Shown: one piece after another, positions 1-64,000 of the stretch | Numbering within the stretch: position 1 is the stretch's first letter | How the letters are laid out: each line of letters starts with the position of its first letter | Assembly (NCBI GenBank): GCA_014239955.1 | Contig: JAAZXW010000011.1 | Span: 1 to 64,000 of the forward strand | Direction: 5' to 3' | DNA: 64,000 bases | Source: Methanobacteriota archaeon | Lineage (GTDB): Archaea > Thermoplasmatota > Poseidoniia > Poseidoniales > Thalassarchaeaceae | Program-made: the position numbers and the translations under genes | Notes under the pieces: generated by a model | Database searches by the model: none | Seen by the model: the letters and a program-made list of their open reading frames with translations, nothing else | What the model was told of the DNA's origin: nothing

Positions 1-238
1 CAATGACGACCGCAACGGAAACCGCAATGACGACCGCAACGGAAACCGCAACGGAAACCGCAACGGAAACCGCAACGGAAACCGCAACGGAAACCGCAAC
101 GGAAACCGCAACGGAAACCGCAACGGAAACCGCAATGACGACCGCAATGATGGCCGCAGCAAGCAGGTGACCAAGTACCAAGACAAGCGAAAGGGAAGGT
201 CTCGTGGACCTCCCAAGAAGATAGACTCTAGGGCTTAG
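1..238 (+). CDS. 3' end of a gene encoding a low-complexity (NGNR/NDDR)n repeat protein; partial, the 5' end lies outside the window
   Basis: Frame 2 reads through the 12-bp repeats as NDDR-NGNR-...(NGNR)x9...NDGRSKQVTKYQDKRKGRSRGPPKKIDSRA, with stop TAG at 236-238; the tail is basic. Confidence 0.35.
   Translation, partial: NDDRNGNRNDDRNGNRNGNRNGNRNGNRNGNRNGNRNGNRNGNRNDDRNDGRSKQVTKYQDKRKGRSRGPPKKIDSRA
2..157. repeat. Tandem 12-bp direct repeat, about 13 units (AACGGAAACCGC x10 plus AATGACGACCGC / AATGATGGCCGC variants)
   Basis: Read directly: 9 consecutive identical units between 38 and 145, flanked by variant units. Confidence 0.9.
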
Positions 239-285
239 TAAGAATGCCGCAGCAGGCCCCCTGGACCCCAATCAAATGGAAATGA

Positions 286-1035
286 TTGGTATCAATTCAA
301 ATACTAACCATTCTTGGTTTGCACGTGAGGTTATTCAGGTTCGACAACTCCATCGCAGTCCCGAGAAAATGGTTGACCCGTCATCAGATCAAGAGGTACA
401 AGGGCAGCACGCTCGGGATACTCCACGAGCCCGAGGAGGAAGGGCATTTCCTAGAGGCACTCGGGTCCCTGTCTGAGGGGGGGGCATATCTGAACATTGG
501 CGCTGCATGGGGGTACTACTCCTTACTCGCCAAGAAGACACGTCCAGATCTGGATGTTTTTGCAGTAGAGGCGCATCCGAAGATGTGTAGCAGGATATTC
601 GAGGGATCCATGATCAATGGGGTTAATGGAATTTCTGTTTTCAACTCCGCAGTGGTCGGAAAGGATGGGCTAAACGATGGCCCGATGAAGATAAAATTCG
701 GGTATGGGGCATCCGTTAGATCCGCAAACTCGGCAGAGGATAGTGATTCTATGATCGTCAAACTCGTCGATATGGATGGCCTTCTACAATCTGTGCCCAA
801 TTCTGACCTGCTAGTTAGCATGGACGTTCAGGGTTCGGAAGAAGGGATTTGCAGGGACCTAGCCGCCGACCCCAGCATGGGGGCTAGGATATCCACCATC
901 ATTGTAGGCACCCATGGTGCCGACATTCATGAATCGTGCAAGGGATTCCTAATGGAAGCCGGATTCTCGATAATATTGGACGAGCCGGCACCATTGGAAC
1001 AGCCAGACGGTATCATCTTGGCTTCTAGGCAGTAA
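286..1035 (+). CDS. FkbM-family methyltransferase (putative)
   Basis: GAYLNIGAAWGYYS resembles the FkbM SAM-binding motif (V/L-D/N-I-G-A-N-x-G); 249-aa ORF. Confidence 0.4.
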   Translation: MVSIQILTILGLHVRLFRFDNSIAVPRKWLTRHQIKRYKGSTLGILHEPEEEGHFLEALGSLSEGGAYLNIGAAWGYYSLLAKKTRPDLDVFAVEAHPKMCSRIFEGSMINGVNGISVFNSAVVGKDGLNDGPMKIKFGYGASVRSANSAEDSDSMIVKLVDMDGLLQSVPNSDLLVSMDVQGSEEGICRDLAADPSMGARISTIIVGTHGADIHESCKGFLMEAGFSIILDEPAPLEQPDGIILASRQ

Positions 1036-1069
1036 TCGGTTACTTGTAGGGGGGGCTCTCGCGAAGGCT

Positions 1070-2728
1070 GTGGCTAGGGAGCTGATTCGACTCGAGGAGG
1101 TCCACAGGGCCTTCGGGCCTCTCACTGTTCTAGAGGGAGTCAACCTTCGCATAGACGAAGGAGATCGCATCGGTGTCATCGGGCATAACGGCTCGGGAAA
1201 AACCACCTTGCTTCGCACCATCAGCAACCAGGATCAAGACGTTGGCGACATCACATTCGCCCCAGCATTGAGGCTCGCCTTCCTGACACAGGTCCGCGAC
1301 ATCGACGACGAAGCCACTCTGGGCGAGGAGCTCAGTCGCAGGGGCCGGCAGTTCCTCGAGTTGGAGGAGGAGATTTCCGAAATCGAGGGAAGGATGGAAG
1401 AACCGTCGTTCTACGAGGGAGACTGGCAGCCTACAATGGAGAGATACCAGGAGCTGCAGAGCCTCATGGCTCGCTCCGGTGGCGGGGACGTCGCAGGGCA
1501 TGCAACTGAGATACTCAAGGCACTGAATCTGGATCAAAGCTCAATGGAGGTTCCTCTGAACTCGCTCTCCGGAGGGGAGCGCGCTAAGGTAGCCCTTGCC
1601 AGGCAGCTCGTCGGACTGGATCAGATTGACGTCTTCTTCTTGGACGAGCCAACAAACCATCTCGACTTCAACACCCTTGAGTGGCTGGAGAGGTTCCTGA
1701 ACAGGTTTGAGGGTGCACTGATGATAGTCAGTCACGACAGGTACTTCCTCGACAGGGTCTGCAACAACATCGCAGAGGTCCAGGATGCACACATTCGCGG
1801 TTACCCTGGGAACTACACATCCTACCTAAAGCAGAAGGAGATTTTCCTTCAGACCCTGAATGACAGGATAGAGAAGACTCAGAAGGAGATTAAGCGCCTG
1901 CAGGGTGCGATGCAGTCGATGAAGAGGTCCAACAAGTTCGACAAGTCGGTATCCCAGAAGCATTTCATGATCACGCGCTCCCAGAGGGAGCTGAAGTGGC
2001 TCAAGTCATTGAAACCAAGGAAGCGTCAGAGTCTGAACTTCAATCTACAGTCCGCGGAGAAGAGCAGCCTCGATGTCCTGGAGTTCCGCGATGCTAGTCT
2101 GTCATTCGACTCCCTATCGAGACCCATCTTCAAGGATCTGGTAGTGAGTGTCAGGAGAGGTCAGAAGATCGGCGTGATAGGTCCGAACGGTGTTGGTAAG
2201 ACTACCCTCCTCCGCCTCATTACCGGGGACTTGGAACTCGATTCAGGGAATCTAGAGATCAGTCCCGGGGTGCAAATCGGGTACTTCCACCAGGATCACA
2301 GAACTCTTGACTTCGACCTCACGCCGGTCGAGGAGGTCCGGAGACTCAAACCAAGGATGGACTATGGGGATCTGAGAGCCCTACTTGGGCAATTCCAGTT
2401 CACCAATGATATGGTCTCGACACCCCTCAGCAAGCTGAGTGGTGGTGAGAGGGCTAGGATAGCTCTCCTCCGGCTCCTCCTTGAGGAGAACAACATGCTG
2501 CTACTGGACGAGCCGACGAACCACCTCGACACGGATGCTAAGGAGGCACTAGAGATGGCGCTGACCGAGTTCGACGGGGGGATAATCACCGTGAGTCATG
2601 ACCGGTACTTTCTGGACAAGGTGTGTGATACAATTTGGGACTTGCAGGGAGATGGTAGCCTGGTGGTGTGGCCCGGTAATTACTCTGAGTACAAGAGCCG
2701 AACAATCTCGTCCACGCACAATAGTTAG
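1070..2728 (+). CDS. ABC-F family ATPase: two tandem ABC domains with no transmembrane domain and a basic inter-domain linker
   Basis: Walker A GHNGSGKTTLL and GPNGVGKTTLL; signatures LSGGERAKVALA and LSGGERARIALL; Walker B LDEPTNHLD twice; Lys/Arg-rich linker of about 90 aa; GTG start. Confidence 0.8.
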   Translation: MARELIRLEEVHRAFGPLTVLEGVNLRIDEGDRIGVIGHNGSGKTTLLRTISNQDQDVGDITFAPALRLAFLTQVRDIDDEATLGEELSRRGRQFLELEEEISEIEGRMEEPSFYEGDWQPTMERYQELQSLMARSGGGDVAGHATEILKALNLDQSSMEVPLNSLSGGERAKVALARQLVGLDQIDVFFLDEPTNHLDFNTLEWLERFLNRFEGALMIVSHDRYFLDRVCNNIAEVQDAHIRGYPGNYTSYLKQKEIFLQTLNDRIEKTQKEIKRLQGAMQSMKRSNKFDKSVSQKHFMITRSQRELKWLKSLKPRKRQSLNFNLQSAEKSSLDVLEFRDASLSFDSLSRPIFKDLVVSVRRGQKIGVIGPNGVGKTTLLRLITGDLELDSGNLEISPGVQIGYFHQDHRTLDFDLTPVEEVRRLKPRMDYGDLRALLGQFQFTNDMVSTPLSKLSGGERARIALLRLLLEENNMLLLDEPTNHLDTDAKEALEMALTEFDGGIITVSHDRYFLDKVCDTIWDLQGDGSLVVWPGNYSEYKSRTISSTHNS

Positions 2729-2774
2729 AGCCCCGAGAGACTCTATTCAAGTAGAATGACTCCAAGGAGTCGAC

Positions 2775-3446
2775 ATGCTCCGTCTGGTCTACTTCCCGTC
2801 CCCTGGTCGAGCAGAGGCTATTCGTGTAGCACTCTCGCTTTCAGGCTCGGAATGGGAGGATTCGACCATTGATGGAGAACGCTTCCAGGCCATGAAGGAA
2901 GGAGGGGAACTCCCATGGGGGATGGTACCAGTATTGCAAACCCCTGACGGGACCATCGCCGAGTCTTCGGCAATTCTGAGATTCGTCGGTCGCTTGGCCG
3001 GCCTGGTTCCCGAGGACCCATACCAATGCGCCAAGGCTGACGAGTTCATCGATGGCATGGAGCCGTTGTCCAAGTCTCTCGACTCGACGTTCAGGATTGC
3101 TTCCGTGGACGAGAGGATACGACTCCGGAAGGAGGTGTTTGGCCCTAGTGGCAAGGGAACTAGGAACCTCATTCGCCTCGAGGGGAAGGTGACCGAGTCG
3201 GAGACCGGATGGGCAGCGGGGACCGATGAAATGAGCATCGCTGACTTGAAACTCTTCACCGGGCTGTTCGGGTTGTTCTCTGGAAACTATGATGGCATCG
3301 ATGCCTCGGTGATTTCAGAATACCCCGGACTCATTGCATACCATGGAAAGGTTTCCACAGAGCCTCGAATCAAATCACATTATGCCGATGTCAAGGCAGA
3401 AGACATCCGCTGGACATTCCTCCCCGGTGCATTCGAAGGACAGTGA
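2775..3446 (+). CDS. Glutathione S-transferase family protein
   Basis: N-terminal thioredoxin-like GST motif VPVLQTPDGTIAESSAILRFV (the cis-Pro/Ser region typical of GST_N); 223 aa. Confidence 0.55.
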   Translation: MLRLVYFPSPGRAEAIRVALSLSGSEWEDSTIDGERFQAMKEGGELPWGMVPVLQTPDGTIAESSAILRFVGRLAGLVPEDPYQCAKADEFIDGMEPLSKSLDSTFRIASVDERIRLRKEVFGPSGKGTRNLIRLEGKVTESETGWAAGTDEMSIADLKLFTGLFGLFSGNYDGIDASVISEYPGLIAYHGKVSTEPRIKSHYADVKAEDIRWTFLPGAFEGQ

Positions 3447-3452
3447 TTTCTA

Positions 3453-3719
3453 GTGATTGACGCATTACTCGACTTCGCCCATGGCGAATTGGTCGCATAT
3501 CTGGGGATGATCCTCATTCTGAGTGCATTCTTCATGGAGACGCAGGATATCATGCATAGTAAGGCAGCACCTTACCTGGGATTGATGGCATTGGGCTCGG
3601 GACTACTCGCAATACGCGCATATCTGATCGACGAATGGGCATTCTTCATTCTCGAAGTGGCTTGGTTCGCAGCCGCAGTACTGGGGCTGTGGTCATTGTG
3701 GTCATCCCTGAGTAGATAA
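3453..3719 (+). CDS. Small hydrophobic membrane protein, hypothetical
   Basis: 88-aa ORF with 2-3 predicted TM helices. Confidence 0.3.
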   Translation: MIDALLDFAHGELVAYLGMILILSAFFMETQDIMHSKAAPYLGLMALGSGLLAIRAYLIDEWAFFILEVAWFAAAVLGLWSLWSSLSR

Positions 3720-3807
3720 TCGAAAATCCACGCTTGTAACGCGAATTCCCTGCTGTTATTCCACCCAGTGTATCTCGATTTCGAGTTCCAGAATCGTGGT
3801 CGACATC

Positions 3808-4488
3808 TCAGGAAACCACTTCATTCTCCCGTTCGGTTTCAGGATAATGCTTCACAAGCCACAAGAAGCAGATGTAGAAAACCACGGGCGCCACAACCCA
3901 AACCGCTTGCGGGATCAACGTGTAGCCGGGCGACATCGGTGCGGAACCGGGCACGACCGGGATAATCACAGGGTTCCAAGACAGTGGTTCGTAGATCCAG
4001 ACTCTTCCGTTGAACAGATACTCGACTAGCAACTCCTGGAAGATCCCCCAGGAGGACATGATGACGAGCTCTTTCCGTTCGAATCTCTCGAATATTTTCC
4101 CATCCAGACAACGATGACACAGGTATACGCCGAACATGAAAATTGCACCATCCCAAATCGAATGCGAGACTTTGCGCGGCCATCCATCCAGGCCCCATGG
4201 CCAATCCACTGCTCCATGGAGGAATTCAGGGCCCAGAAAGAGGAACGTGAACTCCCAAGTCGAACCAATGAGGGCCCCTGCCCAGAAGGCATACAGGTAG
4301 GACCGGGGGATTTGCCCAGTTCGATACAGCCAATGGAACAGGGCCACGAAAATCACTGCCAACGCGAAATCAGCGACCATTAGGAAGGCCGCTAGTGGCT
4401 CCATGGTCGTTGTGGCATAAATTGCCTCATAGTGCCATTGGTTGAAATTCATTACGTTGCAAGGTCCATAGGATAGGATTGAAGACAC
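3808..4488 (-). CDS. Polytopic membrane protein, hypothetical; the true start may be the internal Met (MEPLAAFLM)
   Basis: 226-aa ORF with multiple hydrophobic, Trp-rich segments. Confidence 0.35.
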   Translation of the reverse strand: MSSILSYGPCNVMNFNQWHYEAIYATTTMEPLAAFLMVADFALAVIFVALFHWLYRTGQIPRSYLYAFWAGALIGSTWEFTFLFLGPEFLHGAVDWPWGLDGWPRKVSHSIWDGAIFMFGVYLCHRCLDGKIFERFERKELVIMSSWGIFQELLVEYLFNGRVWIYEPLSWNPVIIPVVPGSAPMSPGYTLIPQAVWVVAPVVFYICFLWLVKHYPETERENEVVS

Positions 4489-4506
4489 CCAGTCCTAGCG
4501 AGAGGC

Positions 4507-6276
4507 ATGCCCGAGGCACGGCACCCACTGGCCCGACTCATGACTCAGATGAGGGACCAGAGGGGGACAATCATCCTCGCATCAATTTGCTCCGTCCTGA
4601 ACAAGATATGGGACCTGGCACCTCCCGTCCTGATCGGGATGGCCATTGATGTAGTGCATCAACAGGAGGAGTCTTTCCTAGCTGACTACGGATACGTAGA
4701 TCCGTGGGTGCAGCTTCAGGTCCTCGCTGGCATCACAGTTGTAATCTGGGTCCTAGAGTCTCTTTTCCAGTACTTCTACGGGATCCTGTGGAGGAACCTA
4801 GCGCAGACCGCGCAGCACGAACTTAGAATGGATGCATACCGGCACATCCAGAACTTGGAGATGCAGTGGTTCTCCGAGCAGAGCACTGGCGGCCTCATGG
4901 CGATAATGAATGACGACGTCAACCAGCTCGAGAGGTTCCTAGACCACGGGGCCAACGACCTCCTGCAAGTGGGGACCACCGTTATCGTGGTAAGTGGAAT
5001 CATGTTCTCGCTCGCACCAGAGGTCGCGATTCTCGCGATTCTCCCGGTCCCAATCATCGTCGGGGGCTCGTTCCTCTACCAGAGGAGGATAGGGGCCCGC
5101 TACACCGAGGTCCGCAAGGAGGTGGCAGAGCTGAACGCCATCCTGAACAACAACCTGCAAGGAATCACCACGATCAAGTCGTTCACTGCTGAGGAGAGGG
5201 AGGCACAGAGGGTAAGTGAGGCATCCCAGTCATACAGGGATGCGAACAGGTCCGCCATCCAACTCTCCGCCTCGTTCGTACCGCTGATCAGGATGGCCAT
5301 CCTATTCGCCTTCACAGCAAACCTCCTCGTTGGCGGGAAGTATGCCCTCGAAGGGAAGATAGGCCTAGGGGAGTACTCAGTCATAGTGTTCATCACCCAA
5401 CGCCTACTATGGCCCCTCACCAGGCTTGGAGAGACCTTCGACCTTTACCAGAGGGCCATCGCATCCACAAGCAGGGTTCTCGACCTACTCGACACCGAGA
5501 TCGGAGTGGTCGAGGGCGATACCAGACTTGGGGGGGTCGAAGGTGACATCAAGTTCGAGGGCATCCGGTTCACATATCCCGGGAGGGAAGCCGTCCTGAG
5601 GGGTATCGACCTAGACGTGTCAGCAGGGAAGACAGTCGGCCTCGTGGGAGCGACCGGTTCCGGCAAGACGACCCTGGTACGACTTCTCCTCAGGTTCCAC
5701 GACCCGCTTGAGGGTAGTGTAACCTTGGATGGTCATGATGTCAGGGAACTCAAGCTAGACTCACTGAGGGGGGCGGTATCTCTGGTCAGTCAGACCACGA
5801 CCCTGTTCCCTGGGACGGTTAGGGACAACGTGCTCTATGGCAGACCAGAGGCCTCCGAAGAAGAGATGGTCGAGGCCGCCCGCATCGCAGAGGCGACCGG
5901 ATTCATCGATGAGCTTCCCGAGGGCTGGGGGACTAACATCGGGGAGGACGGTCACCGACTATCAGGGGGCCAGAGGCAGAGGTTAGCAATCGCCCGCGCA
6001 GTCCTGAAGGACGCACCCGTTCTGATCCTCGACGAGGCTACGAGTAATGTGGACAACGAGACTGAGGCAGCACTACAGCGCTCGATTGAGAGGATCTCAC
6101 GCGACCGGACTACCCTCATTATCGCCCACAGACTCTCCACTGTGAGGAACGCAGACACCATCGCGGTGATGGAGTGGGGCCAGATTACGGAGATGGGCAG
6201 CCATGACGAGCTCGTCTCCCAAGAAGGTCTGTATGCGAGGTTGTGGGCGGTCCAGACCGGGGAGGCATCGGAATGA
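4507..6276 (+). CDS. ABC exporter with fused permease and ATPase (MsbA/multidrug type)
   Basis: N-terminal six-helix TMD; C-terminal NBD with GATGSGKTTL, LSGGQRQRLAIARA and ILDEATS. Confidence 0.85.
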   Translation: MPEARHPLARLMTQMRDQRGTIILASICSVLNKIWDLAPPVLIGMAIDVVHQQEESFLADYGYVDPWVQLQVLAGITVVIWVLESLFQYFYGILWRNLAQTAQHELRMDAYRHIQNLEMQWFSEQSTGGLMAIMNDDVNQLERFLDHGANDLLQVGTTVIVVSGIMFSLAPEVAILAILPVPIIVGGSFLYQRRIGARYTEVRKEVAELNAILNNNLQGITTIKSFTAEEREAQRVSEASQSYRDANRSAIQLSASFVPLIRMAILFAFTANLLVGGKYALEGKIGLGEYSVIVFITQRLLWPLTRLGETFDLYQRAIASTSRVLDLLDTEIGVVEGDTRLGGVEGDIKFEGIRFTYPGREAVLRGIDLDVSAGKTVGLVGATGSGKTTLVRLLLRFHDPLEGSVTLDGHDVRELKLDSLRGAVSLVSQTTTLFPGTVRDNVLYGRPEASEEEMVEAARIAEATGFIDELPEGWGTNIGEDGHRLSGGQRQRLAIARAVLKDAPVLILDEATSNVDNETEAALQRSIERISRDRTTLIIAHRLSTVRNADTIAVMEWGQITEMGSHDELVSQEGLYARLWAVQTGEASE

Positions 6277-6692
6277 GCCACGAGGATAGCGTACCGAGGT
6301 TGAACAACCTGGCAGAGTCCCTCGGCATGGAGATAACTGACTTCAGCGAGGGGATGTGCGTCGTCGAACTCACTGTGGAGGAGAAGCACCTGAACATGGG
6401 GGGGATGGCTCACGGAGGGGTGCACGCGACTCTGCTGGACACGGCAATGGGGGGGACACTCGTCTCGATAATCTCCAAGGAGGAGTGGTGCGCTACAGCC
6501 CAGCTAGACATCTCGTACCTGAATGCGGTTAACGAGGGAGTCCATCTCGTAGCCACAGCCGAGGTCGTACGAAGGGGGAGGAACCTTGCCCATGTAGAGG
6601 GCAAGCTCGCAACTGGGGAGGGCAAGCTGGTGGCCACTGCCAAGGGGACGTGGGCTATCTGGGAGACTCGTCCAAAGAGAAGAGGCGGCTGA
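6273..6692 (+). CDS. PaaI/hotdog-fold thioesterase
   Basis: Hotdog thioesterase pattern ...HLNMGGMAHGGVHATLLDTAMG...; ATGA start/stop overlap with the upstream ABC gene. Confidence 0.6.
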   Translation: MSHEDSVPRLNNLAESLGMEITDFSEGMCVVELTVEEKHLNMGGMAHGGVHATLLDTAMGGTLVSIISKEEWCATAQLDISYLNAVNEGVHLVATAEVVRRGRNLAHVEGKLATGEGKLVATAKGTWAIWETRPKRRGG

Positions 6693-6738
6693 TTCAGACC
6701 CATGCAGGGGTCAAATTCAAGAGGGGTAATATCCTCTT

Positions 6739-7089
6739 GTGACCATGGCAAGGAAGGACTCTATCACATGGTTCATGATGGGAATAGCGCAGATACTAAT
6801 TGGAGAAGCAATCATCGAGGCAGGTACATCTGAACTTATGGGGACATTGATTCAGTGGTCTGGAGGGGGGACACTAGCCCTCGGATTCTATTTCCTACTT
6901 TTCTTGGCTCGACACGAAGGAGAGTTCTCAGAAGTATATAGCAAGGCCGAGAAGACCATCATGATGACGGATCCAGCAACTGGCAGGAAGGAGCTAGTAG
7001 ACAACTCCCCCACCGGGGTCAAGGCAGCTTGGTACGCAGTGCCCATTGTGATGACATTCATAGGTGCGATGGCCTGGCTTGTTGGCTGA
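6739..7089 (+). CDS. Small membrane protein, hypothetical
   Basis: 116-aa ORF with 3 TM segments. Confidence 0.3.
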   Translation: MTMARKDSITWFMMGIAQILIGEAIIEAGTSELMGTLIQWSGGGTLALGFYFLLFLARHEGEFSEVYSKAEKTIMMTDPATGRKELVDNSPTGVKAAWYAVPIVMTFIGAMAWLVG

Positions 7090-7098
7090 GGAAGCCTG

Positions 7099-7362
7099 AT
7101 GACCCCTAGAGAAGACGAGACCATCGTCGACAAGGCAATCGGAAACCCGGCATTCGATCAGATGTTCGGGTATCACATATTCTTCAGAAGAGCTGCCATC
7201 CCTGTCCTACTTTTCCTGATAGGGCTGCTGGCTTACACCATCTTCGACTCATTCCTCTCTTCTCAGAACACACTCACGCTGTCCTTTATCGTGGTCGGCC
7301 TCTCCTTGGGCCCGATTCTGAACCTGGAGCGCTACATGGGGGCCCTATTGTCAAGGAAATGA
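7099..7362 (+). CDS. Small membrane protein, hypothetical
   Basis: 87-aa ORF with 2 TM segments; sits immediately upstream of the NfeD/flotillin pair. Confidence 0.3.
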   Translation: MTPREDETIVDKAIGNPAFDQMFGYHIFFRRAAIPVLLFLIGLLAYTIFDSFLSSQNTLTLSFIVVGLSLGPILNLERYMGALLSRK

Positions 7363-7372
7363 GACTTTTTTG
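7363..7372 (+). terminator. T6 tract immediately after the stop codon; possible archaeal oligo-T terminator
   Basis: gacTTTTTTgac directly follows TGA at 7360-7362. Confidence 0.2.
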
Positions 7373-7422
7373 ACACTCGTGCCGCCGAACAAGTCAAATC
7401 TTACCCATCTCACGCAGTTACG

Positions 7423-8010
7423 ATGGCTGAGTTCAGTTTGTTCGGATTAATAGGTTTTGGAGATGCAACGGGGGTTGAGCTGCTCTTCGCAGCAAGTGCG
7501 CTTGTGGGGGGGATACTGTTCGTCCTCTACTTCTTCCTGCTGATGATCGGAGGCATTGCTACCGATGTCTTTGGTGGCTTATTTGGCATCGATGTCGACC
7601 TAGGGGCCGATGCCTCATTCAAGGCTCTAACTTTCCAGGGAATCATGGCATTCTTGATGTTCTTCGGCCTTGGTGGCCTTTACGTTCTGAAGTCAGACGG
7701 GGGTGCCAGCCTTTCTATCCTCGCAGGGGGCATCGCAGGGGGGGCTTCAATGTACGCCACAGGGAAATTGTTCGAACTCTTTGTCACTTTGCAGCAGGAT
7801 GGAACTACCGACCTCGTCGAGGCAATCGGGTCAAAGGGGCAGACATACCTGAGGATAGCCACTGACGGGGTAGGACAGGTCACCGTGGAGGTGAACGGGG
7901 CTCAGAGGACATACAATGCAAAGTCAGAGGACAATACCGGAATAGCAACTGGGGATTTCATCGAGGTAGTCGATGTCATCGGTGAGGTCTTGGTCGTGAA
8001 GAGGATATAA
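7423..8010 (+). CDS. NfeD-family membrane protein (partner of a stomatin/flotillin protein)
   Basis: N-terminal TM helices plus a C-terminal OB-fold beta domain (GQTYLRIATDGVGQVTVEVNGAQRTYNAKSED...GDFIEVVDVIGEVLVVKRI). Confidence 0.65.
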   Translation: MAEFSLFGLIGFGDATGVELLFAASALVGGILFVLYFFLLMIGGIATDVFGGLFGIDVDLGADASFKALTFQGIMAFLMFFGLGGLYVLKSDGGASLSILAGGIAGGASMYATGKLFELFVTLQQDGTTDLVEAIGSKGQTYLRIATDGVGQVTVEVNGAQRTYNAKSEDNTGIATGDFIEVVDVIGEVLVVKRI

Positions 8011-8107
8011 CTTCTCGATGAAATTTCTTGTTCCATTATCACCCCATAGACCGCGACGGGTAAGCATTCATAGGTAACCAACCCTTCTTCTTGAATGAGT
8101 TGAGCCA

Positions 8108-9526
8108 ATGGCAACGTCAGCAGATATACTAGGAATAATGATTTTTGCAGTTGTACTGATTCTTGTGGCCGCTGTGATGTTTTTCGCACAGCGATACAAG
8201 AGATGTCCACCTGACCAGATAATGGTGATTTACGGTAGGACCGAAAGGACGGCCGACGGACGCCCGAAACCATCCAAGATATTGCATGGCGGCGCTGCGC
8301 TGGTATGGCCCTTGATTCAGGACTATGCATACATCTCACTGAAGCCGATGACGATCAACATTAACCTCGAGAAAGCACTGTCTCTACAGAACATCAGGAT
8401 CAACGTTCCGAGCACCTTCACAATCGGTGTGTCCACTGAGCCGGCCATCATGGCCAATGCAGCAGAGCGTCTTCTTGCGTTCAAGGCCGATGACATAGAG
8501 GAGATGGCCAAGGAGATAATCTTCGGTCAACTCCGTCTCACTGTCGCGACCCTCACAATCGAGCAGATCAACCAGGACCGTGACTCCTTCCTTGAGCTGA
8601 TTCAGAAGAACGTCGGCCAGGAGATGAGGAAGGTTGGGCTGTATCTGATCAACGTTAACATAGCGGACATTACAGATGAGTCGGACTACATCGAGAGCAT
8701 CGGCAAGAAGGCCGCATCCACTGCTGTGGAGCAGGCTAGGATAGATGTTGCAAACGCCCAGAGGGACGGTGCAATCGGTCAGGCAAAGGCAGACAGGGCC
8801 AAGGATATTGAGGTGGCGCAGAACGATGCCGAGGCAGAGAAGGGCCGTAAGGCCGCCCAGGCCGACCAGCGCGTATACGTCGAGCAGCAAGAGGCCATGG
8901 CTGTTGCTGGTGAAAATTCAGCCCAGGCCGAGATCGCTATGGCGAACGCCGACCTAGCTGAGGCAGAGGCGTCAGCCAAACAGCGGGCCGATGTAGCCAC
9001 CGCTAAATCCGAGGCAGAGATTGCTAAGGCAGCATACGACGAAGAGGAGCAAAAGCTCAGGGCTAGTGAGATCGTTCGTGAGACAATCACTAAGCAACAG
9101 ATAGAGATTGCAGCAGAGGCCGATGCTCAGAGGCAGAGGCTAATCGCTCGGGGTGAGGCCGATGCTATTCTCGCTAAGTACGAGGCAGAGGCCGAGGGTA
9201 TCCAGAAGGTCCTCGAATCCAAGGCTAAGGGGTACAGCAACCTAGTTGCCAGCGCTTCCGGAGATCCGAAGGCAGCAGCAACCCTACTAATGGTCGAAAA
9301 GATCGAGTCCATGGTCAATGCACAGACGGAGGCCATTCGGAATCTGAAGATAGACAAGATCACAGTATGGGATAGTGGGAACGACGCAGACGGAAACTCA
9401 GCTACTAGCAACTTCGTTAGCAGCCTAGTGCAGAGCCTGCCACCAATCCATGACGTAGCCAAGATGTCGGGCGTTGAACTCCCAGACTACCTGGGCTCAT
9501 TGACCGATGATTCTGTCGAGTCTTGA
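8108..9526 (+). CDS. Flotillin-like SPFH/band-7 protein (YqiK/FloA type)
   Basis: N-terminal TM, SPFH domain, and a long Ala/Glu-rich coiled-coil region (AEAEKGRKAAQADQ... EAEAEG). Confidence 0.8.
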   Translation: MATSADILGIMIFAVVLILVAAVMFFAQRYKRCPPDQIMVIYGRTERTADGRPKPSKILHGGAALVWPLIQDYAYISLKPMTININLEKALSLQNIRINVPSTFTIGVSTEPAIMANAAERLLAFKADDIEEMAKEIIFGQLRLTVATLTIEQINQDRDSFLELIQKNVGQEMRKVGLYLINVNIADITDESDYIESIGKKAASTAVEQARIDVANAQRDGAIGQAKADRAKDIEVAQNDAEAEKGRKAAQADQRVYVEQQEAMAVAGENSAQAEIAMANADLAEAEASAKQRADVATAKSEAEIAKAAYDEEEQKLRASEIVRETITKQQIEIAAEADAQRQRLIARGEADAILAKYEAEAEGIQKVLESKAKGYSNLVASASGDPKAAATLLMVEKIESMVNAQTEAIRNLKIDKITVWDSGNDADGNSATSNFVSSLVQSLPPIHDVAKMSGVELPDYLGSLTDDSVES

Positions 9527-9546
9527 GAATTCGTGGAAGTTGTGAA

Positions 9547-10779
9547 ATGACCGAGAGTGCCGTTGTAGTCGACGGGGCAAGGACCCCGTTCTGCGAGTGG
9601 CTAGGTGGAAAGCGAGGGGACGGGGGCCCAGGTGGACGACTAGCCTCTGTCTCTGCAGAGGAACTGGGCACTATCGCAATCAGGGGTGCGATGGAGAAGG
9701 CTGGTACCGACCCAAGTACCGTAGACCACGTCGTAATGGGGCATGCACTCCAGACTTCCGGACAAGCAATATTCGGAGCTAGGCATGCGGGACTGAGGGC
9801 GGGAATTCCCCAGGAAGTCCCGATGCTCACGCTAAACCGACTTTGCGGAAGTGGGGCCCAATCGATAATCAGTGCATCCCAGATGATAATGTTGGGGGAG
9901 GCAGAAGTCGTCGTCGCCGGAGGCATGGAGAATCTCAGCCAGGCCCCTCACGTCCTCAGAGGGATGAGAGGGGCATACAAGCTTGGAAGGCCACCTGCTG
10001 CGGGAGAAGAAATACCACATGACATGGAGGACTACCTGTTCACGAATCTAGTGGACGGTGTCAGTGGCATGTTCATGGCTCAGACCAGCGACGAGCTATG
10101 TCGTAGGAAAGGGGTTCTCCGAGAGCAGGCAGATGAGTATGCAGCCATGAGCCACCAGAGGACAGAGGCCAGCGTTTCATCCGGAATATGGGGCAAGGAG
10201 ATTGTTTCCGTAGAGACTCCTGATGGTGTAATTGACCATACTCACGAGGATCACGTGGTCCTTGGGACGACTCTTGATACCCTATCGGGCCTGAGGGCCC
10301 ATTTCGGCCCCGACTCCCTAGTAACGGCAGGAAACGCCTCCGGGGTGGTCGATGGTGCGGCTGCAGTCGTGGTGAAGTCGGAGTCTCGAGCAGAGGCGGA
10401 TGACGATGAACCGCTGGCACGCATTGTCTCCTGGGGGATTGTAGGGCTAGAGCCCAGTATCATGGCATATGGCCCGGTTCCTTCCAGCCAGAAGGCTATC
10501 GAGAAAGCCGGCCTGGCCGTCTCGGACATTGATCTCTGGGAGATTAACGAGGCATTCGCCGGACAGGCAGTAGCCTGCATCAAGGATCTTGGAATCGACT
10601 ACGATAGAGTCAACGTGAATGGTGGTGCTGTAGGTCTGGGGCACCCTCTAGCCGCAACTGGAACCAGGCTGATCCTGACCCTCTCGCACGAGTTGAGGAG
10701 CAGCGGAGGCCGTTACGGTGTGGCTACGGCTTGCATCGGGGGCGGTCAAGGCATCGCTGTCGTCGTAGAATCCCTCTGA
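9547..10779 (+). CDS. Acetyl-CoA C-acetyltransferase (thiolase)
   Basis: Active-site regions NRLCGSGAQSI, GHPLAATGTRL and ACIGGGQGIAVVVE; start taken at the ATG 9547 (MTESAVVVDGARTPF). Confidence 0.85.
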   Translation: MTESAVVVDGARTPFCEWLGGKRGDGGPGGRLASVSAEELGTIAIRGAMEKAGTDPSTVDHVVMGHALQTSGQAIFGARHAGLRAGIPQEVPMLTLNRLCGSGAQSIISASQMIMLGEAEVVVAGGMENLSQAPHVLRGMRGAYKLGRPPAAGEEIPHDMEDYLFTNLVDGVSGMFMAQTSDELCRRKGVLREQADEYAAMSHQRTEASVSSGIWGKEIVSVETPDGVIDHTHEDHVVLGTTLDTLSGLRAHFGPDSLVTAGNASGVVDGAAAVVVKSESRAEADDDEPLARIVSWGIVGLEPSIMAYGPVPSSQKAIEKAGLAVSDIDLWEINEAFAGQAVACIKDLGIDYDRVNVNGGAVGLGHPLAATGTRLILTLSHELRSSGGRYGVATACIGGGQGIAVVVESL

Positions 10780-10835
10780 TCTGACTGTGAACCTATCATC
10801 GGAGGGGTTATGTCTAATCGAATTAGACAACGCAT

Positions 10836-11108
10836 ATGTCACACATACCCGGAACCGGACACTCAAACAACGCTAGAAGTCTAGTAAAGACTGTGACATG
10901 GAGAACAATTGGGACGATGGATACCATAATTATCTCATATTTAATCACTGGAAGCATAGCAATGGGGGCAGCCATCGGGGGGACCGAGCTATTCACTAAG
11001 ATGTTCCTCTATTACCTCCATGAGAGGGGCTGGAGTAGAATCGACTGGGGGCTAGAGGATATTGATTCGATAGAAACCTCAGCCATTCCGGTTACTGCTT
11101 CCCCATAG
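10836..11108 (+). CDS. Small membrane protein, DUF2061-like; paralog 1
   Basis: Shared pattern KT.TWR.IGT.DT..ISYLITG...YYLHERGW.RIDWG. Confidence 0.5.
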   Translation: MSHIPGTGHSNNARSLVKTVTWRTIGTMDTIIISYLITGSIAMGAAIGGTELFTKMFLYYLHERGWSRIDWGLEDIDSIETSAIPVTASP

Positions 11109-11155
11109 TAAAATACGAAGTTACCAAACCCAATACCGGTTAGGTTAATTGCCCA

Positions 11156-11401
11156 ATGTTAGGCCCGGGCGAAGATATGGCGATGGGTATGTACACTAGG
11201 GAACGCGTTCTGGCAAAGACATTTGTCTGGAGAATGATTGCAACTTTGACAGGTGCGGCAATAGCTGCGATTCTGAGTGGTGAGCTAGAAACAGCTGGCT
11301 GGTTCATAATCATCGAGTTCCCACTAAAGATGGGATTCTACTACGTCCACGAGAGAGCCTGGGAATCAATCGAGTGGGGGGTCGCCGAACCCTCGGTATG
11401 A
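11156..11401 (+). CDS. Small membrane protein, DUF2061-like; paralog 2
   Basis: KTFVWRMIATLTG...YYVHERAWESIEWG; about 40% identical to the upstream paralog over the conserved core. Confidence 0.5.
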   Translation: MLGPGEDMAMGMYTRERVLAKTFVWRMIATLTGAAIAAILSGELETAGWFIIIEFPLKMGFYYVHERAWESIEWGVAEPSV

Positions 11402-11403
11402 TC

Positions 11404-14130
11404 CTATTCGCGGATGAACCAGTGTTCCTTCCTTGGTGGCAGAGGCCTCTTCATCCATAATGGCCTCCTTTCTCCACGAGGATGGACCTCTTTCTCCTTG
11501 GCCATCTCGTTCCATCTCTTGTAGTACTCAAACGACTTATTCGTATCGACCTCAACGTCCCCGTACTTCTCTCCTTCCACTGGTCTTGATATTCTCACCT
11601 TCTGAAGCCAGCAATGCGCACCGCTGATTGGGTCTGGCTGTACGGCATGAGTGATGTTCTGGTGCACCCCTCCATCCCTCCACCACACCCTGTTGGTATC
11701 CGGGTCGTCGGACTCCCATGGCCTGACTCCGGTGACCGTCCTCATCCGCATCCTGCCTTCTCCCAGGTCCTCTATCTCGACTTCGTTGGTCATGTATCTG
11801 TTGCCCGAGTCCTGTTTCCTTCGCCATCTCCCTATGTGGTGCGAGCATCCGATAATCCCCGGCTTAATCCCCTCAGTCACCCAGACCTTGTCGATGAACC
11901 AGCCTATCTCGGTCTCCACTTTGAGCAAGTCCCCCTCCCCAACCCCTAGCTTAGCAGCATCAGTGGGATGGACCCAAAGGGGGTTTCGGTGGGCTATCTC
12001 TGCCAGCCATTTGGCATTGGCAGAGCGTGAGTGGATGTGCTGGGGGAGTCGGAAGTTGGGTAGGAGGCAGTACTCGTCCTCTCCCTGTAGGTTGTCCGGA
12101 TGCACGTGGCTCATGACTCTGTAATGCGGGATGGAGTGCTCGGGGTATCCGAACTCTACCATGCTGTTTGAGTAAAGCTCCTGCTTCCCACTGGGCGTCG
12201 GCCATCCGTCTTCCTCGTGCTTATTGTAGGTGGCCTCCTCGATCAGGAAAGCACCGTGCTTCCTCATGTACCCAAGTGGATCCGTCCCTTCGGCCTCTGC
12301 TGCTTCTGGGAGTCCGGGAATCCTTTCGAACATGTACTGGTAGTATTCGTCGATGGTGATTCTCTCCCCCTCACGATACGGACTCATGAAGTGCTCGCGA
12401 ATCCCCATAGTCCCGTCGTCAATCCTCCATGACAACTCGTTCCAGAACTCGTCCTCCTCCCACACCTCTCCGGGATTTACCTCGTGCGTGAACTCGACCT
12501 CTTTCCCCTCCCTGCGTGCATACTCTCTCAGAACCGGTTGTCTGAACGCTACCCACTTGCCCGAGCTTGTCGCGTATGAGTTGACGTCGTGCCTCTCTGA
12601 GGCATGACCCATAGGGAGGACGTAGTCGGCGAAGAAAGCCGTCTCGTTCCAAGTAGGGGTTAGAGCCACGTGGCATCCAACCGACTCCTTGTTCTGCAGC
12701 ATCTCGATCCAAGAGAACCCATCCGGGTAGGTCCAAACTGGATTGAAAACCCTTGTGAAGTAAACGTCCATAGAGCCCCTGCCGTCCTTGACCAGGTGAG
12801 GTAGGATGTGACTCATCTCGTAGTGGGACAGGGTGTACTCAGGAGGGAAGTGCAACTCGTTCCATCCATCTGGGTCCGGAGGGTCGTCGAACAGGTCCGG
12901 CTTGTACTTCGACCACGAGTTGGGTGAAGTCCCGCCCTCGGTCCCGACGCTCCCTGTCAGGACGTTAAGCAGATGCAGGGTCCTGCTGACTTGCCAGCCA
13001 CCGAGATTACCTATGGCGGCAGCCCTCCAAACATGTGTCGCTAGCTTGCTTCCTGAGTTTGCTACGATTTCTCCGACCTCTATGACTTGCTCAATGGGGA
13101 TCCTGCACTCCTTCGCAGCGAACTCGGGCGTGTACTGTGCGTACTCTTCTCTTAGTAGTTCGATGAAGCGGTCGAACTCCAGTGGCTCTCCCGGATGATC
13201 GGCCTCCAACCACTCCTCCCAGTTCACCCAGTTCTCAACGAAGTCCCTGTCGAACAGGCCTCGTTCCAGAATCATGCTCGCCCATGAGAGGAAAAGGGCA
13301 GATTCGGATCCGGGCCAAGTCGGTAGCCAATGATCTGCCATCGCCGCTGTGTTGGAGAGCCTTGGGTCAATTACGATGAGCTTAGCACCATCCATCATTC
13401 CCTCGAGAATCCTCTGTGCATGTGGGTTGAAGTAGTGACCCGTCTCCAAATGGGAGGAAGTTAGTAAGATCACCTTGGCGTTGGCGTGATCGGGTGATGG
13501 CCTATCGTGACGATGCCAGAGTGAGTAGCCGGTCCTTGCTCCTGCGGAGCATATGTTTGTGTGGCTATTGTGGCCATCCACCCCCCATGCCTTCAGAATC
13601 CTGTTGGTGTACCCCTCGTGCCCAGGGCGTCCGACGTGATACACCACTCTGTCCTTGGCCCCTGTCTTCAGGGATTCACGAATCTTTGTGGAGATCTCGT
13701 CCAATGCCACTTCCCAGGAAATCCTCTCCCAACCTCCCTCTCCCCTGGGGCCCACCCTCCTCATTGGGTGGAGTATCCTCTCCGTGTCATTGATCTGGTT
13801 AATTGTGGCAGGGCCCTTGGCACAGTTCCTCCCCCTGCTCCCAGGGTGATGGGGGTTCCCTTCGAACTTCGATACCTTCCCCGAGTCCTTGTCGACATAG
13901 GCGAGAAGGCCACAGGCCGACTCGCAGTTGAAGCAGGTCGTCGGAATCAGTGAGTACCGTTTCTCGATCATCTTTGGCCACTCATTGGCATCAAGCTCCA
14001 CGTGATCGTGCCACTCATTCGGTTCGGGGAAAGCCCTCAGTGGGCCATTCGCCCCCTCAGCATCTCGTCTGTCCAGATTGGGAATTATTCGAAGGCGCTG
14101 TGCCACTTTCTCGATGAACGTCTTTCCCAA
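11404..14130 (-). CDS. Molybdopterin (Mo-bisPGD) oxidoreductase catalytic subunit, polysulfide/thiosulfate/tetrathionate-reductase-like; no Tat signal
   Basis: N-terminal [4Fe-4S] motif CFNCESACGLL...NPHHPGSRGRNCAKG; 908 aa; no S/T-RRxFLK motif in the first 40 residues. Confidence 0.7.
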   Translation of the reverse strand: MGKTFIEKVAQRLRIIPNLDRRDAEGANGPLRAFPEPNEWHDHVELDANEWPKMIEKRYSLIPTTCFNCESACGLLAYVDKDSGKVSKFEGNPHHPGSRGRNCAKGPATINQINDTERILHPMRRVGPRGEGGWERISWEVALDEISTKIRESLKTGAKDRVVYHVGRPGHEGYTNRILKAWGVDGHNSHTNICSAGARTGYSLWHRHDRPSPDHANAKVILLTSSHLETGHYFNPHAQRILEGMMDGAKLIVIDPRLSNTAAMADHWLPTWPGSESALFLSWASMILERGLFDRDFVENWVNWEEWLEADHPGEPLEFDRFIELLREEYAQYTPEFAAKECRIPIEQVIEVGEIVANSGSKLATHVWRAAAIGNLGGWQVSRTLHLLNVLTGSVGTEGGTSPNSWSKYKPDLFDDPPDPDGWNELHFPPEYTLSHYEMSHILPHLVKDGRGSMDVYFTRVFNPVWTYPDGFSWIEMLQNKESVGCHVALTPTWNETAFFADYVLPMGHASERHDVNSYATSSGKWVAFRQPVLREYARREGKEVEFTHEVNPGEVWEEDEFWNELSWRIDDGTMGIREHFMSPYREGERITIDEYYQYMFERIPGLPEAAEAEGTDPLGYMRKHGAFLIEEATYNKHEEDGWPTPSGKQELYSNSMVEFGYPEHSIPHYRVMSHVHPDNLQGEDEYCLLPNFRLPQHIHSRSANAKWLAEIAHRNPLWVHPTDAAKLGVGEGDLLKVETEIGWFIDKVWVTEGIKPGIIGCSHHIGRWRRKQDSGNRYMTNEVEIEDLGEGRMRMRTVTGVRPWESDDPDTNRVWWRDGGVHQNITHAVQPDPISGAHCWLQKVRISRPVEGEKYGDVEVDTNKSFEYYKRWNEMAKEKEVHPRGERRPLWMKRPLPPRKEHWFIRE

Positions 14131-14139
14131 CCTATCACC

Positions 14140-15579
14140 TCACAACAACGGCTCCATCTGCGGCCTCACGACCAAGTGATTGTCATGGGCAAGAATCCCT
14201 AACAGAACCACTCCACCTACTATGAAGGAGAGCGGTTCCATCAATACAAGGGGGAAGAAAACTGCAGCCCCTATGGCCACGGTCTCGACTAGGAACTTCG
14301 CAGGCAGTAGGGAATCTTCTGACCAAGATCTGCCCTTTGCCTGCATCAAGAGCCAAGCCGTGTACACCCCAGTGAGTAAGGCCAGGGGCAATCCAGCAAT
14401 TGCCAGGTACGAAAGAAATGTCCGATCAAGGTCCAGTATTATCACTGCCACACTTAGGGCTAACACTCCACCATATCCAGAGAGGATGTACGCCCCCCTG
14501 ACTAGCCAAGAGTCCCAATTAGGACGAAGCATCACGTAGAGGAACCTCTCTGGTCTGTCAAGATCAATAACAAGGAGCAATCCAGTAAGTGCGAGGAAAA
14601 CTACCCCAATTGCCAGGGTCATCGCCCACAGTCCATCACTCATCTCAACCAGTCCAGAAAGCATTGCTAGTACTGCTACTACATATGTTCCTGCTGCTAT
14701 CCCCTTTGTCCAGATGTAAGCTGACACTTCCCAACCCCACAGGACTCCCTTGCTCGGCTGATCGTAACTCCTCTTGGCCTCGCCTGTTTCGTTCGCTAGC
14801 CTATCCATCACATCTCTGATGATTGCCTGGTCTCTAGGGGCGGACTGCTTCGCCTTCTTCTCCAGAGCCAGTTGCACAATCATAGATTTGGTATCGGCAC
14901 CACCCAGTCGACTCTCTGCGTACTTTGCAAAGTGCCCGACGCCGAAGGCCTGCTCTGTCCACATGCCAGCCCCCGTCACATCTGTAGCGGATGGGTCAAG
15001 CATCTCCTCGCTAGCATCAATGTAGTACAAGTTGGGAACCGCACCTGACTGGGGCTTCCTCACCGTTGTTTCGTGGGAAGCTACAAGATTGGAAATTGCC
15101 GAGTTGGGGTCATCCAGGTCTCCTGAGACTATGGATTCCGTTGGGCAAACGATTACGCAGGCAGGTTCGTAGGAGTGCTCGATCCTGTGAGCGCAATAGT
15201 TGCACTTAGCAGCAGTTCCCTTGTTGGGGTCGATGTACAGGGCGTCGTAAGGGCACGCTTGCATGCACGACTTGCATCCTATGCACCTCTCATCATCGAA
15301 ATCGACTATCCCATCAGACCTCGTGAATAGCGCTGTAGTAGGGCAGATTGTAGTACATGGGGAATCCTCGCAATGGTTGCACCGATGGACGCTGAATTCT
15401 CTGGTGGAGTCCGGATATGTCCCCTTCTCGATGTACTTGACATGGGTCCTGTTTACCCCGATTGGGATATCGTGCTCTGACTTGCAGGCTACGGTGCAAG
15501 CGTGGCAGCCGATACAAGTCTTGTTGTTTATCACGAATCCGTAGTTCGTCACTATTGCTGCGACAAGGCTTCGACGCAA
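14140..15579 (-). CDS. Four-cluster ferredoxin (PsrB/DmsB-like) fused to a truncated NrfD/PsrC-like membrane anchor
   Basis: Four Cys motifs (CIGCHACTVAC, CNHCEDSPCTTICP, CIGCKSCMQACP, CNYCAH...CVIVCP); C-terminal about 200 aa contains WGWEVSAYIWTKGIAAG and DLDRPERFLYVMLRPNWDSWLVRGAYIL, which are NrfD-family signatures. Confidence 0.7.
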   Translation of the reverse strand: MRRSLVAAIVTNYGFVINNKTCIGCHACTVACKSEHDIPIGVNRTHVKYIEKGTYPDSTREFSVHRCNHCEDSPCTTICPTTALFTRSDGIVDFDDERCIGCKSCMQACPYDALYIDPNKGTAAKCNYCAHRIEHSYEPACVIVCPTESIVSGDLDDPNSAISNLVASHETTVRKPQSGAVPNLYYIDASEEMLDPSATDVTGAGMWTEQAFGVGHFAKYAESRLGGADTKSMIVQLALEKKAKQSAPRDQAIIRDVMDRLANETGEAKRSYDQPSKGVLWGWEVSAYIWTKGIAAGTYVVAVLAMLSGLVEMSDGLWAMTLAIGVVFLALTGLLLVIDLDRPERFLYVMLRPNWDSWLVRGAYILSGYGGVLALSVAVIILDLDRTFLSYLAIAGLPLALLTGVYTAWLLMQAKGRSWSEDSLLPAKFLVETVAIGAAVFFPLVLMEPLSFIVGGVVLLGILAHDNHLVVRPQMEPLL

Positions 15580-15591
15580 AATGGTTCTGTG

Positions 15592-16758
15592 TCACCCAAG
15601 GAGAATTCCCAGGATGGCTCCCCCAGCTAGCCATGCACCCGCCATTGAACCGAGATTCCCTAGGAACGTGACCATCAGCACCCTACCGACACGATTTTTC
15701 CAGAAAAGAGACACCTCGTCAAGGACCAGGAAGTCCTTTGCGTCCTTCCCTGTCGGTGAGGCCACCTTCAGCTGCGTGTATCCAGCGAACCATCCAGCTG
15801 CAAGTGTGGGATTGAGGGATGTGATTGGCGATGCAATAGCACCTACTAGTATGGAGAGCGGGTGACCCCTTGCAATGAGGACTCCAATTCCGGCTAGGAG
15901 GGCATTGAGTAGGAGCCAAGTCTGAGCCGTCTGCTTTAGAGCCCCCATCTCGCCATTTGCAACCATCCAAGCCACAGCACCAAAGAGGAATATTGGGATT
16001 GCCGCCATCAGCAGTCTCGGCCAAATTGACTTGATGGGTTCCTTGCTAAGTTCTGCCAGTCTTGACGTCGTTTCCATCGCAGGCTCCCTCAGATTGTGTA
16101 CAACTCCACTAATGTGACCTGCACCGATAACGGCCAGCACCTTGCCCTTTCCTCGAATCTGCTGTATCCTTCCCGCTAGGAATGAATCTCGCTCGTCAAT
16201 CAGGACCTCTCCTGCCCCGGGGGCAATTTCTCTGGCATCTTCCATCATGCTACTGAGGAGATCCGAGTCTCCAAGCATCTCGTCTATGGACAACTCATCA
16301 TCATCCTCTTCCCATAGGAGGGCGTTCAGTATTCTCCATTTCTCGATAATTCCCATCTTCCTCCACGCTCTCCTGAGTGTGACAACGACGTCCCTGTCGA
16401 TCATTTCCACCGGAACCCCCGAATCCTCAGCAGCATTTACCGCAGCCAGGAGCTCGGCTCCAGGTTTCTCTCCCGATGAAACCCCCATCCTCCTCTGCTG
16501 CGCTGCAAGTGCAGATTGGAGGAGAATCATTGCCGACCTTCCTTCTTTGATTATTTTCAGAAGGTCTTCAGAATCTAGAGAGTCTGGTTTTGTCAATGCT
16601 GCCATTCTCGACGGGCAGAGTTCCACTGCCACCAAATCCGGCCCCCATTCTTCGATTTGATTGCGCACTAGCTCCACCGATTCGCTACTGACGTGGGCCG
16701 TTCCCAAAAGCCTCAGATTCTCATCTATCTCGATGATGTTCTTGCTCCCCTCGGACAT
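15592..16758 (-). CDS. TraB/PrgY family protein
   Basis: LLGTAHVSSESVELVRNQIEEWGPDLVAVELCPSRM and AVIGAGHISGV match TraB-family motifs; C-terminal TM helices. Confidence 0.55.
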   Translation of the reverse strand: MSEGSKNIIEIDENLRLLGTAHVSSESVELVRNQIEEWGPDLVAVELCPSRMAALTKPDSLDSEDLLKIIKEGRSAMILLQSALAAQQRRMGVSSGEKPGAELLAAVNAAEDSGVPVEMIDRDVVVTLRRAWRKMGIIEKWRILNALLWEEDDDELSIDEMLGDSDLLSSMMEDAREIAPGAGEVLIDERDSFLAGRIQQIRGKGKVLAVIGAGHISGVVHNLREPAMETTSRLAELSKEPIKSIWPRLLMAAIPIFLFGAVAWMVANGEMGALKQTAQTWLLLNALLAGIGVLIARGHPLSILVGAIASPITSLNPTLAAGWFAGYTQLKVASPTGKDAKDFLVLDEVSLFWKNRVGRVLMVTFLGNLGSMAGAWLAGGAILGILLG

Positions 16759-16762
16759 CTTC

Positions 16763-17596
16763 TCATCTCACCGCCTTCATCGCTGCGAAAGTATCCGAAT
16801 GTTCTGTGACGTCATGGACTCTGACAATGTCTACTTCTTTCTGCAAGGACATTGCAGCAATTCCCAGCGAACCAGCTAGTCTGTCATCACTCATCTCACG
16901 ACCGAGGAGGTCCCGAAACATGCTCTTCCTGCTAACCCCCCACATTAGTCCCATTTGACTATCTGGCACTATCTCCCTCCCCGAAGATAGCAGAGCCAGA
17001 TTGTTTTCCAGATTCTTCCCGAAGCCTATACCCGGGTCAACAACTATTCGAGAGGGCATAACTCCTGCTTCTATTAGGCGGCTTGTGGCTCCGTCTAAGT
17101 ATGATCTGACCTCATTCACTACGTCCTCATAATGGGGGTCGTCTTGCATGTTCTCAGGGAGTCCTTGCATGTGCATCAAGCAAACTGGACATCCGTGCTC
17201 GACTACCACATCTAGCATCTCAGGGTCGCTCATTGAAGAGACATCATTCACCATATCAGCTCCGATTTCCAGAGCCCGACGCGCAACCTCGGCCCTTCGC
17301 GTGTCCACAGATATACACACATCCGGAAGCTCAGCCCTGATGCCCTCTATCGCTGGAACAACTCTGTCTAACTCGTCTACGACCGACACTGGCTTCGCCC
17401 CTGGTCTTGTCGACTCACCTCCGACGTCAATCCATTCTGCGCCATCTGCAGCCATACTAGATGCCGTGGCTATTGCTTGATTCTTGTTTGCCGACCTAGA
17501 ATCGGGATGGAACGAGTCCGGAGTGATGTTAACAACCCCCATGACCCTAGGAAATCCATCATCTCGGCGATTTATCATAGGTCGCCAGTCGGCCAT
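16763..17596 (-). CDS. folP: Dihydropteroate synthase
   Basis: VMGVVNITPDSF and WIDVGGESTRPGA are DHPS pterin-binding motifs. Confidence 0.8.
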   Translation of the reverse strand: MADWRPMINRRDDGFPRVMGVVNITPDSFHPDSRSANKNQAIATASSMAADGAEWIDVGGESTRPGAKPVSVVDELDRVVPAIEGIRAELPDVCISVDTRRAEVARRALEIGADMVNDVSSMSDPEMLDVVVEHGCPVCLMHMQGLPENMQDDPHYEDVVNEVRSYLDGATSRLIEAGVMPSRIVVDPGIGFGKNLENNLALLSSGREIVPDSQMGLMWGVSRKSMFRDLLGREMSDDRLAGSLGIAAMSLQKEVDIVRVHDVTEHSDTFAAMKAVR

Positions 17597-17650
17597 ATGG
17601 AACTCGCAAACGACGATTGCTTTATGATGTGACGGAGGGGCAATCGGGCG

Positions 17651-18298
17651 ATGGTTCTGGGCGAGGATGCTTCCCTAGAGGCCCCAGAGTCACAAACTAA
17701 TCTAGACTCTGATGAATCTCATGACCCCGAGACTCTATTCATCCTCGACTCAATTGTTCAGAGGCTAAAACCTCGTGATGCCCACCATGTTAGGGATATG
17801 ATTACCGAACGCGCCAGGGCCTCCGGTGCTCTATTCATTTCTAGTGCGCTCTGGTGGTGGATCGCAATTAGCGAAGGCGGTCAAGAGATTAATGACGCAC
17901 AAATTCCCGACTCAACTCTAGGATCATTCGACTACGTAACTGTGAGTCTCCTGATTCCCGCACTCGTCGCTACCGCGACTCTTTTCACAGGCATTGGGAG
18001 GGAGAGGGGGAATGCGACAATGTCCCAGATTGGTGGAGGGCTAGGGGTCCTCGCAGCGTTCTACATCATCGAGCCAGCAATGATGAGCTACGGGGAGCTG
18101 GAGGGGGATGCTCTATTCGCATCCGGCAGAGTTCTTGTTCTTGCGGTGATGGTGGGCTTTGCTTCTCACATGATGTTCGATGCCCTCCTCCTCCAATGGG
18201 TCAGAGCTAGCATGCTGAACATGGGGGTCGACGTTTTCCCGTCCCCTGGAAACGAACCTCTCGAGGGTCATGCTGATGAGGCACCCCCTTACGCATGA
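17651..18298 (+). CDS. Membrane protein, hypothetical
   Basis: 215-aa ORF with an acidic N-terminus and 4-5 TM segments. Confidence 0.3.
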   Translation: MVLGEDASLEAPESQTNLDSDESHDPETLFILDSIVQRLKPRDAHHVRDMITERARASGALFISSALWWWIAISEGGQEINDAQIPDSTLGSFDYVTVSLLIPALVATATLFTGIGRERGNATMSQIGGGLGVLAAFYIIEPAMMSYGELEGDALFASGRVLVLAVMVGFASHMMFDALLLQWVRASMLNMGVDVFPSPGNEPLEGHADEAPPYA

Positions 18299-18301
18299 GG
18301 C

Positions 18302-18856
18302 ATGAGTCACGAGGTACCGCCAAGGCTGTCAGTTCTTCGATTGGGACATCGTCGTGACAGGGACAAGCGCATCACATCTCACTTGGGCCTGACTGCTAGG
18401 GCATTCGGTGCTGACGAGGTCATTCTTGCAGGAGAAAGAGACCCTTCTGCATTGGAGACTTGGGATTCTGTGACGGGCCGTTTCGGTGGCGAATTCATGA
18501 GTAGGTTCGAAGAGAGTCCAATGTCTTGGCTCAGGAAGGTATCTAAGTCCGGAGAAGTAACGATTGTCCATCTCACGATGTATGGCCGTCCTTGGAGGGA
18601 ATCAATCCCATCTATCCCAACAGATAAGCCAGCATTGGTAGTAGTGGGCGGCACTAAGGTTCCTGCCGAGGTTTACCATCTGGCTGATTACAACATCTCA
18701 ATAGGCAATCAGCCTCACTCAGAAGTGGCTGCTCTTGCTATATTCCTAGACTCTTTGATAGGACCTTTCGATGAGGGATCGAAGTTCTCAGGGGCTAAGA
18801 TGAAAGTCATCCCATCGGCTGAGGGAAAGGTTGTGGTCAACGATGACGAAGAGTGA
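18302..18856 (+). CDS. tRNA (cytidine56-2'-O)-methyltransferase aTrm56 (SPOUT family)
   Basis: VLRLGHRRDRDKRITSHLGLTARAFGADEV is the hallmark aTrm56 N-terminus. Confidence 0.8.
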   Translation: MSHEVPPRLSVLRLGHRRDRDKRITSHLGLTARAFGADEVILAGERDPSALETWDSVTGRFGGEFMSRFEESPMSWLRKVSKSGEVTIVHLTMYGRPWRESIPSIPTDKPALVVVGGTKVPAEVYHLADYNISIGNQPHSEVAALAIFLDSLIGPFDEGSKFSGAKMKVIPSAEGKVVVNDDEE

Positions 18857-18916
18857 ATTTGTGACAACGGGAAATCCGATTTCCTGTCAACCATTAAGAA
18901 TCGTACTTGGGCAGCG

Positions 18917-20257
18917 TTGCTGATGTCGGAGAGTCCAGCAGTCGGGGGCTTCTGTCCCGGCGCCGGTATTCGAGGTGTTGATTCCCCTCCAACCTTCTCC
19001 GATGCTGCAGATTTAATTCTCGATTCTGGACGCTCAGAGCAACCTAGCGGCTCTAAGGGGATTCTACTACTAGCCGATGGGACGCGCTTCGAGGGACGCC
19101 TCTTTGGGTCCGAGGCAATTGCAGAGGGGGAGCTGGTATTCACTACTGGGATGTGTGGTTATCAAGAGAGCCTTACCGATCCATCCTTCGCTGGGCAGGT
19201 TCTAACTTTCACCTACCCGCTACTCGGAAACTACGGGGTCCACCCCGGAGTCTCGGAGTCTTCTTCGGTTCACCCTAGAGGGGTGGTATGCAAGGAGCAC
19301 ATGGCATATCCCGACCATCGTGACTCTGTTGGCAGTGTGCATGACCTGTTGGTCACCCACAACGTCCCCGGGATAGAGGGAATCGATACGCGAACTCTAA
19401 CCAGGAGGGTCAGGGAGCACGGAACCCTACTTTGCGTATTCGGCCCCGCTGAACGGGCCGAGGAAATGGAGACAATTCTGGAGGAGATGGTTACTCCGGA
19501 CGCGGAAGATTTGGTCGCTCAAGTTACCTGCGAAGCACCTAAGCTGCTCAATCCCGGAGCCGAGGATGAGGATGGCCTCTCCCTGCCGCGCCTAGCCGCA
19601 ATCGACTGTGGTGTCAAGCACAACATCCTGAGGGAGCTATGCACTAGGTTCGAGGTAGTTTGGTGTCCTGCTGACATGTCTCTTGAGGAAATTTCTCGCG
19701 ATTGGGCCCCTGATGCCCTCTTTGCCTCTAATGGGCCCGGAGACCCAGCCCATCCCGGAGCAGCAACCGATGCGAGGAGGACGTTGGCAGCTGCCGTCAG
19801 ACAGGGGATGCCAGTGATGGGGATATGCCTAGGACACCAGTTAATGGGGCTAGCAGCTGGGTTGAGGACATACAAACTGCGATACGGTCACAGAGGCTCC
19901 AATCAACCAGTGATGGACTTGGAGACGGGGAGGGTCCACATCACAAGCCAGAACCACGGATTCGCAGTCGAAGATCCGGTTCAAGGAATGCTAGCACCCC
20001 ACCCTAGCAGAGCCTGCTCCGAAGCTAGTGACAACATCCTAGGGGCTGAGTTCAGGGTTCGGCACGTCAACTCTAACGACGGGACAGTAGAGGGGCTTGA
20101 CCTGTTGGATAAACCCGCATTCACCATTCAATTCCATCCTGAGGCTTGCCCAGGGCCCCATGACGCCTCACCCCTCTTCGACAGGTTCCAGCAAATTGTT
20201 GCGGAGCATCTAGGTATGGCAGAGGCAGAACTAGTTAGCAATGAAGGGGGTTCATGA
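18917..20257 (+). CDS. carA: Carbamoyl-phosphate synthase small (glutaminase) subunit; about 45-aa N-terminal extension or an unresolved start
   Basis: LLADGTRFEG...FTTGMCGYQESLTDPSF N-domain; GATase triad region GICLGHQLM; overlaps carB (ATGA). Confidence 0.85.
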   Translation: MLMSESPAVGGFCPGAGIRGVDSPPTFSDAADLILDSGRSEQPSGSKGILLLADGTRFEGRLFGSEAIAEGELVFTTGMCGYQESLTDPSFAGQVLTFTYPLLGNYGVHPGVSESSSVHPRGVVCKEHMAYPDHRDSVGSVHDLLVTHNVPGIEGIDTRTLTRRVREHGTLLCVFGPAERAEEMETILEEMVTPDAEDLVAQVTCEAPKLLNPGAEDEDGLSLPRLAAIDCGVKHNILRELCTRFEVVWCPADMSLEEISRDWAPDALFASNGPGDPAHPGAATDARRTLAAAVRQGMPVMGICLGHQLMGLAAGLRTYKLRYGHRGSNQPVMDLETGRVHITSQNHGFAVEDPVQGMLAPHPSRACSEASDNILGAEFRVRHVNSNDGTVEGLDLLDKPAFTIQFHPEACPGPHDASPLFDRFQQIVAEHLGMAEAELVSNEGGS

Positions 20258-23200
20258 TGCCTCGTCGTGACGACTTGAAGAGGGTCCTAATCCTTGGTAG
20301 CGGCCCGATTAGGATTGGACAGGCAGCAGAATTCGATTTCTCAGGATCACAGGCCTGTCGAGCTCTTCGATCCGATGGATACGAAGTCATCCTAGTCAAC
20401 TCAAACCCAGCTACGATTCAGAATGACCCTGAGATGGCCGACAGGATATACATCGAACCCTTGCTGCCAGAGGTAGTCAAGAGAATAATGGAGTTGGAGA
20501 AACCGGATGCCCTTCTAGCAGGCATGGGTGGTCAGACTGCTCTGAACATAGCCTCTGCACTTGCCAAGGACGGTACTCTAGATGAGTTGGGGGTAGAGCT
20601 GATTGGATGCAATCTTGCTGCAATAGATGAGGCAGAGGATAGAGACCTGTTCAAGAGGGTGTGCGAGGAGATCAATCTGCCAGTTTGTAAGGCGATGGCA
20701 TGCAAATCGATCGAGGAGGTCATTGCAGCCGCCGAGGAACTTGGGTCTTTCCCATTGCTTATCAGGCCAGCTTTCACCCTCGGTGGCCTCGGCGGGGGCA
20801 CTGCATTCAACATGGGTGAATTGGTGGAGATTGCCAGCCAAGGTATTCTGCATTCCGCAATTGGTCAGGTCCTCATTGAAGAGAGTATTCTAGGCTGGCA
20901 AGAGCACGAGTATGAGGTGATGAGAGACAGTTCTGACAATGCAATCATCGTTTGCACCATGGAGAACATCGATCCGATGGGCGTGCACACAGGTGAATCC
21001 ATCGTTGTGGCCCCACAGCAGACGCTTTCCGATCGTGACCACCAGGGTCTGCGGAATTCGGCTCTAAAGCTGATCAGGAGGCTCAATATCAAGGGAGGCT
21101 GCAACGTCCAATTCGCAGTAGAGCAGTCCACAGGTGACTACAGGGTCATAGAGGTGAACCCACGAGTCTCCCGTTCCTCTGCATTGGCATCGAAGGCCAC
21201 CGGCTACCCAATAGCAAGGATGGCCGCGCTGATTGCAGTTGGTTACACACTGGATGAGCTCCCCAACCCGATTACCGGGGATGGAACCACGGCTGCATTC
21301 GAACCCACCCTGGACTATTGCGTAGTCAAAATTCCTCGCTGGCCGTTCGACAAGTTCAGGACTGCAGACAGGAGTCTTGGAACCTCAATGAAGTCGACCG
21401 GCGAAGTAATGGCAATCGGCCGTTCCTTTGAGGAGGCCTGCCTCAAGGCATGGGCTAGCCTAGAGTATGACAAACCCCATCCACGCCCTTTGACGATGTC
21501 CGACGCATCGGATGGCGAGACAATGGACGAAAGAGCCTCGGAGATGCTTCCCACAGCGCTTCACGAGGACTGGCTCCGCATTCCTACCGACAGGAGGCTG
21601 GGGGCAGTCATTGAGGCATTCCGGAGGGGTTACTCGATAGAGGACGTCAGGGACCTGACAGGGGGGATCACGAGGTGGTTCCTTAGAAGGTTCGAGAGGA
21701 TAGCGGCAATCGAGACTGAGATTCGAGCAGCTGGAGAGATTGGGATGCGACCAGCTGGAATTCCACAGTCCGAGATGCGGTCTTGGAAGGGCGCCGGATT
21801 CACTTATTTACACATCGCAGATGCGCTTTGTGGCTTTCCTGCGAGTGGTTTCAAGAACCTCCCGACCGGGCAAGACGAAACCGCTGTAAGGTTGCGAAGG
21901 CACGAGCTTAGTGTCCATCCACGGTACCGTATGGTCGACTCATGCGCTGCAGAGTTCGCTGCAGTGACACCATACTACTACTCGACGTATGAGGGCGGCT
22001 CGGCTGAGTCCGGAGTGGACTACGTGCCCGGTCTCGCTTCTTCTGTGAAGCAAAGGATTGCAGTAGTCGGTTCTGGCCCTATTCGAATTGGCCAGGGAAT
22101 AGAGTTCGACTACGGATGCGTGCATGCTGCCGGTGCAATTCAGGACCTCGGCCATGAGGCCATAATAATCAACAACAACCCAGAGACTGTCTCTACTGAC
22201 TTCGATACGAGCGACAGGCTGTACTTCGACCCACTCACTCTAGAGGCTGTCTCGGAGATGCTTCTCCGGGAAGACGCACATGGGATTCTCCTCCAGTTTG
22301 GTGGACAAACAGCAATCAATCTCGCTCTCCCTCTTGTCAACGAACTACCACACCTTTCCACTATGGGTCTTGAACTTGTGATGGAGGGGACATCCCCCGA
22401 GTCAGTCGACGAGGCCAGCGATCGAGAGAGGTTCGAAGAGTTCTCTCTGAGGTGTGGCCTGAGGATGCCTGACGGAGCAACTGCGACAACTCCAGAGGGA
22501 GTGAGACATGCTGCTAACGAGATTGGTTATCCTGTACTAGTTCGCCCCTCCTACGTACTTGGTGGGAGGGGGATGGAAATACTGGCCAACTACAAGCAGT
22601 TGGAGTCTTACATGAGGGATGCATACCTATCATCAGACAGGCCCCTGTTGATCGACAAGTACCTCGGAAATGCCATGGAGCTCGATGTGGACGCGGTTTG
22701 TGATGGCGAAGAGGTTCTCATCGGGGCAATAATGGAGCATCTCGAGGAAGCGGGAATACACTCCGGCGACTCCACTTGCTTCATCCCTCCACAGAATGTC
22801 CCTGATGATATCCTGGAGCAGGTCGAAGAATGGACGAAGGTGATTGGCCTTGAACTCGGAATTCGTGGATGCTACAACATCCAGTTCGCTATACATGATG
22901 GTCTACTGTACGTGCTTGAAGTAAATCCTCGAGGTTCACGTACATTCCCCTTCGTAGCTAAGTCTACAGGAATTCCACTAGCACGGATTGCAGCTAGGGT
23001 GGCCCTCGGGGAGAGGTTGTGCGACCTTGATATCCCAGAGCCACAAACCGATGCAGTGTGTGTGAAGGCACCGGTATTTCCCTTCATCAAGCTGAGGGGT
23101 TTGGACCCAGCCCCAGGTCCAGAGATGAAGTCAACTGGAGAGGTCATGGGGTCTCACATAAGGGCATCAGCAGCATATCTGAAGGCTAGACTGGCAACGG

Positions 23201-23625
23201 AAATACCCGTACCCACCGAAGGAGGGGTGTACATTACCGTGAAGGATGAAGACAAGTACTCTATGATTCCATTAGCCGAGAGCCTCCAGAAGATCGGTTT
23301 TACGATTTTTGCCACCAGGGGTACCTCTCGGGTTCTCCGAGGCGTCGGAGGGCTTGAGGTGGAGACTTGCTACAGGATCGCTGAGGGACGATCTCCCGAT
23401 GCCCTTGACTTGATGCGCCAGGGCAAGATCAATCTCGTCATCAATACGCCCAGATCAACTGGTGGCGCTGTCCTAGATGGGAACATGATGAGGAGGCTTG
23501 CCGTGGAACTCAACATTCCTTTCGTTACCACCATGGCAGGGGCACGTATGGAGGTAGAGGCGATCAAGGAGGCCCTCCAAGGGATCCCAGAGCCTAGGCT
23601 TCTGGAAATTAAATCACTCAACTAG
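20254..23625 (+). CDS. carB: Carbamoyl-phosphate synthase large subunit
   Basis: Duplicated ATP-grasp halves (RVLILGSGPIRIGQAAEFDFSG / RIAVVGSGPIRIGQGIEFDYG) and a C-terminal MGS-like domain; 1123 aa. Confidence 0.95.
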   Translation: MMPRRDDLKRVLILGSGPIRIGQAAEFDFSGSQACRALRSDGYEVILVNSNPATIQNDPEMADRIYIEPLLPEVVKRIMELEKPDALLAGMGGQTALNIASALAKDGTLDELGVELIGCNLAAIDEAEDRDLFKRVCEEINLPVCKAMACKSIEEVIAAAEELGSFPLLIRPAFTLGGLGGGTAFNMGELVEIASQGILHSAIGQVLIEESILGWQEHEYEVMRDSSDNAIIVCTMENIDPMGVHTGESIVVAPQQTLSDRDHQGLRNSALKLIRRLNIKGGCNVQFAVEQSTGDYRVIEVNPRVSRSSALASKATGYPIARMAALIAVGYTLDELPNPITGDGTTAAFEPTLDYCVVKIPRWPFDKFRTADRSLGTSMKSTGEVMAIGRSFEEACLKAWASLEYDKPHPRPLTMSDASDGETMDERASEMLPTALHEDWLRIPTDRRLGAVIEAFRRGYSIEDVRDLTGGITRWFLRRFERIAAIETEIRAAGEIGMRPAGIPQSEMRSWKGAGFTYLHIADALCGFPASGFKNLPTGQDETAVRLRRHELSVHPRYRMVDSCAAEFAAVTPYYYSTYEGGSAESGVDYVPGLASSVKQRIAVVGSGPIRIGQGIEFDYGCVHAAGAIQDLGHEAIIINNNPETVSTDFDTSDRLYFDPLTLEAVSEMLLREDAHGILLQFGGQTAINLALPLVNELPHLSTMGLELVMEGTSPESVDEASDRERFEEFSLRCGLRMPDGATATTPEGVRHAANEIGYPVLVRPSYVLGGRGMEILANYKQLESYMRDAYLSSDRPLLIDKYLGNAMELDVDAVCDGEEVLIGAIMEHLEEAGIHSGDSTCFIPPQNVPDDILEQVEEWTKVIGLELGIRGCYNIQFAIHDGLLYVLEVNPRGSRTFPFVAKSTGIPLARIAARVALGERLCDLDIPEPQTDAVCVKAPVFPFIKLRGLDPAPGPEMKSTGEVMGSHIRASAAYLKARLATEIPVPTEGGVYITVKDEDKYSMIPLAESLQKIGFTIFATRGTSRVLRGVGGLEVETCYRIAEGRSPDALDLMRQGKINLVINTPRSTGGAVLDGNMMRRLAVELNIPFVTTMAGARMEVEAIKEALQGIPEPRLLEIKSLN

Positions 23626-23652
23626 AAGAATATGGAATCCCTATCCCCGATT

Positions 23653-23985
23653 TCAATCGGATAGGAGTGTAGCCCCAGTTTCAGTTCGAATTAACCGCCC
23701 GTCCTTTTTGGTGTGGACTGCCATCACGGCCTCCCTTGATCCGTCGGGGAAGCCCATCACCGAGTGCTCGACTAGGATTTCGTCGTTCTCATAGATACAT
23801 CTCGGTTCGTTGATCAAAACTTCCGAATTAGCCATCATGCTAGCCATCATTTCGCTCATCTGAATCTTGTCCATAGTGGTGCCAGTTTGGTGTCTGACGA
23901 ATTCGTAATCATCGTGAAGAATCCCCACATAGTGCGTTGCATCCCTCTCTTCTATTGCCTTCATAAGTAGCTCGTAAACTCCCAT
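23653..23985 (-). CDS. Small cytoplasmic protein, hypothetical
   Basis: 110-aa ORF with no recognisable motif. Confidence 0.3.
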   Translation of the reverse strand: MGVYELLMKAIEERDATHYVGILHDDYEFVRHQTGTTMDKIQMSEMMASMMANSEVLINEPRCIYENDEILVEHSVMGFPDGSREAVMAVHTKKDGRLIRTETGATLLSD

Positions 23986-24033
23986 GCAATTCCGTCCAAG
24001 AGGTAGGATTTGAGTGTTTTCTAGTCAAAATCA

Positions 24034-24336
24034 CTAGAGAATAAAGAAACCAATCAGAAGGATAGGGATGAGGGGGAAGGCAGTTACTAGGTCTTCCACC
24101 GGGTCTACCATGTTCTGGTTCTCCTTGTAGTAGATGAAGGCGGGTGGGTAGAACATTGTTGTCAGGAGTAAGATTGCCCACCACGGGAAACCCCCGTGGA
24201 CACCTTCCCATTCGGACATCGCCTTAACGAACCATTCGCCAAGAGATAGGACGCTACTTACTAGGATGTAGAATATGGACATCGCAACCCCATGTAGGGC
24301 CACGATGTACATCTTCTCCTTCCCCACTCTATGCAC
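24034..24336 (-). CDS. Small membrane protein, hypothetical
   Basis: 100-aa ORF with 3 TM segments; overlaps the lysK stop by 8 nt. Confidence 0.3.
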   Translation of the reverse strand: MHRVGKEKMYIVALHGVAMSIFYILVSSVLSLGEWFVKAMSEWEGVHGGFPWWAILLLTTMFYPPAFIYYKENQNMVDPVEDLVTAFPLIPILLIGFFIL

Positions 24337-25903
24337 TCCCTAGGAGGGTCAGAACACTCTCCTTGTCCATTTCGCAGAGAAGTGAGGAAGCCTTTGGTCC
24401 GAAACTCCTTCCGATTAAGGCCCAATATATCGAGGCATACCCTTCCCTTCTGGATATCCCTGCAGATTCGCAAGCATTCGAGATGGCTTCGCTGATTTGA
24501 TCATCCCGCCAATCGCATTCGGAGAGGAGCGAGGAAAGCACCGATAGGAAACCCATGCCCTCCTCGCCAATCCCCTCCCTCGCCTCATCGCTCAGCTCCA
24601 TTCGAATCTCAAGCTTGGCACCTTCAGGGAAGTGAGGGCCATCAATCCAGATCCTCATCCTCGCGAGTCGGACCACCAGTGATCCCCTCGGCTCACCTTG
24701 GATGTGTCCAGACCTGTTCAGCGATTTCCATACGTCTGCATCTGAGGCCTTGATCTGTGCGAGCATTGAGAGGTGCCTGAAGGAGACGCCTCCAAACGAG
24801 TCACTAGGGTTGGCACCAGCCTCTACCTGGCTGAGCCTTATTGCGCCACTCTGAGTCTGCGCTGCTACCAACTGTCGTTTCGTCATCCCTTCTTCATCGG
24901 CAATCGGGTTCGACACCAACCTCTCATACTCGTCCGCAGTTTGGAAAAGCGAACTCCCCGTGTCGAACTCGATGTGGCGATTGATTTTGCTCCTTGCTAT
25001 CACATAGCGTAGTATCTCGGGAGGAACCAGTGAGAGAGCCTCCATTGGCCCAATTGTGAGGCCAGTAGAGCTGGACATCGGCCCCATTCCCTTCAGTTGA
25101 ATCCACTCGTAGACTATTTTGTCCGGAGGTTCCCCTCCGAGAAGTTTGCATATTGGGATGCCAGTGTCATAGCTCCCACCAGCAGCACCATGGTCCTTGC
25201 CCGCTGGCTCGCAGGTGATGCCATGGATGGCCCATCTGGCCGCCCAATCGATTCTCCATGGCATTTTCCCCTCTCCCTTTCGGATATCTGACGTCCCTTC
25301 CACCCCAAGAGAGTCAATCCAGTGAACGAATGGCTTCTCATAGCCCGTGACAGTCACGCCATCGAGGCTCCCATCCGAGCCCATTGGATTGAACGGGAAC
25401 CAGTCATCAGCAAGCTCCCTACCGGAAATTTCCTGGATGATGCCCCTGATTTCTTCCTTCTTCGATATTGCCGTGTCGATGTATTCGGCGAACCCACCCG
25501 ATTCGTAGGTCTCGTGATTCATCACCACCTCTGGGTGAACACCGATTTGCTCCAGAGCATTCAGGAATGGCCCTAGGAAGTGATCAGCATATGTGCCACT
25601 ACCATCGCTAGGTTTCCCATCTGAACCCGGTGCAGGTATGTACGCAAGTGGGTGGCCGATGTAACTCTCATATTCTGGCGATAGGAAGTCGTATACCCTC
25701 CTCAGGGGGTCCATTGAGTCTACGATGAAGATATATTTCGACTCGATCCCAGCGTCAAGGCAGGCTCTGTGAATCATTTCTGCTGAGAGTATCTCCCTCA
25801 GGTGACCAATGTGGAACTCTCCAGATGGAGTAATTCCAGATGCTGAGACCTGCTCCCCTCCACGCCCCATGAGCCTTTGTGCGGTGTAATCCGCCCAGTG
25901 CAT
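24329..25903 (-). CDS. lysK: Lysine--tRNA ligase, class I (archaeal type)
   Basis: SGITPSGEFHIGHLREI (HIGH) and GMGPMSSSTG (KMSKS-like MSSS) are characteristic of class I LysRS. Confidence 0.9.
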   Translation of the reverse strand: MHWADYTAQRLMGRGGEQVSASGITPSGEFHIGHLREILSAEMIHRACLDAGIESKYIFIVDSMDPLRRVYDFLSPEYESYIGHPLAYIPAPGSDGKPSDGSGTYADHFLGPFLNALEQIGVHPEVVMNHETYESGGFAEYIDTAISKKEEIRGIIQEISGRELADDWFPFNPMGSDGSLDGVTVTGYEKPFVHWIDSLGVEGTSDIRKGEGKMPWRIDWAARWAIHGITCEPAGKDHGAAGGSYDTGIPICKLLGGEPPDKIVYEWIQLKGMGPMSSSTGLTIGPMEALSLVPPEILRYVIARSKINRHIEFDTGSSLFQTADEYERLVSNPIADEEGMTKRQLVAAQTQSGAIRLSQVEAGANPSDSFGGVSFRHLSMLAQIKASDADVWKSLNRSGHIQGEPRGSLVVRLARMRIWIDGPHFPEGAKLEIRMELSDEAREGIGEEGMGFLSVLSSLLSECDWRDDQISEAISNACESAGISRREGYASIYWALIGRSFGPKASSLLCEMDKESVLTLLGSA

Positions 25904-25911
25904 GTGTCACC

Positions 25912-26493
25912 TCAGACCGTCGCTGCTCTAATCAGCGCCCTCAATGGCACCCCTTCGACGTCATCGTCCCAGGACTTGTTCACAAGGACAATGCACATTT
26001 TGACATCGGCCCCTGCAGCACTGAGGCTGGATGCAGTTTTCTTCATGGTAGTGCCTGAGGAGTATACGTCATCGACAATGATTACCCTCTTGCCCTCGAT
26101 ACTGGCGTAGACTTCCGAAAGATGCCCACCGGCATCCTCGCTAATGCTCCTTACCACGGCCATCTCAAGATCCAGAGTCGATGAGATTGCTTGAGCGAAA
26201 GCGATTCCATTGATGCTGACGCCGACTATCGTGTCGATTTCGTCCCCCACGGTCTCATCGATGATGTCACAGAAAATGTATGACACTGCCTCGATCCGAT
26301 CTCCCTTGACGGCAATAGACCTCCATCCGACCTTCACGTCAAGTGGTTTGTCTTCTACCTCGTAATCGCTGGCAGAGAGCCACTGGACCGTGGTCTGTGA
26401 CAACGACAGCTCATCCGCTATTTGCTGAGTGTTGAGTCCGTTCGATCTGAACTCTTCAACCTTAGACCGCAGTTCATCAACACTTAGGTGCAT
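25912..26493 (-). CDS. GfcR-like transcriptional regulator: N-terminal HTH plus a PyrE-like phosphoribosyltransferase domain
   Basis: HTH (GLNTQQIADELSLSQTTVQWL) plus PRPP-binding motif VIIVDDVYSSGTTM. Confidence 0.65.
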   Translation of the reverse strand: MHLSVDELRSKVEEFRSNGLNTQQIADELSLSQTTVQWLSASDYEVEDKPLDVKVGWRSIAVKGDRIEAVSYIFCDIIDETVGDEIDTIVGVSINGIAFAQAISSTLDLEMAVVRSISEDAGGHLSEVYASIEGKRVIIVDDVYSSGTTMKKTASSLSAAGADVKMCIVLVNKSWDDDVEGVPLRALIRAATV

Positions 26494-26565
26494 CAGTCGA
26501 TGCCAGCGTTAGAGTGCTATCAATCCACCGGGAGTATTCTACGGTGCCCGCTGTATTTTCCATAT

Positions 26566-27015
26566 TCAGAACCTACCGGTGCTGCCGAAGCCTCCCTCGC
26601 CTCTCTCGGTATCTCCGAGTTTATCGATTTCAACTTCGGAGAATTGAACATTGGGTATTGGTGATATCACTAGTTGAGCAATCCGCTCCCCGGATTTCAC
26701 CTTGTAAGAATCGCCATCCCCTATCCATGTCATTAGTACGAACAGCTCGCCCCTGTAATCCGCATCAATAGTTCCAATGCTATGGGGTAGGATGAGTCCT
26801 TTCGAGCCTAGTGATGACCTGGCTCTCACTTGTCCCTCGTAACCCTCTGGAATCGCAACCCTGAGCCCAGTCCTAACCTTAACGCTAGAACGGAAACTAA
26901 CAACAGTTTCCTCCAAACAGTACAAGTCCCAACCGGCAGCATGGGCGCTTCCCTTCGTGGGAATCCTAGCATTGGGTTCCGTCTTGGCAATCTTCACTAT
27001 GGGCGGTTCATCCAC
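26566..27015 (-). CDS. dut: dUTP diphosphatase (dUTPase)
   Basis: AGWDLY, GTIDADYRGEL, GERIAQL and RGEGGFGSTGR are the five dUTPase motifs. Confidence 0.8.
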   Translation of the reverse strand: MDEPPIVKIAKTEPNARIPTKGSAHAAGWDLYCLEETVVSFRSSVKVRTGLRVAIPEGYEGQVRARSSLGSKGLILPHSIGTIDADYRGELFVLMTWIGDGDSYKVKSGERIAQLVISPIPNVQFSEVEIDKLGDTERGEGGFGSTGRF

Positions 27016-27089
27016 ATGTTACCGAGTTAGAACCGGTCCTTGACCGTTCCCAAAACTCCCGGTGGGGTGAAAAGCCCCCCTATTCTCCC

Positions 27090-27506
27090 ATGGTCGTGAC
27101 CAACCGCGGATACGAGGACCTCTTAGACCGTGCAAGAGAGAGGATACCGAAGGATATCAGCGAGCGTTCAAGGTGGACGATGCCTCAACCAGATATCATG
27201 ATTGAGGGAAGTCAGACTATTCTCCGGAACTTCTCAGAGATTGTCGATGCGATGGATAGGGATGCCAACCACGTTTTCCAGTATTTGCTCAACGAGCTCG
27301 GGACTTCCGGAAGCAGAGAGCAAGTCCGAATCATGCTCAAGGGTAAGGTCCCTCCAAAGAGAATCAAAGAGAAGATTGTCTCGTACGTCAAGACGTACAT
27401 CCTATGTGGCGAGTGTAAAGCCCCCGATACAAGGTTCATTCGCGAGGGTCGGACTACCCTTCTGAAATGTCAGGCATGCGGCGCAACAAGGCCAGTTCGA
27501 TTGTAG
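27090..27506 (+). CDS. eif2b: Translation initiation factor aIF-2 beta subunit
   Basis: C-terminal zinc ribbon CGECKAPDTRFIREGRTTLLKCQACGA and the eIF2beta N-terminal helix region. Confidence 0.85.
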   Translation: MVVTNRGYEDLLDRARERIPKDISERSRWTMPQPDIMIEGSQTILRNFSEIVDAMDRDANHVFQYLLNELGTSGSREQVRIMLKGKVPPKRIKEKIVSYVKTYILCGECKAPDTRFIREGRTTLLKCQACGATRPVRL

Positions 27507-28535
27507 TCACTTCGGTGAGAAATCCAGCAGAACCTTGCCGCGGTTCTTCCTGTTATGTATGTGCATCTGAGCTTCGGCTACTTTCTCGAATCGCCAAACT
27601 GAATCAATCACCGGATCTATCTTCCCTTCTTGTAGCATCCCGGACAACGAAGCGAGATGTCCCTTGAAGATCGAATCGTCCTCTAGGAGCCCCATATGGA
27701 CTCCGAAAACTGCCTTGTTCGAGCTCATTAGCCCGAGGGGGTCGAATCGAGGCATCCCCCACCACATTCTTAATTCCGAAAGTCGAGATCTCTTCTGCCC
27801 CTTCACAGCTGCAGATGCCCCGAAGTAATACAGCTTGCCCCCTTTCCTAAGAGACTTGTATGAGCGTAGTAGATGACTCCCTCCGACTGGGTCAATGGCA
27901 TGGTGCACCCCCCTTCCACCTGTCATTTCATTGCAGACTTTCACGAAGTCCTCTTTCTCCCTATCGACGAACCTCATACCTAATGATTCGACGAAATCCT
28001 TCTTGGAGGCTGAAGCAGTTCCCACTACTAATGAAGCACCGAAGGCTTCGCATATCTGTGATACTGCAGTACCTACTCCACCAGCAGCGTGATGGACCAG
28101 AACCGTTTCTCCCTCGGAGATCATACCAAGATGTACCAGCATGTGGAAAGCGGTGCCATAGGTAACTGGAATCGCAGCCGCTTGGTCGAAGGAGACCGAG
28201 TCTGGAATCGGAACTACTCTTCTAGCATCCAGGCAGACCATCTCGGAATAACCCCCGAATCCAGTCATTGCGAGTACTCTGTCTCCTTTCTTTACGGAAT
28301 CTACTCCCTCTCCAAGTCCAATCACTACTCCAGCTGCCTCATAACCTGGGGTGAATGGGAAGTCAGGACTCGAACCATAGAGGCCCTGCCTCATCATCAG
28401 ATCTGCAAAATTCACCCCTGCTCTGTGTATACTGACGCAGACCTGGCCACTCTTTGGCACTGGGTCTTGCTCTTCCACAATCTGGATTGTTTCGATACCC
28501 CCGGCCCTTGGATACACAACTCTCTTCATCAACAC
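27507..28535 (-). CDS. NADPH:quinone oxidoreductase / zinc-independent MDR-family reductase
   Basis: GVNFADLMMRQGLY, TPGYEAAGVV and the Rossmann motif HAAGGVGTA. Confidence 0.7.
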   Translation of the reverse strand: MLMKRVVYPRAGGIETIQIVEEQDPVPKSGQVCVSIHRAGVNFADLMMRQGLYGSSPDFPFTPGYEAAGVVIGLGEGVDSVKKGDRVLAMTGFGGYSEMVCLDARRVVPIPDSVSFDQAAAIPVTYGTAFHMLVHLGMISEGETVLVHHAAGGVGTAVSQICEAFGASLVVGTASASKKDFVESLGMRFVDREKEDFVKVCNEMTGGRGVHHAIDPVGGSHLLRSYKSLRKGGKLYYFGASAAVKGQKRSRLSELRMWWGMPRFDPLGLMSSNKAVFGVHMGLLEDDSIFKGHLASLSGMLQEGKIDPVIDSVWRFEKVAEAQMHIHNRKNRGKVLLDFSPK

Positions 28536-28572
28536 CCACCTCGCTACTAATTATTCCCAAATTCTCCAGTCC

Positions 28573-29148
28573 CTATGGCAGGTAGGATCTAATTTCTTCG
28601 AGTCCCTTCTTGTTCTTTGATGGTATCTCCTCTGGGTATCCTATCTTAATGAAACCAATAATTCGCTCTTCGATAGGCGATGCTCCTATCGCGCAATAAG
28701 CAGCTTCTGAGCGAGTAATCGCTCCTGTGCTCCACTGGGAACCAACTCCATTGCCCCAGAGTGACAGAATTAGATTGTGTGTTGCGCATACCGTTGCCGC
28801 ATAGTCCTCTTCTTGCCTGAAGAGATCCCCCGGACTCAGTGAGCTAGTGACGCTAATTAGTACAGGAGGTGATAGAATCTTATCGACGGCCTTGGCCACT
28901 CCTGCTTCAGGAACTTCTCCCTTAGGGGATTTCTTCATGGCTAGGATCTTGACCTCTGGGATGAGTTTGGTTCGGGCATCATCCCCCATTACGTAGAATT
29001 TCCACGGATGGGTATTCTTGTGGCATGGGGCATTTCTTGCAGCCTCAAAGGCCAACTCTAGGATATTATCATCCACTTTCTCGTCTCTGTACCTGTATAT
29101 TGTTCGCCTCGAGGTGAGCACATTCTGGAAAACGCTCATTTTTCTCAC
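28573..29148 (-). CDS. Nitroreductase-family protein
   Basis: RRTIYRYRDEKVDDNILELAFEAARNAPCHKNTHPWKFYV is a nitroreductase N-terminal signature. Confidence 0.65.
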   Translation of the reverse strand: MRKMSVFQNVLTSRRTIYRYRDEKVDDNILELAFEAARNAPCHKNTHPWKFYVMGDDARTKLIPEVKILAMKKSPKGEVPEAGVAKAVDKILSPPVLISVTSSLSPGDLFRQEEDYAATVCATHNLILSLWGNGVGSQWSTGAITRSEAAYCAIGASPIEERIIGFIKIGYPEEIPSKNKKGLEEIRSYLP

Positions 29149-29516
29149 CGTTCGATTTCATCGAACTTGGAAGCCAAGACAAAGTCCGACTCGGTGAGGC
29201 CGTCAATCTTGTGAGTGAAAATTACAGCGACTAGCTTCCCCCATCCAAGCTCAAAGTCAGCGTGATGGGATTGTTCTTCGCAAATTGCACCCAGTGCGTT
29301 GGTAAATTCGAGAGCAGAGACAAAGTCGGGAAACCCCCAGGCTCGAGTAAGGTGATGGTTTTCCACTAACCCCCAGTCTTCATGAATCTGCACAAGGAAT
29401 GCAGCAGACTCCTCTTCGCTGAGTGGGGGGGCCCCTCCTTCACAGGGGATACAGTTCATTGCTGAAAGCCTATCCAAGTTGTCACCCCCATGACAGGTTG
29501 TTTCCGTGACCTTCAC
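29145..29516 (-). CDS. Pterin-4a-carbinolamine dehydratase (PCD/DCoH); the likely true start is the internal Met at 29459 (MNCIPCEGGAPPLSEEE)
   Basis: C..C..GAPPLSEEE N-terminus and ...FTHKIDGLTESDFVLASKFDE with the HHAD core, typical of PCD. Confidence 0.7.
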   Translation of the reverse strand: MKVTETTCHGGDNLDRLSAMNCIPCEGGAPPLSEEESAAFLVQIHEDWGLVENHHLTRAWGFPDFVSALEFTNALGAICEEQSHHADFELGWGKLVAVIFTHKIDGLTESDFVLASKFDEIER

Positions 29517-29934
29517 TGGTCTTCTCTGCCATCTCGTGGACCTCAGATCTTCTCTTCATGTCGTCTTTCTCGAATTTTAGGAGCTCCTCATCCTCGATGT
29601 ATGTTCTTCTCAGGTGCGTTACAAGTCTGACTTCGACAATCGCATCCCGTGAAATTGACCTGAATTCTCCGTCCTCATCCAGAATATCTATCGACGAACT
29701 CCTCCCTCCTACCATCATTCCACGAACACATGGGTCTCTGTCATCGGGGAGCATCCTCCGGTCTAGTAGCATCTCAACCAAGTCATCCTTCCTTAGGCCA
29801 TACTTCCTGTCCAACAGAGGGCCATGGAAGACATCACCAAGTTCTTCTAGGCTCGGGGCCCCATAATCCTCGAAGAAACCAGCAGCCCAAGGCGGCAGGT
29901 CTACAATTTTCTCATCTCTTGTTGCGTCGGACAC
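29482..29934 (-). CDS. Hypothetical protein
   Basis: 150-aa charged ORF with no recognised motif; overlaps PCD by 35 nt. Confidence 0.3.
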   Translation of the reverse strand: MSDATRDEKIVDLPPWAAGFFEDYGAPSLEELGDVFHGPLLDRKYGLRKDDLVEMLLDRRMLPDDRDPCVRGMMVGGRSSSIDILDEDGEFRSISRDAIVEVRLVTHLRRTYIEDEELLKFEKDDMKRRSEVHEMAEKTSEGHGNNLSWG

Positions 29935-29977
29935 ACACCCTCGTTTCGGCAGTCATAGAAAAACCAGCGGGTCGACT

Positions 29978-31087
29978 ATGCCTGCTAATTCCCCTCATGC
30001 TTTGCTAATGATTGAAGTGCAATACCGTGGCGGAGTCGACGGAGGTAGTTGCTTGGCATCGGTTGAATGGAGGTCGATTCCGACCGTTCTTTATCCCCAG
30101 GAGATCCTTGACAAGGCATTTGGAAGGGCGAGCAGTCAGGCGGATCTGGTCGAGGATCCAGACAAGTACCACAGGGTTAGGAAGCAGATGAGCCGGATGG
30201 TCCAGTCCGCCTGCGACGTCGCTACTAAGACTCTCAATTCGTATGTGGGCCGATGGCCAAGCCTGAATGCACTATCTGAGTTCGACCAAGCCCTTGTTGA
30301 CGCAGCAGTTGGTTGTGACGACTACAAGAAGAACTTGGCGTCATTGCAATGGGCCGCTGAGAGGTCTCAGAGGATTTCTGGAGAGGCCCAGTCAAAGATT
30401 CTAAGACTCAGAGAAATCGATGGATTCCACAAGGCAAGGAGGCACGCATATGGTCGATTGGCTTCTATTATCGATCAGATTTCACCCCAGATATTGTGGT
30501 TGGGAGAAGCCAGAGATGTTCTGCGAAAACTCCCTTCTACTGACCCTCTGGAGCCGTGTATCGTGGTCGCAGGCTCCCCCAACGTGGGAAAATCCGCACT
30601 AATCGGGGCCCTTTCAAGCGGGGAGCCACAGGTCGCATCTTACCCATTTACTACCAAACAACTGCATTTGGGTCACTTCACACATCGGCGCAGGGTGTAT
30701 CAGATGGTAGATACCCCTGGCCTTCTCGATAGACCAATGTTGGAGAGGAATCAGATTGAGATGCAAGCCATTGCCGCTTTGGAGCATCTAGGTGATGTCC
30801 TCCTGTTCTTGATTGACTGGACTGATGAATCTACTACTCCGATTTCTGAGCAGGAGCGACTACTGGAGGAGGTTCGGGGCCTGTTATCGGATAGGAGGGT
30901 CCTCGTGGTCTCTACAAAGTCGGATCTCTTAGAGGACGATGTTGGGGAGGAAGATCATAGAATCAGCTCAATTTCCGGTGAAGGACTCGAGGAACTAAGA
31001 GCGGATCTGATCGAAATTATTGATGCGGATAGGGTGGATGACCCTCTGATTCTGCCCGAACATTGGCCCCGAGAGGATGAACGCTAG
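29978..31087 (+). CDS. NOG1-family GTPase (archaeal homolog of nucleolar GTP-binding protein 1); the start is possibly at the internal Met 30008
   Basis: G1 GSPNVGKSALI, G3 DTPGLLDR, and a NOG1 N-terminal helical domain (IPTVLYPQEILDKAFGRA). Confidence 0.7.
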   Translation: MPANSPHALLMIEVQYRGGVDGGSCLASVEWRSIPTVLYPQEILDKAFGRASSQADLVEDPDKYHRVRKQMSRMVQSACDVATKTLNSYVGRWPSLNALSEFDQALVDAAVGCDDYKKNLASLQWAAERSQRISGEAQSKILRLREIDGFHKARRHAYGRLASIIDQISPQILWLGEARDVLRKLPSTDPLEPCIVVAGSPNVGKSALIGALSSGEPQVASYPFTTKQLHLGHFTHRRRVYQMVDTPGLLDRPMLERNQIEMQAIAALEHLGDVLLFLIDWTDESTTPISEQERLLEEVRGLLSDRRVLVVSTKSDLLEDDVGEEDHRISSISGEGLEELRADLIEIIDADRVDDPLILPEHWPREDER

Positions 31088-31099
31088 TTCAGAACAAGA

Positions 31100-31222
31100 T
31101 TACACATGCCATGAATGGCCGCAAACGACGCAGTAGAAGTTGTGTCCTCCGTACGACTCCGCCAGCCCTGAGACATCAACCTCAGACCCGCAGTTGGGGC
31201 ATTTCGTCACGCGCATATACAT
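31100..31222 (-). CDS. Small zinc-ribbon protein (40 aa), unannotated in the ORF track
   Basis: Reverse-strand translation is MYMRVTKCPNCGSEVDVSGLAESYGGHNFYCVVCGHSWHV; it carries CPNCG...CVVCG (a CxxC-x18-CxxC zinc ribbon). Confidence 0.35.
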   Translation of the reverse strand: MYMRVTKCPNCGSEVDVSGLAESYGGHNFYCVVCGHSWHV

Positions 31223-31264
31223 CCCAATACGGTTTGGTTATTCAACGATACTGAGGGCACTAAC

Positions 31265-31855
31265 TTATTTCCCTCTTAAGCGCCTCAGCAAGTTCCTAAC
31301 TGGAAAAGCCATCTCTCCAGCACCAATTAGTAACAGTGCCGAGGTCCCAGCTAGTACAATCTCCACAATATTGTCCAAGTGGACGCTTGAGGACATCTCG
31401 ACTCTCTGCGAATCCAGGCCCGAACCCTCATACCCAGCAGTGACGAATCTGTAAGATCCAGGCTCGAGCCTGAAACTCATCGAACCATCGTTCTGCGGCC
31501 CTCCTGCCACGAGGAATCTTCCAATTTGCTCCTCGGTGCAGTGTGTGAGTCCAGTCGAACTGTCAGGAGGGCACTCTTCCGCCGCCGAGGCATCAACTAC
31601 TCCTAACCAACCCCTATCCGGCTCCTTCCACTCGACCTCTAATGTGATTTCCAGTAGTCCGAATGCTCTTGGCACGTTCAAGTTCTCGATGGTCATTCCA
31701 ACGTTGCATCCAGCATCGTCATCTGAACATGGGACGATTGGGACCTGATTTCCTGTTTCCGGGGTTTGGTAACCGACTAGGCTCAGTAATAGGATTAAAG
31801 CGCATAGTAAACCGACTAACATTGGCAGTAAGGAGAGAATTCTGACCATCATCAT
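31265..31855 (-). CDS. Secreted or lipid-anchored protein, hypothetical
   Basis: N-terminal signal peptide/TM (MMMVRILSLLPMLVGLLCALILLLSLVG); remainder Cys-containing and soluble. Confidence 0.4.
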   Translation of the reverse strand: MMMVRILSLLPMLVGLLCALILLLSLVGYQTPETGNQVPIVPCSDDDAGCNVGMTIENLNVPRAFGLLEITLEVEWKEPDRGWLGVVDASAAEECPPDSSTGLTHCTEEQIGRFLVAGGPQNDGSMSFRLEPGSYRFVTAGYEGSGLDSQRVEMSSSVHLDNIVEIVLAGTSALLLIGAGEMAFPVRNLLRRLRGK

Positions 31856-31880
31856 TTCATGCCTCCAAAATTGCTGTGAT

Positions 31881-32189
31881 TTAACCTGACGCTCCCATGA
31901 TTACTTGGAATGCTAGAAGCCCTACGAAAATCAGTATCCCAAAGTACATCAAGAAAGTGAACCTCTTCCTTGATTTCTCACGGCGCTCATACATGGAAGA
32001 GCACCCGTCATCACCACAAATTGCCGGATCACTTTCCAAGGATATCGGTTTCCAGCAAACAGAGCAATGCCTGTGTGGTTCGATGTTCACTCTCGTCTTC
32101 GATTTGTGTCCCCTCTTCGAGGCTGCAGCGTGCGCCTGCTTCGCAGTTCTCTTTGCTGCCTTCAGGATGGTGTCTTTCCTACTAGCCAT
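31881..32189 (-). CDS. Zinc-ribbon protein with a C-terminal TM anchor, hypothetical
   Basis: CSVCWKPI...ICGDDGC followed by a hydrophobic C-terminus (FLMYFGILIFVGLLAF). Confidence 0.35.
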   Translation of the reverse strand: MASRKDTILKAAKRTAKQAHAAASKRGHKSKTRVNIEPHRHCSVCWKPISLESDPAICGDDGCSSMYERREKSRKRFTFLMYFGILIFVGLLAFQVIMGASG

Positions 32190-32890
32190 TAGCCCCTCAC
32201 CATTGTTCCCTCGAATTCCTCCCCCTCAAGTGACCTCTTGATTACTCGAGTATCTCTGCCGTCCAGAACATCCAAATGTAGGCCATGCTCCAATGCATCC
32301 CCAACTCCAACCGGGTCAACGACTTGGGAGGTGCCCGCCTCTACGTGCCCCGGGGGTCCGACTATTTGCTGTAATTCATCGAGTGTCAATTCATCAAATG
32401 CCTCGGCCTCTGGATTTTCTCTTGGATCTTCGGAATAGACCTTGGATACGTTTGTCGCGATGACACACTTCTCAGCCCCACTTTGTATCGCTAGCCTAAT
32501 CGCAACTGCGTCAGTCGTTTGACCTGGCACCGTACCCCCCATCACAACAACATCACTGCCAACCAATTCGAGAACCGCTCCTTCGATACTCTCTGGAATC
32601 TTCTCCGAAACATTGACTCCACCATCGGAGAGTGCTTCCCTGACTATGGTCGCGTTTAGTCTCGTGGCGGCTATCCCAATCCGATCCAGGTGTGAGACAT
32701 CTCCAATCAATTGTCTGGCCAATTCGATGCCCTCTCTTGCTGGAGCCCCCCCTCCAACCACTAAGGCTAACTTTGCCCCTGATTCTACTCTTGCCCCGAT
32801 AACACGAACCATTTCCATCAACCAGTTGTGCCTTCCCTCGACTTCTGGCCTCAGCAAGCTCCCACCGAGCGCAACAACAACCGTCGCCAT
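32189..32890 (-). CDS. pyrH: Uridylate (UMP) kinase, archaeal type
   Basis: Amino-acid-kinase fold: VVVALGGSLL N-terminus, GGGAPAREG, TDAVAIRLA; about 230 aa as in archaeal PyrH. Confidence 0.8.
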   Translation of the reverse strand: MATVVVALGGSLLRPEVEGRHNWLMEMVRVIGARVESGAKLALVVGGGAPAREGIELARQLIGDVSHLDRIGIAATRLNATIVREALSDGGVNVSEKIPESIEGAVLELVGSDVVVMGGTVPGQTTDAVAIRLAIQSGAEKCVIATNVSKVYSEDPRENPEAEAFDELTLDELQQIVGPPGHVEAGTSQVVDPVGVGDALEHGLHLDVLDGRDTRVIKRSLEGEEFEGTMVRG

Positions 32891-32986
32891 CGACCATAGG
32901 TTGGCACCCTGCCTTTCAATACGTATGCTCTACTGGCGCTGAAGGGTTGAAATGCCGCCCGTGGTGGCAAATCACGGAGGAGTGAC

Positions 32987-34234
32987 ATGGCCGATGAGAT
33001 AGCACAACAACAGCGGAGGCTCCGACTCAAGAAGTCCCTGCAGGAACTCTCAAGCATGAAGGGCATGGGGACTGAGTTGGTATCGGTTGTAATCCCCCCT
33101 GACAGGATGATACATGATGTGAGGCACCACCTTAGCAATGAGGCCGGACAAGCAGCCAATATCAAGTCAAAATCGACGAAGAAGCATGTTACTGATGCTA
33201 TTGAGTCGGCACTCTCCACACTAAATCGATACAAGACTCCAGGTGAGGGGGGAATAGCAATTTTCGTCGGCCATGTCATAGTAGGGAACAACAAAACAAG
33301 ACTAATGTCAACCGTAATTGATGATCCACCTGAGCCATTTCCTTCGTTCAGGTATAGGTGCGACTCGACCTTTGAAGTGAGTCAGTTGGAAGAGATGCTC
33401 ATCGATCGAACTTCCTATGCTCTTTTCGTAATTGATAGGTCCGAGGCGGCGTACGGTCTTGCTTCAGGAAAAAGACTCCATTGCCAGGAGCACATCACTT
33501 CACTAGTCCCTTCGAAGCACGGCAGAGGGGGCCAATCTGCACAAAGGTTCGAGAGGCTGATAGAGGAGGCTGCTCACAACTTCTTCAAGAAAGCAGCAGA
33601 GAGGGCGTCTAACTATTGGCTTCCAATGGTTCAGGACTTGAAGGGGGTAATAATCGGAGGTCCCGGAGCAACAAAGGACTTCGTTGTAAAGAATGATTAT
33701 TTCCATCACGAGATAAAGAAACTGATTGCAGAACCATACTTTGATGTTGGCTATTCGAATGAGAGCGGCCTAAGGGAATTGATTCAGCGAGCAGGGTCGA
33801 CAATGGACCAGATTGAGCTAGATGTTGAACGGAGAATCGTTGACGAATTCTTGCAGGAGGTGATGAAGTCAAACCCAAAGGCGACATATGGGGAGATTAT
33901 GGTTCGCTCTGCATTGGAGCAAGGAGCCGTTGCAACCCTCCTTCTCTCCGAGGCAATAACCAAGATGAGGATGAGGTGGTTTTGCAAGGAGTGCAAGAAC
34001 GAATGGGAAACCACGCATGAAAAGTCCTCGGCCAATCCATCTTGCCCCGAGTGCAAATCCGGAAAAGTCAATGAGGACAAGGAAAATTCAATGGAACTAA
34101 TCGATGAACTCACCATATTGGCCGGTCGTACTTCGGCTAAAGTCAGGTTAATTTCATTGGATACCGAGGAAGGATCAACCCTCTACACGGCATTCGGCGG
34201 GATCACCGCCCTGTTGAGGTACCCTATTTCGTGA
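32987..34234 (+). CDS. prf1: Peptide chain release factor aRF1
   Basis: NIKS motif (ANIKSKSTKK), GGQ motif (HGRGGQSAQRF) and a C-terminal Zn ribbon. Confidence 0.9.
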   Translation: MADEIAQQQRRLRLKKSLQELSSMKGMGTELVSVVIPPDRMIHDVRHHLSNEAGQAANIKSKSTKKHVTDAIESALSTLNRYKTPGEGGIAIFVGHVIVGNNKTRLMSTVIDDPPEPFPSFRYRCDSTFEVSQLEEMLIDRTSYALFVIDRSEAAYGLASGKRLHCQEHITSLVPSKHGRGGQSAQRFERLIEEAAHNFFKKAAERASNYWLPMVQDLKGVIIGGPGATKDFVVKNDYFHHEIKKLIAEPYFDVGYSNESGLRELIQRAGSTMDQIELDVERRIVDEFLQEVMKSNPKATYGEIMVRSALEQGAVATLLLSEAITKMRMRWFCKECKNEWETTHEKSSANPSCPECKSGKVNEDKENSMELIDELTILAGRTSAKVRLISLDTEEGSTLYTAFGGITALLRYPIS

Positions 34235-34235
34235 G

Positions 34236-35984
34236 GTGATTTTGATTAGGGAACTGATTAATGAGATGATTCCAATCTTCTCCAAAGCCATGAATTCCCT
34301 CGGCGTGGAAGATTCGGATTGGGTTCCACTGATCGGAAGGGCAACTGTTGAGGATCATGGGGACGTAGCACTTCCCTGTCATTCTCTAGCGAGCATGTTC
34401 AGGAAGCCACCACAGGAGATTGCAGAGCAGATTTGCGCACTTGTGGAGGAAGATTTGGATTCAATTGCCACTGTATCATCCATTAGCGGATTCGTAAATG
34501 TCAGTGCCGAGCCCGAATGGCTCTCGAAATGCCTTTTGAAACTAATCTCTGATCCAAGACTGGGAATCGGGGTGGAAAAACCACTAACATTTGCCGTCGA
34601 CTATTCCGCTCCAAACGTGGCTAAGGAGATGCACGTTGGCCATCTTAGGTCCACGGTAATCGGCGACTCAATCGTCAGAATGCTGGAGTTCAAGGGACAC
34701 AGGGCAATTCGTGAAAACCACGTAGGCGATTGGGGTACTCCGTTTGGGATGTTGATTGAGCACCTCCTGGATCTCGGGGAAGATCAGGCTGCAAATGAGT
34801 TGGGGGTGGGGGACCTCGACTCATTCTACAAACAGGCTAGAACCAAATTTGTCTCTAATGATGAGTTTGCAAACCGCTCGCGAAGCCGTGTTGTTCTTCT
34901 TCAAGGGGGAGATCCCGAGACCCTCCGCCTCTGGAGGGTTCTCGTAGATGAATCGATGAGGTATTTAAATGAAGTTTACTCGATGCTCGGGGTGCTCCTT
35001 ACCGATCAAGATATCAAGGGTGAGTCTAGCTACCAGGATTTGCTTCCAGAGGTCGTGGACCGACTCATGAGAGAGGGAATTCTGGAGACTAGCGAGGGGG
35101 CCGATGTTGTTTTCCCAGGTGGTTGGGTGAATCGTGATGGGGCACCCCTTCCAATGATAATCAGGAAGGCCGATGGCGGTTACAACTACAGCACATCAGA
35201 TTTGGCCTGCATTATCGATAGGGTGGAGAGGCTAGGCTGTGATGGGTTCCTTTACGTTGTTGGGACTCCTCAGAAGCAGCACTTTGAGATGGTTTTCCAG
35301 GTTGCGGAACAAGCTGGATTCATGAGCCCCTCCCATCAAGCAATTCACGTCAACTTTGGTTCGGTTTTGGACATCGATGGAAAGGTCCTGAAGAGTAGAG
35401 AGGGCGAGGTTATCAAGCTACACGATCTTCTTGATGAAGCAATAAGAAGGGCCGAGTCCGCTATCAATGAGAAGAACCCAGAATTGGTTGGCGATGAGAG
35501 GGACGATGTCGCCAGAACCGTCGGAATAGGTGCTGTGAAGTATGCCGATCTATCTACGGAGAGGACAAAGGACTACGTTTTTGATTTGGAGAGGATGCTC
35601 TCTTTCGAGGGCAATACGGCACCCTATCTCCAGTACGCATATGCCAGGATATGTAGCATCTTCCGGAAGTGGGAAGGGGAGAGGGACCACCTCACATCTG
35701 TCGAACTAATCCTCACTCATCCCGAAGAATTGGTCCTGGCTCGTCGTCTGGCCGACTTTCCTTCAGCATTGGATGAATCAATTTCTACCTTCAGCCCGCA
35801 CAAACTCTGTACCCATCTTCATTCGATTGCCTCTTCCTTTGCGTCCTTCTATGAGAATTGCAATGTTCTGAAGGGAGAGGGGGACGAGATCATCAGAAGC
35901 AGACTAGCAATGTGTGATCTCACTGCCCGTGAGCTAAAACTCGGTCTCGGACTCTTGGGGATCGGGGTCCCGGAGAGGATGTAA
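34236..35984 (+). CDS. argS: Arginine--tRNA ligase
   Basis: PNVAKEMHVGHLRSTVIGD (HIGH), class I fold, and a DALR-type anticodon-binding C-terminus. Confidence 0.9.
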   Translation: MILIRELINEMIPIFSKAMNSLGVEDSDWVPLIGRATVEDHGDVALPCHSLASMFRKPPQEIAEQICALVEEDLDSIATVSSISGFVNVSAEPEWLSKCLLKLISDPRLGIGVEKPLTFAVDYSAPNVAKEMHVGHLRSTVIGDSIVRMLEFKGHRAIRENHVGDWGTPFGMLIEHLLDLGEDQAANELGVGDLDSFYKQARTKFVSNDEFANRSRSRVVLLQGGDPETLRLWRVLVDESMRYLNEVYSMLGVLLTDQDIKGESSYQDLLPEVVDRLMREGILETSEGADVVFPGGWVNRDGAPLPMIIRKADGGYNYSTSDLACIIDRVERLGCDGFLYVVGTPQKQHFEMVFQVAEQAGFMSPSHQAIHVNFGSVLDIDGKVLKSREGEVIKLHDLLDEAIRRAESAINEKNPELVGDERDDVARTVGIGAVKYADLSTERTKDYVFDLERMLSFEGNTAPYLQYAYARICSIFRKWEGERDHLTSVELILTHPEELVLARRLADFPSALDESISTFSPHKLCTHLHSIASSFASFYENCNVLKGEGDEIIRSRLAMCDLTARELKLGLGLLGIGVPERM

Positions 35985-36025
35985 GGCTCCGGTCAGATTG
36001 AAAATGAGTAACCCCTCGGAATGTC

Positions 36026-36490
36026 ATGGTTTCTGTCGGCGACGAAGCACCTGGGTTCAACCTAATAGATCAGAATAACAATAGCATCAGCCTAGTCGAA
36101 TTTCGCGGTAGGAGGGTCATACTGGCATTCTTTCCTGCTGCCTTTACAGGCGTTTGCACAGAAGAGATGTGCCAATTCGAACAATCTGTTCTCGGCTCGA
36201 AGGACTCCGATGCCGATTTTCTGGGGATTTGTGCTGATTCTCGATTCACTAATGCTGCATTCGCTGAGAAGAATGAGATCTCATTCCCAATTCTCTCAGA
36301 TTACACTCGCTCTACAATTGAGGCATACGGTGTCGCATTGCATGACTTTGCTGGAATGCCAGGTTATACTGCCAGCGAGAGGGCAGTTTTCATTGTGGAC
36401 GAGCAGGGGGATGTGATGTGGAAGTGGATTGGTGAGAACCCAGGTGTTCAGCCCAACTATGATGAGGTAATTGCCGCATCAGAGGCGTGA
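36026..36490 (+). CDS. Peroxiredoxin (Bcp/PrxQ-like, AhpC/TSA family)
   Basis: GDEAPGFNL...RRVILAFFPAAFTGVCTEEMCQF, with peroxidatic and resolving Cys 5 residues apart. Confidence 0.8.
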   Translation: MVSVGDEAPGFNLIDQNNNSISLVEFRGRRVILAFFPAAFTGVCTEEMCQFEQSVLGSKDSDADFLGICADSRFTNAAFAEKNEISFPILSDYTRSTIEAYGVALHDFAGMPGYTASERAVFIVDEQGDVMWKWIGENPGVQPNYDEVIAASEA

Positions 36491-36493
36491 AAA

Positions 36494-38113
36494 TTAGCCC
36501 CAAGCAAGATGTCGGACCAGAGAACCGTAGATTACCCCAGAAACCATCAGACTCTCCTCATTGAATCTGTCCATGCTATCCAAATAGGTGTGATATTCTG
36601 AGGATCCAGAACCATAGCACATCATAGCTAAGCCAAACTCCTCGTTGTCTTGGTGAATACCAAAAACGAATGGGGCATGGTCGGAGTTGTATGGCATCTG
36701 TTCAGAATCAATCTCTCTTACGCTAATGCTGTACCTTTCGAACAAATCCGGGTATGATGAGGCAAACTCTCCGACCAAGCGCTCAATGTGTTTCACATCC
36801 GTTGCACTGTTCCCTTGTAGGGTCAAACCAGAGTTCCTCTCAGCATCGACGTGATTCATATCTAGGTTGATGTAAAGTCTGAGATTTTCCTCTAGTAATC
36901 CTCGATGCTTGCCAACCCATTCCGAGGACCCCCACAGTCCCTCCTCCTCTCCACCCCAAGTGCAGAAGTAAATTGTCATCCCGGGATCCCCAAGTTCTGA
37001 TTGCAGTAAACCGAACTGCCTGGCCATCTCCATTACAGTTGCCGTCCCTGCCGTGTTGTCGACAGCACCCTGTCCGTTGTACACAGTATCATGATGGGCT
37101 CCAATGATGATCAATTCCTCAGTTTCCCCTTCTATAATCCCGCAAGGGACGTGGACGTTGCCATTGTTCTGATTGTCCACTTCTACTCGGAATTCCAACA
37201 TCCCCCCTGAGTCGACAACCTGTTCCAGGATAGCTTCCCCGACACTCTTCGACACCATCACGAAGCCGATGTCATAGGGCCTTTCCTCAAACTGTGTGAT
37301 GTCCAATGATTTTGAGTATGGCACGCAATCGCCTTCCACTAACTCGTCACAATTCTGCCTAGAATTGACGGTAATCAGGCCTCTGAGGCCATTTTCTTGT
37401 GCCCTCTTCATCAGTATCGTGTTGCTCTCAGTTCCCGGTTGTCCATCCTCTCCATCCAATAGCCAGACTAATCCAACACCATTACTGGCCGAACTCCAGT
37501 CCTGTGTTTCATTTCCCATCCCCAGGTCAATCACATGTGTATCGCTGCTTGCTGGGATGTTCACACTGCCGCTGTATCCCTGAACGACAAATTCGACTCT
37601 ATGCTCGAACTGCATCTCGTCCCTGTCTATGTCAGCAACGGAGCATGGGGTTGGACCTCCGAATATCCCACCTACGTTGCCAGGCTGGCAAATCATCAGT
37701 TCGAATGTGTTGCCCATGTAGTATAGTGGGACATCGAACTCCTCGAGAGTAGAGGGCAAACCGCTATTCGAGAAATTAGTCTTAATTGACTGTGCGGTAT
37801 TCTCCTCTTCCACGGTACCTGACAGGCGACCGCCCCACTCGGGGTCACCAAGATCCACCAACCCCTGTGCGTAGGCTCTAGTTTGATTGGAATCGAAGTC
37901 AATTAGTTCGTAGTCCTGACCTCCTTTGATCCACTTCGCGAGATCATCGCCAAACAACATCCCCCCTCCAGCGGCTCCAAGGACAATCATCCCCACTACG
38001 AAAATTGTAGAAGTTGGTTTTCGAAAACTAGGTGGCCATTCGGTCATGCTATGTAATTGAGCTATTTCCACCACTATTGAACCCATTCCAGACGAGGTCA
38101 TGCCGAGCATCAA
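36494..38113 (-). CDS. M28-family zinc aminopeptidase with a PA domain and N-terminal membrane anchor
   Basis: IIGAHHDTV, DNTAGTA, GGEEEGLWGS, NLDMN and SDHAPF are M28 metal-ligand motifs. Confidence 0.7.
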   Translation of the reverse strand: MMLGMTSSGMGSIVVEIAQLHSMTEWPPSFRKPTSTIFVVGMIVLGAAGGGMLFGDDLAKWIKGGQDYELIDFDSNQTRAYAQGLVDLGDPEWGGRLSGTVEEENTAQSIKTNFSNSGLPSTLEEFDVPLYYMGNTFELMICQPGNVGGIFGGPTPCSVADIDRDEMQFEHRVEFVVQGYSGSVNIPASSDTHVIDLGMGNETQDWSSASNGVGLVWLLDGEDGQPGTESNTILMKRAQENGLRGLITVNSRQNCDELVEGDCVPYSKSLDITQFEERPYDIGFVMVSKSVGEAILEQVVDSGGMLEFRVEVDNQNNGNVHVPCGIIEGETEELIIIGAHHDTVYNGQGAVDNTAGTATVMEMARQFGLLQSELGDPGMTIYFCTWGGEEEGLWGSSEWVGKHRGLLEENLRLYINLDMNHVDAERNSGLTLQGNSATDVKHIERLVGEFASSYPDLFERYSISVREIDSEQMPYNSDHAPFVFGIHQDNEEFGLAMMCYGSGSSEYHTYLDSMDRFNEESLMVSGVIYGSLVRHLAWG

Positions 38114-38691
38114 TCTTCAGCACTGACCTCTTCGCCAGTCCATCTTTTTCCCAGGGAGTGTTCAATATCCAACTGATCTAAGATTCTAGCTACCACGAAG
38201 TCTACCAAATCCTCAATATTTCTTGGAGAGTGATAGAATCCCGGACTCGCGGGAAGGATGACTGCCCCCCACTCGGACAGATTGTACATCGCTTTCAGAT
38301 GAGGGGTTGAGTACGGGGACTCCCTTGGAACGATGATTAGCTTCCGTCTCTCTTTCATGGCCACCAAAGCGCTCCTAGTTGCAAGATTGTCACTTATTCC
38401 GGCTGCTATCTTTCCCATGGTTGTTCCACTTGCAGGGCAAATCACATACGCATCGAACCTAGCAGAACCGGAAGCTGCTCTAGCAGCAAGGTTTGCATTG
38501 TCTTCGAGAGCCACACTTTCTCTGGCAGCCAACTCCTCAGGGGTTATTCCGCATTCCAAATCGAGATTTATTGCTCCAGTACTGGTGACGATCAGGTTCA
38601 CTGTCCATCCATGTTCGGCCAGAGCTTCAAGCAGCCTGACGCAGTACTGCGCCCCGGAAGCCCCCGTTAGTGCAACGACCGCCTCAGGCAT
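38110..38691 (-). CDS. ubiX: UbiX/Pad1-family flavin prenyltransferase
   Basis: VVALTGASGAQY...LIVTSTG and the conserved (I)IVPRESP / C-terminal region. Confidence 0.75.
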   Translation of the reverse strand: MPEAVVALTGASGAQYCVRLLEALAEHGWTVNLIVTSTGAINLDLECGITPEELAARESVALEDNANLAARAASGSARFDAYVICPASGTTMGKIAAGISDNLATRSALVAMKERRKLIIVPRESPYSTPHLKAMYNLSEWGAVILPASPGFYHSPRNIEDLVDFVVARILDQLDIEHSLGKRWTGEEVSAED

Positions 38692-38733
38692 GACATCGCT
38701 GCACCCACCACTCCCTTCAATGGTTTCCCACCC

Positions 38734-39945
38734 TTAGAGGGACTGCTTCAGACACTCCGCAAGGAACTCATACTCTTCGACACTGTTGTAAAGTTGTGCT
38801 GATATCCTGATGTATCTTCGGTTATGATGCCTCCATGGGAAAACAGGTACTTGGATTCCGAACTCATCTAGAAGGTAGTTGTGAAACGGATCCCCCTCCA
38901 TGCCCATGGGCCCTATCTCCACATCCCCAGGCATCTCTACTGATGCTATTGAGGAAACCAATGAATCAGGAACGGGTTCGGTTGTTCCAAGTGCATCACA
39001 GAGGATTTGCCTTCCCTCGAGGGCTAGTAACCTGTTTCTTTTCATTATTGCCGGCCACCCTCCTTCCACAAGTCCTTCTAGGAAATCAATTGCTAGCGGG
39101 ATACATAGCCAAGGTGTAGGATCTTGGGTCCCAGGCCAACCAAATTCGAACTCGAACTTTTCTTGGGCGGTCCCCTCGAAGCTTGCACCATGACTGATGC
39201 TAAGAGGCCTCACCACCTTCTTGCGATCGGTTCGAATGTGAAGGAAAGCAGAGCCTTTCGGTGTGCAGAGCCATTTGTGGCAATTACCTGTACAGTAGGC
39301 TGCACCTATGTCTCTCAGATCCAAAGGGACGATTCCCGGGCCATGCGCTGCATCAAGTAGGACATCAACGTCCACTTTCTGTAAGCTTTCGACAAGTTTC
39401 TCGAACGGCATCCTCAGTCCGGTGGCGCTGGTCACAGTGTCGATAAGTGCTAGAACGGTTCGTTCTGTTACAGCACCCATAACCAGATCAACTACTTCCT
39501 CAGTATTCTCCACTCTGAATGGGATTTCCACAACTACTGTCTCCGCACCTGCTCTCTCTGTCACGAAGTCGACCGCATTCCAGCATGCCTGATAGCTGTG
39601 ATTGGTTACGATAATCTCATCCCCTGGCTTGAGGTCAATGCTCCTGAGTACTGTGTTTACTCCTTCTGTAGTATTTTTCACGAAGGCCAACCCTTCTGGT
39701 TCGGCATTCATGAATTTTGCAAGTCTTCTGATTGAGGATCTCATCAGTGGGATGTAGTCCCTTTCAAAGAATCTGACCGGGTCGCTCTCGATCATCCCTC
39801 TGAGCCTTGTTTGCTCTTCAAGAATGGCGATGGGTGTGGCTCCGAAGGAGCCGTGATTCAGAAAACAAGTGTCCTCGGACAACATCCAGTGTTCAGCTAA
39901 TTCACTCCTCTGTGGCCTGTTCACACTAATATCTCCGGCCTCCAA
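38734..39945 (-). CDS. Class V (fold type I) PLP-dependent aminotransferase, isopenicillin-N-epimerase/cysteine-desulfurase-like
   Basis: FLNHGSFGATP N-terminus; a PLP-lysine region (CHKWL) in the AT-V arrangement. Confidence 0.6.
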   Translation of the reverse strand: MEAGDISVNRPQRSELAEHWMLSEDTCFLNHGSFGATPIAILEEQTRLRGMIESDPVRFFERDYIPLMRSSIRRLAKFMNAEPEGLAFVKNTTEGVNTVLRSIDLKPGDEIIVTNHSYQACWNAVDFVTERAGAETVVVEIPFRVENTEEVVDLVMGAVTERTVLALIDTVTSATGLRMPFEKLVESLQKVDVDVLLDAAHGPGIVPLDLRDIGAAYCTGNCHKWLCTPKGSAFLHIRTDRKKVVRPLSISHGASFEGTAQEKFEFEFGWPGTQDPTPWLCIPLAIDFLEGLVEGGWPAIMKRNRLLALEGRQILCDALGTTEPVPDSLVSSIASVEMPGDVEIGPMGMEGDPFHNYLLDEFGIQVPVFPWRHHNRRYIRISAQLYNSVEEYEFLAECLKQSL

Positions 39946-40607
39946 TCAACAGGTCCCAATGGCACTCTTCCAAGATTCTCCTCGCAAGTCAGGATTAGGC
40001 TCTTCTCCATCCTATCGACGTCTAGGGGCTGGCCTTCGTTGTCGTTCACATAACCCAGTTGTGAAAGGCTAGTATGCGTACCAGCTTCAATGCCGCAGAA
40101 CTCCAATCCTTCAACCCTGTTTTCAGGTGTGTCTATGTTGATGGATATCCCATGGCGACTAACCCAGTGTAGGAAAGAGAGCCCGATCGAGCAAATCTTG
40201 TGACCATCAACCCAGGCACCCTGCATCGCTTCGTCCTTGTAAGCTGAAATCCCGCATTCCAATAGGGCTGCTATCACCCAGTCTTCTAGCCTCCCGATAA
40301 TCCCTCTGATGCTCTGTTCCTCAATATCCCATTTCACAATTGGATATGCGACAAGCTGCCCAGGGCCATGCCAAGTAATGCCCCCTCCCCTGTCTGTGGG
40401 TGAAGTCGGATACCCTTCCACGATGACGTTGTCACGGACCGCCTTGGGTCCAATTGTCACTACTTCTGGGTGTTGGACAAATATCAGAGTGTCACTAATG
40501 TCGCCCGCTATCCTCTTCTTTTGTAGGTCCTTCATAGTCTGGGCCATTACGCGATAATCAACTACTCCGCATCTTAGAACGTTTATTCCGTCAATTCGAT
40601 CACTCAA
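39921..40607 (-). CDS. lipB: Octanoyl/lipoyl transferase (LipB-like)
   Basis: RGGGITWHGPGQLVAYPIV (LipB RGG..T.HGPGQ motif) and HKICSIGL (the K-I-x-x-x-G acyl-enzyme lysine region). Confidence 0.65.
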   Translation of the reverse strand: MSDRIDGINVLRCGVVDYRVMAQTMKDLQKKRIAGDISDTLIFVQHPEVVTIGPKAVRDNVIVEGYPTSPTDRGGGITWHGPGQLVAYPIVKWDIEEQSIRGIIGRLEDWVIAALLECGISAYKDEAMQGAWVDGHKICSIGLSFLHWVSRHGISINIDTPENRVEGLEFCGIEAGTHTSLSQLGYVNDNEGQPLDVDRMEKSLILTCEENLGRVPLGPVDWRPEILV

Positions 40608-42040
40608 CTGATGTGGATGGCATGTCCAAGGGTCTTGAGTACGCTCTCATGGAATGCCTCGGACATCGTGGGATGGGCATGAACCGTTCCAGCCACGTCC
40701 TCCAGAAGTGCTCCCATTTCGAGCGCCAATACGAATTCTGAGTGAAGCTCGGCTACATGGCTTCCTACAGCTTGAACTCCAAGAATTACGTGATCAGATT
40801 CCCTTGCCGTGACTCGAATGAAACCCCCGGTTTTTTCTGCCTCTAGGCTCAATGCCCTACCATTAGCCGCAAGTGGGAACTTGCCAACTATTACCTCCTC
40901 GCCCCTTTCCTTCGCTTCATCTGGGGTGAGGCCGACTGAAACGATCTCAGGCTCAGTGAAGACAATCGCGGGAATGGCAACTTTGTCGAATTCACGCTTG
41001 TGCCCGGCAATAATCTCTGCTACCATCTCCCCCTCTGCACTAGCCTTGTGGGCCAGCATAGGCTCACCTGAGACGTCACCAATGGCAAACACCCCGGGAA
41101 CCGATGTTCTGCATTGCCTGTCCGTTCTGATGAAACGCCCCGAGCCATCCATCCTTACTCCGGTGTTTTCTAGTCCCCATCCCTTGGTATTGGGCTTCCT
41201 CCCCACTGTGACTAGGACTTTGTCCACCTTCACCTTGTGCTCCAAGCCTTCTTTCTCAAAGGTCAACTCAACCTTTCTTGATGCACCCTTGCCCTTGACT
41301 TCTGCACCCCTTGCCAGGGAGTCTGTATGGATCGTCACCTTGTGTTTCTTTAGCCACATTTCCAACGGCCTCCTGATTTCTTTGTCCATTATTGCCAATA
41401 CGTTGCTCAAACCCTCAACGACAGTTACTTCAGCTCCAAGTTTTGCAAGTGCGCAACCCAACTCGAGGCCAATATAGCCCCCTCCAACAATTGCCACGCT
41501 CTTTGGTAGCGTATCCAGGTCCAATGCCCCAGTCGAGGAGAGCACGAACTCTTCGTCACATGGCATGAATGGCAAGTCTATGTGGCTTGAACCAGTGGCG
41601 ATTATGACATTCTCTGCTTCTATCTTTACCTTGTCACCATCATTGTCTACGGTGCAACTCTTGGGGCCATCAAAACTGGCCCACCCTTTGATCAAATTCG
41701 CTCCAGCAGCTTTCAGAAGACCCTCGACACCCTTGTTCAGCCTATCCACAATGGAATCCTTCCAAGACACCAGTGCACCCATGTCGACCTCCGCCTCGCC
41801 ACTCACGGTTAGGCCCATGTGGCCCCCCTCTGCAGAATGCTGGCGTAGAGATTCGAACCTCTCTGCAGCGTGTATGATCGCCTTGCTAGGTATACACCCC
41901 CTAATCAGGCATGTCCCACCCGCTTTGTCACCCTCAACTACAATTGTATCTAGGCCTAGTTGCGCTGACCTGATTCCCGCTACGTAGCCACCCGGGCCAG
42001 CCCCAACTACCAAGACTTGGCACTTGCGTGATTCAGCCAT
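40604..42040 (-). CDS. lpdA: Dihydrolipoyl dehydrogenase (E3)
   Basis: GAGPGGYVAGIRSAQLG (FAD), redox disulfide GTCLIRGCIPSK, NAD site, and interface-domain His. Confidence 0.9.
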   Translation of the reverse strand: MAESRKCQVLVVGAGPGGYVAGIRSAQLGLDTIVVEGDKAGGTCLIRGCIPSKAIIHAAERFESLRQHSAEGGHMGLTVSGEAEVDMGALVSWKDSIVDRLNKGVEGLLKAAGANLIKGWASFDGPKSCTVDNDGDKVKIEAENVIIATGSSHIDLPFMPCDEEFVLSSTGALDLDTLPKSVAIVGGGYIGLELGCALAKLGAEVTVVEGLSNVLAIMDKEIRRPLEMWLKKHKVTIHTDSLARGAEVKGKGASRKVELTFEKEGLEHKVKVDKVLVTVGRKPNTKGWGLENTGVRMDGSGRFIRTDRQCRTSVPGVFAIGDVSGEPMLAHKASAEGEMVAEIIAGHKREFDKVAIPAIVFTEPEIVSVGLTPDEAKERGEEVIVGKFPLAANGRALSLEAEKTGGFIRVTARESDHVILGVQAVGSHVAELHSEFVLALEMGALLEDVAGTVHAHPTMSEAFHESVLKTLGHAIHIS

Positions 42041-42049
42041 TTTAGCCCC

Positions 42050-43276
42050 TCACATGAAAATGAGTGCTGGTGTTTCCAGCATTCTCTTGAGGTCCTGTAT
42101 TAGAGATGCACCGTCCGCACCATCGACCACTCTGTGGTCAAAGGCACTTGATAGATTCATGATTCTCCGAACTACTATCTCCCCATTTCTGACAACGGGC
42201 ATCTCTCTCGCCTTGTGGACACCTAGGATGGCAACCTCTGGGTGGTTGATGATTGGTGTTGCTCCCAAGCCACCTTCGCGTCCCAGACTTGTTATCGTGA
42301 AAGTGGAACCAGTTAACTCGTCCAGGCTTGCGCTTCCATTTTTTGCAGATCCAGATACTCTCTGCATTTCTAATGCAGTGCTCCAGATATCCATGGACTC
42401 GACGTGCTTCACCACTGGGACATACAGGCCCCGTTCTGTCTGAGTAGCAATTCCTAGGTTCACTGCTCCCTGCCTGTTCACCACTCCCCCTTCGTCATCG
42501 AAGTGGGCATTACATTCGGGATGATCTGGCATGATCTTTGCAAGAGTCAGCATGATGAATGGGAGATAAGTCAACTTCGGCTGAGTTTCGTCCTTTGTTG
42601 TATTCAGAACCCGCCTCAACGACTCTAATTCGGTAATATCCACTTCTTCGAAATATGAGAAGTGAGGTATTCTACTCTTAGAGAGGCTCATTTGCTCTGA
42701 TATTTTCCTCATCAGTCCGACAACTTTCACCGGCGTCACTTCGGTTCTTTTCACTGAGTAGGCCATTGGCGGAGCCCCAGAAATTGCACCTCCTGCAGCA
42801 ATGAAGGCATCCAAATCAGCGTGCCTAACTCTTCCAGCGGGGCCCGAGCCTCTAACGTTGGATAGATCAACATCATTTTCCCTAGCACGCTTCCTTACTG
42901 CAGGACTCGCAAGGACTCGTCCGATGTCAGCTTTCATCGACGCCACAGGGACTGGAGTTTCTGGGGCTGGAGTCGGAGCTGTAGGCTCGATTTCCTCTTC
43001 TGCACTCTTTTCTTCCTCCTCGGGTACTTCTCCTCCCTCGGAGTCAATCTCTAGGAGAGTTTTCCCCACAGCAATCATGTCCCCAACCCCTCCGCTGAGT
43101 GAACTGATTACTCCACTGGTTGGAGAAGGTATGGTGACTGTTGCCTTATCCGTCATAACATCCACAAGAGGGTCATCCTCGGATACTGATTCTCCAACCG
43201 AAACGTGCCATTGGACTACTTCTCCTTCTACTACCCCCTCTCCGATGTCAGGCAACTTAAACACGAATTTTCCCAT
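42050..43276 (-). CDS. Dihydrolipoamide acyltransferase (E2) of a 2-oxoacid dehydrogenase complex
   Basis: Lipoyl domain (DIGEGVVEGEVVQW...VMTDKATV); Pro/Glu/Ala linker; catalytic DHRVVDGA. Confidence 0.85.
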   Translation of the reverse strand: MGKFVFKLPDIGEGVVEGEVVQWHVSVGESVSEDDPLVDVMTDKATVTIPSPTSGVISSLSGGVGDMIAVGKTLLEIDSEGGEVPEEEEKSAEEEIEPTAPTPAPETPVPVASMKADIGRVLASPAVRKRARENDVDLSNVRGSGPAGRVRHADLDAFIAAGGAISGAPPMAYSVKRTEVTPVKVVGLMRKISEQMSLSKSRIPHFSYFEEVDITELESLRRVLNTTKDETQPKLTYLPFIMLTLAKIMPDHPECNAHFDDEGGVVNRQGAVNLGIATQTERGLYVPVVKHVESMDIWSTALEMQRVSGSAKNGSASLDELTGSTFTITSLGREGGLGATPIINHPEVAILGVHKAREMPVVRNGEIVVRRIMNLSSAFDHRVVDGADGASLIQDLKRMLETPALIFM

Positions 43277-43277
43277 T

Positions 43278-44297
43278 CTAATCCTCCTGTGTTTTTGCTA
43301 TTGCCGCCGCGATTCTAGATGGTCCGGGCATGTAATCCCATTCAGTAGTATGGGGGAACGGAGTGTCCCAACCGGCAACCCTCTCAATGGGGGCCTCAAG
43401 GTGATAGAAGCACCTCTCTTGGATGGAAGCTGCCATTTCCGCACCGAATCCACTAGTCTTCGGGGCTTCGTGGACGATCACGCACCTTCCTGTCTTCTCA
43501 ATGGAACTTACAACTGCATCTCTGTCCCATGGCACTAGGGTCTGCATGTCTATCAGATCGCATGAGACGCTGCTGTCCTTGATTGCTTGTTCACAAACAT
43601 GGACCATGGCACCCCATGAAATTACCGTGCAATCATCCCCTTGTTTCGCTAATCTTGCTTGCCCAAGCGGGATTTTATAGTGACTCTCGGGAACTTCTGC
43701 CTCCGGGTGATCTGACCAAGTGGGTACGTTGTGGGGGTCTCCGTAGAAAGGCCCCCTATAGCATCTCTTGGGTTCGAAGAAAACAACTGGATCGTTGCAC
43801 TCAACTGCACTAATTAGCAACCCTTTGGCATTGTAAGGTGTCGAGCAGTAAACAACTTTCAGCCCGGGTGTGTGTGTGAATTGAGACTCGGGGGATTGTG
43901 AATGGTGGTGCCCCCCTCTGATCCCACCACCAGCCGGGGTTCGAAGGGTGACTGGTGACCAAAACTCGCCACCAGACCTATGCCTAACTTTGGCCATCTC
44001 ATTTACAATCTGGTCATAAGCAGGGAAGATGTAGTCGGCGAACTGAATTTCCACTATAGGCCTGAGGCCATTAAGGCCCATCCCAAATGCAGTTGCTGCA
44101 ATTCCGCCTTCCGACAAGGGGGAGTCGAAAACACGATGTTCACCATGCTTCTCTTGTAACCCATCAGTCGTCCTGAAGACTCCCCCGAAGTATCCAACGT
44201 CCTCTCCAAATACGATGACATCAGAGTCATTCTCAAGCAAGTTATCAAGCGCACTATTTAGGGATTGAATCATATTCATGTTGGTCATTTCAACCAC
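43278..44297 (-). CDS. 2-oxoacid dehydrogenase E1 component, beta subunit
   Basis: Transketolase-like pyrimidine-binding and C-terminal domains. Confidence 0.8.
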   Translation of the reverse strand: MVEMTNMNMIQSLNSALDNLLENDSDVIVFGEDVGYFGGVFRTTDGLQEKHGEHRVFDSPLSEGGIAATAFGMGLNGLRPIVEIQFADYIFPAYDQIVNEMAKVRHRSGGEFWSPVTLRTPAGGGIRGGHHHSQSPESQFTHTPGLKVVYCSTPYNAKGLLISAVECNDPVVFFEPKRCYRGPFYGDPHNVPTWSDHPEAEVPESHYKIPLGQARLAKQGDDCTVISWGAMVHVCEQAIKDSSVSCDLIDMQTLVPWDRDAVVSSIEKTGRCVIVHEAPKTSGFGAEMAASIQERCFYHLEAPIERVAGWDTPFPHTTEWDYMPGPSRIAAAIAKTQED

Positions 44298-45525
44298 CCA
44301 TTAGTTCGTCATGCTGTTCTTTCAGATGCCATGGCATCTCTTCGTAAACCTCGGTGAAAATTGTATCGGCCGAGGGGTATGGGCCATTGGCCAGATCACC
44401 GAATTTGACGGCTTCCTTGTAAGCATCCACTACCTCGGTATCGATCCTTTCCTCCATTTCTTTGTGTCTATCCTCGCTCCACTCTCCCAAATTAATCAGG
44501 TGTTCTTTCAGCCTAGTTATCGGATCCCCGCCTGGCCATTTCGTATGTTCGTCCTTTGGCCTGTATCTGCTGGGATCGTCACTGCTACTGTGCGCTCCCG
44601 TTCTGTAAGTCAGAACCTCAATGTGGGTCGCCCCGGATCCCGAAGATGCCCTTTCGCGTGCCCATTTGGTTACTGAATAGAGTGCTAGGAAGTCATTCCC
44701 ATCAACTCTAATCGATGCAAGCCCGTAGGGAATTCCCCTGCATGCGAAGTTATCCATTCCTGTGGCGAAGTTAGCATGTGTCGAAATTGCCCACTGATTG
44801 TTTACCACATTGAGAATTACCGGTGCTTTGAATACACTTGCGAAGTTTAACGCATAGTGGTAATCTCCTTCAGCGCTCGCACCATCTCCGATCCACGTGA
44901 TGGTCACTTCGTCCAGTCCCTTGTAACTTGACGCGAGACCTACGCCAACCGCCTGGCTGAATTGTGTTCCAACAGGGCTAGAAATCGAAATAAATCTGCC
45001 CTCTCGATATGAATAGTGTACTGGCATTTGCCTCCCCTTGATGTTGTCCTCTATGTTTCCAATGCAGTGACAAATCATGCTAACCATCCCCCTCCCTCTG
45101 ACGAATTGCGCCCCTGGTTGCCTGTATGTCGGGAATATCCAATCCTGTTCTTCCAATGCCATAGTTTGCGCAATCGCCACTGCCTCCTCGCCTAACGACC
45201 TCATGTAGAATGAAAGCAAACCTGTCCGTTGCATCTTCATCATCCTGTCATCGAATATCCTCAACCTCGCCATGTGCTCTAGCCCGGTTCGGAGTTGATC
45301 TGCAGAGAGTCCGGGATCCCATTCTCCAGAGGCATTACCATCGTCATCGAGCACCCTTACTAGCCCGTTTGCTAGGTCTACAGTGTCCTCGGATCGACAA
45401 TTCTTTGGATCGGGCTTCGGCAAGTCACCAGGTTTCCACGGCCAGTCCTCGAAGCTCGCTTGCTCCCCGGGCCTGAAAGGCGCATCGGGGACGTGGATTT
45501 TTCCATCATTGCCCTTAGACCCCAC
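44290..45525 (-). CDS. 2-oxoacid dehydrogenase E1 component, alpha subunit (TPP-binding)
   Basis: TPP motif GDGASAEGDYHYALNFA; 8-nt overlap with the beta subunit. Confidence 0.8.
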   Translation of the reverse strand: MGSKGNDGKIHVPDAPFRPGEQASFEDWPWKPGDLPKPDPKNCRSEDTVDLANGLVRVLDDDGNASGEWDPGLSADQLRTGLEHMARLRIFDDRMMKMQRTGLLSFYMRSLGEEAVAIAQTMALEEQDWIFPTYRQPGAQFVRGRGMVSMICHCIGNIEDNIKGRQMPVHYSYREGRFISISSPVGTQFSQAVGVGLASSYKGLDEVTITWIGDGASAEGDYHYALNFASVFKAPVILNVVNNQWAISTHANFATGMDNFACRGIPYGLASIRVDGNDFLALYSVTKWARERASSGSGATHIEVLTYRTGAHSSSDDPSRYRPKDEHTKWPGGDPITRLKEHLINLGEWSEDRHKEMEERIDTEVVDAYKEAVKFGDLANGPYPSADTIFTEVYEEMPWHLKEQHDELMGG

Positions 45526-45543
45526 GATGATTTCCTCCTGTAA

Positions 45544-46638
45544 TCATGAATTATCAACCTCTGCTGCAACCAATCTCTCCGATGACAGGATGCGACTAAC
45601 TGCCGAACCAGTCGAGTCACGAGTAACCACTGGTTCGCCCCCGATTGCCTCTTCCCATAGTAGACCTGCCCTATAGCTCGATCTAACTAGGGGTCCGCTA
45701 GCCACTGCACTGAAACCTAGTTCCCTAGCGAAGCTATCCCAATCTGCAAATCTATCTGGCTCCGGAAACCTATCTACTGGGAGGTGTCTGAAGCTAGGTT
45801 GTAGATACTGCCCTAGTGTAATCATGTCCACTCCGGCCCCACGAATCATTTCCATTGCCTCTATGATCTCTTCATCTGTTTCTCCCAAACCAACCATCAG
45901 ACTAGTCTTTGTAAGCAGGTCAGGACGAATTTCCTTTGCCGTTCTCAGAATCTCAAGTGACTGAACAAATGAAGCTCTGTGATCCCGAACAACAATGTCT
46001 AGTCGAGGGACACATTCGACATTGTGTGCAAATACTCTCAGAGGTAATCCATCCAACAGTGCATCCAGGGCCTCGAGATTTCCGTCTAAATCTGAACAAA
46101 GTAGCTCCAATCCGACGTTTGGATTATTCTTCGCAACTTCTATGATACAATCTCTGTAGTGAATCGCCCCGCCGTCTGGTAGGTCATCTCTGTTCACTAC
46201 CGTGATTACTGCATAGCTAAGGCCCATTTTGGATACTGCATCAGCTAACTCACGAGGCTCTTCAGGATTGAGTTTCGAAGGGGTCCTAACAGTTCCGACT
46301 GCACAGAATCTGCACCCTCTGGTGCAGACTTCTCCCGCAATCATGAAGGTCGCCGTACCCCTGCCCCAACAGTCGTGAACATTTGGGCACCTTGCCTCTT
46401 CGCAGACAGTATTCAACCCGTGAGCCAACACATTCTCCTTTGTTTCGTTGTACCTCGACTGAGCTAGACCCGTTGGAAGAGACGTCTTGAACCAAGAAGG
46501 GAGACGCTTCCTCATTTTTTTCCTCTTATTTAGAGGGCTAATTGTAGTCGCACTTCCACAACCTCCAGACACCTCTGTTTCAGAGTCGATGATTGGCAAC
46601 CGCCTCTCCATCGTAATCAACGGATAGAAGAACGACAT
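45544..46638 (-). CDS. lipA: Lipoyl synthase (radical SAM)
   Basis: CEEARCPNVHDCW (auxiliary cluster) and CTRGCRFCAV (radical-SAM CxxxCxxC). Confidence 0.9.
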   Translation of the reverse strand: MSFFYPLITMERRLPIIDSETEVSGGCGSATTISPLNKRKKMRKRLPSWFKTSLPTGLAQSRYNETKENVLAHGLNTVCEEARCPNVHDCWGRGTATFMIAGEVCTRGCRFCAVGTVRTPSKLNPEEPRELADAVSKMGLSYAVITVVNRDDLPDGGAIHYRDCIIEVAKNNPNVGLELLCSDLDGNLEALDALLDGLPLRVFAHNVECVPRLDIVVRDHRASFVQSLEILRTAKEIRPDLLTKTSLMVGLGETDEEIIEAMEMIRGAGVDMITLGQYLQPSFRHLPVDRFPEPDRFADWDSFARELGFSAVASGPLVRSSYRAGLLWEEAIGGEPVVTRDSTGSAVSRILSSERLVAAEVDNS

Positions 46639-46687
46639 TAACCGTTCTCATTGCGAAGTCCCACTTCTTGTGAGCAATTGGTAAAGT

Positions 46688-47467
46688 GTGAGGTCTCTTG
46701 CGCATCACATGCACGGGACAGTTTTGGTAACGGGGGGCGCTAGGAGGATTGGTCGTGAAATATGTTCGAGGCTTTCAGCAGAAGGTTTCCCAGTAGCGAT
46801 CCACTATAGGAATTCCCAACGTGAGGCAAACCTCCTCCTCGAGGAGATAGAGTCCAACGGCGGAAAGGCATGTGCCCTGCATTGCGATCTCAACGATGCC
46901 GATTCTGTGAAAGGCCTGATTAAGAAAGCCACTGAATCATTAGGTGCGGTGGTAGGCATCGTTAACAATGCCTCGTACTTTGCTTTCGACAGAATCGAGA
47001 GCCTCTCCGAAGAAGGATGGTTGGAACATATGAGAGTCAACGCATTCGCGCCCCTAGTCCTAATCGGGGAGTTATCCAAGTCCCCCAAGGAAGGGTCGTG
47101 GGTGGTGAACGTTTTGGATTTCAAGGTAGAATCCCCCAATGCAGATTATCTGTCATATACTAGTTCAAGATTTGCAATGTATGGCTTGACATCTGCACTA
47201 GCAATCGACCTTGCCCCAAGAATCCGAGTCAACTCAGTCGCCCCTGGCCATGTTCTGACTAGCGATGTTCTCGATGAGGATTCTCTCAAACTAGTTCAAT
47301 CCCAATCTCCGCTAGGATTTGGCCCAACTGTTTATGATGTGGCTGAATCAGTAGCTTTCTTGGCCACTTCTCCTTCTATTACCGGCCAAACAATATTCGT
47401 TGACTCGGGGGAGCGCTTTAGGCAGATGTCGCACGATCCAGCATTCGATCAGGAGAATCTCAAATGA
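46688..47467 (+). CDS. SDR-family oxidoreductase, pteridine-reductase (PTR1/FolM)-like; the start is possibly Met 46709
   Basis: VLVTGGARRIGREI resembles the TGxxxRIG motif of the FolM/PTR1 subgroup; overlaps folB by 4 nt. Confidence 0.55.
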   Translation: MRSLAHHMHGTVLVTGGARRIGREICSRLSAEGFPVAIHYRNSQREANLLLEEIESNGGKACALHCDLNDADSVKGLIKKATESLGAVVGIVNNASYFAFDRIESLSEEGWLEHMRVNAFAPLVLIGELSKSPKEGSWVVNVLDFKVESPNADYLSYTSSRFAMYGLTSALAIDLAPRIRVNSVAPGHVLTSDVLDEDSLKLVQSQSPLGFGPTVYDVAESVAFLATSPSITGQTIFVDSGERFRQMSHDPAFDQENLK

Positions 47468-47883
47468 CAATTACTACTCCCCATCTTAGTTCGATAATCG
47501 GAAACCTCGAATCGACGGGATGGACGACCCTGCGGCTTGAAGATGTTGTAATCGAACTAGACATTGGGGCCCATGACTACGAGAAGGGGGTGAAGCAACC
47601 AGTTAGATTCGATATCGAAGTTTTGATCGAAGGCGCCGATGCACCAATTAACGATCACATCGGAGAAGTACTGGATTACGAGTACCTATACCGTTCAATT
47701 GAGTCCGCCATCTCAAAGAGGCATACTCTGGTGGAAACAATTGCTTCATCGATTCTGGATACTATTCTAGAACCAGAGATCGTCGTTGCAGGAGTAGTAT
47801 GCCTGACCAAGGTTTCTCCCATGGGCTTTGATGGGAAGTTTGGGTGCTCATTGGCAAGGGTAAAACCGGACTTAGAGGATTAA
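47464..47883 (+). CDS. folB: Dihydroneopterin aldolase (bacterial FolB type)
   Basis: LRLEDVVIELDIGAHDYEKGVKQPVRFDIEV...GEVLDYEYLYRSI...ETIASSIL matches the FolB tunnel-fold consensus (E..G.....Q......DY). Confidence 0.6.
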   Translation: MTITTPHLSSIIGNLESTGWTTLRLEDVVIELDIGAHDYEKGVKQPVRFDIEVLIEGADAPINDHIGEVLDYEYLYRSIESAISKRHTLVETIASSILDTILEPEIVVAGVVCLTKVSPMGFDGKFGCSLARVKPDLED

Positions 47884-47969
47884 TGGTGCAGGGGATGGGA
47901 TTCGAACCCATGAAGCACTAAGCACCGGAGCTTAAGTCCGGCCCCTTTGACCAACTCGGGTACCCCTGC
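47884..47969 (-). tRNA. tRNA-Leu (anticodon UAA), 86 nt, long variable arm, genomically encoded CCA
   Basis: Reverse complement is GCAGGGG-TA-CCC-GAGTTGGTCAAA-GGG-G-CCGGA-CTTAAGC-TCCGG-(13-nt variable arm)-ATGGG-TTCGAAT-CCCAT-CCCCTGC-A-CCA. The 7-bp acceptor stem, D, anticodon and T stems all pair; the anticodon loop is CU-UAA-GC. Confidence 0.8.
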
Positions 47970-48085
47970 AGCCCAACGAGCCACGACTTTCGATTTCAAC
48001 CGAGCGGACGTTAACGTCCTATAACCGATGCATCCAGTACTCTACTCTCCCGAACTCTTTAACCTCTCGGATACGGCGCACAATC

Positions 48086-51022
48086 GTGCGAAAACGCAAC
48101 ACCGACCCCTCTGTACGTCAAAGTACACTCGTTACTCTCTCACTGGCGTTATTGATGCTGATTCCCGTGGGCTTCGATTTGGAGGCTTCTGAACTGCCCG
48201 ATTCCACGATCCTCAATGCTTCCGAAAGCGCACCAGACGCAAACCTGTACAAACTATACTTCGTCTCGTCCGGACAGAACCAGACTTCTGGAATGGACGG
48301 CCTAATTAGTACCGAACCGCCCGAGGCAGATCAGGATCAGGAAGTAGCCAGTGCTCTGGATGATGACGTCCAATTTATGTCTATTTCATTAATGTCATCG
48401 ATGGAATTTTTTGGCCGGAAGCACCATACAGATAACTCATACTACATTCCGGTTGAACTATTCCTGAAGTCCGAAGGATCCCAGAATTCTAACGTCGATT
48501 GGACCGTCTCAGTAATGACTTCTGAGAGGACTGTTGGCTCCAAAATTTACTCTGGTTCAGTATGCTCTTCTTCATTCGGAAGCAGTTGCGACTTCGACCA
48601 CGAGATTATCGATGTCGAAATAGGCAACTCAGAATCATTCCAAGTTGGAAAGAATGAGAGACTGATTATCAAAGTTAGAGCCAGCATGTCTGGATGCGAC
48701 AGCAGTGATAGCCCATTCGGGGGGTCTTGTACTGCGGACGTCGCCTTCAACAATATCGACAATGAGCCAAACAAATTCTCCAAGATGGAGGCAAACGGCA
48801 ATGCCCTGATGAATAGCATCATTGTTGTCCAGAGGGAAGGGGCAAACATAGCAGAGGGTTCGGAGATTGACTGGTACCCGAATGACATCGTCGAAGACAG
48901 AGAGATGCAGTTCTCGATAGATGCAATTAGTGCATTCGGAAGGGCTGATATCGCCAGGGTAGACATCCTGATGAGGGGTCCGGATGGAAACTACGAGGTC
49001 GACGAGAGGATTACTGGCGACATGGAGGAGATAGAAGACTCCAGCACAGGAATCTTCGGCAAGTTCCCCTATACGTACAATAGCGGGCTCAGCCCCGGTG
49101 AGTATGCAGTGATACTCAAGGTCCGGGATGTCGGTGGAAACGAGATTGAAATTGAGCACGAGCCCATCGAGATGCACCAGTTTGGAGTATCTCTGAAGCA
49201 TAGGTTCGATCGTTCGGTAGAGTACTTCGCACCAGGTAAGGTAACTCCTATCCCCATGGTACTTGTTCATAGAGGCGATTCGACAAAGTCGATGAACGTA
49301 GAATTAGAGGTGCTGACTAATCTAGGAAGCTCTTGGTTGGTTGAGTTCGATTCTCCTGCAGGATATGAGATGAGCTCTGGAGGGTCAGTCATTAATCCGA
49401 CAGTGACTCTAACCGCACCAGATGATCTAACTGGCATGCCGAAGAAGATCGAGATCAGAGCGGTTGCAGAGGCAGATGTGGAGGGGGTAATTTCGGTAGT
49501 CCATCAGGACACTCTCGTACTGGTTGTAGAGAAGGTTGATGTCTATCAGCCCCCCGTGGTCTCAATCTGGTCAGACGACCACAAGATACCGATAGCGAAT
49601 TCTTCCAGGGGTGATGCTCTGGATTCTACCATCCCCAGATTTGCCGAATATGGCGAATTCAACCCCTTCATATTGGAGATTTTCAATACTGGTTTCGATG
49701 CCGATAACTTCCGGATTGACATTCTCAAGAGATCGAAGTCAATCTTCCAGTTGCACGACAATCTCACAGGTCAGCGGATACTTCAGGACGAGGGGGATGG
49801 GACTTTCCACACTCCTTTATTGGAGAGGCACAGCACAAAGGTACTGATTCTCGGTGTGAAGCCAAGCTTGGATAGAGAGGACGAGGACATCGGTGAGATT
49901 GAGATAGAAGTAATCAGCGGCGGCAACGCATCATCATCAACAACCATTTCATTCACAATTCAGAGAACATACGGCATAAGGGGGGAGGTCTCACAAGACT
50001 GCGACGGAACTCCTCTCGGACACATGAAGGTGGCACTATGTGCACCCGGACAGGACAGACCGGTCTTGGACTTCAGGACCAGATTGACGAATAGTGAAGA
50101 CGACTTGGAGGCAGCATCTTGGTGGCTATTGCAAAACCCTGCTTCGTTGAATGAGAACACCGATCGAAACTCAGCCTACGGGCAATGGGAATTCAGGATC
50201 ACAAACTCAGACGGAGAGGCCGTCCCTCGAGTCTCCCTGGGTCCGGGGGACTTCACTGAGGTCTACATCAGCGTAACTCTGACGAACCAGGTAGAGGTCG
50301 GCAACCATACTGTTTTCTTGAGAATTTCCGAGGACATAGAAGACGACGATCCAAGATATTTCGATCTCCCGATGACATTCGAAATTGAAGCAGATCAACC
50401 AATGCTGGAGATCGTCCAAGTTTCCCAGAATACAAAACTTGCACCTGGTAATGACTACTCGATTCAAATGAAGGTGAAGAACGAAGGAAACAGTCCTATG
50501 ACCGTTCTCCTTGAAGCTGACGTTGATGAGAATGGATGGGATGTCAGTATCGGCGGCCTGTCGGGTTCGCCCCTGATTGAAATCGAAGCGTTCGACGAAG
50601 CCACCTTCACAGTCGAAATCTCCGTCTCAAGTTCCGCAAATAATGGGGATTCAATTCCGATTTCTGTAACTGCAACCCCACTGGATACGGATCAGAGCTT
50701 CTCAGAGTCTTTAACGGCTAAGTTCACTTTGACAGTAATTGTTGAGATAGGCTCTTTCGTTGACATCATAGTTAACGAAATGTCTCACCCCAGACCAATC
50801 ACTCTTGTTTTGGTGCTAGTAAGCGTACTATTGCTGTTTGCAGGTGTTCAGAGCAGGCTCAATAGGAGAAGATGGGCAGCACAGATGAGAGCGATAGAGT
50901 CACTTTCTGAGGATGAAACAGAGTCTCAAGAAAACACGCCAGAGATACCTGCCCCAGTTACAGTTATGGATGAGCCGAAGGGTGTGGAAAGATACGACGA
51001 TGACGATGTAGAGCTGATGTAA
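48086..51022 (+). CDS. Large cell-surface protein (978 aa): N-terminal signal/anchor, beta-rich extracellular region, C-terminal TM helix and an acidic cytoplasmic tail
   Basis: GTG start; N-terminal hydrophobic LVTLSLALLMLIPVGF; C-terminal ITLVLVLVSVLLLFAGV followed by RLNRRRW and an Asp/Glu-rich tail. Confidence 0.5.
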   Translation: MRKRNTDPSVRQSTLVTLSLALLMLIPVGFDLEASELPDSTILNASESAPDANLYKLYFVSSGQNQTSGMDGLISTEPPEADQDQEVASALDDDVQFMSISLMSSMEFFGRKHHTDNSYYIPVELFLKSEGSQNSNVDWTVSVMTSERTVGSKIYSGSVCSSSFGSSCDFDHEIIDVEIGNSESFQVGKNERLIIKVRASMSGCDSSDSPFGGSCTADVAFNNIDNEPNKFSKMEANGNALMNSIIVVQREGANIAEGSEIDWYPNDIVEDREMQFSIDAISAFGRADIARVDILMRGPDGNYEVDERITGDMEEIEDSSTGIFGKFPYTYNSGLSPGEYAVILKVRDVGGNEIEIEHEPIEMHQFGVSLKHRFDRSVEYFAPGKVTPIPMVLVHRGDSTKSMNVELEVLTNLGSSWLVEFDSPAGYEMSSGGSVINPTVTLTAPDDLTGMPKKIEIRAVAEADVEGVISVVHQDTLVLVVEKVDVYQPPVVSIWSDDHKIPIANSSRGDALDSTIPRFAEYGEFNPFILEIFNTGFDADNFRIDILKRSKSIFQLHDNLTGQRILQDEGDGTFHTPLLERHSTKVLILGVKPSLDREDEDIGEIEIEVISGGNASSSTTISFTIQRTYGIRGEVSQDCDGTPLGHMKVALCAPGQDRPVLDFRTRLTNSEDDLEAASWWLLQNPASLNENTDRNSAYGQWEFRITNSDGEAVPRVSLGPGDFTEVYISVTLTNQVEVGNHTVFLRISEDIEDDDPRYFDLPMTFEIEADQPMLEIVQVSQNTKLAPGNDYSIQMKVKNEGNSPMTVLLEADVDENGWDVSIGGLSGSPLIEIEAFDEATFTVEISVSSSANNGDSIPISVTATPLDTDQSFSESLTAKFTLTVIVEIGSFVDIIVNEMSHPRPITLVLVLVSVLLLFAGVQSRLNRRRWAAQMRAIESLSEDETESQENTPEIPAPVTVMDEPKGVERYDDDDVELM

Positions 51023-51098
51023 GAAAGGCAAATGTACGAACGACGCTCCATTCTTCTTAAGACCCGAAGTTAGCGCCAACAAAACGGGACCGATATTC

Positions 51099-54000
51099 AT
51101 GAAGTTCGTAATTTCAAATTACGAAGATTCCGACCCCATGGTCAAGAAGAGGTCCGCTACACTGCTAACCTGCTTACTACTCATGTCTGGAATCGCTTCA
51201 ATGCAGATCACAGTCTTCGAGGTTTCTGCTACTGTCAACGACCAAGATGCCGACGGTTTACCATACGGGATTGAGTTCCTAATTAACACCCAGCCCCAGG
51301 ATTGGGACTCTGATAATGACGGACTCCCAGATGGATGGGAATGGCAATATGGACTAGACCCACTTTCTTCATCTGGCGACAATGGATCGACAGGAGATCC
51401 CGACTCCGACGGCCTGACAAATCTGAATGAGTATCTTTACGGGATTCCTTCAGGCTGGGACGAGCCTTCTACTACGAATATCTTAGACAATGGGGTATGG
51501 TGGAATGGCACGATACCCGTTTCCAACTGGGACGAAGAGAGCGCAATGCAAGTGATTCAGGGTTCTGGATCAGACGGTGCCGACGAGGACCCGGTGGGCA
51601 ACATCTGTACTGACACGTTCGACAACGATCACGATGGGATGGTTGACTCAAATGACGGTGACTTTGATGGAGATGCGGACTGCAGCTCCAATGATGACGA
51701 TGGGGATGGAATTGCCGATGAGGATCCCAACGGATGGGACACCGATGGAGATGGGATGCCAGATGGATGGGAGGCGGCAAACGGATTGGATCCAACCTCT
51801 AATTCTAATCAAGACGGAACCTTCGGTGATCCCGATTTCGATGGGCTATCAAACATTTACGAATATGTCAATCCTGCATGGGGGACTAGAAATGGATCTA
51901 CATTCCCTCCAACGCAGTACTTCAGGCCAGGCCCAATCAATATGACTGTCACAGAGTCGCCCTGCAATCCAGTACTTTCGCTTGGCCCTGGAGGCTGTAC
52001 CATTTTTACCTCCGAGGTCGATGGAATTACTCAGACTGATCCGCAGAACAACGATACAGATGGAGATGGCTTGAACGACTCGTTAGAGGCTCTCGTCTTG
52101 TTGACCGACCCAACTTCGCCCGATACGGACTCCGACGGCATTTCTGATGGAGTCGAATTCAATGGCTCATACGGTGATCCTGCACAAGGTTCAGACCCAA
52201 GAAGCAACAATACGGATGGCGATCATCTGGATGATGGAGAAGAGGATCTGAATGGTAATGGGGTGATTGACACAGGAGAGACGGACCCAACTAGGATAAA
52301 TGACGAAGGGGACTTCGATGGTGATGGGATTCAAAACTGGGAAGAAAACAACTCCTGCACCCTATGGAACGTCTCAGATTCTGATGGCGGTGGAATCAGT
52401 GACGGCAACGAAGGCTTCCCCGGTCAGACGGATCCTTGTACTTCCATTTTCGATCTAGTCTTCACAATCATTTCTTGGGACGGTGATGCAGATACTCTCA
52501 CCATCAATTCCACTGTGGGGATCAATCCCGATCCGGCGGATTGGAGGGGGGACGTTCCGATGGCATATTTCGTCGCACCCAATGGGACACGCACACCGTT
52601 TACCTATGCATCTCTAGAGGATCCTTCATTCTTGAAAGGCGTGGATACCGAACCACCAATCGGAGCCAATGCGATTTTGTTCACGAATGGATCTTGGTGC
52701 TGGAACGTGTCTGCCAATGCTACCAATGACCCATGGTGCGATGATGACTACAAGGACTCAGATGGCGACGGGCTAGCAGACTGGGAGGAGTTGACTGCAA
52801 CCTGGGGATTCCTTTCGGATCCGACCCTTTTCGATACCGATGGTGATGGTGTCAATGACTTATCCGAGATTCTTAACCTCACAGATCCAAGGGAGCCTTG
52901 TGACAATCTCCTCGATACCGATGATGACGGCCTCAACAACTACTTCGAGAACACCACTGGTTGCTCGATGATTTTCGGGATCGGTGGCTTTGGCTTCGGT
53001 GGCAACTTCACTTCGGACGTTTGGTTTACTCTCTGGAACTTAGCCGATTCCGACAATGGAGGCGTTGACGATGGACAGGAATACCTCGATGGGACCAATC
53101 CCCAAGATAATCCGGACGACGATATCAATCCTCTAGATACCGATGGTGATGGAATCCCTGATTTGATTGAGCAGGAGCTTGGTACTGACTGGCTTGACCC
53201 TGACTCGGATGGAGGGGGTGTTCCCGATGGCGAAGAGTGCACAGAAGACTTCTGGGCCCTGGATTGTATCGGATCTCCGGGAGATCCATTCGATCCCATT
53301 GACGACATCCAGGAGAACGCACTAATGTTCACAGCAACCAATACCTCGGGAGGGATGGATCCCACCGTCAAACACTACTGGAGGTGGCATACTTACGACT
53401 TCTACACCGGAGTCTCATGGGGGGTCAATAGCACCCTAGTTGGGAATACCCAAGTTACTCCCGAATTCTCCACAGATCAAGGCGTGGCAGACCAGTCTTT
53501 CTGGAATCACTCCGGAGCACTTTCTTGGGAGATAATATTCGAAGGTGCCGGAAACATAGGGCCGGGTCAAGAACTCATACAACCCTATAATGTGGTCAAT
53601 TACACGACATGGGTGGATATTGCCGCGGGCCTCAACTTCTCCAACTACACTAGGGACATTATCGTGGATAGTGCCGTTGTGGAGGCCCTATATGTCAACG
53701 CTCCCGAAGTGATATTGTCCGCCGCAATCCGTGAAAACACCACAGTTTTCGCAAATTCTGATTACGGAAAGGATCTCCCTCAAGACTTCACGGATAACTC
53801 TGGTTTTGTTACGAATCTAACTCAGGACGTGCTGGACCAATCCGGAGCGATATCCGCATGGGACAAGATCTCCGCCATTCAGGACTTCATAGTGAACGGT
53901 AACGATACAATCTCTTTCCTTAGGAATCATTACGGTTCAGGAAGGACAAATGGGTTGGGGGTCGATAGCGATGTCACTCATTGGATTCTAAACTCTTCGA

Positions 54001-57000
54001 GAGAGGGAAACTGTGACGAGTTCACTTCCATCTTCGTGACCATGCTTAGAATAGCAGGAATCCCCGCTCGCAAGGTCACCGGTTTTTCTGGTGGCTCATG
54101 GGACGGCAAGGCATTCAACGTGTACGGTAAAGACTTCACAAGATGGGCGGAGGTTCATCTGCAGACAAACCAGAACCAGGGGGAACTGGACCTTGGTTGG
54201 ATCCCGTTCGAAGCATGTCCCCCTATTTCTGAAGTGATGGTCAATGTGGAATCTTGGGGTCCAACAGTAGTTGAGAGAAATACAACGATATCTGACTCAA
54301 TCTGGGTGGAGGGAACTCTGGAGTTTGTAGATAACCAAACCCTTGTGGAAAATATCTCTCTATTCATGTACTTGGTCGAACCGAGTAAATCCGACGAGGT
54401 CCCCGGAAGCGCTGCCATCGAAGAACATCTGGTGGCTAACGTAACTACGGATGCCAATGGTTCGTTCAATCTGACAGGGCTCCCCTCACAAGTTATCCAA
54501 CCAGGATTCGGGTCTCTGGTAATCCTGACTACCGAGAAGGGTTATGTTGGAACACAAGGAATTTCCATGCCATGGCAGGTCAACATCACAGATAATGTGT
54601 CAATTTCGATAACTAGCCCAATCCCGATTGGACAACCAATGCTAGGGATTGGGGTAAATTCGTCAATTACCGGACAATTGTCTTGGGCTAGCTCCCCCTA
54701 CCTGGACCCATCAATCGCAGATGATCTACAGGTCGTGCTAAACTATTCTTCGAGTGTAGATGGCGAGATATCAATTGTTTCAGGTGTTTCGGGTGGTGGT
54801 TACTACGAGTTCATCGTCCCAATTGACGAGACAGAACCACTCGGCCTGATGGATGCTGCTCTTTCCTTCCAAGGTTGGCATTTCGATGATATGAACAACG
54901 CGACGCCTCCTGCCTACCATGCCCGACCAGGCTCCTTCCCCTTCATGTTCAACATTACTCTTTCTCCAAATCTATCCGTTGAAATCGAGTCCCAGGGCGC
55001 AAATAACTCAATTCTTGAGATTGGAAGCAACATCTATCTGAATGGTACAGTTCTCAGTAGAGGGCCCTCTCCAACTCCCCTAAATGGGACTCTGATACTC
55101 GAGATGCGCAGAGCCGACATCTCCGGTCCCTTTGTCGAACTTTCCTCTTGGTATCTCAACAACTCATCATGGGGCGCGTCGCCGGGAGACTTCTCCATAT
55201 CGTGGCCATTCTCAGCTTCCGAAGTCCCTCTACCCGCAGGTCCAGTTGATGTGCGAATGCAGTTCGACTCGGATGACTTGAATTCGAACGATCAAGAGCA
55301 ATTTGTCGATACCTTCGGAATCAGAAGTTTCGTAGTTTTCGACTATGAACTCATCTTCGCAATCAGAGGACGGGAGTACGCAGTAGACGTATTCATGGAG
55401 GACCATACCGGCTCATCATTCGCTTCATTTGAGGGTGAATACACCCTTCTTTTCGATGGTGATAACGTTTGGAATCAAACCGATCCGGAAGCGGGGAGGA
55501 TCACACCGACGTTCACGCCTTTGTTCAACATGGATCCCGGTGACTATGATTGGAATCTCAGCTATAGCGGTTCAACTTGGCTCATCCCCAATTCTACATC
55601 TGGTTTACTTAGGGTTCGTGGGATGGCCAATGCATCTGTGAGCATCTCTGACGAGTGGTCTGTTAGGGGTTCGACAAATTGGATATCTGGATTCGCTAGC
55701 GATATGGTGCTGCAAAACCAGGTCATTGGAAACAACTCTTCCGTTGTGGCACAGCTCCTGTTGCCATCTGAACTGCCTACTACCCCTGGAGGTTTCCCTG
55801 CCGCCGGTCCGATTTACAACATTGCAAACGGTTGGGTGGATGAAGCAACCGGTGCCTACAACCTTTCATTCGAGATACCACAGGGAGTCCCATCGGGAGT
55901 TTATGAGATCGATGTCACCCTGAGTTTCTCGGGTAATCCTCCTGCAGGGGGGGGCTACTACAATGCAGGTGATCCCACAACAATCCAAATTGGAGTTCAG
56001 ACAGAGTTTGTCATCGAGACGGATCCCACAGCCTCGATCATAACTGCCGGTGAGCAATTGCTCCTTGAGTCCGTAGTGACCGATGTTGAGGATCCCAGTG
56101 AAATGCTCTCTGGCGTCGCTTTGGACCTCTATTTCGATTGGGGCGGGCCGCTCGAGACTATCCTTCAGTCTGGAACTACTAATTCAGAGGGCATGGTTTC
56201 CTTCGACCCTGTTGTCCCTTCTTCTGCTCCACCGGGATTCTATGATATTCGAGTGCACGCTCCAGACGACCTTTCCGATTCCCTTAGCACACCCGAAGCA
56301 GGCAGGTGGCTCGGGAACGAGAGCTTCGTTAACCTCACCGTCCAGGTAGCTAGCACGGTTGATATATCCTCGATTCCAACCCAAGTGACTGCACTGCAAT
56401 TCTTCAACCTGGTCGGTACCGTGATGGATTCTGCAGATATCAACAGGACCGTAGATGGCCCCGTGGGGATCAACGTCTTCTTCCTAGACGAGCCCGATGA
56501 GCTCCTGATTGATAACCAAACTACGAATATGTCAGGCGGATTCAACCTCACCGTTCCCACTGATACTCTAGGAAACGGTGTCCTGAGGGGCGACAGAACC
56601 GTGGTCGTCAGCGTCGTCAGCGGCTCTACTCCATTCTACCTCACAGGTAACGGGGACGCATCCATACTAGTGATCGGCGTGTCCCAGTTCGTCGATTCTA
56701 ATCCATTCGTCAATACCATCGTAGACAGAGGCCAATCGGCTACCATGACAACCAGACTTGTCGAGTTCAGCAACAACGAGGAGCCACTTTCCAGTTTCGA
56801 AGTCATGGTCCTTTTCCATGATACATGGCTTGATCCTGAAGTTACTGCAGCCGATGGCAGTGTCGCATTTGAATTCGAAATTCCTCACGACCACCCACTT
56901 GGCCTTGTGAATGTCACCTTCGTCTTCAACGGTTCCGAAGACCTCCACCAGGCAGTACAGATTCTGAATACAATCACTGTTAGATCTTCAACCACTATGG

Positions 57001-60000
57001 TGATCGATCCAATCACTGCCAATCCTCTTCCCGGGGAGTTCTTCAATGTGACTGGTTCTCTTACTTCTAGTAATGGGACTGGACTCTCTGACGCTTCAGG
57101 AAACTCGCTGAACCCTACATTGACATTCTCAATTGACGATGAAACCAGTACATTCACCGTATCTCAGGTTTCATTCCATTCGGATGGAACTTGGTCCGCC
57201 GAACTGAGACTCGACTTATCTTTCCAAAGGGGTCCACACGGATTGGAGGTATCTTTCACGCCCCAAGTAACATATTTCTCTTCAGCATCTGGGTTTTCCA
57301 CTTTCGATAGTAGGGGTTATTCGGTTCTAGCTATAGACAACCCGAATGACCTGGATCCGGACAACAGGACAATCAGGGGCGAAACATTCGACATCGACCT
57401 TTCCCTAATAGACAACGCAGGCGGACCCGTCTCTTCCGCTATAATCGTAGTCAGGATCGACAACATCACCGTTTGGGGCGGGCTGACCGATTCAAACGGG
57501 ACCGCTTCAGCATCAATACTCGTCAGACCCGACAGAGATCCCGGACCAATGGTGGTCACAGCCACATTCTCTGGCATCAATGGTACGATTGGCCTTCTTG
57601 GCGACGAGACATGGACAAGGGTCGTCGTCTTGGCCCCCACTGACTTGTTCCTGAAACAGGCATCCTCGCCTTCCATAGCAGGCGAGTCAGTAACACTCGT
57701 GGGCTCACTCTTGGATGAGAGGAATCAGATGCTGAAGGAAGATGGCAACTTTAGTGGTGGGCTAATCCACTTGTACATAGATGGAATTGATGTAGGCTCT
57801 GCTTACACCACATTCTCCAATGGAACCACAGGACAGTGGTCGATAACTTACCTCATTCCTGCAGATATGAACTTCGGTTCCCATACCGCTCGCGTCGACT
57901 TCCTGGGTGGCTTCTCATGGGTCGACCCTATGGGCCAAGGGGACTCCCTGAATCCAGAATACTACCTGCCTTCTTCGGATTCAATGGCGTTCAATGTGAC
58001 TCAAACCTCTCAAGTAGTCATCTCAACATCTCCAGCCGATATCGACAGGACCGGAGTGGCAATCGTCGAAGGGATGCTAACCGATGGCGTCGGTCGAGCC
58101 ATCCCAAACAGGGATCTCATCTTGTCAGTCAATGGAAATGAAATCACTGGTATTTCTGTGGACGAGAACGGATCATTCATCGGTTTCGTTCCAATCGCAC
58201 CCGACATGCCATTGGGGCCAATGCTAGTCGGAATAGAGTTCGCTGGCGAGGCCTTCATACTCCCATCAAACTCCTCTGTCGCCTTCGCCATCTATGCTCC
58301 CGTGTTCGTGGCGATGGACCAACCAAGTCCCATCGCGGTAGGAGATTCCATGGTTATTTCTGGTTCTGCAAAGGACAACTTGGAGAACGGTTGGCTCGGG
58401 AGCCATACAATCGAGGCCTTCGTGGACGGGGTCCTAGTGGGTATTACTAGCAGCCAGGAAAACGGCAACTGGTCAATTGAGTGGACAATTCCGGAGTCAA
58501 TGGAAGTTGGCAACCACTCGATATCTGCAATCTCCCCTGCTCAGGGATTCTACAGGCAGGGCGGCACCGAGTCAAATTTCACGGTCTCGTACCATACTTC
58601 GATATCCCTCCAGGTCGAACAGACCTATGTCACACGCGGCGGTCACTGGAACTTCTCTGGCAGGCTTTTCGAATCGGACACCGGATTTGAGCAGGGCCTG
58701 GAGGGGAGGGCGGTCTCAGTACTATTGGATGGGGTGCCCGTGGAACTGATTTCCACAGAAGAAGGGGGGATCTTCTCTTACAGCCACAGGGCAAAGTACT
58801 CATTGAGCAGGGGTGTGCATAATCTCTCTTTCCAGTTTGAGGGGGAGTTCCTCTATCTTCCCACCACGTTCGTTTCATCGGTTTTTGTCTTGTCAGACAT
58901 AGTGGTTGAGATCCAGCCGATTACCAACACAATTGTTCGTGGAGACGCATCCCCATCCAATTCCATCATGATACAGGGACTAGTTCGTGAGGTCGGCGGT
59001 GAATCCGCAATCTTCGACAATCTTTCCATGAGCCTTACTTGGGGGGATTCGAACCTCCCTCTAACATCTGGGCCATGGGATAACCCAAGCACGATGAACT
59101 TCCAGATTCGGGCCAAGGCTCAAGAGTTCATGCACCCGGGTGAGAACGTCATCACCATAGTGGTTGGTTCTGATCAGACAAGGTTCCTGAACGGCGCATC
59201 TCGGAATATCGAAATATTGGTTATGATCGAGGTTGACTTCGTCTACTCTGAACTTGATCTCTCAAACGGTCAGAGGGTAATCAGGGGCACGGTAAACGCT
59301 ACTGCTAGGGATACGGGGGCGCCCCTAGAGGGTCTCTCACTAACTGCCAGCCTGGCCAATGGCAGCGTCACCCATTTCTCAGTCTCCAAGCTGACTGGGG
59401 CAGATGGCGTCTTCGAGTACGAGTTCAAGGCAATGTCCCCACTTCCAGCGTTTTCCGAACAGGAACTCCCCCCAGTGGGATGGGGGCTTCTCAGTGTGAT
59501 GATCGGGTCGGACTCCGAGTTCATTGCCCCGGGCAGCCTCTCCCTCCTGCCTTCATCGGGGGTCCCGATAGCCTACGAGAAGCAGGAAGGGGGCTCATTC
59601 TTTGGCAGCACCACAGTAGCACTCGGGGCACTCGTGGTCGCTACAATCGCCATAGCCCTCGGTGCTTTGGCATTCAACACAAAGAGGAAGTCAACGATCA
59701 GGGAGCTCGCAAAGGTTCTTGGCCAGACAGTTGAGATGTTGGCATCAGGGGACGAATACCGAAGGGCGATTTTCCTCTGCTACGAGAATCTATGCTCAGT
59801 GCTGATGCGTCGGGGTTTCCTTCGTAGGAACTTCGAAACAGTTCGAGAGTTTGAGTCCGCAATCAGGGAAGCATTGCCTATCAGCGAGGCCTCATTGGTC
59901 TCTCTTGACCGAATCTTCGAGGAGGCCCGATACTCAAGCCATGTTCTGGGAGATGCCCATAGGGACAATGCACAACTAGCGCTCTCATCTGTCATGCAGG

Positions 60001-60062
60001 AGATAGAGGAAATGCAGGATATTCCGGAGAGGGGGCCACTTCAAATTGAGATGGACGAGTAG
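51099..60062 (+). CDS. Giant surface protein (2987 aa). Domain order: signal peptide, about 15 thrombospondin type-3 (DxDxDGxxDxxE) calcium-binding repeats, a transglutaminase-like cysteine-protease core, a long array of Ig-like beta domains, a single TM helix, and a cytoplasmic DUF4129-like domain
   Basis: TSP3 repeats such as DSDNDGLPDGWE and DTDGDGIPDLIE; transglutaminase-like core GNCDEFTSIFVTMLRIAGIPARKVTGF...RWAEVHL...GWIPFEA; TM helix TVALGALVVATIAIALGALAF; C-terminus RRGFLRRNFETVREFESAI...LDRIFEEARYSS resembles DUF4129. Confidence 0.6.
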   Translation: MKFVISNYEDSDPMVKKRSATLLTCLLLMSGIASMQITVFEVSATVNDQDADGLPYGIEFLINTQPQDWDSDNDGLPDGWEWQYGLDPLSSSGDNGSTGDPDSDGLTNLNEYLYGIPSGWDEPSTTNILDNGVWWNGTIPVSNWDEESAMQVIQGSGSDGADEDPVGNICTDTFDNDHDGMVDSNDGDFDGDADCSSNDDDGDGIADEDPNGWDTDGDGMPDGWEAANGLDPTSNSNQDGTFGDPDFDGLSNIYEYVNPAWGTRNGSTFPPTQYFRPGPINMTVTESPCNPVLSLGPGGCTIFTSEVDGITQTDPQNNDTDGDGLNDSLEALVLLTDPTSPDTDSDGISDGVEFNGSYGDPAQGSDPRSNNTDGDHLDDGEEDLNGNGVIDTGETDPTRINDEGDFDGDGIQNWEENNSCTLWNVSDSDGGGISDGNEGFPGQTDPCTSIFDLVFTIISWDGDADTLTINSTVGINPDPADWRGDVPMAYFVAPNGTRTPFTYASLEDPSFLKGVDTEPPIGANAILFTNGSWCWNVSANATNDPWCDDDYKDSDGDGLADWEELTATWGFLSDPTLFDTDGDGVNDLSEILNLTDPREPCDNLLDTDDDGLNNYFENTTGCSMIFGIGGFGFGGNFTSDVWFTLWNLADSDNGGVDDGQEYLDGTNPQDNPDDDINPLDTDGDGIPDLIEQELGTDWLDPDSDGGGVPDGEECTEDFWALDCIGSPGDPFDPIDDIQENALMFTATNTSGGMDPTVKHYWRWHTYDFYTGVSWGVNSTLVGNTQVTPEFSTDQGVADQSFWNHSGALSWEIIFEGAGNIGPGQELIQPYNVVNYTTWVDIAAGLNFSNYTRDIIVDSAVVEALYVNAPEVILSAAIRENTTVFANSDYGKDLPQDFTDNSGFVTNLTQDVLDQSGAISAWDKISAIQDFIVNGNDTISFLRNHYGSGRTNGLGVDSDVTHWILNSSREGNCDEFTSIFVTMLRIAGIPARKVTGFSGGSWDGKAFNVYGKDFTRWAEVHLQTNQNQGELDLGWIPFEACPPISEVMVNVESWGPTVVERNTTISDSIWVEGTLEFVDNQTLVENISLFMYLVEPSKSDEVPGSAAIEEHLVANVTTDANGSFNLTGLPSQVIQPGFGSLVILTTEKGYVGTQGISMPWQVNITDNVSISITSPIPIGQPMLGIGVNSSITGQLSWASSPYLDPSIADDLQVVLNYSSSVDGEISIVSGVSGGGYYEFIVPIDETEPLGLMDAALSFQGWHFDDMNNATPPAYHARPGSFPFMFNITLSPNLSVEIESQGANNSILEIGSNIYLNGTVLSRGPSPTPLNGTLILEMRRADISGPFVELSSWYLNNSSWGASPGDFSISWPFSASEVPLPAGPVDVRMQFDSDDLNSNDQEQFVDTFGIRSFVVFDYELIFAIRGREYAVDVFMEDHTGSSFASFEGEYTLLFDGDNVWNQTDPEAGRITPTFTPLFNMDPGDYDWNLSYSGSTWLIPNSTSGLLRVRGMANASVSISDEWSVRGSTNWISGFASDMVLQNQVIGNNSSVVAQLLLPSELPTTPGGFPAAGPIYNIANGWVDEATGAYNLSFEIPQGVPSGVYEIDVTLSFSGNPPAGGGYYNAGDPTTIQIGVQTEFVIETDPTASIITAGEQLLLESVVTDVEDPSEMLSGVALDLYFDWGGPLETILQSGTTNSEGMVSFDPVVPSSAPPGFYDIRVHAPDDLSDSLSTPEAGRWLGNESFVNLTVQVASTVDISSIPTQVTALQFFNLVGTVMDSADINRTVDGPVGINVFFLDEPDELLIDNQTTNMSGGFNLTVPTDTLGNGVLRGDRTVVVSVVSGSTPFYLTGNGDASILVIGVSQFVDSNPFVNTIVDRGQSATMTTRLVEFSNNEEPLSSFEVMVLFHDTWLDPEVTAADGSVAFEFEIPHDHPLGLVNVTFVFNGSEDLHQAVQILNTITVRSSTTMVIDPITANPLPGEFFNVTGSLTSSNGTGLSDASGNSLNPTLTFSIDDETSTFTVSQVSFHSDGTWSAELRLDLSFQRGPHGLEVSFTPQVTYFSSASGFSTFDSRGYSVLAIDNPNDLDPDNRTIRGETFDIDLSLIDNAGGPVSSAIIVVRIDNITVWGGLTDSNGTASASILVRPDRDPGPMVVTATFSGINGTIGLLGDETWTRVVVLAPTDLFLKQASSPSIAGESVTLVGSLLDERNQMLKEDGNFSGGLIHLYIDGIDVGSAYTTFSNGTTGQWSITYLIPADMNFGSHTARVDFLGGFSWVDPMGQGDSLNPEYYLPSSDSMAFNVTQTSQVVISTSPADIDRTGVAIVEGMLTDGVGRAIPNRDLILSVNGNEITGISVDENGSFIGFVPIAPDMPLGPMLVGIEFAGEAFILPSNSSVAFAIYAPVFVAMDQPSPIAVGDSMVISGSAKDNLENGWLGSHTIEAFVDGVLVGITSSQENGNWSIEWTIPESMEVGNHSISAISPAQGFYRQGGTESNFTVSYHTSISLQVEQTYVTRGGHWNFSGRLFESDTGFEQGLEGRAVSVLLDGVPVELISTEEGGIFSYSHRAKYSLSRGVHNLSFQFEGEFLYLPTTFVSSVFVLSDIVVEIQPITNTIVRGDASPSNSIMIQGLVREVGGESAIFDNLSMSLTWGDSNLPLTSGPWDNPSTMNFQIRAKAQEFMHPGENVITIVVGSDQTRFLNGASRNIEILVMIEVDFVYSELDLSNGQRVIRGTVNATARDTGAPLEGLSLTASLANGSVTHFSVSKLTGADGVFEYEFKAMSPLPAFSEQELPPVGWGLLSVMIGSDSEFIAPGSLSLLPSSGVPIAYEKQEGGSFFGSTTVALGALVVATIAIALGALAFNTKRKSTIRELAKVLGQTVEMLASGDEYRRAIFLCYENLCSVLMRRGFLRRNFETVREFESAIREALPISEASLVSLDRIFEEARYSSHVLGDAHRDNAQLALSSVMQEIEEMQDIPERGPLQIEMDE

Positions 60063-60063
60063 G

Positions 60064-60519
60064 TCAATCCAACTTGATGGAGATGACTTCTCCTTCCCAA
60101 ATCGCACCAGAGACAACCCTCTCCTTTGGAAGACGGAATGACCTGAGCATCCCCCCGAAATTCTCGGGTGCTACAATACGGACTATCTGGGAAACGCCAT
60201 CACTCTTCGTGTCGACGGTAAACTCGTCCCTGTTGGTTGCTGGCAATGGGAGTCTGATTTCAGACTCAGACCACTCTCCACCGAACTCTGAGACAAATTC
60301 TCCTAGGGTGGACACAGAGTCTCTGAGGGCCCTAGACTCGATTTCCGAGGCCACTACTCCATGCATCTCCTGAACTTCCGAGAGATGGGGTAGAGAATTC
60401 AGGAACTCTTTGTGCATTGACTCCGCATCCGTATCCAGACCCACCTTCAGGTCGGCTAATCCGCCTGCTCTATCGATGATGGCTTCATCGGATTGGACAT
60501 CGACCCTCGTCCACTCCAT
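60064..60519 (-). CDS. Hsp20/alpha-crystallin-like small heat-shock protein (tentative)
   Basis: C-terminal ...SFRLPKERVVSGAIWEGEVISIKL resembles the sHsp F.LP..V....A...GVL.I..PK ending; weak. Confidence 0.35.
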   Translation of the reverse strand: MEWTRVDVQSDEAIIDRAGGLADLKVGLDTDAESMHKEFLNSLPHLSEVQEMHGVVASEIESRALRDSVSTLGEFVSEFGGEWSESEIRLPLPATNRDEFTVDTKSDGVSQIVRIVAPENFGGMLRSFRLPKERVVSGAIWEGEVISIKLD

Positions 60520-60559
60520 GCAATGCCCAGTTATCCAACTCGCATGAACCCATTGATGT

Positions 60560-62617
60560 TCAAATCTCGAAGAATGCCTTGACCCGCTCTGCAGTTCTAG
60601 TGGGTTTCGATGTCTGCATCGTCTGCATCTCCGGCATGCAGTCGCTGACTCTCCTTTCTAGCAGCCTCTTCTCCAAGAGAATCACAATGGCTCTGTCCTC
60701 TTTCTTCCTTATCGGCCTACCAAGGGCCTGCAATATGCTGTTAACGGCAGGCTGGAGGCTTGCGTACTTCCATGCTCTGCTCCTATCAAATTTCTTCGTA
60801 TAGTATTCCAACAGAGCATCCTGTCTGGCGCTTGGTGGGGGGAGGGGTAGACCTACGCAAACTAGAGCATTCAGGACGTTGTCAGAGTAGTCGACTCCCT
60901 CGGACAGTTTCCCACTAAGAACGCCAAAAAGTGCCGCTCCCCTCATATCTCTCTGTTCATAGAGTCTCGAAATCAAACCTTCAACCCTAGCTTTGCTCAT
61001 TCGTTGTTCTTCCTTGACGATCGTCTTTGGGCACCACCCGCTTTTTTCGAATTCCCCATGAATCCTACCAAGCATCGAATAGCTAGGAGCAAAGACCGCA
61101 ACATTCCCTTTCGTATTATCGATCACTGATTTAATGTGGCCAATTATCGATGAAAAACTACTTTCTCGTTCCGTTAACTTGCTAGTCACGTCGCTCGCAA
61201 TCAGTACTGGCCTGTTTCCAAGAGGGAACCCCGATGAATACTGGTGACATGTAACCCTATCTCCAGGTATGCCAAGAATCTCTGCGTACATTTCTGGAGG
61301 GAATAGAGTTCCCGACATCAGTATCGAGCCCAGGCATTTTTCAAAGATGGGCTCGCCAACAACGCTTGGATCTAGAAGATGACTTGTCACTCGGGGATTT
61401 TCCAGTAATTCATCGAAGACCAATGCCAATGCGGCATTTTTTCGATATCTTATGCATATTTCCAGAATCTCCGCCAGTCTAGTGCATTCGTTCTGTTCTT
61501 CATCGTCAAGATCATCATCTTCTTCGATAACTACCGCCAATAATCTTGAGATCATCATCCTGATTCTGTAAATTATATCCTCTGAATCTTCCTCTAGAAC
61601 GCCTTCAATCGCCTGTGAAATGATGTCCAAGAAATCTTGAGTTGCTACTCTGATGTCATCTCCTTTGGACCTCTGGTTTTCTGATTTCTTTTCTTTAAAC
61701 CATTTCCTCATCCTCGAATCTTCCTTCAATGCCTTGATTTGCTTTTCTAGATTCATAGCGTCCCTAAGCTTATTGGATTCTGGAATATCAAGCTCACGCT
61801 CACGCTTCTCCAAGTTTTCCTTATACTCTTCAACATTCGACAGTGCCCTCTGAAAGACTTGTTCTGTTACCCTCCTCTGCAGTCCATTCCTAATCCGATT
61901 GGGGAGGTTGTGGGCCTCGTCTATTATGATGATTGTATTTTCCAAATCCACTCCCATCACTGGTAGTGAAGCCTCTCTTACCCCTTCCACGAACACGTGA
62001 TTGTAGTCACAGACAATTATGTCCGTGGATTTGGCTGCTTCTCTCGCTGTTGCCCAAGCGCAAACATCTGTCTTCTTGACCCGCTTCAGAATCTGATCAA
62101 CATGTCGCGGATCGGAATGAATGTACTCTTCCAGATCAGATCTTAGAAACCTCCTCTCAGACTCGGTGACCCCTACTTCACAATTGCATTTCCCAGTAGA
62201 CCTGTCCACTACCTTGCACATGCCTTCCCTTCCGATGATGTCGACCACCTTTACTCTGGAGAATCCAGGTGGCAATCTCTTGTTTATCTCTCGAATTGTA
62301 TCAACAACTATTCTGTGTTGAGATTGCCTACCCGTCAGAAACAATATTTTGGGAATTTCAGGATTCGTACTGTACATATTAGCCGCATTGAGTGCAGATG
62401 CTAGAGCCGCCGCCGTCTTTCCAATTCCTGTAGGTGCCGCCGCCAGTAGGAAACCTCCTCCCTTCAATGACTCAATTCCATCCGAGATCATCCTTATTTG
62501 GGACTCCCGAGGGGATTCATGAGCGAAGAATAGACTGCCATTGGCCTCTACTTCGCTCGACATGGAGCCGTACTGGGAAATTGACCGTCCATAAGTTTGC
62601 ATCCCGATTTTCAGCAT
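60560..62617 (-). CDS. XPD/Rad3-family 5'-3' DNA helicase (SF2 with an FeS domain); the true start is possibly Met 62563 (MSSEV...FFAHESPRESQ)
   Basis: AAPTGIGKTAAAL (motif I), DEAHN (motif II), FeS cysteines C-x11-C-x-C...C, and C-terminal SGTL/QALGRPIR helicase motifs. Confidence 0.8.
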   Translation of the reverse strand: MLKIGMQTYGRSISQYGSMSSEVEANGSLFFAHESPRESQIRMISDGIESLKGGGFLLAAAPTGIGKTAAALASALNAANMYSTNPEIPKILFLTGRQSQHRIVVDTIREINKRLPPGFSRVKVVDIIGREGMCKVVDRSTGKCNCEVGVTESERRFLRSDLEEYIHSDPRHVDQILKRVKKTDVCAWATAREAAKSTDIIVCDYNHVFVEGVREASLPVMGVDLENTIIIIDEAHNLPNRIRNGLQRRVTEQVFQRALSNVEEYKENLEKRERELDIPESNKLRDAMNLEKQIKALKEDSRMRKWFKEKKSENQRSKGDDIRVATQDFLDIISQAIEGVLEEDSEDIIYRIRMMISRLLAVVIEEDDDLDDEEQNECTRLAEILEICIRYRKNAALALVFDELLENPRVTSHLLDPSVVGEPIFEKCLGSILMSGTLFPPEMYAEILGIPGDRVTCHQYSSGFPLGNRPVLIASDVTSKLTERESSFSSIIGHIKSVIDNTKGNVAVFAPSYSMLGRIHGEFEKSGWCPKTIVKEEQRMSKARVEGLISRLYEQRDMRGAALFGVLSGKLSEGVDYSDNVLNALVCVGLPLPPPSARQDALLEYYTKKFDRSRAWKYASLQPAVNSILQALGRPIRKKEDRAIVILLEKRLLERRVSDCMPEMQTMQTSKPTRTAERVKAFFEI

Positions 62618-62882
62618 TCCATCTGGGAAGAGTCGGGGTTGCCCCGCACGTGGTGCGGGACGGTGTGTGTTGAGTTCTAACTCTGTTCTGCTTTCCTTGG
62701 GGTTCTAGGGGCGTCTCTTGGTTCGTAACCCACTGCATTGCTCAGTTTCTTCGCCCTGTCCCTGATATTCCTCAGTCCGTTGCCGAATCTCTTGGCGTCG
62801 TTTGATTGGTGGTTGGGAGAGCGGACATGCCGCTCCCCCGTGTTTTTTGTGTGCATCCCAACTTCGCCCATATCTCTCTCAC

Positions 62883-63230
62883 CTAAGCGTTTGAATCTTC
62901 ATCATGCCTGAAGCGCAATTCGTCCATGCGCTTTCTCAAGAGGCCAACAACGGTGGCCCCCTCGATCATCTCCTTGCGGATCATCTCCCTGGCAGATTGC
63001 CTTAGCACCACATCTGCTGGCTCACCAACAATCTTGCAATAGTCTCTCAATCTAACGGTTAGCTCCGGACCTAGGTCCACTTCGACCCTGTCACCCTTGC
63101 CAGAAAGTGGTGTTGAAAGCATTCTCCTCACTGCCTCTCTAATTACATCGGACCTGTTTCTCATTCCATCGAAGCCCACGAGTCTATCCAGTTCTAGGAG
63201 GTAATCCTCTGGTATCCTAAGCGAGACCAT
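62883..63230 (-). CDS. Ribbon-helix-helix (CopG/MetJ-fold) DNA-binding protein with two RHH modules in one chain; start taken at the internal Met (MVSLRIPEDYL)
   Basis: Module 1 is VSLRIPEDYLLELDRLV...RSDVIREAVRRML; module 2 is LTVRLRDYCKIVGEPADVVLRQSAREMIRK. Each follows the beta-strand, helix, helix order. Confidence 0.5.
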   Translation of the reverse strand: MVSLRIPEDYLLELDRLVGFDGMRNRSDVIREAVRRMLSTPLSGKGDRVEVDLGPELTVRLRDYCKIVGEPADVVLRQSAREMIRKEMIEGATVVGLLRKRMDELRFRHDEDSNA

Positions 63231-63291
63231 TGGACTGTTGCCGGGCACCTCCTGTTCCTCCTGAGTCTTCGAGAGACGCGTACAGGATATA

Positions 63292-63326
63292 ATTGTATTG
63301 CAATTGAAATGCAAATGAAATACAAT
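63292..63326. promoter_or_regulatory. Composite palindrome/direct-repeat element in the AT-rich divergent promoter region between the RHH gene and the HD-domain gene; candidate operator
   Basis: ATTGTATT - GCAATTGAAATGCAAATGA - AATACAAT. The outer 8-mers are exact inverted repeats; the interior holds TGCAATTGAAA and TGCAAATGAAA direct repeats and the ATTGCAAT palindrome. Confidence 0.3.
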
Positions 63327-63351
63327 ATTGGGATAATAGGAAACCACTCTT

Positions 63352-64000
63352 GTGGGCTTTATCGAGCGATTCAAGGCAGATGGGCGTCTGGCATACCATG
63401 GTGCCCCTGTGAAAGTCATCAACGATGCAATACACGGCCAATTCAAACTGGAAGGAGTTGCTCAGGATCTACTTTCCACCCCAGAATTGAACAAGTTAAG
63501 TCACATCAAGCAGTTAGGACTGGCTCACTTGGTTTTCCCCGGCGCTCATCATACGAGGTTTGAGCACTCGTTGGGGGCCTCGCACATCGCAGGGAGGATG
63601 GCCGACTCAATTTCACTGGATGACTTGGATAGGGATACCTTGCAAGTAGCTGCGATGCTCCATGATGTTGGGCATGGCCCCTACTCGCACACATTGGAGC
63701 ATATTCTGGCTGATAGGGGTGGAATGGATCACATGGAGGTAACGAAAGGAATCATTCTCGGGGAATACGATGTAATGGTTGAGTCGGAGAGAGGGTCAAT
63801 AGATGACAGAAAATCTATCCCAGTTATCCTGGAAGATTATGGTATTGACCCCAAGCTAGTTTCCTCATTGATCACTGGACCAGATGCTTCGGGTTCCGAG
63901 AGGTCATTGTTGAACTGGACAGAAGGCAAGACAGATTTCTCCAGTGAGGACAAGACACTGGCACAACTCGTCCATGGGCCTGTTGATTGTGATCAACTGG
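63352..64000 (+). CDS. HD-domain metal-dependent phosphohydrolase (dGTPase-like); 3' partial, runs off the window
   Basis: GTG 63352; N-terminus KVINDAIHGQF; H..H and HD motifs (HTRFEHSLGASH, LHDVGHGPYSH). Absent from the ORF track only because no stop falls inside the window. Confidence 0.6.
   Translation, partial: MGFIERFKADGRLAYHGAPVKVINDAIHGQFKLEGVAQDLLSTPELNKLSHIKQLGLAHLVFPGAHHTRFEHSLGASHIAGRMADSISLDDLDRDTLQVAAMLHDVGHGPYSHTLEHILADRGGMDHMEVTKGIILGEYDVMVESERGSIDDRKSIPVILEDYGIDPKLVSSLITGPDASGSERSLLNWTEGKTDFSSEDKTLAQLVHGPVDCDQL

Follow-up and report, generated by a model that had tools for sequence, protein, structure and literature searches.

A giant predicted surface protein and its gene neighbourhood

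The window, by which we mean the whole 64,000-nucleotide stretch of DNA that was analysed, carries on its forward strand a giant gene encoding a protein of almost 3000 amino acids. The parts of this protein, and the gene that precedes it, are as follows.

48086 to 51022, + strand: upstream gene for a 978-aa surface protein (signal sequence, C-terminal TM helix and weak CARDB/NEW3-like matches)
51099 to 60062, + strand: giant ORF, 2987 aa (ORF list and translation)
51159 to 51218, + strand: N-terminal hydrophobic segment, aa 21-40, after KKR (Kyte-Doolittle scan)
51234 to 53288, + strand: distal "head", aa 46-730 (TSP3_bac and NCBIfam matches, motif count and Cys pairs)
53760 to 54233, + strand: transglutaminase-like (papain-fold) domain, aa about 888-1045 (Pfam, AF2 and Foldseek)
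54234 to 59603, + strand: membrane-proximal stalk of putative beta-sandwich or Ig-like modules, aa 1046-2835 (weak profile matches and model)
59604 to 59678, + strand: predicted transmembrane helix, aa about 2836-2860, then the stop-transfer sequence NTKRKS (hydrophobicity scan)
59778 to 59981, + strand: DUF4129 domain, aa 2894-2961, predicted to be cytoplasmic (Pfam PF13559)

The giant protein is very acidic in composition (D 9%, K 0.8%, pI about 4) and contains 80 NxS/T sequons. From its sequence, we infer a surface protein with a type-I membrane anchor, in which the segment at aa 21-40 would act as a signal peptide or signal anchor. Its assignment to Ca. Thalassarchaeaceae (Marine Group IIb) is based on a further locus (L002), where the transglutaminase-like (TGase-like) domain is 99% identical, and on the names of its cluster. 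An exhaustive search of representatives retrieved full-length orthologues of 2701-3088 aa with 32-66% identity to the giant protein, and word-indexed searches gave nearly all gene fragments. Overall, the protein was found in at least 168 species-level genomes.

The head, which is conserved best of all regions (44-79% identity among orthologues), contains eight strict thrombospondin-type-3-like motifs (DxDxDGxxDxx[DE]) between aa 70 and 691 that are predicted to bind Ca. The Pfam TSP3_bac profile scores 23.5 bits on the giant protein, slightly under the cut-off of 25, and 27.4 bits on the orthologue P0060; further, the NCBIfam profiles CglD/MtsD give partial matches in the head. In Poseidoniales, thrombospondin genes have been taken as a sign of cell adhesion (PMC6461757). 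The stalk shows MG2 and CarboxypepD_reg matches below the Pfam threshold, bMG3/MG2 matches are seen in the orthologue P0061, and the first stalk module is all-beta in an AF2 model. We note that the TGase-like domain (30-67% identity among orthologues) is more conserved than the stalk (26-60%) and, judged by its sequences, is under constraint. The DUF4129 domain (PF13559, 25.8 bits, cut-off 24.8) shares 53-66% identity among orthologues and is also present in P0060, P0061 and P0063. TgpA-type TGase-like proteins usually have a DUF4129 domain at their C-terminus.

The genes surrounding the giant gene comprise a 2-oxoacid dehydrogenase operon, lplA, lipA, an SDR gene, folB, the gene for the 978-aa surface protein, a 150-aa ORF and a gene for an XPD helicase. 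The gene order is the same at a syntenic locus (L001), where a 940-aa counterpart of the 978-aa protein lies immediately upstream of the giant gene, and this conserved neighbour is a possible partner of the giant protein. A gene triad of MoxR, DUF58 and transglutaminase occurs in bacterial and archaeal operons; neither the window nor the syntenic locus has MoxR AAA+ ATPase or DUF58 genes adjoining the giant gene. Further, its neighbourhood of 2-oxoacid dehydrogenase, lipoylation, folate and XPD helicase genes includes no thioredoxin-like partner.

A transglutaminase fold and its three catalytic positions

The sequence-only reading had placed a TGase-like core inside the giant protein, and the profile and structure searches bear this out. 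Pfam PF01841 (Transglut_core) matches aa 951-1039 over profile positions 42-108 (E=1.4e-12; 48.3 bits, cut-off 23), and the orthologues P0060 and P0061 also match this profile. The best solved structure by sequence is TgpA (6g49), which was also the top Foldseek match (E=3.8e-7, rmsd 3.0 Å) when an AF2 model of the domain, with core blocks at pLDDT 73-95, was used as the query; 3isr, TglA, TG2 and FXIII followed. The alignments to PF01841 and to structural homologs, which had been proposed as a check, place the assignment far beyond chance, and we conclude that the region is a genuine transglutaminase/papain fold. All the strings on which the earlier assignment had been based are present in the frame of the ORF at 51099-60062 (+), between nt 54006 and 54215: GNCDEFTSIFVTMLRIAGIPARKVTGF begins at aa 970 (nt 54006), RWAEVHL spans aa 1015-1021 (nt 54141-54161) and GWIPFEA aa 1033-1039 (nt 54195-54215). 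The stops in the frame-1 translation of the slice 54001-54240 arise because the slice is offset from the codon frame. The residues discussed below are as follows.

54012 to 54014, + strand: Cys972, the nucleophile position, first residue of the core helix (alignments and AF2 model)
54138 to 54140, + strand: Thr1014, at the canonical catalytic His position of H-x-W-x-E (TgpA alignment, alignment A3 and tabulations)
54156 to 54158, + strand: His1020, the His of the sequence-only reading (tabulations and AF2 model)
54210 to 54212, + strand: Glu1038, at the triad Asp position of G-W-x-x-F-[DE] (alignments and tabulations)
54216 to 54218, + strand: Cys1040, a clade-specific invariant Cys in place of the Thr of D-P-T (alignments and Cys map)

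Cys972 had been taken for the catalytic Cys, correctly so as regards its position: it aligns with the nucleophile Cys of TgpA, with Cys314 of FXIII and with the corresponding Cys of TG2 and PNGase, it is invariant in the clade, and the core helix of the AF2 model starts at this residue (residue 122 in query numbering, with strands at 140-146, 163-172 and 181-187). Because of the weak MG2/bMG3 matches, we also considered a thioester of the alpha-2-macroglobulin (CxEQ) type at Cys972, and rejected it: the motif here, C-[DASEQRTK]-[EQD]-[FY], is an ordinary TGase helix start and not CGEQ.

The same does not hold for the His. When DFTRWAE of the giant protein is aligned with DAHAWVE of TgpA, the His, two residues before the Trp, falls on Thr1014; the His of the canonical domains P0053, P0055 and P0059 falls in the same column of alignment A3, and about 250 canonical domains have their His at the profile position of Thr1014. 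In the Poseidoniales (Marine Group II) orthologues, this position is occupied by T, S, A, D, N, R, L or K and never by His. Specifically, the 42 clade domains have T in 24, S in 6, A in 4, D in 3 and N, R and L in 1 each, with the position uncovered in 2, and the 79 species-level genomes examined in the family have T in 64, S in 14 and K in 1. A sequencing or assembly error at Thr1014 was considered and is excluded because T, S or K, never His, is found in 79 of 79 independent genomes. Thus, the His that serves as general base (H-x-W-x-E, second core strand) is absent from the giant protein and from all clade members. A migrated His or another compensating base, as in GP42, MTG, Tgl and DUF1839, is not conserved in the clade either; the clade-conserved residues are the fold-determining ones common to canonical domains, plus Cys1040.

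The sequence-only reading had seen the His landmark in RWAEVHL, which corresponds to H-A-W-V-E-V-Y in canonical domains, and hence a standard triad of Cys972, His1020 and Glu1038 with Glu in place of Asp. All three residues exist and are conserved in the 79 closest species-level genomes. However, His1020 lies six residues, or roughly 20 Å, further down the same strand from the canonical His position, in a column that is a core Tyr or Ala site in canonical domains (Tyr in 108, Ala in 54 and Leu in 11 of 197). It is conserved among close relatives only and gives way to R, K, Q, N, Y or P in more distant orthologues. Aligned with TgpA and with about 250 canonical domains, the sequence thus contradicts this triad, which we reject as very improbable. 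Failure of the Cys or His to align with the catalytic positions had been named beforehand as an outcome that would tell against the sequence-only reading, and for the His this is what the alignments show.

The Glu of FEA had been singled out as a non-canonical third residue. It does sit at the Asp position, so that the third core strand has its polar residue (Asp, Glu, Asn or Gln) in the form of Glu1038, but there is nothing non-canonical about it: the nearest canonical Cys+His domains with this position aligned (n=80) have Glu in 55 and Asp in 25, and a review of the papain-like superfamily counts Glu among the normal third residues (PMC10318531). As to its conservation in orthologues, Glu1038 is kept, together with His1020, in 79 of 79 Thalassarchaeaceae genomes, whose sequences are at least 60% identical and were found with a search pattern that required [ED]AC; across the clade, the position is E in 22, D in 18, Q in 3, K in 1 and N in 1 and, on this tabulation, is no longer strictly constrained. 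The Glu-for-Asp exchange is thus ordinary, and the unusual feature of the domain is the missing catalytic His.

A second invariant cysteine and the reading of the site

Two residues after the acid position, where canonical domains have the Thr of D-P-T (40 of 43), all 42 clade domains have Cys. This Thr is equivalent to Thr360 of TG2, which forms part of the lining of the active-site tunnel at Cys277 (PMC13073648), and it is because of this equivalence that proximity of Cys972 and Cys1040 is plausible. Further, the 14 Cys of the ectodomain fall into seven consecutive pairs, which even orthologues with as little as 32% identity retain. Six pairs belong to the head (170/195, 289/300, 420/447, 534/547, 601/622 and 714/723), and 972/1040 is the seventh and last; the next 1850 aa, the stalk included, have no Cys at all. 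On this sequence pattern and by analogy, a disulfide between Cys972 and Cys1040 would probably close the former active site.

We consider it reasonably likely (probability about 0.6) that the domain is a TGase/papain fold in which catalysis has been dismantled and which, with a disulfide between residues 972 and 1040, now serves as a non-catalytic scaffold or ligand-binding module. The general-base His has given way to Thr1014 and the constraint on the acid position (Glu1038) is relaxed, while the former nucleophile Cys972 is retained together with the clade-specific Cys1040, which supplants the tunnel-lining Thr of D-P-T. A structural disulfide between the two Cys would then seal the former active site and leave a stable scaffold or binding module, placed between a thrombospondin-like, presumably disulfide-rich and Ca-binding head and a Cys-free beta-sandwich stalk of ~1800 aa that would end in one TM helix and the cytoplasmic DUF4129. 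This order of head, domain, stalk, TM helix and DUF4129 suggests an adhesin-like, glycosylated surface fibre conserved across Poseidoniales, and the protein as a whole may have an adhesive or binding role. Because the catalytic His is missing, the glutamate being normal, the domain most likely has a structural or binding role and no enzymatic one, and its catalytic activity would have been lost. The sequence-only reading had offered a catalytically dead binding module as one of two alternatives, and this is the one that we favour, as the His is lost and no substitute base is conserved. Inactive scaffolds with a TGase fold do exist, as exemplified by Band 4.2, FBXO21 and the nucleotide-excision-repair scaffolds (PMC13073648, PMC10318531).

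Against a non-catalytic module, the nucleophile Cys is invariant and 40 of 45 clade domains keep an acidic third residue, a pattern that would also be expected of a working Cys-carboxylate enzyme. In such a variant active enzyme, Cys972 would be activated by the carboxylate of Glu1038 or Asp, possibly via the hydroxyl of Thr or Ser at position 1014, and Cys1040 would line the acyl tunnel; the domain might then act on extracellular or S-layer proteins by cross-linking, deamidation or cleavage. A hydroxyl residue, T or S, is indeed found at the His position in 30 of the 42 clade domains, and papain-fold transglutaminases without the catalytic His are known, namely Bacillus Tgl (Cys/Glu) and Streptomyces MTG (Cys/Asp), besides DUF1839 with its C-(T/S)-H arrangement (PMC10318531). 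In addition, TgpA, the closest solved relative, has measured TGase activity (PMC3507681). However, Tgl and MTG have their carboxylate at the His position, where the clade has T, S, A, N, R or L and an acidic residue in 3 domains only; A, R, L or N at this position would abolish a hydroxyl relay, and the clade offers no other conserved base. Further, some orthologues have Q, K or N at the third position, while neither Cys ever changes, and the pattern of Cys pairing suggests that Cys972 is oxidised. On balance, we regard an active enzyme as unlikely.

The two invariant Cys at and beside the former active site could also form a reversible disulfide, which would switch a residual activity or capture thiol ligands and so allow covalent adhesion. 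Precedent for such a redox-gated or thiol-exchange module comes from TG2, whose regulation involves a disulfide formed by oxidation close to the active site and which, outside the cell, has Cys370-Cys371 as an on/off switch (PMC13073648). By its predicted topology and the surface-water habitat of Poseidoniales (PMC6461757), the protein would itself be extracellular in oxic surface seawater. This argument is, however, purely analogical: the gene neighbourhood, as noted above, provides no thioredoxin-like partner, and the other six Cys pairs resemble ordinary structural disulfides. We therefore think a redox module less probable still than an active enzyme.

Returning to the dismantled site, the two Cys point to a way in which it may have arisen, for which we would give somewhat less than an even chance. 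The nucleophile Cys may have been "captured", in that a Cys replaced the tunnel Thr when the His was lost and a disulfide formed across the dead site. Such a capture would amount to a separate route to a pseudo-enzyme or, if the disulfide were reversible, to a redox-gated extracellular transglutaminase or covalent-adhesion module in archaea.

Comparison with known systems

The giant protein's best match in both sequence and fold is TgpA of Pseudomonas aeruginosa (PA2873; PDB 6g49/6g4h), and the two are alike in their layout, with an outward-facing TGase-like domain, then a TM helix and, at the C-terminus, DUF4129. Cluster mates of the giant protein bear the corresponding family name in NCBI, "DUF4129 domain-containing transglutaminase family". 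TgpA, however, has an intact catalytic triad and TGase activity (PMC3507681), whereas the giant protein has Thr in place of the His and Cys in place of the Thr of D-P-T. Further, the TgpA-like relative P0053 has PF11992, an N-terminal polytopic membrane domain, upstream of its PF01841 core; Pfam gave no match to this domain in the giant protein, which has one N-terminal hydrophobic segment only. At 2987 aa, the giant protein is several times longer than TgpA, whose periplasmic construct covers aa 180-544 (PMC3507681), and it differs from TgpA in its thrombospondin-like head and its stalk of about 1800 aa built of beta-sandwich modules.

Among the nearest canonical relatives are giant multi-TGase proteins of 2-3 kaa (for example P0063, P0067 and P0070) with three or four TGase-like domains, HEAT repeats, Ig-like domains and a DUF4129 tail. 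These share with the giant protein the TGase core, CarboxypepD_reg, MG2 and Big modules and the C-terminal DUF4129. Their third position reads F-E-P-T or F-D-P-T with no Cys two residues after the acid, and most of their TGase copies keep both Cys and His (H-Q-W-A-E), with Cys replaced by Ser, Ala or Gly in some.

Bacillus Tgl, Streptomyces MTG, Phytophthora GP42 and DUF1839 resemble the giant protein in having no canonical His at the usual strand position (PMC10318531). Each of them conserves a compensating residue, be it Glu or Asp at the His site, a His beside the Cys or a His at the third site, which the clade of the giant protein does not. The domain may also be likened to the inactive scaffolds Band 4.2/EPB42, FBXO21 and the Rad4/XPC type, in which the papain/TGase fold is kept, catalysis is broken and the role is structural or one of binding (PMC13073648, PMC10318531). 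Band 4.2 is described as having no catalytic triad altogether (PMC13073648), whereas in the giant protein the His alone is lost. It differs from scaffolds of the Band 4.2 type also in that the nucleophile Cys is invariant, an invariant Cys neighbour has been gained and the context is archaeal and extracellular.

In surface oceans, Poseidoniales dominate the planktonic archaea, and no member has been brought into culture (PMC6461757). The surface protein of ~3000 aa described here is probably a main contact point of their cells with particles, algae or viruses. Our literature search found no paper linking Marine Group II archaea with transglutaminase. Public annotation names the members of the cluster "transglutaminase domain-containing protein" or "hypothetical protein", and the former name invites the inference of a cross-linking or protease activity; because no member of the clade has the catalytic His, metabolic or ecological inferences drawn from the annotation should not assume catalysis. 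Overall, the domain is probably a variant of the already known inactive TGase-fold scaffolds, in which the invariant Cys pair offers enzymologists a clean, testable case of the repurposing of a papain-fold active site.

Identity and architecture of the giant protein

All three sequence strings quoted for a transglutaminase-like (TGase-like) core at 54001-54240 are present in the frame of a 2987-codon ORF at 51099-60062 (+) of the window; direct translation of the slice 54001-54240 gives stops because the slice lies off the codon boundary.

GNCDEFTSIFVTMLRIAGIPARKVTGF: from aa 970 (nt 54006), +, frame of the giant ORF
RWAEVHL: aa 1015-1021 (nt 54141-54161), +, frame of the giant ORF
GWIPFEA: aa 1033-1039 (nt 54195-54215), +, frame of the giant ORF

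The proposed TGase-like core was confirmed by Pfam, sequence and fold matches. Transglut_core (PF01841) matched aa 951-1039 with 48.3 bits (cut-off 23; E=1.4e-12), and among solved structures the nearest in sequence was the TgpA periplasmic domain from Pseudomonas aeruginosa (6g49), at E=0.003 in a single-sequence search and E=7e-7 in a profile search. Modelling of aa 851-1140 with AlphaFold2 gave a mean pLDDT of 76 (73-95 in the core blocks), and a Foldseek search with the resulting model returned TgpA at the top (E=3.8e-7, rmsd 3.0 Å over 152 columns), ahead of further "putative cysteine proteases" of the TGase-like type, TglA, TG2, and factor XIII. With sequence score, fold, and position of the Cys all tested and in agreement, we conclude that the domain belongs to the transglutaminase-like superfamily and that the resemblance is not due to chance.

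Features of the giant protein, with identity to orthologues
aa 21-40, +: N-terminal hydrophobic segment
aa 46-730 (window 51234-53288), +: head carrying six Cys pairs and eight strict motifs of the thrombospondin-type-3 Ca-binding type; 44-79%
between head and TGase-like domain: linker
aa ~888-1045: TGase-like domain; 30-67%
~1800 aa after the TGase-like domain: Cys-free stalk in which MG2, CarboxypepD_reg, and bMG3 give weak signals; first module all-beta in the model; 26-60%
aa ~2836-2860: TM helix, followed by NTKRKS
aa 2894-2961: DUF4129 tail (25.8 bits, cut-off 24.8), cytoplasmic in the inferred topology; 53-66%

The protein has a pI of ~4, 0.8% Lys, and 80 NxS/T sequons. In this topology, the stalk would adjoin the membrane, and the TGase-like module and head would sit at the distal end of a long fibre. 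The head, whose eight DxDxDGxxDxx[DE] thrombospondin-type-3-like motifs have the six consecutive, conserved Cys pairs interspersed among them, is the most conserved part, above the TGase-like domain; the identity of the latter, set among these regional values, shows that it is under purifying selection rather than decaying.

The window derives from a Candidatus Thalassarchaeaceae (Marine Group IIb, Poseidoniales) genome, and a second locus is 99% identical over the domain. Full-length orthologues have 2701-3088 aa and 32-66% identity to the giant protein. A pattern scan with one genome per species found a relative in 168 genomes, and 80/80 loci among the matches listed were from Poseidoniales-type MAGs. 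An identical protein is present in NCBI, with cluster mates named "hypothetical protein," "transglutaminase domain-containing protein," and "DUF4129 domain-containing transglutaminase family protein"; public annotation already records the domain.

The three catalytic positions

As read from the sequence alone, the domain carried the Cys and His landmarks of the superfamily and a non-canonical Glu in place of Asp. Cys972 indeed aligns with the nucleophile of TgpA, FXIII (Cys314), TG2, and PNGase, and begins the core helix in the AlphaFold2 model. The His landmark, His1020, did not hold, as the superfamily His, found in the motif H-x-W-x-E, aligns to Thr1014. HMMER places TgpA ...QFDAHAWVE against ...GKDFTRWAE, and a MAFFT alignment including three canonical (Cys- and His-bearing) proteins gave the same register (SHAWPE in P0053, AHAWVE in P0055, and KHAWAS in P0059). 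Further, when a profile of the orthologous Poseidoniales domains (the clade) was built and aligned to 200 collected proteins, ~250 of the 371 domain hits had His at the position of Thr1014, with Trp two residues on in nearly all of these ~250. His1020 lies six residues beyond Thr1014 on the same strand (model strand 163-172), at a position occupied in 197 canonical domains mainly by Tyr (108), Ala (54), Leu (11), or Pro (9), and thus looks like a core-packing rather than a catalytic position.

Residues at the catalytic positions
Cys972: invariant wherever covered (42 clade domains)
His position (Thr1014): T 24, S 6, A 4, D 3, N/R/L 1 each, 2 not covered (42 clade domains)
His1020 position: H 24, R 11, K 4, plus Q/N/Y/P (clade domains and three others)
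Acid position (Glu1038): E 22, D 18, Q 3, K 1, N 1 (clade domains and three others)
The three others belong to other families; they bear His and, like the clade, have a Cys at D+2.

Of the 79 closest species genomes, 64 have T at the His position, 14 have S, 1 has K, and 0 have His. His1020 and Glu1038 are kept in these genomes, which are at least 60% identical and were found with a pattern that itself required [ED]AC; across the clade, the acid position varies among E, D, Q, K, and N. A Cys972-His1020-Glu1038 triad is, given the register and the tallies, highly improbable. Glu1038 does occupy the Asp position (G-W-x-x-F-[DE]) yet is ordinary there: where aligned, the third position of neighbouring Cys- and His-bearing domains is Glu in 55/80 and Asp in 25/80 (e.g. 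GWVTFEPTP), and according to a recent survey of papain-like enzymes the third residue is normally Asn, Gln, Asp, or Glu (PMC10318531). The real anomaly of the domain is the absent catalytic His, which the sequence-only reading did not flag.

We also considered an enzyme working through Cys and a carboxylate, as Bacillus Tgl and Streptomyces MTG function without the canonical His. In those enzymes, however, an acid occupies the His site, which in the clade is T/S/A/N/R/L, and the clade acid position tolerates Q/K/N, making this an unlikely alternative.

A column-by-column scan of the clade revealed no conserved His and no other new polar residue; the conserved residues are fold-determining ones common to canonical domains (D958, G970, R984, P989, R991, G995, W1016, E1018, G1033, W1034, and P1041). 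The exception is Cys1040, invariant in 42/42 clade domains; at this position, 40/43 canonical domains carry the Thr of D-P-T-P. Separately, the two "catalytic" strands are joined by a loop, (L)QTNQNQGELDLG (aa 1021-1033, window ~54159-54197), which is longer than in canonical domains and well conserved in the clade (D1031 in 39/41 domains), and could be a clade-specific binding or Ca site.

Paired cysteines and a proposed disulfide

A MAFFT alignment of the giant protein with six full-length orthologues showed that the ectodomain has exactly 14 Cys, as seven consecutive pairs (170/195, 289/300, 420/447, 534/547, 601/622, 714/723, and 972/1040), nearly all kept in every orthologue aligned; this Cys map has none in the 1850 residues after Cys1040. 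Judged from sequence, the pattern appears to be the signature of extracellular-protein disulfides, with Cys972-Cys1040 as the seventh pair. Cys1040 corresponds to TG2 Thr360; this Thr, which shows strict conservation among active human transglutaminases, joins Trp241 and Trp332 in forming the active-site tunnel over Cys277 (PMC13073648). By analogy, therefore, the Cys1040 thiol should be close to Cys972, more so with the bulky imidazole replaced by Thr/Ser/Ala.

We favor, with a probability of roughly 0.6, a TGase-fold pseudo-enzyme in which the general base is gone, the acid position would no longer be strictly needed, and the old nucleophile Cys972 would have been retained because it is now bonded to Cys1040 in a structural disulfide; the domain would act as a rigid scaffold or a binding module close to the tip of a surface fibre resembling an adhesin. 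The same Cys pair might instead serve reversible redox or thiol exchange, by analogy with the regulatory disulfide of extracellular TG2, which we regard as improbable.

Gene neighbourhood and comparison with known systems

Neighbours of the giant gene
38734-46638, -: coherent cluster (operon) for lipoate and 2-oxoacid dehydrogenase, with class-V aminotransferase, LplA/B-type lipoate ligase, E3, E2, E1-beta, E1-alpha, and lipoyl synthase LipA
46688-47883, +: SDR, top score on the pteridine-reductase-like model NF006597 (254 bits, below cut-off 281), overlapping a 139-aa ORF (folB) by 4 nt
48086-51022, +: 978-aa surface protein with N-terminal signal-like segment, C-terminal TM helix, and acidic tail
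60064-60519, -: 150-aa ORF, no Pfam match
60560-62617, -: XPD/Rad3 helicase

The 978-aa protein gave only weak matches (CARDB/NEW3/FixG_C/"choice-of-anchor T"-like). Its gene lies directly upstream of the giant gene, as does that of a 940-aa counterpart (4794-7616) at the syntenic locus L001, and the two proteins may form a conserved surface-protein pair. Lipoate/2-oxoacid dehydrogenase genes also flank the giant gene in L001, where the 150-aa ORF keeps its position (148 aa, 16668-17114) and the counterpart of the 139-aa ORF matches FolB (PF02152); the SDR and 139-aa ORF may make up a small pair of pterin or folate genes. The orthologous giant gene at L001 7695-16642 is called as at least 6 ORFs (775, 386, 722, 491, 484, and 78 aa), presumably through frameshift errors in this long-read ENA assembly; in the protein database, many of the "short" TGase homologues (P0001-P0059) are pieces of this kind and not small proteins.

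Our literature search found no paper mentioning transglutaminase together with Marine Group II, and we found no description in literature or annotation of the histidine-less, double-Cys variant that, by sequence, appears fixed throughout Poseidoniales. As corrected, the finding is a curiosity of modest weight, but one that can be tested, in a lineage that is uncultured and matters ecologically.

The giant protein shares with TgpA-type proteins the arrangement of TGase core, TM helix, and DUF4129, but lacks the N-terminal PF11992 membrane domain of the TgpA-like P0053, and the MoxR/DUF58 context is absent, neither being among its gene neighbours. The closest canonical relatives (P0063, P0065, P0067, P0070, and P0074-P0090) are giant proteins of 1.5-3.3 kaa in which 3-7 TGase-like domains stand in tandem, accompanied by HEAT repeats, Ig-like modules, and a DUF4129 at the C-terminus; they keep C/H/(E|D)-P-T, although first copies often have Ser, Ala, or Gly at the nucleophile, so that apparently dead first and apparently live later copies (C/H/(E|D)) are mixed in one chain. 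We tested for the defining His and it is absent, so the domain described here should not be classed with active transglutaminases or cysteine proteases. Inactive TGase folds have precedents in Band 4.2, FBXO21, and nucleotide-excision-repair scaffolds (PMC13073648, PMC10318531); Band 4.2 is described as lacking the entire catalytic triad (PMC13073648), whereas the clade keeps the Cys and adds a second.
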